Below the pieces are notes generated by a model. The model did no database searches. It was not told the origin of the DNA and saw only the letters and a list, made by a program, of their open reading frames with translations. Made by a program: the position numbers and the translations under genes. Of a stretch of DNA of 47,648 bases, positions 1 through 47,648 are shown piece after piece. Location: assembly GCA_032718475.1 (NCBI GenBank), contig JAUCBJ010007670.1:1-47648 (forward strand). Direction: 5' to 3'. The DNA is from Nemertoderma westbladi. Taxonomy: Eukaryota; Animalia; Xenacoelomorpha. Each line of letters starts with the position of its first letter. Positions within the stretch are counted from its first letter, which is position 1.

Positions 1-87
1 GCCCAAACAGTGCTGCCCCATCTAGGGATCGAACCCGGGCTCCCTAATCGGAAGCACAGTAATGTCACCACTAGACCAAGCTGCTGC
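1..87 (-). mobile_element. tRNA-derived SINE head or tRNA pseudogene (runs off window start)
   Basis: Minus strand reads GCAGCAGCTTGGTCTAGTGG (A box) ... GGTTCGATCCC (B box) at tRNA-like spacing, but the acceptor stem does not pair. Confidence 0.6.
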
Positions 88-282
88 TTATTTGTTTTTA
101 TAAGTATTAAAAAAACGTCTTTTGCTAAAGTTATTTAATAATCAGCCAAATGAAGCAGTCTAACATTCAACTAAAGACCCCCCCCCCCCCCCCCCCCCCC
201 ATGAAAGGAGACCCTGTTATACCAACAAACTATCTTGGGATCAGCCTCGTTGTGGCTGATGTTAACCATCAATCAATATATG

Positions 283-3200
283 TAAGATAAGATAAGATAT
301 ATTATTTGGAGATAATTCCAGTTGGAAGCAGGAAATTCACGAAATATAAAATAAATACAACACATATTAATGAATTCTTAAAGCGTAACGAAGCGACTTA
401 CTGTACTGTATGCTCCAGCTTATTAAATAAATAAACGTTTACGCAGCTTTACTAACACGCATAATCGTGTAACTGTTTTTGTTCCAGCAACCCGCCTCTG
501 GGTACGGTATGGAACAAGATATGAGAATATATGAATATATTATAAACGGTGTATACTTATATGCTGTATACTCTATATACTGTATATACTGGTATACTAC
601 AGTAGTATATAATGTATATATACTCTATTGTATTAGGCTGGGTGGAAACCATGCTTGAACACTTCTTGTCTCAAACACGATCAACTCCTACCTGCTGCTT
701 AATTCCGAGCTCTCTGACTAAAAAGCCATGAGCCACGTCTTTTAAATCCTCATTACGGGTTCCTTTAATGTTCATTATGATAAGGTTACGGCGTCCCCGC
801 TGTCTCCCGTATGTCTCACTATGCGTTTTAGTTGAGATCTGTGGGTATCGTCCACCTTTTTCTCCAGCGCCTATAAATTGCATTGTTGAGAGACCATCTA
901 CAATCTTAGGAAAAAGAAGAATACTGTCCAAGTGCTCTTGCGCAAGGGTTGGACCTGGCTTTTCCCTTTCGTGGGCCCTACTAAGGTCATTACACTCGTC
1001 ATGGAGTGAACACCTACTGCTGCTAACACGTGCTCTCTTCTGTCTATGCAATTTCCTGTGGACAACCTCCACCCCCCGGTTATCCCCACCCCTCGATGCT
1101 GAACCGGGTCATGCTCCTTGACATTACTTTCTCTTGCACAACGTATACAGGGAGCTGTGCCGCATTATTGCCGGAAGCCTAATCCCTAAGGCAGCTGAAG
1201 TAGAGGCAGCTGATAGTTAGACTTCCATACCAGCCAAACTGAGAAGACCTTCCTTTGCAGGGGCTTCCGCTACTACTACTAGGATCGGCATGCTGCATTG
1301 CAGCTGCATTTTTAAGAATGCTGTGCCGGCTTGTCAACAAAATTGCACCGCCACAACTCCCTATCACCCATGACATTTGCTAGATCATCCGCATCTTTAA
1401 GGCCAGTGTCCTTTAAGATGCGTCTCAAGAAAGTCATGGGCTGTCCACCATGCTTATTCACTCCATGAGGCTGCCAAAGTACAAGATGTAATTCCTAACA
1501 TATGGGCCAAGGTTTAGTAAACCTCTTAACGATTTGCGGTAGAATACATCAAGAGCGTCACGATCAGTGGAGGTAAGAGAACCTATATTGAATTTTAGTC
1601 CATATGTGGTAGCTGGTACAGCGAGGGAGTCCCACAGTCGGAAGACCACCTTAGGAGGAAGCCAGCGCGTTGTCCATGTCCAGCCTCTAGTGTGAAATGT
1701 TTGAGAGTAGTAAGCTATCAACCCGATAGAATCATTAAGGATTACTTTAGAGTTCGATGAACTTTTAAGGTTGTATCCTAAGAAGGTAAGGGCATAACTT
1801 CTTGCAACAAGAGATCCACGTACGTTGATAAAGCAGGGTTTAAGACATGGATTTTGGATGCTGTCGACTACAATCCATGAGGTTTTAGTGGGTTCAAAAA
1901 GCTAAGACGTACCTCGTCTGCTTTGTCACTTACATTCATTGCCATATGTTCGAGATCAGTAGCCGAGGTGCTAAGAAGGAGGAAGTCATCAGCGTATACT
2001 ATGGCGCCTAACCACACAGGGCCGACACGACAACCTAAGTTGGAACTCTCTAGAGCCGCAGTTTTATCAGCTGTCAATAAGTTAAAAAAAGTTGGTGATA
2101 GTAGAGAACCTTGCTTTAAACCTTGGGCTACATATATGCCGTTGCAATCGATGCTACCATTAAATTTGAGAAAAACTATACCACAAAATTAATATGAGTA
2201 GACCATAGCTGCGATGTGAGGGTTGACTCCATGGTCCAGCAGCTTTCGAATGAGTGTGCAGTACTCAACATTGTCGAAGGCCGATTCTATATCTAGCTGA
2301 AGCAGGTACGCTGCGGAGCTTTTGGATCTGGAATGCTCAATCAGCAATGTGGCGATTACCGTGTCAGTGCCGTGACCCCTTTTGTATGCAGTCTGTTTTG
2401 TATGGGTGATGCAGGATACTTTGCAAGGATAATGTGTTCAAGGATCTTAGCGAATATGTTGATAGATGAGATTGGTCTAGAGGATGAAGGCTTGCGCGGA
2501 TCTTTGCCTTTACCCTTATATAGGCTACTGAGGGCACTATGTCCGAAGTGAGAGGGGACAGTTTTTAGCTCAATGCAGAGGTTATATATATTAGCTAAAA
2601 GGTTGCACAACGGTTCAGGGTTTAGGTTCAGTACGTTCTCGACTGTGAGTGAAGAGGAGTCACAGGCTTTACCTCTTGCCAGAGATAGGATAGAGCTCTT
2701 TACAGTCAGTGGTGAAATATTTGGGAGAGGCGAGTTCCTACATGCATTGGTGAGTTCTTCCTGAAGTAGAGTATCATCCCTCTTGGTGGCAGATGAGACC
2801 GAGCCTTGAAATTTAGATTGCTAATGGCTGTAAAGTTTCTCCTGCAATTCAGGGGTTGCGTTGTGTTGGATCTTGGTGGTGATGTTGGACCAGAATCTAT
2901 GGGGGTTTGAGTCTATCTGACCTGACCATTTATTTACATAGTCCGCAACCAGATTTTTTGTGAGAAAGTTCTTGAGACGACGTGTAGATCTCTTAGACGC
3001 TTTAAATTGTTCAGCTATAGGGTCGGTGGGATGTTTTCCGCGGGCCTGCCACAGTTCGTAGAGGTCCTTAGTGACACGGCTCCTACTCTGCAGCAAAGTT
3101 GACCGAATTCGTAGGTTCTTCGAAAGCCGAGCAGGTTTCATAATGGGAATATTGGCAAGAGCACTGGCTACTATAGCGTCTCTCATTCTTACAGCGGCAT

Positions 3201-3390
3201 CATTTAGAGCTGAGGGTGAGTGATCGCTATCGTCGAGGGTGAACTGAATGCGATTTAGGTCAGTGTCCAGCCAATGCTCAGTCAGGCTCAATATGTTGCA
3301 ATTAGCTAAATGATCCTTAATGTATTCGATGTTAGAACATAATCCTCTCGTATTAAATGTACAACATGTGAGTTTGTTGTTATCTCTGTA
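283..3390 (-). mobile_element. Decayed APE-type LINE (RTE-X/L2-like), internally deleted and frameshifted
   Basis: Endonuclease start (CTFNTRGL..LSLTEHWL) fused to SDHSP (deletion); RT fragments YKGKGKD..RPIS, LDIESAFDNV, GLKQGSLLSP, IVYADD in broken ORFs; short (TATCT)n tail at 283-299. Confidence 0.8.
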
Positions 3391-3666
3391 AGAGTTACAA
3401 CTGCTGCCGCTGACCGCTTCGGTTTCAGTGTTAAATATAGTGCGGTTGGGCCGAGTGGGGTGTGGATTTGTTCTTTTTTCATTTTGTCGGGTTCCAACTT
3501 CTGACATCCCTTTAAGTGATAAAACATTAATCTATAAACACAGTGGAGATCTGGAACAAGTTTAGCGGGTAATAGACAGTTTCTACTTCCAAATTAGGCG
3601 TATCATCTGAAATATGGATGAAAAGAAGTCCGAGGAACAAAGTCCATCAGAATACTGAAAATACAT

Positions 3667-3999
3667 GGGTGTAAACACTGTGCCGACATTGTCGGCATTA
3701 CGTTGTGCCGACAGTGTGCAGATAAGTTGATGAAAATTTTGAAAATGTTGACATTTTCCGCACAACGTAACGCCAACACTGTTGGCACAACGGCACTGTT
3801 GGCACAATGTAACGCCGACACTGTCGGCACAACGTAACGCCAACACTGTCGGCACAACGTAACGCCGACACTGTCGGCACAACGAAACATCGACACTCAG
3901 CACATTATCTGCATACTGTCGGCGCAACGTTATGCCGACACTGTCGGCATAACGTAACGCCGACACTGTCTGCACATTGTCGGCACCGCGTTTACACCC
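3667..3999. mobile_element. Mutator-like MITE with internal 25-bp palindromic tandem repeat
   Basis: TIRs GGGTGTAAAC...GTTTACACCC; perfect 9-bp TSD AAAATACAT (3658-3666, 4000-4008); internal unit GCCGACACTGTCGGCACAACGTAAC. Confidence 0.85.
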
Positions 4000-4155
4000 A
4001 AAATACATTCATGGGACTAATATTTATCAATTTAGGGGGCACCATCTCAAAAGTGCCCAAATCCCATCTCAAATGCCTCTGAATTGTTGGAAACATATAC
4101 TATCTGATTCCACCCATGATTTCATTCGTAACTGCTTAGGTTTGTAGTATATTAA

Positions 4156-4315
4156 ACATGCTTAATATTGACACAGATTCAAATGACTTATAGAAAAAGT
4201 CTATAAAAAGTTTGTACATGCTTGAACTTGACACAGAGTCAAATGACTTATAGAAAAAGTCTATAAAAAGTTTGTACATGCTTGAACTTGACACAGAGTC
4301 AAATGACTTATAGAA
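4156..4315. repeat. 60-bp tandem repeat, ~2.7 copies
   Basis: ACATGCTTGAACTTGACACAGAGTCAAATGACTTATAGAAAAAGTCTATAAAAAGTTTGT repeated. Confidence 0.9.
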
Positions 4316-4609
4316 GATTTTTTGATGCACACGCTAACTGCATATCGAAATCTTATATTTTTATCAGAGAACTATTCAACTTCTGAACAATATTTCGTCT
4401 CCAATCCATGCTGTATGTCACTGTTGAGATTGTTTATCCGTTGCCCAGCATCGGTTGCCGTAATTCTAAAGCTCCTATTGGTTGCCATACTTTACGATGT
4501 TCTTGCGCCCTATTGGCTGTTTCTATTCTTACAGTGTGTATAATATAATAATTTTATTAAATTAATTTTAATTATTATTTTTATTTTTTAATTTTAATAA
4601 TTTTAAACA

Positions 4610-6954
4610 TGCCCGTAATAGCTATAATAATCTTAATAAAAAATTGAAAAACAAATATATTAAGGATAAATTCCTAAATCAGAGAACAGCTAAAGGAAAG
4701 TGGGCGATAATTAACAGCATACTAAATAAAAATATTCGATCTACATCACCGGAAATAAAATACAACGGTCGTCTATTAACTCGTCCATTAGACATAGCTA
4801 AAACATTTAATGATATTTTCATAGATATAGGAAAATTTACCGGTCTAGATAACACATTAAATTGGACTCAATATAGGGCACCGAATGTAATAGATCATAT
4901 AGCAGAACCGAAATTTTCCTTCCACTGCATCTGCACTCTTGACATTTTTGAAGCTCTAACCAAACTATCTAACAATAAACCTTCCGGCCCCATTTCGATC
5001 CCTACTAGAATCTTTAAATTATCTGCATGATTTATTAGCTCTCCACTTTCAAATATTACTAATGACTCAATCACTAAATCAATTTTCCCAAATCAACTAA
5101 AAATATCTAACGTTACCCCTGTATACAAGAAAGGCGACGAATATGACCCAACTAATTACCGTCCAATCTCAGTTACGCACCCAATAGCTAAAATATTCGA
5201 AAAAATACTAGTCACGCAAATCGAACACTACCTCTCACGTAATAACATTTTAACACCATTTCAATTTGGCTTCCGTAAAAGGTTTTCCACTTCTGATGCA
5301 ATAACATACGCTACAGAAGCATGGCGGTATGACCTGGATCGTGGTTACCATGTTGCTGTAGCCTTCCTTGACCTTAGCAAGGCTTTCAACTCTCTGGACC
5401 ATGATACACTAACAACACACCTAACTGATCTAGGATTCGAAACAAATGCTTGCAACATGATTAAAAATTACTTACACGACAGACAACAACGAGTTAAAAT
5501 AGGCCATACATTTTCACCATTCCTTATAGAGAAACGAGGGGTCCCCCAAGGGACACTCCTTGGCCCCCTTCTCTTCTCCTTATATACTAATTCTATTCCA
5601 AATTTAACCTCAAAAGATGCAAATCTCATACAATATGCCGATGATACTGCTCTCTATGTCAGCTCCAAAAACGCATCAACTGCTACAGTAGATTTAGCTA
5701 AAAATGTACAAAACTTGACCAATGTATTCGCAAAATTAAAATTAAAATTGAACCCGGATAAAACTGAATTTTTACTATCGAACCGCAAATAACATTGACT
5801 CAATAAAATTAAAAATAAATGACACCTCAATAATTAGCCAATCTAACTGCATTAAATATCTCGGCGTCCTAATCAACAACAAACTAAGTTGGACCGATCA
5901 TATAAACAACATAATCAAAAAAATGTCCACCAGCATTGCAAGTCTTAGGAAAATTAAAGGTCAGTTGCCGCTCAAAACGAAAATCCAATTATATAAAACC
6001 TTTGTTCTCCCTTACCATCATTATTGCTGTCAATTCCTAATATCTCACCATAATGTTCATGGATTTAAAGACATATTATATAAATTAGAAAAAATTCAGA
6101 ATTACGGTCTACGATGTACCTTTAATAAACGATGCAAAGACGTAACGGCAACTGACCTCAGAACCAAATCGAAAATACCCCTACTATCTGCTTTCCGTGA
6201 ATATTACGGTCTCCTATTTTTCTATAAATATATCTACAATATATCTGCCCCTTTTAAAAATCTTGATCTCCCACTGCTCCTAAGAAACACCCAGATCTTA
6301 AATAGACGCACATACAAAATCCGCTTACCTAGATGCCACAACCAATTTGGACATTACAGTCTCACTACACAGCTAATTAAACTATGGAACAAACTACCCA
6401 TTCATATTAGACAAACAAACACTTTACAACATTTTAAACTTATAAAGGGTCTATTACTCAAAAGAGGAGGCACACACACACACACACACCCCCACACACA
6501 CACACACAGGAAGCTCAATTACCACACCTCTAATATATTTACTTTTCCCGTATACAGTATACACTACTCAAGTTGCATGGCCCTTACGTATGTGTGTAAC
6601 TGTTTGTGTTTGTGTGGTATGTATGTATTCTAATATTAGTGGGTGTGGGGGGGGGGGTGTGGTGAGGAGCGGGAGGAGGCTTATAATTTTGGCTAGGTGG
6701 TGTATGGATTGGGATTGCTTGTTCACATTTTTTATATTTTAATTATTTACCGGTTATGTATGTAGACATTTACTAATATCGTCGCGTACTTAAGCGATGA
6801 TATAGTGTTTAATTTTGTTGGTTACCGGTGAAATACTGTAGACACCTTTACATATAATTTCCTTAATTATAAGTCCCTACCTTGTGTAGAGACTTCCCCA
6901 TTCGTGCAATCACTATGGGTACCAAAGGAATAATAATAAAAAAAAAAAAAAAAA
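4610..6954 (+). mobile_element. 5'-truncated CR1/L2(Crack)-group LINE, pseudogenised RT
   Basis: YKKGD..NYRPIS, QFGFR, FLDLSKAF, GVPQGTLLGPLLF, QYADDT, KYLGV motifs; in-frame stop at 5028-5030, frameshift near 5790; AATAAA and poly(A) ending at 6954. Confidence 0.9.
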
Positions 6955-8505
6955 TATTATATTATTTTTAGGCTTAACCTTATACCATCTGAAGCCTGTT
7001 ACGAGTTTATGTAACTAGCAGGGATCTATAAATTTTCACCTTGCTGTGCACATTAAATCTTATCATTATATCATATCAGCGTATTATAGTTATTATTATT
7101 GCTTTATCTTGTTAATGAATATACAAGACCAAGGATCACACCAACTTGCTTTCCACCCGGTGAATGCTGACTGTACCCTGTCTGTAATAGATTCGGTTCA
7201 TTTAGTGCGAGTGTGTGCCTTCATATTACTGCAATATTATTCCCCAACTTGTAACTATAATCTATCGATACTATAATGTGTGCAGTACGAGTGAGCCTTG
7301 CGCTTACCATGCACTAGATCCAACATAGCGTCCTACCTGTAATATAAATAAGTCACACGTACATTTACCCGGCGACAACACAACACAACGGAACGGTTAC
7401 ATGTACAGTAAATATTACACTACCCCCTTGATGCAGTTTATAGTGCCAAGGCTATACACTAAAGTAATTGATTGTACCTTCAGACCAGATATACATATTA
7501 GATAATATAAGTATACATAAACGTTCGTGAGTGCTCCTGCTATGCGGCAGGTATCCCAAGGCACTTGATAGTACTCACAAGAATTACAAACAAACTCTCT
7601 TTGGCCAATATGGGGTTAGCCTCCTGTAAAAGTCTTGACAAAATTGACAGAACTCAGGGTTGGTAATCGCAGTTATTAATACCTTCAATGTTCAGCAGGC
7701 CAACCCTCAATAGACAACGGAAGTGGAAATTATCTATATTTATTTATCTTTCAGTTTTCTCTTCATTGTTAATTTCCACTTGGTTCTGTTCATAATAAAG
7801 GGCCAGCCAGAGCCCACAAATGAAGCAGGCAGCCAGCTAAGCCGTATCTTGAAATATAACATTAGATGTGAGAGACATTATATCGGGCAGTCCTATAGGT
7901 TTTATAAAGTATTTTAATTTATATTTATCGTAAAACAATATTATTTTAGTTGTAGTCTAGTTTGCATAATATACTCATTTTGTTATTATTATAAATAGTC
8001 AGAATTGAAATTTTAAACAGTTTTTTTATATATTGATATTATCAACACAGCATTTGAAGGCAGCATTATGATGACGCAGGGAGCCCATATTCCGCCATAT
8101 TCCATTCCCGGCCATTGACCCTGACTAGCCCATGCCCACACAATATACCAATATTGGGCTATGGCAGATACTATGATTGCGCTTTTTTGATATGTAATTG
8201 ATATATCGATTTTTCACACCTTTAGAATGTTATTATTATTAACTGATTTTTTCACGCCTTTATGACTTTTAGTTAACCTACCGCTCGCTAAGGCGAGTAG
8301 AACAAGGAATAGCGACCCAGGGTGATTGGAACCTTTGACGCCGGCGCACATATTGAGGGGGAGACCAGCAGGATGTGGATGTGAAATGTACCAATGAAGA
8401 AGAAACCAAGCCAACCAAGGGTAACATTCTACTACCAAGAGAGGATGAGGCATTCTACGAGAGGAGGAAGCATTCTATGACATCAGGGAGTATTCTACTA
8501 TTGAA

Positions 8506-9450
8506 TGTTAACCCTGTAGAGTAGGCTATCCCAATAGTAATTAAGAACAGAATTACTAATACCTCATCTGATAGGGGCCTTTATTAGGCACCACCAATCA
8601 GGTGAGACGGACGGGATGGCAGAGAATGAATGTAGAGACCACAGATGGAGAATTCAGAAACAACCTTTCTCAATTAGCTACAACTGTGAGGAGAGATTTA
8701 CTGATTACAAATAAGGACGAGACAGGACTGGTGCGGCTTCGCATATAAAATGCGGAAATCTGGTTTAGGGGAGTGAGAGACAAGCAAGGGTGATGATGGG
8801 TGAATTTGGGGGGTAAAGTGTAACATCTGGGAGGAGACGATGAGTTGAGTGACGAAGGGTGTGACATCCGGGAATTGTGGTGAGCGTGTCGAGGAGAATG
8901 AGTCCTATGGGACTAATGCGACGTGTGAGAAGTGAAGAAATTGAGGCCCGGAGGATCGGATCCAACGGTACCCAATCTAAAATTGTGTGAGGAAGGTGCG
9001 ATGGTCTAAAACAGACCATCTTATTTACCGAACTTTCGCCCGTCAGTATTCCCCAACGCGGCGACGCGTAGCAAACGCTACAAAGTCAACCCGGTCGGGA
9101 TCCCTCGCCAACCAGGATCCCGTTACACTCCGTAAAGAATTTGAAGGGATATCGCCAAAGAGTCCCCCTCTCAATTCTTGTCAAACAGGTACCACCACTA
9201 ACTGTGTACGTACGAACAGAAGGTGCTGGAGGCCAACTACCGTCTATTGTCCGGGGGCAATTGTTCTAGTTCCCTTTCTTCCCAAGAATTCGCTGTATTT
9301 TATTAATTTATTTGTATTTATAGCGTTGAATTTCTTTATTCTGGATGATTACCAGCGAAAATAAACTGTAATACCCGGTGCCGTTGACTCTCGTTCATTG
9401 TGTCACTGGCATGGCCTAACGACGCAGAACCGATGGGCCAGGGGGTAACA
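8506..9450 (+). mobile_element. Possible solo LTR
   Basis: TGTTAACCCT...GGGGGTAACA inverted termini, TATAAAA near 8744, AATAAA ~90 bp before the end; no TSD found and left boundary uncertain. Confidence 0.35.
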
Positions 9451-10454
9451 ATATTTTGATTGTTACAATTTTAGTTTGTTAAGTATAATATTTATTTAGG
9501 GATAATAGTTTCTATGGAAACTACAAAACACAATAATTACTGCAAGAGAAGGCAAAACAATTATTATAAGAGTGGAATAACTGAGAAATGTAATCCTTAT
9601 TCCATAAATATATAAATACACAAAATACCGATACCCCTTAAATAAATAGAAATTCGCACAAACAATTACTTCTGGCACAACATACGTACAGTTTCAATAT
9701 AACGCAGGGAACACATCCAATTACCTAAAATCAATTAACTATGTGTTCACACTGCAAGGAGAAGAAACGGAACTTACAGAATAGACAATAATGTCCTGGA
9801 ATATAGTGTTTGACCTTTGACCTTCGGACTAAAGAGTTTAATAACGAGGGTTTGTTGGAATAGAAATGTGACGTTTCAAGGATTACAAATGATTAAATAA
9901 ATCTTAATATATTGATGATAATTAATTAGCTGAGAGATTCGAGTTTCAATAAATACACAATAATTCTGGAACATTATAATTTATACATCATAAGTTGGGC
10001 AACTAATACGTCTAGGTAATAATCTACGTTGAAATTCATTATAAACAAAATGTTCTAGAATAATATTCACTCATATGTACATAACTCAGCTATTTCTCAA
10101 TGGAATTCAGATTATGTTACAATTATTTAGAAACATTTTACAGTCACCTGTCTATAAGGGTTACAAACAACTCTAACCAACAAACCACTAAGATTTCACG
10201 ATATTAAGAGCTAAACACCATATATTCCAGGAGGTGGTTTACTATAAATAGTGATCAATGTTTCATAAACAACAGTTTATATACCCAGTATAAATCCAAG
10301 AAGTTACCAATAGCAATAATTAATTAGATCCGACATTGTTTGTTACAGAGTCGGGTCGTAATACCCACGGTTGCTCAGTTCATTCAAGAGCTGGCTAATA
10401 ATATAATCAGCCAAAAAAATTATAAAATAAAATAGAAAATAAAAGGTAATCCGC

Positions 10455-10916
10455 TTAATCGACCTTAACAACTGAATAAATTTTGCGAATGAACCAAAAG
10501 GATGAGAAAAATCCTATAGTTCCGCAAAAAACGAAGAAAGCTAGAACCATGATTGCGGAATAGGAGAAGTAGAGGAACCCGCTGAGAAACCCTGTCATCG
10601 ACATCTTGGTGATGTAATAGTTGACGGAATATCCCCCGAAGTACAGAGCTGTGGAGCCGGAGGTGAGGAAAGCCCGCCACCACCAGTTATAGTCTTCGGC
10701 GCAGAGATGGAAGTAGCAGAGGAGAACCGAGGCCTGGCCGCAGGTCAGCATGAGGATAAGAGTAACGAGGAAGAGGAATGAGAACATGTAGTAGAATTGT
10801 TGGGACCAGATGCTGCCGAGGATGAAGAATAGTTGGATGAATATACAGCCGAAAGGAAGGATTCCGCCCATCAGTATAGACGGGAGGGGTTTGGTCCAGA
10901 ATGATTGCTCCGGTAC
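10455..10916 (-). CDS. TM9SF2: TM9SF2 coding exon 6 (last)
   Basis: TTTTTTTCCTTCAG|[12 protein letters not shown]...VVKVD*. Confidence 0.95.
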   Translation of the reverse strand, partial: VPEQSFWTKPLPSILMGGILPFGCIFIQLFFILGSIWSQQFYYMFSFLFLVTLILMLTCGQASVLLCYFHLCAEDYNWWWRAFLTSGSTALYFGGYSVNYYITKMSMTGFLSGFLYFSYSAIMVLAFFVFCGTIGFFSSFWFIRKIYSVVKVD

Positions 10917-13900
10917 CTGAAGGAAAAAAAACATGATTCACCTAAATAATAAACCACGACCCGTAATAGTCTTATTTTCTGATGACATGGAACATAATTT
11001 TTCCACTAATCTTTATCATTATCATATTGCTTGAAACTTGGAACACAACTCAACGTTGATAGCCAATTTGAATAGCGAAATCGCAAGCTTCGAATCGCGT
11101 GCCTTTTATATCATTAGAAATCTTGCGTTACAAGGATTCCAAATATGTAAAATATATGAATTTAGTTGAGAAACAGCTGAGATATATAGGCGCTCAAAGA
11201 TTGCAAGAATTATTGTTCGCTGTAGGGTGTATGTGATTTAAATCACAACTACTCACTAATTTAATAACACGTTCTAGAATTTTGTGAACTTCATTAAATT
11301 ATTTTTATAAATTAACTAAATTACACCATAACCCTTAATACAACAACCATTTTTAGGGGGTCGGACCCCCCCCCCCCCTAATTTTTTTCACATTTCAATA
11401 AAATGCTACGAAATTCGGTATGATGATATATTGACACCTTTTCTTACTGGTGGCCTGGCCGGATTTTTCAATTTCTCAGTTATTACCATAAAACAATCCC
11501 TTAAAAACTGTCTATTTAGCAATGTTTAACCACCTAGAACATGTAATCTAAATATCATTCGAAGCGCCTTCGTCTGTAGATTCCGAATCTGAAAACCGTT
11601 TTAAATTTAACCAAAAATGGGTAAAGATATTATAAAACACTAATGTGTAAATTTAGAGACGCAAATCGCTATAATTCTGATGTTTTGTTGTCTTTATTCT
11701 AGAATATTAATTATTATTTAGCTGAGCGTTTAAAACTCTCCATCTCTAGAACAATATATAATTATTTAGCTAATAAAAGGTGCCGTGTACCGATCGGCTG
11801 ACCTACTGGTTACTGACCTACCGCTTACTGCTGGCACATATAGGCCTACTGCTTACATATGAGATATTATTCTTTGAAGTCGCCGCACTGGTATACGACT
11901 AGGCTGTTGAGATGTCTCTGTGTCCTAGGGCGCCCGCTTGTTGCGGCTGCCACGCTAAGAAAGGGCGATGCATTCGTTGCGTGTGCGTCAAACAGGGTCG
12001 CCCTTGCACGTTATGTGCCCCTTCGATAAACAGTCTGTGCGAAAACGCGTTGGGGTCCGTTAATTCGCAGCCAAACATTTCCTTCGACGACAAAAGCGCC
12101 GATCGATGCTCTCCATCAAGGAGTTCGACGCAGCCAATGGTTAACGTGCATTCGGGAGATTGATATATCCTAGACGAGACTCTTCTAGATTCGGACAGGA
12201 CGTTAGATGGGTTTGTTAGCGTTGTCACGAGCTCTTCTCCTTCAACTACAATGAGGGCGGTTTCCCATTCTAACTCTTCCTGGATAACATCTCCCACGAA
12301 GGTAGGGAGAGATCTGTCCCCAGGCGAGGCACAGGCTCGGGCATTAGCAATACTTGACAGGGCCCGTCGTGGTAGTGAAGCAATAGCTTATCAGTCATCT
12401 TCCTTGGGTGAGGGAGTGTCGGAAGCTGGTTCGGTACTTCCAGTTTCTGGCGTCGGTGAGTCGGTCCCTTCGGTATCTGGGATTGGTGAGTCGGTTCCCC
12501 TACTGTCTGGAGTAGGTGAGTCGGTTCCTTCGGTGTCTGGGGCTGGTGAGTCGGTTCCTTCAGTGTCTGGAGTCGGCGAGTCGGTTCCTCGAGTGTCTGG
12601 GGGCGGTGAGTCAGTCAGTTCAGTGTCTAGAGTCGGTGAGTCGGTTTCTCAAGTGTATGGAATCGGTGAGTCGGTTCCTCAAGTGCCTGGGGTTGGTGAG
12701 TCGGTTCCTCAGCTGTCTGGAGTAGGTGAGTCGGTTCCTTCGGTGTACGGGGTCGGTGAGTCAGTTCCTTCACTGTCTGGAGTAGGTGAGTCGGTTCCTT
12801 CGGTGTCCGGAGTTGTGTCTGGAGTAAGTGAGTCGGTTCCTTCAGTATCTGGATTCGGTGAATCTGTCCGTTCAGTGTCTGGAGTCGGTGAGTCGGCTCT
12901 TCAAATGTCTCGTGTCGGTGAGTCGGTTCCTCAGGCTTCCGGGGTCGGTGAGTCATTCCGCTCAGTGTCTGGAGTCGATGAGTCGGTTCCTCCAGTGTCT
13001 GGAGTAGGTGAGTCGGTTCCTTCAGTATCTGGATTCGGTGAATCTGTCCGTTCAGTGTCTGGAGTCGGTGAGTCGGCTCCTCAAATGTCTCGTGTCGGTG
13101 AGTCGGTTTCTCAGGGGTCTCGGGTCGGTCAGTCATTCCGCTCAGTGTCTGGAGTCGATGAGTCGGTTCCTCGAGTTTCTGGAGTCGGTGAGTCAGTTCC
13201 TTCGGTGTTAGGGGTTGGTGAGTCTGTCCGTTTAGTCTCTGGAGTCGGTGAGTCGGCCCCTCAAGTGTCTGGAATCGGCGGGTCGGTTCCTTCATTGTCT
13301 GGAGTCGGTGAGTCGGTCCTCAAGTGTCTAGGGTTGGTGAGTCGGTTCCTGAAGAGTATGGGGTCGGTGAGTTGGTTCCTTATGTGTCTGGAGTCGGTGA
13401 GTCAGTCCCTTCGGTGTCTGGAGTCGGTGGGTCGGCCCCTCGGGTGTCTGGAGTCCGTGGGTCGGTTCCTTCATTCTCTGGAGTCGGTGATTCGGTCCCT
13501 CGAGTGTCTGGGGTTGGTGAGTCGGTTCCTCAAGAGTATGGTGTCGGTGAGTTGGTTCCTTCAGTGTCTGGAGTCGGTGAGTCAGTCCCTTCAGTATCTG
13601 GAGTCGATGAGTCGGCCCCTCAAGTGTCTGGAGTCGGTGGGTCACTTCCCTCGGTGTCTGTTATCAGTGTGTCGGTCCCTTCGGTGTCTGTTGGTATTGG
13701 TGTGTCGGGCACTCAAGGGTCTGGGGTCGGCTCGTCAGGGCCTCCAATGTCTGGAGCTGGCACGTGTCCAGTATGTTTGAGGGTCTTTGGAATAAAAGCC
13801 AATGAGACTCTGCGCACACATGGCCCACCTGCCAACCGGTGCCTGGGATCTAGTGTCCAGCCAGATGCTTCAGCCTCCTTGCAAGGTCCCCCCGTGCCCA

Positions 13901-16900
13901 TATTCCTCTCACAACCTCCACAACATTCATCAATAATAGACCATCCACTACCTTCTGGCTCTCTCACAAGTCACCACCGGTTAGAGCCTCCCTCGACTAA
14001 TGACTCTTACGACAGTGACATTTTCTGCGGCAGTTTACTGGACGAAACCGTTATTGCACAGATCATCACTTCCAGTACGACTCTGATTGCCCCATCATCC
14101 CCGCCGGAGGTCCCCACCCCGGCACTCCCAGACTTCCACTCATGCACGCTCGCGTTTAACTGGAACGGTATTCCCGGTGAGGTTTACCTGGGTCGCCTCA
14201 AACTAGCATACGACGAGATAGCTCATTGGAACTCCAGTTTGTTCGAGATTCCTCGATCTCAGGCGGGTAAAGAGTTTATATCGGCGATGACTAAACTGCT
14301 AAATGCGTTTGGCGAGGGTTCCAGTATGGAGGGCTTGGCGATGTATGCAGTCATGGTAATGCCCAAATTAATGCTGCAAGCTGCGACGAGACCGGTTGAA
14401 CCTGGTGGCAGTGTGAGTAAGACTCTGCAGAGGAGGTTGGAACTATGGCGGGAAGGAAACATTGAGGAACTCTTACTTGAAGGGCGCGCTCTGGTTGCTC
14501 GCAGGAAGGGCCTCGGGAATAAAATACACCCGGACCATTCCCGGAAGCGGTTTATTCACGCCATGAACAAAGGCCGAGTTGGCGCCGCGGTAGATATCGT
14601 TGAAGATGGCACTGGTTCCAGAGTCCTTGGGATCGATGAGGAAATCGGTGGAAAAACGGTAAAGGATATTCTAATATATTAATTTAATTGCGCCATGGTA
14701 CTGGCATTATGGTAGATAAAAACGGTATTTAATTAAATCAAATAAATAAGTAAAAACGTTAAAGAGTTAAAAGAGTTCGGTAAATTACGTATCATTAGAG
14801 GCCCAGGAGGTTAGCGTTCGCGAGTTTTCCTTGCATGTTAGTAGGTGGTATAGTGGGGCCGGGTCTCCGCACAGCAGACATACACAGCTCTCCAGGTTGG
14901 GGGCATGAAATTTATCTGTCGCACAGATCTTATGATGAAATCCGTGGACCGATACCCGTGTTGTTACGTGCCGACCGGATTGGTTAGGTTCTGTCCATTT
15001 TCGGTTCTGGAATGCCGGGCTGCTCCAGAACTCGACCGGAATTTCCGACTTCTTGGTTACGATATCTGCTCTATATTCCATCAAGGCAGCCGTATCGTTT
15101 AGGTGCAGATTACAAATGATGTCCTCGACTAGAGTGTTCTCCCCGCACAAAGCTATCACAAGGCGATTCAATGTGCTTTTGTGTACGCCCAAGGTTTTCT
15201 TTAGGTAATTAGTCTTTACTCTGTCAATTGTATGGAGGTTCGCGGTAGTCAGATGAGGCCAGATTAGATGTAGGTTGTACGTTATTATGGGTCGTATCTT
15301 TATGTTGAATACTTTTATAGCGGTCGCCAGAGAAAGATAACGCGGGTTTGTAATGTTGTGGATAGACATTATAGATTTACAACAGATATTTGTAATGTGT
15401 GTCGAAAAGGATAACGTTGGCTGGAAAGTAACACCCAAATATGTGTAAGCGTTTCGGATTATAACAGGTTGCTGGTTGTAATAAAACTCATCTGCTTTAC
15501 AAAGTTTACCTCCCCGTCGAAACTTGATCACGGCAGTTTTCTTTAAATTGACTGTGAGACCATTCAGAGCCGCCCACTCTGATAGAGCATTGAGGCCGGC
15601 TTGTAGACTTTCCCTGGTGTGTGAGTAAAACAGTAGATCGTCGGCAAACAGTAATATTACTAAAATGTCAGCCCGCTTGAGCGCATCTACCAGATCCGCA
15701 ATGTATAGTATAAATAAATAAGGACTGAGTGTATCACCCTGTAATAGGCCGATCAGCTGGCTTATTGGTTTGGTTTTACGCAACCCATCGAAGACTTGTA
15801 TGTAATTGGTCGATAGTAGTATTTCTATAAATCGCAGCATTCTTCCTTTGAGCCCAAATAAACGGCGCAGTTTCTCGATGAGTTTAGGTCTTGGAACGGA
15901 ATCGAATGCTTTCTTGAAATCCACAAAGCATGCGTACAGGGGTCTCCTTGGTTGGTCGAGGTTACAGTTTATATCATGGAGCAATTGTTCAATGGGTTGT
16001 GCCGTAGAAGGATATTCTAATAGAAAAACACCCTGGACCGGGTCCAATAGATCCCTCTTTAATCGAAACCTCCTGGCCAGATTCTGTAGATTTTCATCCC
16101 GCGGTCTTTGATAGCATCAATAGTGACGCCGTGCTCTCCTGTGTACTCCACTCCCACGGTTCCCCAGGTCCCTCCGGCCTCGATGCAGACGCCTGGCGAC
16201 GCGCCATGACAGCCTTCGGTAATGTATCCTGCGACCTTAGGAAGGCCGTGGCAGGGGTAGCGAGGCGTTTGGCGACGGAACACATCGACTCCGCGAGTTT
16301 ACTTCCCTACAACGCGAGTCGGTTAGTGCCACTCGATAAACAACCAGGGGTTCGACCAATTGGTGTGGGCGAGGTACTACGGAGGATTATTGGGAAGGTG
16401 GTCGGGAGGATAGCGAAGTTCGACCTTGGTGAGCTGGCGGGTAACACCCAACTGTGTGCGGGGCAAGTCGGTGGTATAGAACACGCTGTGCATGCCCTAC
16501 GGGAACACTTTGAACAGCCTGAATGCGACGGCCTCCTTTTGATTGACGCAAAGAATGCGTTCAACGCCTTGAGTCGCCGTTTAACCCTTCTGAACTGCCA
16601 GGTACTTTGTCCAGTTCTCTTCACCATCCTAACCAATTCCTATCGGGAACCGTCGCCGCTTTTCGTAGGAAATGACGTTATCTGGTCGCAAGAGGGGTCA
16701 ACCCAAGGGGATTCTCTGGCGATGCAGATGTTTGCAGTCGGCACATTGCCAATGGTTAAGAAACTAGAACCTATTCTTATGAATTGCCACACGTATGTGG
16801 CTTCCCCCATCCAACCTTTGGGTTCCCCCCACCAACCTTCGGGTACCCCGCTCAAACCGGCGGGTTTCCCCATTCAACCGGCGGTTTCCCCCCTCCAACC

Positions 16901-19645
16901 TCCGGATTCCCCCCTCCAACCGGTGGGCTCCCCCCGCCAACCGGTGGGCTCCCCCCTCCAACCGGTGGGCCCCCACCTCCAACCAGTGGGTTCCCCCCTC
17001 CAACCTCCGGATTCCCCCCTCCAACCGGTGGGCTCCCCCCGCCAACCGGTGGGCTCCCCCCGCCAACCGGTGGGCTCCCCCCTCCAACCGGTGGGCCCCC
17101 CCCTCCAACCAGTGGGTTCCCCCCTCCAACATTCGGGCTCCCCCCTCAAACCTTCGGGTTCCCCCCTCCAACCTTCGGATTCCCCCCTCAAACCTTCGGG
17201 CTTCCCCCTCGAATGGGCGGTTTCCCCCCTTCAACCATCGGGTTCCCCCCTCCAACCTTTGGGTTCCCCCCTCCAAACTTCGGGCTCCCCCCTCAAACCT
17301 TTGGGTTCCCTCATCAAACCTACGGGTCCCCCGCTCCAACCTACGGGTCCCCCGCTCCAACCGGCGGGTTCCACCCTCCAACCTTCGGGTCCCCACCCCC
17401 AACCGGTGGTTTCACCCCTCCAACCATCGGGTTCCCCCCTCCAATCCTCGGGTCCCCCCCTCCAACCATCAGGTCCCCTCCTTCAACTATTGGGTTCCCC
17501 CCTCCAACATTTGGGTTCCCCCCTCCAACTATCGGGTTCCCCCTTCCAATCTCCGGTTCCCCCTTCCAACCTTTGGGTTCCCCCCTCCAACCTTCGGGTT
17601 CCCCCCTCCAACAGGCGGGTTCCCCCTTCCAACCGGTGGGTTCCCCCCTCCAACCGGAGGGTTCCCCCCTCCAACCGGTGGTTTCCCCCCTCCAACTGGC
17701 GGGTTCCCCCCTCCAACCAGGGGGTTCCCCCCTCCAATCTTCGGGTTCCCCCCTCCAACCTTCGGGTTCCCCCCTCCAACCGGCGGGTCCCCCCCAACAA
17801 CCATTGGGTTCCCCCCTCCCAACGGCGGGATCCAAATTCCAACAGGCAGGTTCCCCCCTCCAACAGGCGGGTTGCCCCCTCCAACAGGCAGGTTCCCCCC
17901 TACAACCACAACCGGCGGTTCCCCCCCTACAACCGGCGGTCTCCTCCACCCAACCAGGGGTTTACCCAGACCGAGAGGCGGTTTCATCGGATCCGATGAC
18001 CTTTCCGGGTATCCACAAGTGGTATGCGGATGATGGCAGCGCTGCTGGTAACCTCGGAATGCTACGTGACTATTGGGAGGAAGCGGCTACCATCGGGCCT
18101 GGCTATGGATATTACCCCACAAAGGCATTTCTTATTGTGAAGAACTCAAAGCGCGAAGAGGCCAACGCGATTTTCTCTGGCCTCCCTGTTGAAGTGGTCG
18201 ATGGTCATCGAGTCCTGGGGTCCGTAATAGGGTCCACATCCTACTGTGCTGGGTATCTGGAGAAGCGAGTTGATGTCATCTGTCGCCAACTAAAACACCT
18301 CAACGATTTCGCAGTGACTGCTCCCCACCCCGCGTACGGATGCCTGGTCCGTGGCTTACAGCCAAAGGTAAACTTCTTGGCTCGCACCACACCCGGGTTA
18401 GTCGGTCACTTGGATCGAGTTGAGGAAACACTCTCCAGCACAGTCATCCCGACACTCACTGGCAGATACCCACCCGGCCTTTCGGAACGACAGCTGCTGG
18501 CACTCCCTGTGAGGGAGGGGGGGGCTAGCTATAAATCAACCTCAGGATGAGGTGGAAAGCTATGAGAAGTCGTTGCGACTCTGCGAGCCCCTACGGTGTT
18601 CGGACCCAGCCGCTCGTACAACACAGCAGACCATCCTGCGTGAGATCCGCAAGGAGCAGGATGAGGCTGTGAAGACTCGATGTGCGGCGGTTGATGCTCA
18701 ACTGTCCGGAGACGCCCTCTACCATCGGACACTGGCGAAGGAGCGTGGAGCGTCAGCATGGCTCTCGGCCCTACCCATTTCCAGATACAACTTTTCCCTA
18801 CACAAATCCGCTTTCCGGGATGCGTTGTGTCTGCGATTTGGGTGGGAGCCCCCGAGGCTGCCCGCCAACTGCTCCTGCGGTGCTGTATTCACCATCTCCC
18901 ACTCCCTTCACTGCCCTATGGGAGCCTACCCGATCCTGCGGCACAACGAGGTCCGCGATTTCCTCGCCGAGCTCCTCAGCGAGGTCGCACACGACGTTGA
19001 GGTGGAACCCCATCTCCAGCCGATCGAGGGCGAGTCTTTCCGCCTGAGATCTGCTACGGTAGACCCGGAGGCCCGTCTGGACGTTGCGGCGAGTGGGCTG
19101 TGGGGTGGGCGCTTCGAGCGGGTGTATATCGACGTCAAGGTATTCAACCCTCTGTGCTCCTCCAATCCTCGCTCCATGGATGCTGCTTACAGCAAACATG
19201 AGCGAGAGAAACGGAGGAAGTACGAGGAGAGAATCAATGACATCGAGCACGCCGGCTTCTCGCCTTTTGTAATTGCTACAACTGGTGGGGCCAGCCGCTC
19301 AGCCCACGCGCTCCTCACACGCATTGCGCTCTTACTGTCGGCGAAACGGGATGCTCCCTACTCGCAGACTCTCTCCCTCATCAGGACTCGGTTGAGTTTC
19401 GCCCTCCTCCGTTCCTCCATCATGTGCCTCCGGGGCGCACGGAAGCCGAAGGCTAGGCTGGCAACGAGACAGACGATGCGGGAGACCGGCGTGAGCGCGG
19501 CTGTAGCCGAGGCTGGGATTGCATTAAATAGTTTCAACAATAATTATTAATTACCTACAATTTGTTGACATTAATTAATTCATTATGCTGCTTGTTTGTT
19601 AATGTTTATTTTATTTGTAATTGAAATAAAGAAATTTAGTATAAT

Positions 19646-19683
<38 letters not shown>

Positions 19684-22600
19684 CCATCTTGTTTTTTAAT
19701 TCCATAATTAATATTCTAGAATTGAGTAAAAAAAACATTAGAATTATAGCGATTTACGTCACAAAAATTTACACCTTAGTATTTTTATAATATCTCCGGA
19801 AGTTCTTGGTGAAATTTACAACGGGTTTCAGATTCGGAATCTGCAGATGAAGGCGGTTCTAATGATATCTAGATTTCATTCCAAAGACGAAAAATAAAGC
19901 CGACAGAGGTGGTTAAATATTGCGAAATAGACGATTTTTAACGACTTGTTGTATCGAAATAGCTCATAAATTAAAAAATCCGGCCAGGCCACCAGTAAGA
20001 AAAGGTATCGATCTATCATCACACCGAATTTTGTAGCATTTTGTTGAAATTTGAAAAAAATAGGGGGGGGGGCTCCGACCCCATAAAAATGGTTGTTGTA
20101 TTAAGGGTTATGGTGTATATATAGAATGGCCTCCAGAGAACGATATTTCTTGCAATCTTTGAACGCCTATATCTCAGCTGTTTCTCAACGAAATTCAGAT
20201 ATCGTTATATTTGGAATCCTTGTAACGCAAGCTTTCTAATTATAAAAAAATACCACTATTGTGGATACTGGCGGCAATAGGAAGGGTGCAGGAGTGCAAG
20301 GAATTTCGCACCCACTACACTTTTTTTTAAACGCTTAAAAAAATTTAAAGCAAAAATTGAGAGTTATGACTTCATGCCAACCACGTTTATAATAACATCA
20401 CGAATATAATAAATTTACACCACTTTTACATTTGCCTGGCGAGGTATCTGATTGGTCGTTCGTAAATTTACCTGGCGAGGTATCTGATTGGTCGTTAACT
20501 TAACTGGCGAAGTATCTGATTGGTCGTTAATTTACCTGGCGAGCTATCTGATTGGTCGTAAACTCACCTGGCAAGGTATCTGATTGGTCGTTAACTTACC
20601 TGGCGAGGTATGTGATTGGTCGTTAACTTACCTGACGAGGTATCTGATTGGTCGTTAACTTACCTGGCGAGGTATCTGATTGGTCGTTAACTTACCTGAC
20701 GAGGTATCTGATTGGTCGTTAATTTACCTGGCGAGGTATCTGATTGGTCGTAAACTTACCTGGCAAGGTATCTGATTGGTCGTTAACTTACCTGGCGAGG
20801 TATCTGATTGGTCGTTAACTTACCTGGCGAAGTATCTGATTGGTCGTTAACTTACCTGACGAGGTATCTGATTGGTCGTTAATTTACCTGGCGAGGTATC
20901 TGATTGGTCGTTAACTTACCTGACGAGGTATCTGATTGGTCGTTAATTTACCTGGCGAGGTATCTGATTGGTCGTAAACTTACCTGACGAGGTATCTGAT
21001 TGGTCGTTAACTTACCTGACGAGGTATCTGATTGGTCGTTAATTTACCTGGCGAGGTATCTGATTGGTCGTAAACTTACCTGGCGAGGAATCTGATTGGT
21101 CGTTAACTTACCTGACGAGGTATCTGATTGGTCGTTAATTTACCTGGCGAGGTATCTGATTGGTCGTAAACTTACCTGGCAAGGTATCTGATTGGTCGTT
21201 AACTTAACTGGCGAGGTATCTGATTGGTCGTTAATTTACCTGGCGAGGTATCTGATTGGTCGTAAACTTACCTGGCAAGGCATCTGATTGGTCTTTATCG
21301 TTAACTTACCTGGCGAGGTATCTGATTGGTCGTTAACTTACCTGGCGAAGTATCTGATTGGTCGTTAACTTACCTGACGAGGTATCTGATTGGTCGTTAA
21401 TTTACCTGGCGAGGTATCTGATTGGTCGTTAACTTACCTGACGAGGTATCTGATTGGTCGTTAATTTACCTGGCGAGGTATCTGATTGGTCGTAAACTTA
21501 CCTGGCAAGGTATCTGATTGGTCGTTAACTTAACTGGCGAGGTATCTGATTGGTCGTTAATTTACCTGGCGAGCTATCTGATTGGTCGTAAACTTACCTG
21601 GCAAGGCATCTGATTGGTCGTTAACTTACCTGGCGAGGTATCTGATTGGTCGTTAACTTACCTGGCGAAGTATCTGATTGGTCGTTAACTTACCTGACGA
21701 GGTATCTGATTGGTCGTTAATTTACCTGGCGAGGTATCTGATTGGTCGTAAACTTACCTGGCAAGGTATCTGATTGGTCGTTAACTTACCTGGCGAGGTA
21801 TCTGATTGGTCGTTAACTTACCTGGCGAAGTATCTGATTGGTCGTTAACTTACCTGACGAGGTATCTGATTGGTCGTTAATTTACCTGGCGAGGTATCTG
21901 ATTGGTCGTTAACTTACCTGACGAGGTATCTGATTGGTCGTTAATTTACCTGGCGAGGTATCTGATTGGTCGTAAACTTACCTGACGAGGTATCTGATTG
22001 GTCGTTAACTTACCTGACGAGGTATCTGATTGGTCGTTAATTTACCTGGCGAGGTATCTGATTGGTCGTAAACTTACCTGGCGAGGAATCTGATTGGTCG
22101 TTAACTTACCTGACGAGGTATCTGATTGGTCGTTAATTTACCTGGCGAGGTATCTGATTGGTCGTAAACTTACCTGGCAAGGTATCTGATTGGTCGTTAA
22201 CTTAACTGGCGAGGTATCTGATTGGTCGTTAATTTACCTGGCGAGGTATCTGATTGGTCGTAAACTTACCTGGCAAGGCATCTGATTGGTCTTTATCGTT
22301 AACTTACCTGGCGAGGTATCTGATTGGTCGTTAACTTACCTGGCGAAGTATCTGATTGGTCGTTAATTTACCTGACGAGGTATCTGATTGGTCGTTAATT
22401 TACCTGGCGAGGTATCTGATTGGTCGTTAACTTACCTGACGAGGTATCTGATTGGTCGTTAATTTACCTGGCGAGGTATCTGATTGGTCGTAAACTTACC
22501 TGGCAAGGTATCTGATTGGTCGTTAACTTAACTGGCGAGGTATCTGATTGGTCGTTAATTTACCTGGCGAGCTATCTGATTGGTCGTAAACTTACCTGGC

Positions 22601-25600
22601 AAGGCATCTGATTGGTCGTTAACTTACCTGGCGAGGTATCTGATTGGTCGTTAACTTACCTGGCGAAGTATCTGATTGGTCGTTAACTTACCTGACGAGG
22701 TATCTGATTGGTCGTTAATTTACCTGGCGAGGTATCTGATTGGTCGTAAACTTACCTGGCAAGGTATCTGATTGGTCGTTAACTTACCTGGCGAGGTATC
22801 TGATTGGTCGTTAACTTACCTGGCGAAGTATCTGATTGGTCGTTAACTTACCTGACGAGGTATCTGATTGGTCGTTAATTTACCTGGCGAGGTATCTGAT
22901 TGGTCGTTAACTTACCTGACGAGGTATCTGATTGGTCGTTAATTTACCTGGCGAGGTATCTGATTGGTCGTAAACTTACCTGGCAAGGTATCTGATTGGT
23001 CGTTAACTTACCTGGCGAGGTATGTGATTGGTCGTTCGTTCACTTACGTGGCGAGGTATCTGATTGGTCGTTAACTTACCTGACGAGGTATCTGATTGGT
23101 CGTTAACTTACCTGACGAGGTATCTGATTGGTCGTTAATTTACCTGGCGAGGTATCTGATTGGTCGTAAACTTACCTGGCAAGGTATCTGATTGGTCGTT
23201 AACTTACCTGACGAGGTATCTGATTGGTCGTTAACTTACCTGACGAGGTATCTGATTGGTCGTTAACTTACCTGACGAGGTATCTGATTGGTCGTTAACT
23301 TACATGCGTATGCGAGGTATCTGATTGGTCGTTAACTTACCTGACGAGGTATCTGATTGGTCGTTAACTTACATGCGTATGCGAGGTATCTGATGGGTCG
23401 TTAACTTACGTGCGAGATATCTGATTGGTCGTTAACTTACCTGACGAGGTATCTGATTGGTCGTTAACTTACTTGCGAGGTATCTGATTGGTCGTTAACT
23501 TACGTGCGATGTATCTGATTGGTCGTTAACTTACCTGGCGAGGTATCTGATTGGTCGTTAACTTACGTGCGAGGTATCTGATTGGTCGTTAACTTACGTG
23601 CGAGGTATCTGATTGGTCGTTAACTTACCTGACGAGGTATCTGATTGGTCGTTAACGTACCTGGCGAGGTATCTGATTGGTCGTTAACTTACCTGGCGAA
23701 GTATCTGTTTGGTCGTTAACTTACCTGGCGAAGTATCTGATTGGTCGTTAATTTACCTGGCGAGGTATCTGATTGGTCGTTAATTTACCTGGCGAGGTAT
23801 CTGATTGGTCCGGACTGGATTCTCTATGAGTCGCCGTTTGTAGCCGATATAAGCCCCGAAGAAGGTTAGGGGAACCGAAACGAGGAACCACATAGCCAGG
23901 AGAGCGCAAAGAGTACCGAAAGGAAGGGCACCCGAAGAACCTGCGCGTAGACGATTAGATATAGACGATTAGGAGAACCAGGAAGTTGTAAAATATCAGA
24001 GGTAAAACAATCCACACCACTCAAATGCTATGGAACCTTAAAAAAGTCATTGAAATTGAGTGGATTGTTCTATCTCTGTGACAAGATCCCGAAGGTAAAA
24101 CTACCCACTCAGATAAAGAGGAAATGTTCTGTACATTTTCGTTTTGCTATGCCTCTCGGGAAAATATAGTGTTTAAAAGGAATCAGACTTTTCGGGATTC
24201 CCGGGACCGGGATTATCACTCTCGGGATCCCGATTTTCGGGAACGGGATTGCAATTTTGGATTAAATTCCTCAAAGTATGTGGCGGGTTTTGGGTAACAC
24301 TCATTTTATCTTAAAGTTCTGAAATATTAGTAAGATAAAGTTCTATTAAAATTATTCTGCAATTGATTACTGGATGGTTTACTGACATGAAAATTCGATA
24401 TAAGCAAAACATTTCCGTGCTGCTGGAACTGCTTACAGATTTTCAACAAATTTACTTAAATATATATTCTTCGAGATCCCGGTCCAAAAAAAAGTCGGGA
24501 TCGGGGTCGTTATAGGATTTTTTGACGCGATCCCTGTTTTTGGGGATCCAGTTTAAACACTAAATATAAATTAGCTTACTAACCTATAACCCAGAGCACG
24601 ATATTTACGATAAAGAGGATAGCAAAAGCGACTCCGGGGCAGAGGAAGGCTGTTAGTAAGACATTACTCTTCCAACGGATACCCCCAAAGGATTTGTAGA
24701 TGCGGGCGCTTACGTAGCCGGCTGGGGTGCCTAGCAACACGTAAACAACAAGGACGCAGGTTAGTAGAGCGCCCCTTTGCGCCGGACTGAGGAACCCAAG
24801 ACAAGCGCAGATTAGTGTGACCATCACCATGGTGATTATCTGGAATATTTGAGTCAAATAAATATAATTATTATGTAAAACCAGGCCTACCCAACCTACC
24901 TGCACTCCTCTACCTGCACTCCTCTACCACACAGACCAACCTACCTGCACTCCTCTACCACACAGACCAACCTACCTGCACTCCTCTACCACACAGACCA
25001 ACCTACCTGCACTCCTCTACCACACTGACCAACCTACCTACACTCCTCTACCACACTGACCAACCTACCTGCACTCCTCTACCACACAGACCAACCTACC
25101 TACACTCCTCTACCACACTGACCAACCTACCTGCACTCCTCTACCACACAGACCAACCTACCTACACTCCTCTACCACACTGACCAACCTACCTGCACTC
25201 CTCTACCACACAGACCAACCTACCTGCACTCCTCTACCACACAGACCAACCTACCTGCACTCCTCTACCACACTGACCAACCTACCTGCACTCCTCTACC
25301 ACACAGACCAACCTACCTACACTCCTCTACCACACTGACCAACCTACCTGCACTCCTCTACCACACAGACCAACCTACCTGCACTCCTCTACCACACAGA
25401 CCAACCTATCTGCACTCCTCTACCACACAGACCAGCTACCCGCACTCCTCTACCACACTGACCAACCTACCTGCACTCCTCTACCACACAGACCAACCTA
25501 CCTGCACTCCTCTACCACACTGACCAACCTACCTGCACTCCTCTACCACACTGACCAACCTACCTGCACTCTTCTACCACACAGACCAACCTACCTGCAC

Positions 25601-28600
25601 TCCACTCCCCAGCAGTACTGACAGTAACATTCCTCTTCTAGGTGGCCGGAACACATCTCCGTGTACCAACTTCCAACCGTACTCCTCTATGGCGTCGTCT
25701 CCAGTCTCCTGATTGTACTTGGCGATATCCCGATGGAGAGTTCTCAACAAAATCATGGAGAGCATACCGGCGAGGAAAAGAACGATGACAAGGGAGTTGA
25801 TTATAGAGAACCATTGGATGTTGGAGTGGGGCATCGATTCGAGAATATAATCCCAGCGGGAAGCCCAAGTTATCTTAAAACCAATCAATTACTAATATTA
25901 AATACAAATAATTATAAAAATGGGAAATGTTTAAGTTTAATACATCATTTATTATTTTAAGAAATATTTTTACCCATACATTTTTTTACATTTATCCCCC
26001 AACATGAGAGCATTTTGTACATTACATGTGCACCATCATCCTTAATATTCGATTATAAAACTCTCCATTTCATTTCTTCATTACGAGTAATTTAATTCAT
26101 ATTTTAGAATTGAGTAAAGAATATTGTTGTAGCTAATTAATACGTAATTCAGTGACCCCCCCCCCCTCCCCCTCCCCCAATTTTTCTACATATCTTGGAT
26201 GAGATTGCGTGAAATTTATAGATATTCGTTGATCTTGATGCCATTGGAAAGATAACGTTGCAACGATTCAAAATATGTAAAAATATTTCAAATTGGTTGG
26301 GAAATAGCTGAGATATGGGCGTTCGAAAGTTGCTTGTATTTGCTACCGCGCTGCAGGCCATTTATTATATTTAATATATACACCATGTTCTATAACAGTT
26401 TGTTTATGTTTGAAAATCCATGTATTCGTATTGCATGTACTAGTGTTATTATTAGAGGCATTGCACTGTTGCCCAGCTACTTATGAGATAAACAAACTAT
26501 TCTAGAACAAGGTGTATTTATTAAATAGAATAAATGGCCTGCAGCGCGGTAGCAAATACAAGGAACCTCCGAACGCCCATATCTCAGCTATTTCCCAACC
26601 AATTTGAAATATTTTTACATATTTTGAATCGTTGTAACGTTATCTTTCCAATGGCATCAACGAATATCTATAAAACTGAGATATAACTGCAGTACGACTG
26701 ACGCAATATCGATGGAGACACGTTTTTAAACGCTTTTAGCTATAGATTGAGGGCGAAAATAAAAATTCTGGCTCGCCCAGTCAGTGGTCGGGAGGTGAAA
26801 CTAACTCTGTTTAAAATTTCATGCAATCTCATCACGATTTGTAGAAAAATTTGGGAGGGGGGGGGGGGGGGGGAGGTACCTGAATAACGACACTATATTC
26901 CAGGACATGGTGTACTATACTACTTATGTGAGCGTGAGGTAAAGCATATTAAATACCGTTCGCCTTTATGAAATTGTTGAATCACAACATAATTGTTTAA
27001 TGTTTATGCATTGCTATGCTATTGTGAAATATTATGCAGAATAGCATTAATATATAGCTGTAACAATATATACCGACGGTATAATAAAGCATTAATTATT
27101 ACGCAATTAATTTCATAAGCTTAGGTCGTAAAAAATAATTATTTATTACATGGGAAAAAAGTATAACTTTTTTTTCTTAAGGGTCGAGAGAATATTGAAA
27201 AAAAATGTAAACTATAGTATTTTACTATATTGCTTCCATAGTTAGCTGCGATTCCAATTATTGCACTCTTCAACTCCCGATGCTTCCTTACTCAATGTTA
27301 AATGATTTAGTGTTCACGAATATTTATTACGTAACTAGAGAGCCGCTTAACTACATAAACAAATATTGGATATTGAGTTCCGTTTCGGAGTTCGCCTTAC
27401 AGGCACTAAAGTTGCAATAACATTTGAGTGTGTGAATGGATTTTGCTCAAATTATTTACAAACCTTTTGTACTGCGATGGTCTTCAACATATGTAATAAC
27501 ATTTAAGAAATTCCACCAAAAATATTTTATTTTACTTTATTTCGCCGGGAAGAAAGTAAAATCAATACAATCCTATGGGTTAGGCCTACTTTTTTTCCCT
27601 AGGGAAAAATGTGAAACGTTTTCTCCCGAATTTGGTGTAAATTCGGGAGAAAAAGTAATAATTTAAGAATAAAAGTTTATTATAACTTTTTTTTACATCT
27701 GAAGATTTCTTACCGGCACCTAGCTGGTGCACGGCACCAACAGCACATAACGATAGGTGCACTAACGGCACCTAGCTGGTGCACGGGCACCAACAGCACA
27801 TAACGATAGGTGCCCTAACGGCACCTAGCTGGTGCACGGGCACCAACAGCACATAACGATAGGTGCCCTAACGGCACCTAGCAGGTGCACGGGCACCAAC
27901 AGCACATAACGATAGGTGCCCTAACGGCACCTAGCTGGTGCACGGGCACCAACAGCACATAACGATAGGTGCCCTAACGGCACCTAGCTGGTGCACGGGC
28001 ACCAACAGCACATAAAGATAGGTGCACTAACGGCACCTAGCTGGTGCACGGGCACCAACAGCACATAACGATGGGTGCACTAACGGCACCTAGCTGGTGC
28101 ACGGGCACCAACAGCACATAACGATAGGTGCACTAACGGCACCTAGCTGGTGCACGGGCACCAACAGCACATAACGATAGGTGCCCTAACGGCACCTAGC
28201 TGGTGCACGGGCACCAACAGCACATAACGATAGGTGCACTAACGGCACCTAGCTGGTGCACGGGCACCAACAGCACATAACGATAGGTGCACTAACGGCA
28301 CCTAAAGATATGTGCACCAACGGCACCCAACGTAACGTGCACCAACGGCACCTAACGATATGTGCATCAGCAACACCTAACGATATGTGCGCCTCTATTA
28401 TATATATCTAATTCGCAAAAGGTGCAGCTGCTTGCGCATGCGCAATAATAGTCTCCCATGCCGCCATTCAGTTGCACGGGGTAGGTGTAAAACGCGGATC
28501 CGGATTCCAAAATTATCAATTAAGGGAAAGGAGCAGGTTACAGTGGCACGTTATTTTAACCAAAACAATAAACTAAAGTCAATAGAACAGGTTATAGTTT

Positions 28601-31600
28601 TATTTTTGGGAGTTATAAAAATGTAAAAATATCGACTTCCGTAGGGACAATGTTAAATGTAGAATCCGGATCCGGATCCGCGTTTTACTCTGACCCAGAT
28701 GCACGCAGTATATATGTTACACACATAATTCTCTGTAATTACGGCATTTAAATTAAATGTATTCTTCTGTACTGTGTTACTGCATGAGTCCTTTCTGAAC
28801 CCAGCTGATACTGTAATGATGATAAAACGGTATGGGGCTAGCTGCCGCAGTGGGGCGGCTGTGGACATATTAAAATCAGCAGTAAACAGCAACGCATAGT
28901 GGACTGAAGGGCCAATAAAAGGAATTGGCCCTTCAAATTCGTAATTTCGTGTTTTTACTCATAAAAAAATCTGTCAATACTTCCCGGCATTCACTGTTTA
29001 TTTGTAAGAAGAAATAGTGATAAAGTAGAATGGGGGAGTTCATGATAGAGTTGCCCCCAACTAGTTCAGATGGTTTGTTAAGACAGAGTCGATGACTTGC
29101 GTATTTCGATGTTAACTCTTAAACTGGTGAGGATTTTTCTAAAAAGCCATCTCCACTCCACTTGGTGAAAACTCAAATATGAGTTTAATGAGAGGAAGTT
29201 GTACTTGGTGAGAACTTTTCCTTCAATCTATTCTGACTCACACCGTATTTACTCGAATAAGAGCCTGGGCGTTTATGTTTATAAATAGCCAATTGGGGAG
29301 GCGTTTATTCGAGGGGGGCGTTTATTCGGGGAAGCCGTTTAAAGTTCCAAATTGTGTGGTTCGAGTAGGTCACCCCCACTACAAAAATTTGAAGTTAATC
29401 AACTATACATAATACGATGGTATTAAAATGATGGGTGTTAAAACAATCCAGATGACCCAAATTGTTAGAAAAACACACACTGACCCCAATATATTTATGT
29501 AACTTCAAAAAAATTAAAAATGAATATGAAGTAAAAAATATACAATAAATCATATAGAAAATTCATTCAAATATTTTTGCAATTATCAACACCTCATGGG
29601 GAGAAGGAAAAAATAAAATAACCAATTACTGATAGAAAAACTAATGAAGTTACAGTTTGGGAGATTTGGTGACTTCAAATATAAGGTACCATGTTCAATT
29701 GGCGTAAATTCGGGGAGGGCGTTTATTCGAGGGGGGGGGGGGGGGGGGGGGTATTGTAGGGCTCTTATTCGAGTAAATACGGTATGAGTTTCGGCTATGC
29801 AGCTGTCAGGAAGGCATTGAAATCGCTAATTTAACATTTTGAAGTAATTCGCAGTTATTTAAAATAATTTATCTTATTCGTTAAAAATATATACTGTTAA
29901 GATTAGGGATGTCCCGGAATCTATATTTTGATTCCGGCCGGAACCGGTACCGGAATTCAATATGCCGGAACCGGAATTTGTATGTAGTTAGTGAAATATA
30001 CTAAATGACAATTACGCTTTATAATTTTTTGTGAAATATACGTATTTTTTTAATTTCTAAAGCCAAGTTTACTCATGAGATCTAAGGAATTTTAGTGTGA
30101 GAGAGGCAGGAAAACCCCAGAAGCAGGAAAAATTGATAATGGGGGCTGGGGGAGGGGTACTTGTGGGACCTAACCCTATCTGGCCAGGTCTATTTTTACT
30201 AATTGGCCCTGGGTGGGTTGTCATTTTTGGAATTTGTTTAGATCTTGGCTGAAAAAATACAATTTTGTGGTATAAGGGTTTTCGAGGTCGCCGATCACGA
30301 TAAAACTTGTTAAGAATATTTACTGGAAGTGTAAACATTAAATTTTTATCAATTTATGCTACCGGTACTTGTATTTTTCGTGACAAATTGGCACATGTCC
30401 AAAAATGCCACAATGAATCGGATATATATATTATATATTATATGATATGATGGTGTCATATTCATGATCAGCATCCCGGAAAGCCCGTAATGTCATCAAA
30501 TTAGTTTCATTTGGTGACGTGATTTTTCATTATCATATTTGCACTACTTGTTTTTTTCGTGGCCCTGGTTCACATTCAAAATTACTAGAAATTTTCTAGA
30601 ATGTTATATCTGAGTTCAATAATCGTGATCAGCATCCAAAAAAACGCTATATACCGCAAATAAATTTTTAATTTTATCGAACTATTAAAACTTTTGTTTC
30701 GCGCGAAAATTACTGGAGATGAGTGCCAGAATGGGATAACACGAAAACTAACATCTATGATTTTGGCGTTTGCACTGGTGGATAGCCCATTAACTATTAG
30801 GAAAAGTCGCGAAATCTTGGTTTTCCTACAATACCTGGCTTAAAGATACAGTTTACTGAGTTGAGTTACAAAAAAATTTATAAAATGACCACCACAGGCC
30901 AAATAGGGAACGACAAGGAATTCGATTTCATTTTTATCCAAAAACCCACAACCTTGGCCAAAAGTTAGGTTTTGGGCTCATAATACATAAAAACCAACGT
31001 TGACCAAAAATGTATTATGTACCGTATCGCTTTGGTGCAATATCCTGGTGTCGTTAATGAAAAGGAGCAGGTTACAGTGACATGTAATTATGACCAAATC
31101 AATAAACAAAGTCAATATTACATGTTACAATTTAATCTTTGCTGGGAATAAATATATTTCCTTAGTAATAAAACTACTGTGTTACGCAACAACTAACGCT
31201 AATATAATGCCGCAGGACCTAATTAAGTAACATAAAGGACCCCTTTGTAAATAAGCTACAGCTTTAGGGGTAATACGATATGTTGTTGGACAATACCTTA
31301 TAATATTATTGTTTTTACATAATGTGTGGTAATAATTTCACAAACTAATTGTAACTATTAAACTAGTTAGCAAACTGGTAATTCCGGCCGGAATTGACCC
31401 CATTCCGGCAATTCCGACCGGAACCGGAATCTGGCAAAAACTGCCGGAATTCCGGCCGGAACGGAATTCCGGGACATCCCTAGTTAAGATCCAGTTTTTC
31501 TCAACATTTTCAATGAGCAGAAATTCAATTTTACTCTCTGACTGGAAGATTTGAAGAAAGATTTAAAGTACGAGCGAAGCGATTGCTAAAATCCCAAAGA

Positions 31601-33873
31601 GTGCAAAACTCAATACACGATGGCAGAAAATCTTAATTTCGGACTTCTGAAACTATTGAGTGTAATGGAGTTATCTGATATATTTTTATCGGATCTATTA
31701 AGCGTCAAAGTCAAAGATAAATTATATTAATATATAATAATTATATTATGTATTATTTACTTTCATTACATTATTATTATTTTATAAATCGCAAGAAATT
31801 TCTGGATTTACATTTAATTTAATTTTACATTCAATTCTGAAATTTGCATTAATTTTTTTTTAAACTTTATAAATATTAAGAAAAACTCTCACCAAGGAGG
31901 AAAGGCGAAAAAATATAATCTCTACCAAGTCCAGACGTTGGCTAATAAACTCATAAGTTTTCATCAAGTCAACTAATTCTCCTGAAAAAACGTCCACCAA
32001 GAGGGAATCGACTTGCGAGAACTCAAATATGAGTTCTCGCCAAGTCAGATACAACCATTGGAAAAACTCCCACCAAGTGGAATTAGCCCTCCCAAAACTC
32101 ATATATTCACCAGTTCAAGGGTTTACAGTGATAAGAGTGATGGTAGAGCATCTATAAGCGCTAGATATTTCCTTATAAAGGTGTTTCCTATTGAGCTCTA
32201 GAGTAGCATGAAGGCAATTATGTAGCGGGCTGTTGGGTTACTGGTTGTTTGTCATGATCGTTCTAAGGGATGCTTTAAACGGTTTAGTTGCAAAAGAATT
32301 TAATTTCATTAAGTTGTAGATGATCGACTTACTACAGCGTAGGTGACAAGATGCAACTGTTTCCCGATGTTATCTAGGGGCCCATAAATAAATAAATAAT
32401 AAAAAAATAGATTAAAAGTAAATAAATAAATTGATACCTCGAAATTCTTTTCAAACTTGACGCTGTAGGTGTAGCTGACGGTGACGTCATTGGTTGAGGT
32501 AGCGGGAAGGAACAACGGCGGTTGTTGCTCATCGCAATCGCCGGAAGTAGAATGACGCACGGATCGCGGCCAAACCCTGACGGAGACGAGTCGACCGGCC
32601 CCTTCGATCTCCTTGTCGATGGGATGGTAAGCCACGGTGATGTCGACGTGGTTGAACACGTAGTAGCTGTCGGGGGTTGAGTAACGGCCGTCGATAACGC
32701 AGGCCCCCTGTCGCGCGCCGCCAGCGGTTACGTAGCAACCTATAGGGAAGCCCGGGTGGCAGAACTTCTGCGGCGCGGTGGACCCCGCGACTGGGTCAAC
32801 CGCATAGCACCAGGTCACCGGCATGTTGTCTACGATCCAGTGGTGGTGGTAGTTAAGGGCGATGCCCTCCTAGTAATGCAATAATAATATAGGGAATAAA
32901 GCGTGTAAGGAAACAAAGTTAACAATGAATAAAGCCTGGAAGGAAATAAAGTTAACAATGAATAAATCGTTGAAGGAAATAAAGTTAACAAAGTGAATAA
33001 AGCGTGGAAGAAAATATAGTTACCGGTAACAATATATAAAGAGTGGAAGGAAATAAACCGGAAATAAACCTCACAACGAATAAAGCGTGGAAGGAAATAA
33101 AGTTATACATAACATAACAAATTTATATCGACAATTACAAAGGTTTTTGAACAAGATTTCCGGCATATCTGCCTGCATACTGTGTATATCATCAACGACT
33201 CAGCATTCCCCCACAGTCCACAGTAGGCCCGCCTATCTTGGGATCTTATAAAAAAACGCAAAAAAATATAAATCCAGTCCGGTAGGACCAACTTGTAAAT
33301 AGGTAACGGTAAATGTCCTACAAAATTAACTTGAACGGTTCCGGGTAATAAATATCTCAAATACTAGGCCTATATACTTGAACAGAGAGGTCAAGTTACC
33401 GGTACCAATCCATACGTCTAAATAATAAACTCAATATGTTACAGACTGATCGACTAAAACTGACAAACCTTGAGGAATGTTAGGAGATCCTCGCTCGGTT
33501 TATCGCCAGACTTGTAGGATTTGTCGCAGAGCTTGGCGCACTGCTTCTCTGCTTTGAAATTGATTTCGTAAGGGGAGGGGCCGATTCGCTCCCCAAACAC
33601 AACCTGGCCGAGATTCTCGTGGGGGCCGACGGCTTCCGCCTTGGCCTGGCAGAAATCGAAGGCCGAGTATTCGTGGAGAATCAGGGATTCCTGTGAGTCT
33701 AGACGGTTTACCAACAGTTCGATGGGGGCTTTACAGTTGGGATGGGCGGCGGTTTCGGCAGACTCTTTAGGGCAGTAGGCAACAGAGGCGATACCCGGAA
33801 GGTAAAAACCCGAGCAGCTTGATACAATAAAAGAAACAAAAAGTAGAAACTTAACAACATCCATATTGGCCAT
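10455..33873 (-). CDS. TM9SF2: Transmembrane 9 superfamily member 2 (nonaspanin/EMP70), 6 coding exons, 661 aa: join(33873-33469,32869-32438,25873-25595,24839-24584,23940-23789,10916-10455)
   Basis: Signal peptide + [66 protein letters not shown]-terminal KIYSVVKVD; all introns GT-AG with consistent phases; exons sum to 1986 nt. Confidence 0.95.
12430..13700 (+). repeat. 30-bp coding minisatellite in CRE ORF ([10 protein letters not shown], ~40 copies)
   Basis: Unit GGAGTCGGTGAGTCGGTTCCTTCAGTGTCT. Confidence 0.95.
14677..16007 (-). mobile_element. Young 5'-truncated LINE (RTE-X/L2-like RT with C-terminal Cys/His motif) inserted in the CRE ORF
   Basis: Perfect 15-bp TSD AAGGATATTCTAATA (14662-14676, 16008-16022); uninterrupted ORF with [46 protein letters not shown]. 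Confidence 0.92.
16797..17960 (+). repeat. 21-bp C-rich minisatellite inside the CRE RT domain (GSPLQPx, ~55 copies)
   Basis: Unit ~GGTTCCCCCCTCCAACCGGTG; all three plus frames open. Confidence 0.95.
20433..23810 (-). repeat. 32-bp satellite (~105 copies) made of the TM9SF2 exon 5/intron 5 junction
   Basis: Gene-strand unit GACCAATCAGATACCTCGCCAG|GTAAGTTAAC; the first copy overlaps the last 22 nt of exon 5. Confidence 0.97.
23789..23940 (-). CDS. TM9SF2: TM9SF2 coding exon 5 (not in ORF track)
   Basis: CAG|GT TCT TCG...: (G)[50 protein letters not shown]|GTAAAT. Confidence 0.92.
24167..24562. mobile_element. MITE with TAGTGTTTAAA TIRs and CGGGAT subterminal repeats (hAT- or Academ-like)
   Basis: TAGTGTTTAAA...TTTAAACACTA; only a 4-bp AATA flanking duplication is visible. 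Confidence 0.6.
24584..24839 (-). CDS. TM9SF2: TM9SF2 coding exon 4
   Basis: CAG|IITMVMV...LWVI-G|GTTAGT (phase 1). Confidence 0.92.
24891..25603 (-). repeat. 31-bp minisatellite (~23 copies) made of the TM9SF2 exon 3/intron 3 junction
   Basis: Gene-strand unit GGAGTGCAG|GTAGGTTGGTCTGTGTGGTAGA; the first copy overlaps the last 9 nt of exon 3. Confidence 0.97.
25595..25873 (-). CDS. TM9SF2: TM9SF2 coding exon 3
   Basis: AAG|ITWASRWDY...GSGVQ|GTAGGT. Confidence 0.92.
26143..26889. mobile_element. Foldback (long inverted repeat) with central TA|CACC...GGTG|TA mini-element at 26381-26514
   Basis: ~26215-26407 is a near reverse complement of ~26488-26674; poly-C/poly-G outer arms; shares the AGCTGAGATAT..GGCG motif with the arms at 11104/20247. 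Confidence 0.8.
27714..28390. repeat. 53-bp tandem repeat (~11 copies plus degenerate tail), preceded by three hairpins
   Basis: Unit CGGCACCTAGCTGGTGCACGGGCACCAACAGCACATAACGATAGGTGCACTAA. Confidence 0.95.
28479..28696. mobile_element. Mutator-like MITE
   Basis: TIRs GGGT..GTAAAACGCGGATCCGGAT; 9-bp TSD AGTTGCACG/AGATGCACG (1 mismatch). Confidence 0.75.
29243..29782. mobile_element. Tc1/mariner (Tc2/pogo-like) MITE
   Basis: TIR CCGTATTTACTCGAATAAGAGCC / GGCTCTTATTCGAGTAAATACGG; flanks CA and TA. Confidence 0.8.
29904..31482. mobile_element. Non-autonomous hAT element
   Basis: TIR TAGGGATGTCCCGGAAT (Ac-like TAGGGATG start); perfect 8-bp TSD GTTAAGAT; CCGGAA subterminal repeats. Confidence 0.9.
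32438..32869 (-). CDS. TM9SF2: TM9SF2 coding exon 2
   Basis: TAG|[17 protein letters not shown]...KNFE|GTATCA. Confidence 0.9.
32895..33104 (-). repeat. Degenerate ~33-bp tandem repeat (~6 copies) next to the exon 2 acceptor
   Basis: Gene-strand unit ~GTTAACTTTATTTCCTTCCACGCTTTATTCATT. Confidence 0.8.
33469..33873 (-). CDS. TM9SF2: TM9SF2 coding exon 1
   Basis: MANMDV...TFLK then donor AAG|GTTTGT. Confidence 0.9.
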
Positions 33874-34074
33874 AGTCCTGTAGCATTTAAGCTTAAGGTA
33901 TCTATCAGTCTATTCTAGTATTCTGAGAGTCCAGAAGTCTGACTGTCTGAAAGTGATGATAGCAGGATAGGCCTGCCTAGTTACACGCTAGTACAGTAGT
34001 GTAGTAGTACAATACAATAGCTGAATAGTGCAGTACAGTCTGACAGTCGGGGGAAGTTATATTTTCAACTGAGT

Positions 34075-34270
34075 TGAAATTTCAACTTTATTTTTTAAAA
34101 TTCAACTTTTTATTAAAATTCAACTTTTGGAGTAGGCCCAGGCCAGGCCTACCGGTAGGGTTTAAAATTCAACTTTTGGAGTAGGCCTAGGCCTACCGGT
34201 GGCCGGTGGGTTTAAAATTCAACTTTTTTTAAATTAAACTTTTGAAGTAGGCGTAGGCCTAGCTGCCTAG
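34075..34270. repeat. Short repeats in the presumed TM9SF2 promoter/5' region
   Basis: AAATTCAACTTTT about 5 times, interleaved with GTAGGCC(TA) and ACCGGT palindromes, 200-400 bp upstream of the ATG. Confidence 0.7.
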
Positions 34271-34377
34271 GTTTGGAAATACTGAAATTTGAATCCAATA
34301 GGCCCTGGTATTCCATTGTACTTGGTATCCTACTGGGTGTTCCATAATGATTGCCCCCCCCCCCCCCCCCCCCCCCG

Positions 34378-34838
34378 TATATAGAGTACCGTATTGTTGT
34401 TGCATAGATATTATCTTAGTTAGAACTTTGTTTTATATTTCAATTTTAGGTTTGTAATTTGTATCCGATTTACAGTTTTCTATTTTCGTTTCCACACCAA
34501 CTAATTAGATATGTATTGTTTAGGATTATTCCTCTATAATTAAAAGTGCACTTATATAATTATTGCAGTATAATGCAGTATAATCGTAACTACAGTAGGT
34601 TGGTTGTTTTATAATTGCAATTACTTACGCTTGATTACTATGTGCTATGATACTCGATCGTACAGTAGATTTGTCGGTTATTTGTTTTTGTAATGCGTTT
34701 CTTAGTGCAGCTACAATTGTTGAGTGCTAACGGTGGCTGGTGTAATGGGCCTACCCGTCCAACCACCGTCTACATTCTACATTGTATGTAGAAATGTAGT
34801 AAATTGTTCAGAAATAAATAAAAAAAATAAAAATAAAA
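34378..34838 (+). mobile_element. Probable LINE 3' UTR remnant
   Basis: Stem ACGGTGG...CCACCGT followed by AATAAA and an A-rich tail; left edge uncertain. Confidence 0.45.
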
Positions 34839-35171
34839 GTAAACATCTCTGATCCTGATCCTGTCAACCCAGCAACCATACGTCTTTCTTCACAGTCATC
34901 GAAGATTGCACTGGAACTTGTCATTTTAATTACTTCTGTTAGGCAGTTAGGCCTAATTCAAGTAAAACTACCAAATAAGCTTTCTTATACCCAAACTATT
35001 AAACATTAAACAAATAAACACTAATACCGGTAACTGAATAGGCCTACTGTTGTAATATAGTACCGGTAATATAGGCTATTGCATGCAATACAGCCAGACA
35101 GCAAAAGTCAGGCAGTAATACTGTAATAACCAGATAACTGTTTAAACAGGGTTGCAAATCTGATGACTAAC

Positions 35172-35851
35172 CAGGTGCCAGGCTGCAAACCACCACTCTG
35201 CCACTGAACCGCGCACAACAGCACAACGACTGTATAGTGTATATGCAATGTTGGACAATGTACCGCGCATGCACCGAAAAAACGCGCACACCAGATTTTA
35301 ACAATGACAATGTAAACGAAAAACATACGCGAGCGAAGCGAGCAAAACTTTTATCATTAACATTGCAAAATGAAAAAGAAACGCGAGCAAAACTCAAAGT
35401 GAGCGAAATTTTTTCATTCTAACAGTGCAAAATGAAAGAGAAACGCGAGCAAAACTCAAAGTGAGCGAAATTTTCTTCATTCTAACAGTGCAAAATGAAA
35501 AAGAAATGTGACAATGTGAGCAAAACTCAAAGTGAGCGAAATTTTTTCATTCTAACAGTGCAAAATGTAAAGAAACGCGAGCGAAGCGAGCGAAATTTTT
35601 TGTGGCAAATTATTTTTCTCAATTTGAATGCATGTAAACTTTTTTACACCTCATCCACCTGCAGACCTGTACCTGTACCTGTACGCGCACTTTACAACTT
35701 TTGATCTTTTCCACAGATTACTGCGCACTTTTGTTGTCTTTCACATAATTTTGCGCACTTTTATTTCAATTCCGCGCGCTTTTACCGCGCACTATTTCAA
35801 ATACGCGCACAACGCGTTGCGATTTTTGCACTTCATTTGCAGCCTAGCCTG
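35172..35851. mobile_element. Non-autonomous DNA transposon with internal ~62-bp tandem repeats
   Basis: CAGG..AGGCTGCAAA / TTTGCAGCCT..CCTG termini; direct repeat GATGACTAAC at 35162-35171 and 35852-35861; GCGAGCAAAACTCAAAGTGAGCGAAATTTT repeats. Confidence 0.8.
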
Positions 35852-36380
35852 GATGACTAACGCTGGATAAATTATATATTTTTTTAATTGCAGAATTGTG
35901 TTGTGATTAGGCTAAATCACAAATATTGGAAAGTAAGATAGGTTTAAACTGTTAAAGAATTGCCTATAAAATTTTTATACTTTCGTATTGGACCCTAAAC
36001 TTTTGCATGCAACTGTCTGACTGTGCAAGCTCATAACAGCATAATTAAATTATCTTTTGAATGATATATTACACTAAAGTACATGTCTGGCACTGGCAGT
36101 TTTGGTTGGCCAGGGGGGGGGGGGGGGGGGCAATCATTATGGAACACCCGGTATAATAATTAGCTAACTGCTATTCTATGACTACAGCGGTAATTTAATA
36201 CATCAAAACGGAAAGTTAAATCTGGTATATTCGCTCTTAAGATAAATGGCAAAATTATTATCGATTATGTAACGAGAGCAAATATATTTTCTGGCATTTT
36301 TTCAGAAAATTTCACAAAAGATAATCATACAGTGCCTTCCTTTCCCAGAAGAGTTCCACATAATGTTAATAAATGTACTA

Positions 36381-37835
36381 CCGTACTTAGGCACAACTTT
36401 AGCCCATGGGTACAACATTGACCCAACTAGAAAAATATATCATACAGTATATTGCTATAAATCTGTTGGATTTTATTTGCAAACCGTAGGAACACATCAG
36501 GTTGATGGTTTAATGTGTCCTTTAACTTTTTCTTATAATTTACATAGGTTGCAAATAGTTTTTGTTTACAGACTAGATCATTAAAATATGTTACTAAATT
36601 TAGTTATAAAATTACACTTTGGAGCTTGTGCTGTAGTGTGTCAAAGGTAATTAATACAATCCCGGTTGTTACTAAATCTACAAATATGATAAATTTGAAA
36701 ATGTTTGACACCATCTTTGTTTGACACCATCAATGTTTGCATCTGTCATTATATATAACATCTTCTCATAGGGTGGGCAATGTTGGAACCTAAATATTTT
36801 CGTAAATGGGACAACTTTGGCCCAATCATTTGGTATTTTACACCCAATAGTTAGTTAGAGTACTTCAAGTATTGAAGCTGTAAACCAGTCTACACTGCCG
36901 TAACTTTCTAATGTAGGCCTATGCCTATTGTCTAACATCTAACTGCATTTCTTTCTTAGTGTATTTGTTATTATTGTGTATATATGGTATTACAGCAGTA
37001 CAGTATTGCAATGGCCCCGAAAAAAGATTGCGATCGAACAAAAGATGGAGGCCAGGATCAAGACGCAAATTAGGAGCAAGGTCCTATAAGCAATATTCCG
37101 AGGATAAGTTAAACCAAGCTATCAATCTAATTAAAACTAACAGAGAGGATAAAGAGTTCTTCAAAAGCATCTACCTCCATAATGGTTTCTGGTGCTGCTG
37201 ATGGGACCATGCTACCTATCCATGTAGTATATAATGCTGTTCATTTATATGATACCTGGACTCATGGTGGGCCCCTTGGGACAAGATTCGGTAGGACAAA
37301 GAGTGGGTGGTATGATACAATATATTTTACTGACTGGTTCATTAAGGTGGCACTACCATATCTCAAGAAACTGAAAGGTTCCAAGGTTGTCATAGGCGAC
37401 AATCTTTCATCACACTTCAGTGGTGAAGTCCTCAAACTGTGTGATCGCAACGACATAAAGTTCATATGTTTACCAGCGAACTCGACACATTTGACCCAGC
37501 CCCTTGACCGTGCATTTTTCGGCCCAATGAAACGTATTTGGCGGAAACAACTTGACCTTTGGAAATCTTCAAATCCTCGAAGTAATGTCACAGTACCAAA
37601 AGAAAAATTCCCAACCTTGCTTAAGAATCTCTTTGATGCCTTAGAAACAAAGAGCGATAACATCCGTAGTGGGTTCCGGGCATGTGGAATATATCCTTTA
37701 GATCGTCACGCTGTTCTTAAGAACTTACCATCTGCTCCACTAGCACCTGCTGATGTAGGAGCTGCTATAGATAGTTCTGTCATTGTAAAAGCCTTTGCTG
37801 AATTGCCCCGTTATTTTTATTATTTTTCACATTAA
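36381..37835 (+). pseudogene. pogo/Fot1-like DDE_1 transposase relic, internally deleted and 3'-truncated
   Basis: TA|CCGTA..CAACTTTAGCCC left end; psq-like start (YKQYSEDKLNQAI) jumps near 37140 to SIMVSGAADG..SGW..GDNLSSH..LPANSTHLTQPLD..SGFRACGIYP. Confidence 0.85.
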
Positions 37836-39047
37836 AATACTCTGTAGTTGATTTAATAGGTGTAAGAGACCGTATTATTGCTGTATCGGTGTTTTTTAGA
37901 GGATCTAAGAGCTATTTCCTCCGTATGTGTACTGTGAAAGGCATAGTTGATGATTCTATGGCAATTCCGTGACGCAAAAGGTGATAGCTACTCTTGAACA
38001 GTAGTTACTATGACGACGGTTAACAGCTGATATTCATACGTGTCGATTTTCTTTGTTCTACGGCGTCTCTCAGTTCAGTCAGCCAATCAGAGCATTTTTA
38101 TGGCTCTTGTACAGAAATTTCCTAGAAATCACGCAATGCATTATGGGCAGTGTTTACATTCTGTCCTGAGCCAGGAGAGAGCGGCTTGGGAATATTTTGT
38201 GCTTTTCTGTTTTAGCCTAACACTAGTAGGCTTAATTATAAGGACATATATCCGTTATCAAACTCAAACCTGCAAACAAACCAACCAAAATACTGGTTAA
38301 CTGGCCCATACTCAATCAACGCAACATACCTAATCTAATATACCTGTGCATACTTTTATATTGTTATACTGCTATTTACTGTCGGTTCTTCATAATATGG
38401 TTGATGAATTATTATATTTGGAATAACGATAAATAACCCCGAAAACCCAATATTCTTGATATACCGAAGGTAAGAGAGAAAGGTTACATATAACGATTGT
38501 GACTTATGTTAAAGTGGTTTGAAGTGAATCTAATGTTATTTGATAGACCCTACATGAGTCGGTCTGTGTTCCTTTTATATGTGACTAAAATCAGTGAAGA
38601 TCGGCAGATTAGTGTGCAGCATTGTGCAGCGTTGTGTATGAGCGAGACTGATAACGAAGCATTTCCTAAAGAATGCGCCATATATGTGAATTGTAACTAT
38701 GCCATATCGTTGTGAGTAGTTTAAGTCATAACTCTGTTTTTATAGATAGAGCGCCACGTCCTAAAGGAACTGTTAATATTCCCCGAAGGTGAATAATATT
38801 GTCAGAGATTATATAATACTGTCAGTCGAATAATACATTAGGCTTACATAGCAATAAGATTAAGCCGTCGAACCCAATCTCCCGGGTATATCCAGCGGGT
38901 GAATGATCGCGCACAGATTGGTTTCGACTAGTGTAGTGAATCAAATACTTGTCAGAGGCTAAAAGTGATTTATTATCTAAAAGACATCCTAATTTGGCGG
39001 GTTAAACTGCCAAAGGTCTGAAAGCGCGAACAGGAGTTGTCCATGTT

Positions 39048-39132
39048 ACACGTTCGTGGGGACTTCGCGCAGCACGTAGTCGGCAAGCCTTGGCATACGG
39101 TTCATATAGAGCAAATGGGGCATGTCTAGTTT
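39048..39132 (-). mobile_element. HINE/DINE-1-like element copy 1, first part (split by the BEL insertion)
   Basis: Reverse complement of 44558-44642; continues at 47151. Confidence 0.85.
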
Positions 39133-39776
39133 TAAATGTGTTGACGCCTCGGTCTAAGTTTGTAAATGTTTTTGGGTTCGTAATATGATGACGGATATTA
39201 AGAAATATAAAATGAATGAGTTGATGATAATAAGACATAGTTTAATATTTTATAATAATAATTGACAATCGCACTCTCATTACACTCCTAATGTATATCA
39301 TAATGCTACATAATTGATAATAATATCCTATAAAAAAGCTACGATATTTTATACTACTATATTTTATTATAATATGTTTCATGTGCCTATCACAGAAAGT
39401 TATATCCAATAGGATTTCATACACTGGGTGAAAAGTAAGGAACAGAAAATGATTGAGGATTCACATCAAACTTATAACTCTCAATAACTACAGTAAGAAA
39501 CTGGCTAAATTAATCGTGCATAGAGATAATGATTCCTGTCCTAAGGTAGACTAAAAATGTTGTACAGTAAGCAGCATTACAAATGACAGGTCGTGATTGA
39601 CATATTATTCATGCTGAGTCTACATGTGCTTCATGTTTACATATCGAATAATAATAAATAAAAAACGCATCTGAAATAACATGTGCCAAGGGGCAATTCA
39701 TGCATGTCTTCTAATCTCGGGAAAATATGTCAAATAATTTTGGTGTTACATGGTCACAAACGTTCTACCGTTAACA
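39133..39776 (-). repeat. BEL 3' LTR
   Basis: Same sequence as 46502-47145 by eye; preceded on the minus strand by PPT GAGAGGGGTGGCTA (39777-39790). Confidence 0.95.
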
Positions 39777-39788
39777 TAGCCACCCCTC

Positions 39789-42700
39789 TCAACCAGAGCC
39801 ATTTTGGGCCCTTTCTAAAAGGCACAGCTTAACGGTAGGACGTATCAACGATTTGGAAGCAGCAGTACGGATTTCAACCGTGCGTACTCTGCCATCCTTT
39901 CCAGGTAGAGCTCGTACGACTCTGGCTAATGGCCAGTGTCCTCTCGGTAAGTGCCCGTCAACTACCAGAACGAGATCGCCGATAGCAAGATTACGACGTT
40001 CCCTATTCCAAATAGCTCTCACTGTTAATGTGGGTAGGTATTCCCTTTGGAAACGGTTCCAAAAGTGGTCGGTAAGCAATTGGCATTGGCGCCAACGCTT
40101 ACGTAGCAACATATCACCATCGTTGAATTCACCGGGTGATGCATTCTCATAACTTTGTCCAATAAGGAAGTGACTCGGCGACAATGCATTAAAGTCATCA
40201 ATACTATCGCTGACTGGAGAAATGGGTCGCGAGTTGAGAATGGCTTCAATTTCTGTCAACACGGTATAGAGTGTATCATCATGGACACACTGCTTCATGA
40301 TTGTGGCACGTAAAGATTGTTTCACTGTGCGCACCAAGCGTTCCCATGAACCACCAAAGTGTGGTGAAAGTGGTGGGATTCTTGTCCATGAGATATTGAG
40401 GTGCGCCAGGGTGCTACGTATCGCGCCGTGATCGATGGCATTGAGGGCTTCCCGCAGCTCTCTTTCGGCGGCAATAAAGTTGGTTCCGTTATCAGAATGA
40501 ATAACAGATGGATATCCCCTTCGAGATATGAAACGACGAAGTGCCATAATAAAGGCATCTGCATTTAGATTATAGGCAACTTCTAAATGAACCGCGCGAG
40601 TTGTCAAACAGGTAAATAAACATACCCAATTTTTTTCTCTGCATCTTCCTCTCTTAACTGCTATAGGTCCGAGATAATCTAGACCTGTCTCAAAAAAGGC
40701 CGGTTTCAGTACTGCCAATCGACAAGAGGGTAGGTCTGCCATATACGGAGGTGCAGCCCTTGCGTTGCTTCTACGGCACACTACACACTTGTCAATAACA
40801 GAACGAACTGCGGCTTTACCTCTGGTGATCCAGACGTTTTCCCTTAATGACGCCAATACATGATGTGGTCCTTGGTGGGCTAATTTGCTATGGGTTGACC
40901 AGATCATGATCTTCGAGAGAGCATCATTATGACTCAGTATTGCTGGGTGTTTAGTAGCAATTGGTAGATATGAATTGCCCAGTCGTCCACCCACTCTCAG
41001 AATACCCGCTTTGTCAATGAATGGGTTGAGTGGCACAAGTGGACTATCTCTTTGTAGAGGTCGGCCTGCGTTTAATGCACTAATTTCTGCAGACCATGTC
41101 TTCTCTTGCTGCAAGCGAATGGCTAACATTCCCGCCTGATCCAATTAGGTGGCTGATGGGTCAGCCACCCCTAGTGGCATCGTCGGATGTTCCTTGCGCT
41201 GCCGGAAGCGCCGAACCCATCCTAAACATCTGGCTATGCACCCACATAATCGATTCCAATTGGAGAATCGACTAAAGTCAATAAGTGTTGTTGTGTTACT
41301 TTCTACTATTGTAGCAGCAATAACTACAGATTTCTTAAGTTCACAGTCTTCGTTATGAACGGGCTCTGAACTGCTTTGTGAGGGCCAGCTTGCCTCAGGT
41401 TCCCACAGGAAATCTGGCCCTTGAAACCAGCGATCTGACATGGTTGCCGATGAAAGCGATAAACCTCGTGTCGGATCATCCGCTGGATTTAGTGAACTAG
41501 ATATGTGATGCCATTGAGATACGTCACTGTGGTCATGTATCTCTGCTACGCGGTTTGCTACGAATGGTGTGAATCTGCGAGATTCACTTCCAATGTACTG
41601 TAATGCCGTTTTAGAATCAGTCCAATAGAAACGCTGAGAAATTGGTAATTCGATCTCTGATTGGATTAAATTCGCGACTCGAACACCCATTACACAGGCT
41701 TGGAGTTCCTTGCGAGGAACTGATATAGTGCGCAAGGGGGCTAGACGAGATTTTCCCATAATGAGGCAGCATTTAACTTGCCCATTTTCATCAACAGCTC
41801 TGAGATATCCAGCAACTCCAAAAGCAACGTCAGAAGCATCACAAAATATATGAAGTTGGAGTGACGCAATGTATTGTTGAGAAGGAAAATAAACCCGAGG
41901 GAGTTTAATATTTTCTACGTAGGTAAGATCGTTTAACCACCTTAACCACACACTCAGTAGCTCTGTTGGTATGAGATCGTCCCATCCAACTCCTATCCGC
42001 CACAACTCTTGTATGACTAATTTAGCTGGTAATATGAACGGCGTTAATAATCCCAATGGATCAAAAATTGAGCTAGTTATCGAAAGTATTTTTCTTTTAG
42101 TGAAATGGGAACTGTCTTTACTCGATGCGACAGTTGTGAATGAAATAACATCTTCATTCGCATCCCACTGAACACCAAGAGCACGTTGCGTGGGGAGTCC
42201 ATCGCAATCTAAATTAACAATGGATCGTGTGAGTTCGGTAGAAGGTATCGAAGTAAGAACTTCACGTGAATTACTCACGAATTTAGTAAGGCGAAATCCC
42301 CTGTTGTTCAGCATAGCAATAAGTTGGCTTAACAATTTAATTGCTACGGTGGTCGAAGTCACAGACGTCAGTAAATCATCCGAATAAAAGTCTCGTATAA
42401 CCGTAGCTACAGTTAGTGCATCAAATGAAGAAGCTTGATCGGTAGCAGCACGTCGCAATCCCGTGATTGCACATGTTTGAGAGGAAACAGCGCCAAAGAT
42501 ATGGCGAGTCATCTCATAAACATTTGGCGGGTCGACTCTATTGTCTCCTCGCCATAGAAACCGCAAAGCGGGTCGGTCACTCTCTTGAACGCCCACTTGG
42601 TGATACATAGCCTCTATATCACCAATAATAGCAACTAAATGTTGACGAAATCTCAACAAAATTCCGATAAGGCTATTCAATAAGTCAGGTCCGGTCAATA

Positions 42701-44086
42701 ACTGATCATTTAACGATGTGCCACTGTACTTTGCAGCGGCATCGAAAACTACTCTAAGTTTTCCAGGCTTGTTTGGTTGGGTTACCCCATGGTGGGGTAA
42801 ATACCAAGTTACTTTAGATGGAATCAGTGACTCCTCTTTTGTTAGCTTACGGGCAAACCCTTTGGATTCGTATCCATCTATTATTTCAGTATAGCGTTTA
42901 GCTAAATCATGGTCTTTGTCTAATTTCTTCTCAAGGGATAAAAGTCTATGAGTAGCCATGGGGGTGTTGTCTGGAAGACGTGGTGCATCACGTTTCCAGG
43001 GCAACCCCATCTCATAACGACCATCAACGAACTTGATCGTTCGTTCAATGATTTGTAAGGCTCTTGTGTCTTCGACTGATCGAGAAGCACAAGAATCATG
43101 AGTAGTACCAAATGCATCAGTACGCCAAAACATCTCGAGACGTTTGTCAAGTCTATCTGTTTCAGAAACAGTGGTCGTATAAACAACCAATTCGTCATTT
43201 TTAGACGTGGTAGTTTGAGATCTTCCTAAAAGATACCAGCCCAGTGCCGAACAGTGCGCTTGGGGTTGTCCTGATGCACCCACACGTCTTTCAGCAGTAT
43301 TCAGAGCATCAGGTACATTGGCCCCAATAACTACTGCTACATCTGGTCATTCATTGCAGGATAAATCAAGGCCCTGCAAATAATCAAATTGACTATCATT
43401 GCTATCAAAGGCGAATGATCGGGATGGTGCATTCATTGAAGGAAGCACGTATGCTTCATCAACATAGAAAATTGTGTTATATGGATGATGCCCTGATATG
43501 GAAAAGTAAACACGCTTTCGTTTTTGGTCTCCACTTTTTCCAACCAGGCCGTTTAATTTTATACATTTAATTTCCCCATCTAGATTGAGTGCATCAGCGA
43601 TATCCTTACGTATGAAGGAGGTCTCACTGCATGCATCAAGAAGGGCATGAGTATTAAGAGTTTCACCGTTGGGAGAAATAATCTTAATAGGCACAGTAGG
43701 TAAAAACACAGATGTTTCGTTATTTGTTGTAGTATTACAACTTACGTGCTTGGAATCTTGCCTGTGTGATTTAAAATAGTCATGCAATAGCGTGTGGTGT
43801 CGCTGATTGCAATTAGACACATGACAAGAATGAATTGATGAACATTTAGATGCGTGATGATTCTGTTTGAGACAGTTGGTGCAAAGAGCATTGTCTAACG
43901 CTACTTTCCCCTTATTATCGGGTGTCATGCCAATAAATTTTGAACACCTATATATTAAATGGGATCCATTGCAAACCAAACATATATCTCTAATATGTTC
44001 TGATGTGGGGCGAGACACGTAGTCGGCGAGCCTTTGCATACGGTTCATATAGGGCAAATGGGGCATGTCCGTCTGTCTGTCCGTCT

Positions 44087-44119
<33 letters not shown>

Positions 44120-46412
44120 GTAAATGTTTGAACGCGAATTTCTCGGCATCGCTCGTTCGGAATTGAACCAAACTTAGTAGGTAAGTAGTAGAGAGAAAGT
44201 TTAGAAAGTTTGTAAAGTTTGGTGAAAAATCATGCAGTCTGACGTCAGCTACGACAGATTATGTGGTTTTTAGAAAATGTTAAATTTCTCGGGAAGGCCT
44301 CATTTTCCTGAGCTGAAATTTTGATGGCCTGTAGAGAATCATGAAGTCTATCTTTTACGAAATTGAAAAGTTAAGACATTTAATTGGGGATCCGCTAGAG
44401 ACTCAGAAGTAATGACATAGGCCTACCGGTACGGTACTGCTGTACAGTGGTGCACTGGTAAGTACGAAATTGCAGAATAACAATTTGACACCACCTAGCG
44501 GATTAACATATGATTGTATATCGAATGAATACATTTATAGCATGGGATATGGGGTCCAAACTAGACATGCCCCATTTGCTCTATATGAACCGTATGCCAA
44601 GGCTTGCCGACTACGTGCTGCGCGAAGTCCCCACGAACGTGTTTCATTGGGTAAGCCTTTTGATACCGTTGGTTTGAACTGAGATATGTAATTTTGCCGT
44701 GAATCTGGCTTTGTTGTTTTATTAGATTCAGTAATAACTGAAGAAGCGTAATTTGATATTAACGGCGCCGGCTGTCTGAATGGAACCGATTTTTGAACAA
44801 CATTGCCGGGGGTATTTAGATTCGGTTTAGATTTGGCATTAGATGCTGAACTCCAATCCTCTATTGGCATAACTGAAGGTTCAAAAGCAACCTTTACTCT
44901 TTGCCTCAGCCATTCTTCAAAATGTACCAAGGTCGGTTCTTCCCTTGGTCTGATACGCTGACAAGTTTCGCACCAACGTTCTCTTAAACGAAAAGGGAGT
45001 CTATTATATGCACCGCGTAATATATCCGGCGAATATAATACACTCTCTAAACGTCCCATACGTTTTAAGGTATGCACCCCTACGGTAACGGATATTGAAA
45101 ATGTTCTTAGAGCTGACTTATTGTCAGCAGGAACCATTGAGCCGGATGTTATTGAGGAGGTGAAGGCCCTCACGATTAGGCTAGGGTGTGCAAACTGCTC
45201 TTTGAGCATTTGCAGTGCAACCGCATATGCCTTCCCATCGGAACCTAAACCTTTTACCACCTCTCTAGCATCAGCACTCAAGTGGTTCAATAGTTGTGCC
45301 ATGCGCCGGTTATCATCATTATAAATTTTATTATGCACATGTGTGTAAAAATTACTTATAAAGTCCGGCCATTTTAAAGGATTTCCATCAAATTTAATAA
45401 TGGCAATGGGAGGTATTCCTCGATCCTCTTCCAATCGCAATAGCGACCTCTCTAATGAAGCATTAGGGGTGATTGTATGTAGAAATGTTTCTTCGTAAGG
45501 GATTAGTCTATCCACCCAGGCATCCACAGGCTCCTGGGGTGTATGAAATTGCTTGTTAACGAAACCAGGAAAATCGCTTATTTCATCTTTGTTCTCACTA
45601 GGAAACATAATCGGCGCGGGTTTGGGTATAAATACTGGCCGAGTAGGATCCAAAACAGGTTGATTGAATGTGGAAAGTTTAGGCCTATTAACGTTAGATG
45701 CACTCACCAAAAGCGGATTTGTGGATGTGTCCATATGGGGTGCATTATAATTCATAAGTGGTGATATTTCAGCACCCGCTGTATTTTTTCGCATTACGGT
45801 ATTGGCATGGCAATAACTAACCGATGTTGAAGTCGATGTGACAAGTTGATTTGGAAGAATTGAAGTCGGGTGTTGATTTAACTCGGGTTCTTGTATGGGT
45901 TCCTGTTGCAGGAGTACATTACCAGGTTCGGTTGATCCACGGGAAACCGGGTGGTCGGTAGAATGTACGGAGACTTCATCATCAAAGTCATGAAGTCTTG
46001 TTTCGAGATTTTCATCACCCTCTTCGACGTCTTCTATTAGTAGCTTTGCCTCCAGGGCTTTCATTGCGGCTTCCTGGTCGGCTTCCAGAGTCTCAGCATT
46101 GGCCTCTACCGTCGCCTTTTCAACTCGCAGTTGGGCTCTCGCTCGAGCCTGATCCGCTGCTAGCTGGGAAAGACGTGCACTTCGTGCAGCATGTCTTGCA
46201 CGTGACGTGATCGTGCATGACGAAGCCGAGTGGGTTTGATGACTCGTTTGTGTGATGTGGCTTCCTAGGGCAGAAATTCCACGAGTAATGGGAGAATCCA
46301 GGGGTAACGATGCAGGTACGAGTTTCGGAGTAGGATCCTGTCCCGTTGAGATCCGTCTTTGAGAGGTTCGTCGCAGGGCAACTCGCCGGCTGATACCGCC
46401 AGGTTCACTCAT
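39789..46412 (-). pseudogene. BEL gag-pol polyprotein, disrupted
   Basis: FDGNPLKW, ALLDACSETSFI, YLPHHGV..KLRVVFDAA, FYSDD, FCDAS, WTDS, GLDYLGP..SDNGTNF..WERLV; in-frame stops at 43347-43349 and 41145-41147; insertion at 44016-44642. Confidence 0.93.
44016..44642 (+). mobile_element. HINE/DINE-1-like (Helentron-type) non-autonomous element copy 2, inside BEL gag
   Basis: Asymmetric 54-bp inverted repeats (44016-44069, 44564-44617), (GTCY)n microsatellite after the left repeat, short terminal hairpin CACG-AA-CGTG, no TSD; removal restores the gag frame (..PNE|SRPT..). Family assignment is by architecture only. Confidence 0.75.
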
Positions 46413-46482
46413 CTTGAAAGGGTGTTTCAGTAATTATTTGGGAACAAATCCCACAGAGTCATCGTAGTTAGTGGGTTGATGT

Positions 46483-46500
46483 ATCCGGTTCGAAGGACCA
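46483..46500 (-). promoter_or_regulatory. Primer binding site, tRNA-Tyr-like
   Basis: TGGTCCTTCGAACCGGAT 1 nt after the 5' LTR; complementary to the usual eukaryotic tRNA-Tyr 3' end (..CGAAGGACCA). Confidence 0.85.
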
Positions 46501-46501
46501 A

Positions 46502-47145
46502 TAAATGTGTTGACGCCTCGGTCTAAGTTTGTAAATGTTTTTGGGTTCGTAATATGATGACGGATATTAAGAAATATAAAATGAATGAGTTGATGATAAT
46601 AAGACATAGTTTAATATTTTATAATAATAATTGACAATCGCACTCTCATTACACTCCTAATGTATATCATAATGCTACATAATTGATAATAATATCCTAT
46701 AAAAAAGCTACGATATTTTATACTACTATATTTTATTATAATATGTTTCATGTGCCTATCACAGAAAGTTATATCCAATAGGATTTCATACACTGGGTGA
46801 AAAGTAAGGAACAGAAAATGATTGAGGATTCACATCAAACTTATAACTCTCAATAACTACAGTAAGAAACTGGCTAAATTAATCGTGCATAGAGATAATG
46901 ATTCCTGTCCTAAGGTAGACTAAAAATGTTGTACAGTAAGCAGCATTACAAATGACAGGTCGTGATTGACATATTATTCATGCTGAGTCTACATGTGCTT
47001 CATGTTTACATATCGAATAATAATAAATAAAAAACGCATCTGAAATAACATGTGCCAAGGGGCAATTCATGCATGTCTTCTAATCTCGGGAAAATATGTC
47101 AAATAATTTTGGTGTTACATGGTCACAAACGTTCTACCGTTAACA
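46502..47145 (-). repeat. BEL 5' LTR
   Basis: 644 bp, TGTTAAC...CATTTA on the minus strand. Confidence 0.95.
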
Positions 47146-47150
47146 AGTTT

Positions 47151-47648
47151 GGACCCCATATCCCATGCTATAAATGTATTCATTCGATATACAATCATAT
47201 GTTAATCCGCTAGGTGGTGTCAAATTGTTATTCTGCAATTTCGTACTTACCAGTGCAGCACTGTGCAGCAGTACCGTACCGGTAGGCCTATGTCATTACT
47301 TCTGAGTCTCTAGCGGATCCCCAATTAAATGTCTTAACTTTTCAATTTCGTAAAAGATAGACTTCATGATTCTCTACCGGCCACCAAAATTTCAGCTCAG
47401 GAAAATGAGGCCTTCCCGAGAAATTTAACATTTTCTAAAAACCACATAATCTGTCGTAGCTGACGTCAGACTGCATGATTTTTCACCAAACTTTACAAAC
47501 TTTCTAAACTTTCTCTCTACTACTTACCTACTAAGTTTGGTTCAATTCCGAACCAGCGATGCCGAGAAATTCGCGTTCAAACATTTACCAGACAGACAGA
47601 CAGACAGACGGACATGCCCCATTTGCCCTATATGAACCGTATGCCAAG
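47151..47648 (-). mobile_element. HINE/DINE-1-like element copy 1, remainder (runs off window end)
   Basis: Near-identical reverse complement of ~44031-44557 (a handful of substitutions, shorter microsatellite). Confidence 0.85.

Follow-up and report, generated by a model that had tools for sequence, protein, structure and literature searches.

Minisatellites that straddle a splice junction have been met before in lancelet and human genes, the lancelet 'mirages' reportedly also in Canestro 2002. Mirages are found in Adh3, troponin C, the globins BflGb6 and BflGb9, and PGBD5 (PMC3087553, PMC3902484). Their units measure 10–160 bp, splicing is undisturbed, and turnover takes place inside the array with the edges excluded; a unit range of 10–72 bp at Adh3 indicates several arrays in that gene (PMC3087553). 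The origin of mirages is called unclear in that paper. A human example is intron 7 of F7, with a weak donor and 5–9 copies of a 37-bp VNTR, where the upstream-most donor is used; the same source cites upstream-most use in LMNB2 and PDGF, 25 pseudo-sites in 6-16, and the use of two pseudo-sites in CBS IVS13 and in 6-16 (PMC1557585). When a perfect site was placed downstream in F7 minigenes, it captured 70–90% of splicing, the authentic site being weak (CV 74) (PMC1557585). The literature check on splice-junction tandem repeats that was proposed in an earlier, sequence-only reading of the present locus thus finds the class already published in human and lancelet. Searches of paper listings for acoels turned up no such array, and passages of PMC10078293 and PMC12783039 were not relevant to the question; supplementary files may list more cases.

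Here we describe two such arrays in TM9SF2 of Nemertoderma westbladi, on a contig of 47,648 nt that was analysed at its full length (the window). The larger, array 1, extends the known class to a likely acoelomorph lineage, and exceeds in size every published junction minisatellite compared here. We consider it probable that array 1 is a junction-spanning minisatellite of the mirage kind, duplicated in place, likely grown by slippage and unequal crossing-over, and probably tolerated. The remaining interest lies in its size, in the presence of two arrays in one gene, and in the perfect donors that lie downstream of the authentic one.

Array 1 at the exon 5 donor

TM9SF2 is encoded on the minus strand by six exons that yield 661 aa without an internal stop in the gene model (Table 1). 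The product is 60–64% identical to all eight aligned TM9SF2 homologues. The junction of exons 5 and 6, PRQ|VPEQ, is gap-free in that alignment, and position 407 of the Pfam EMP70 profile is the last in exon 5 while 408 is the first in exon 6. The 3′ UTR probably ends at ~9342.

Table 1. Features of the TM9SF2 locus, in the order of transcription (positions in the window)
Feature	Position	Strand	Basis
Exon 1, coding part	33469..33873	-	gene model
Degenerate 33-bp repeat, pyrimidine-rich, branch-like; ends 24 nt before exon 2 acceptor	32894..33105	-	
Exon 2	32438..32869	-	gene model
Exon 3, authentic donor CAG|GTAGGT	25595..25873	-	gene model; spliced X3 contig uses donor
Array 2 at exon 3 donor, 24 units, mostly 31 bp	24895..25603	-	TRF; gene model
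Exon 4	24584..24839	-	gene model; contig joint skipping 643 nt
Exon 5, authentic donor CAG|GTAAAT after 23789	23789..23940	-	homologues, Pfam, spliced X3 contig
Array 1, 105 units of 32 bp	20435..23810	-	TRF; unit splitting
Two adjoining 31-unit (998-bp) blocks within array 1, 1 base apart	20974..22969	-	
Intron 5, 12,872 nt; array 1 followed by retroelement ORFs in both orientations	10917..23788	-	
Exon 6 (last), coding part	10455..10916	-	gene model; contig

TRF reports array 1 with a period of 32, 104.7 copies and 91% matches, and splitting gives 105 units. Each comprises the 22-nt end of exon 5 (23810–23789 in unit 1) and the first 10 nt of intron 5. The units, of minisatellite size, run head to tail for ~3.4 kb, and the first spans the exon–intron border. 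The sequence-only reading had described ~105 copies of the exon 5 end plus donor that arose in place, and both parts of that description hold. All 105 matches to the unit in the window fall inside the array, in a search that covered the window and so leaves room for rare distant copies in the genome. The eight loose ends among the contigs listed all lead to the array, its distal flank or neighbouring exons, and none leads to a foreign flank, which speaks against the alternative of a dispersed satellite.

The donor GT is kept in 99 of the 105 units, and 62 have the perfect donor CAG|GTAAGT, the nearest lying 64 nt downstream of donor 1. Every donor downstream of donor 1 leads to V-N-stop, closing the product at 510 aa. 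These are the features that had been read from the sequence: an imperfect authentic donor, perfect copies beginning 64 nt away, and an immediate stop after any of them.

Like the lancelet mirages, array 1 consists of tandem copies of an exon–intron border in an invertebrate gene, although the lineage differs and BflGb6 has 3–6 copies as against 105. Like F7, its first unit spans the donor and is followed by identical or better pseudo-donors. In contrast to F7, 62 of the 105 are naturally perfect, the class that competes in the F7 mutants, and every alternative is closed by a stop, whereas some F7 pseudo-sites are not.

Variation within array 1 is typical of minisatellite turnover. The 93 units of 32 bp show a mean of 2.0 differences, the rare units are at positions 4–25 and 101–105, towards both edges, and the central pair of 998-bp blocks is a recent higher-order duplication. 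The common variants go both ways, which argues for a neutral minisatellite: a better match to U1 results from +5 A>G and from +8 A>T, +1 G>T kills the donor in five units, and three changes on the exon side leave the donor untouched. Against neutrality, most units carry the stronger donor as a derived state, since +5 is A in the edge units 1, 2, 104 and 105 and G in ~70 of the 105. In the preferred scheme a 32-bp segment spanning the donor of exon 5 would have been duplicated in place, and slippage with unequal crossing-over would likely have carried it to 105 copies without a selected function.

Intron gain by tandem duplication of AG|GT, the Rogers model described in PMC3087553, was considered and rejected for array 1. 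The two share a duplication across CAG|GT, and CAG|GTA stands at either end of intron 5. However, the unit is not wholly exon-derived, its 10 intron nucleotides sharing no more than GTA with the beginning of exon 6, and no new exon or intron is seen. This limited match also indicates that intron 5 predates the array. Among 79 loci of relatives the junction motif is continuous in 68 (mostly transcripts, and so uninformative on intron position) and absent from 11.

Array 1 in DNA samples

Contigs of array 1 are present in three DNA runs, of which X2 and X4 come from one sample of another study and X1 possibly from the source sample of the assembly; these contigs count against the possibility, allowed for earlier, that the reads lack the array. 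The distal flank and the rare variants are identical in the array contigs of all three runs. A much shorter array in the animal, or mis-joining of a 31-unit block, is suggested by two 998-bp blocks lying only 1 base apart and by the lack of any single contig spanning array 1 in the runs examined. Set against this, the summed contig depth over units 1–2 is ~190–310x that of unique exon in X1, X2 and X4. In addition, four X1 contigs have 9.5, 21, 14 and 29 copies by depth, nearer to the ~7, 20, 10 and 23 predicted by the 105-unit assembly than to the 5, 12, 7 and 15 of a 74-unit version; depth is a rough measure, three of these four were matched by best candidate, and a fifth contig (12) has no clear candidate. 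We regard such an artefact as scarcely credible. Contig depth is not copy number, and a 50-nt array contig gives 13.5 copies in X4 and 8.2 in X2 against 22.5 in the assembly, while a 73-nt contig gives 5.3 in X4 against 14 in X1. Unitig mass (24,166 simulated, 6,890–10,656 observed) does not calibrate array length, the run contigs being simplified and only partly covered.

Array 2 and other duplications at splice borders

How general is duplication at the borders of this gene? Array 2 is a further donor-spanning array, absent from the earlier reading. Its unit joins 8–9 nt of the exon 3 end to 22 nt of intron 3, is unrelated in sequence to that of array 1, and the array occupies ~700 of the 755 nt of the intron. 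Its downstream donors lead to a stop after six codons. That an unrelated array in a short intron retains the weaker GTAGGT donor, with no drift toward consensus, argues for neutral minisatellites, and the published human and lancelet genes with the same layout and first-donor use point, by analogy, the same way.

The branch-like 11-mer before exon 5 is doubled, and tandem duplication is seen at four of the ten TM9SF2 borders: the two donor arrays, the 33-bp repeat and the doubled 11-mer. The chance of a second donor array in the same gene is 3.5–4.7%. Two such arrays are thus above chance, and against a purely neutral account their origin may be non-random. A genome-wide excess of splice-border duplication, if there is one, would be relevant to how mirages arise, a point that PMC3087553 calls unclear. 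A bolder conjecture is that splice signals themselves seed tandem duplication in this lineage, and that its spliceosome ignores the 62 perfect donors by a strict rule of position even where the mammalian F7 rule fails; we think this unlikely.

Signals within intron 5

The sequence-only reading had proposed that array 1 is a landing pad for U1 snRNP, shielding the 12.9-kb transposon-filled intron 5 from premature cleavage and polyadenylation. All 63 AGGTRAG words of the intron are indeed within the array, the variant carried by most units matches U1 better, and the first AATAAA lies ~0.8 kb past the array end. Protection by U1 extends over ~1 kb, however, and of only three AATAAA on the sense strand of intron 5 (19615, 14556 and 11698) two are separated from the array by 5.9 and 8.7 kb. 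Moreover, intron 2 has 13 AATAAA with neither AGGTRAG nor an array, and array 2, itself without drift toward consensus, occupies an intron that contains no AATAAA. Judged by this count of sequence words, the distribution of AATAAA does not fit telescripting. The landing pad is therefore unsupported, and we rate it very unlikely.

The units of array 1 might alternatively be ratchet points for recursive splicing, cutting the long intron stepwise and leaving the mRNA unchanged. Each unit has the branch-like word TTAAC ~22 nt before CAG|GT, in the arrangement TTAAC...CAG|GTAAGT, and some real TM9SF2 acceptors also have weak pyrimidine tracts. Yet the units have no pyrimidine tract, each has a further AG 13 nt upstream of that in CAG, and the CAG is simply the copied exon end. 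All the sites are confined to the first quarter of intron 5, and array 2 has no such branch-like word. Recursive splicing is thus extremely improbable.

Donor choice in the transcript

One run from another study, X3, contains a single spliced TM9SF2 contig of 3238 nt (depth 1074.6), full-length and unbroken. This run is recorded as 'DNA?' and available as contigs; we read it as RNA because its contig is spliced. The earlier doubt that this could be an unexpressed gene copy is thereby removed. The path runs from donor 1 of exon 3 through exon 4 and donor 1 of exon 5 to exon 6, so that the first donor is used at both arrays in the sole spliced contig found. In X3 neither the intronic portion of array 1 units 1–2 nor the end of array 2 is covered, and this gap was not counted as evidence. 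Since assembled contigs drop rare transcript forms, leakage to downstream donors of up to an estimated some tens of percent would be compatible with X3.

That this gene requires first-donor choice or NMD, as first proposed, is in keeping with use of donor 1 in this contig, while the human and lancelet precedents show that it is not special to this organism. Because the first donor serves in the transcript found, the array is probably tolerated. The upstream-most donor may owe its use to its position on emerging from the polymerase, following the oriented-scanning rule of F7. Junction-dependent NMD obeys a 50–55 nt rule. For 96 of 98 alternative GT donors the stop lies >55 nt before the last junction, so any residual leak would be mostly cleared; donors 2 and 3 of array 1, with stops 23 and 55 nt before it, should give products that partly escape.

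The perfect downstream donors were rightly singled out. Given the share taken by a perfect downstream site in F7, position alone may not explain their silence. They might instead act as an expression dial, donors from unit 3 on taking a real share of splicing whose products die by NMD, with TM9SF2 output set by copy number or by the sequence of the first few units. There are 62 of them starting at +64 nt, all alternatives stop, and decayed forms would be hidden in steady-state contigs; perfect sites compete in the F7 minigene, and CBS and 6-16 use two pseudo-sites (PMC1557585). Against this, the partly escaping products of donors 2 and 3 should be visible, yet the only X3 contig at the border is the donor 1 form. 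Some 100 distal copies would also contribute nothing, because only the nearest sites matter in F7. We find no support for the dial and judge it distinctly unlikely. Array 1 offers a natural reporter of 5′ splice-site choice, in which the first donor, strong yet imperfect, is set against 62 perfect ones and every error is marked by a stop.

RNA structure was rejected as the cause of first-donor choice, since the predicted openness of donor 1 of array 1 (90-nt windows) places it 51st of 105. Each unit contains a near-palindrome, TACCT..AGGTA, that pairs neighbouring units, and the predicted fold of 212 nt has a z of -1.6. When the context is limited to upstream sequence, donor 1 is more open (0.66 vs 0.47, 0.43 and 0.23), a weak hint, and at array 2 the first donor ranks 1 of 24 in predicted openness.

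The array at the exon 5 donor

A tandem repeat of period 32 lies at 20435-23810 (104.7 copies by TRF). It splits into 105 units on the minus strand, of which unit 1 comprises the final 22 nt of exon 5 and the initial 10 nt of intron 5 of TM9SF2. The location and description in an earlier sequence-only reading, an array of the exon 5 end plus donor, are borne out. We refer to it as array 1.

The gene has six exons on the minus strand, and all five introns (intron 5 being 12,872 nt in length) are GT-AG. The 661-aa product is free of internal stops, is 60-64% identical to all eight aligned homologues, and is gap-free at the junctions of interest. Each of the six exons has a Pfam EMP70 match, with profile positions continuous over both array-bearing junctions (271/272 and 407/408). 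The identity of exon 6 to the acoel Symsagittifera roscoffensis (79%, the highest among 120 matches listed), together with a sister position of the protein to the acoel (SH-aLRT 99) in a quick tree built on 28 rows, points to a likely acoelomorph placement; both branches are long, and long-branch attraction is a possible alternative. Exon 2 has no close relative (top identity 53%).

Five runs listed contain the exon 6 region, under a single organism label and from three studies. X1 is possibly the source sample of the assembly, while X2 and X4 are one independent sample. Exon 5 plus the first two units is covered by 17, 91 and 28 contigs in these three DNA runs (X1, X2 and X4, respectively), at a summed contig depth 190-310x that of unique exon, and rare unit variants are common to all three. 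X2 and X4 each have a contig crossing into the distal flank at 20400, as in the assembly. All eight loose ends listed lead to the array, its distal flank or neighbouring exons, and none of the eight to foreign sequence. In depth, four X1 contigs agree more closely with the 105-unit assembly than with a 74-unit version without the duplicated block. Array 1 is real, and an assembly artefact is extremely improbable.

Choice of donor

The authentic donor 1 is CAG/GTAAAT, a single base from consensus. CAG/GTAAGT occurs in 62 of the 105 units, the nearest 64 nt downstream; GTAAAT occurs in 27, and GT is retained in 99. Splicing from any downstream donor would append V-N-stop, giving 510 aa.

A further run, X3, is recorded as 'DNA?', but we read it as RNA because its contig (3238 nt, depth 1074.6) lacks intron 4 exactly. 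The loose ends continue from exon 5 to exon 6 and from exon 4 to exon 3, and their mapped letters place both joints at the first donor, in array 1 and in the second array described below. The length fits the entire gene model plus ~139 nt of 5′ UTR, with a 3′ end near 9342 (junctions 3-4, 4-5 and 5-6 mapped). No other X3 contig covers the exon 5 stretch. First-donor splicing is thus the dominant form; contigs drop rare variants, and the leakage rate is not readable from them. That the array serves as an expression dial through unproductive splicing is unlikely.

Under the NMD rule, a stop more than 50-55 nt before the last junction marks a transcript for decay. For 96 of 98 alternative GT donors the stop is >55 nt ahead of that junction, so NMD is a likely backstop for downstream-donor products; for donors 2 and 3, the next copies, the distances are 23 and 55 nt.

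We think it probable that this is a junction-spanning minisatellite in which the upstream-most donor wins, leaving the array free to expand. A chance duplication across the exon 5 donor would have spared the first exon end, the upstream-most donor would have gone on winning, and expansion would thereby have been unconstrained. Choice by position would follow the human F7 gene, where, in minigene experiments, the sole site used was the most upstream functional one, even when competing sites had a consensus value of 91 (PMC1557585). In the same study, perfect sites captured 70-90% of splicing from a weak authentic donor (PMC1557585), and this is the main argument against a purely positional account. 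The +5 G may count for less in this gene, since donor 1 is one base off consensus and, in every one of the five authentic donors, GT is preceded by AG, the intron sides being varied. In predicted equilibrium folds, donor 1 does not stand out (rank 51 of 105; fold z -1.6). The U1 landing pad proposed from sequence fits poorly, intron 5 having 3 AATAAA against 13 in array-free intron 2, and is very unlikely; recursive splicing is more improbable still.

History of the array

Among the 93 units of 32 bp, the mean difference is 2.0 bases, and a 31-unit block is present twice with 1 difference in 998 bp. Rare units are concentrated near the array ends. With +5 A in the edge units, +5 G looks derived. 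The variant pattern calls for nothing beyond drift within the array, since the other common variants either leave U1 pairing unaffected or abolish GT, and the second array has not moved toward the donor consensus. Within the unit, the donor is surrounded by a near-palindrome that may have helped the initial slippage to occur.

Repeats at other splice borders

A second array (array 2; 24910-25603, period 31 by TRF) spans the exon 3 donor and occupies ~700 of the 755 nt of intron 3. Its unit joins the last 8-9 nt of exon 3 to 22 nt of intron, is unrelated in sequence to array 1 and is G-rich on the sense strand; downstream donors lead to a stop six codons in. Taking array 1 as already singled out by the earlier reading, a simple placement model gives a 3.5% probability that a donor is spanned by one of the gene's four other large arrays (4.7% with transposon ORFs set aside), and 0.12% for two of five at random. 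Two smaller duplications at acceptors, noticed after the fact, precede exon 2 (a degenerate 33-bp repeat) and exon 5 (a doubled 11-mer); of 301 control intron windows, 2 show a doubling of the exon 5 type with a branch-like word. A single gene is a small sample. These borders hint, from a single gene, at splice borders seeding duplications in this lineage, which we regard as doubtful. One copy of the 33-bp repeat terminates in TTCCTTCCAG, which could be a cryptic acceptor. In intron 2, another minisatellite (27714-28304; 53 bp x 11) touches no splice site.

Tandem repeats across exon-intron borders in lancelets are termed 'mirages'; splicing there is reported as undisturbed, length as variable and origin as unclear (PMC3087553; PMC3902484). 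Human counterparts named in PMC1557585 are F7, CBS, 6-16, LMNB2 and PDGF. Array 1 shares five of six defining features with these minisatellites. For the sixth, length polymorphism, the lower depth of two contigs in the second DNA sample hints weakly at a different allele, contig depth being a rough measure. Array 1 belongs to this known class as an unusually large instance, and offers a setting in which to test donor choice when the competitors are perfect. The literature searched yielded no report of such arrays for acoels.

Features of TM9SF2 and its surroundings
Feature	Position	Strand	Basis or remark
TM9SF2 exon 1, coding part	33873-33469	-	gene model
TM9SF2 exon 2	32869-32438	-	gene model
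TM9SF2 exon 3	25873-25595	-	gene model
TM9SF2 exon 4	24839-24584	-	gene model
TM9SF2 exon 5	23940-23789	-	gene model
TM9SF2 exon 6, coding part	10916-10455	-	gene model
Array 2, donor-spanning minisatellite, 24 units x 31 bp	24895-25603	-	TRF and unit splitting
Degenerate 33-bp repeat, branch-like and pyrimidine-rich	32894-33105	-	ends 24 nt before exon 2 acceptor
Doubled 11-mer with branch-like word CTAAT	23941-23975	-	immediately before exon 5 acceptor
Retroelement-like long ORFs, intron 5	12164-19680	+	antisense to TM9SF2
Reverse-transcriptase ORF, PF00078, E 5e-24	14785-16116	-	Pfam; gene's sense orientation
High-copy dispersed element, intron 4	24150-24500		contig depth
LTR retrotransposon	39048-47648	-	terminal repeats 39133-39776 and 46502-47145

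Transposable elements

The summed contig depth of the intron 4 element is thousands of times unique depth in all four runs, and it is probably a MITE. The LTR retrotransposon, which we take to be BEL/Pao-like from its ORF layout, has identical terminal repeats of 644 bp and is a recent insertion upstream of TM9SF2. The intron 5 retroelement, presumably CRE-like by its motifs, carries two tandem repeats within coding sequence, of 30 bp (x 41) and 21 bp (x 53), as well as an A tail of 31 nt at 19651; three pieces of it gave no Pfam match. The reverse-transcriptase ORF is nested within this element, with AATAAA at 14556. The retroelement block lies between a pair of dispersed-repeat copies in inverted orientation (11322-11714 and 19704-20117; 80% over 417 nt).
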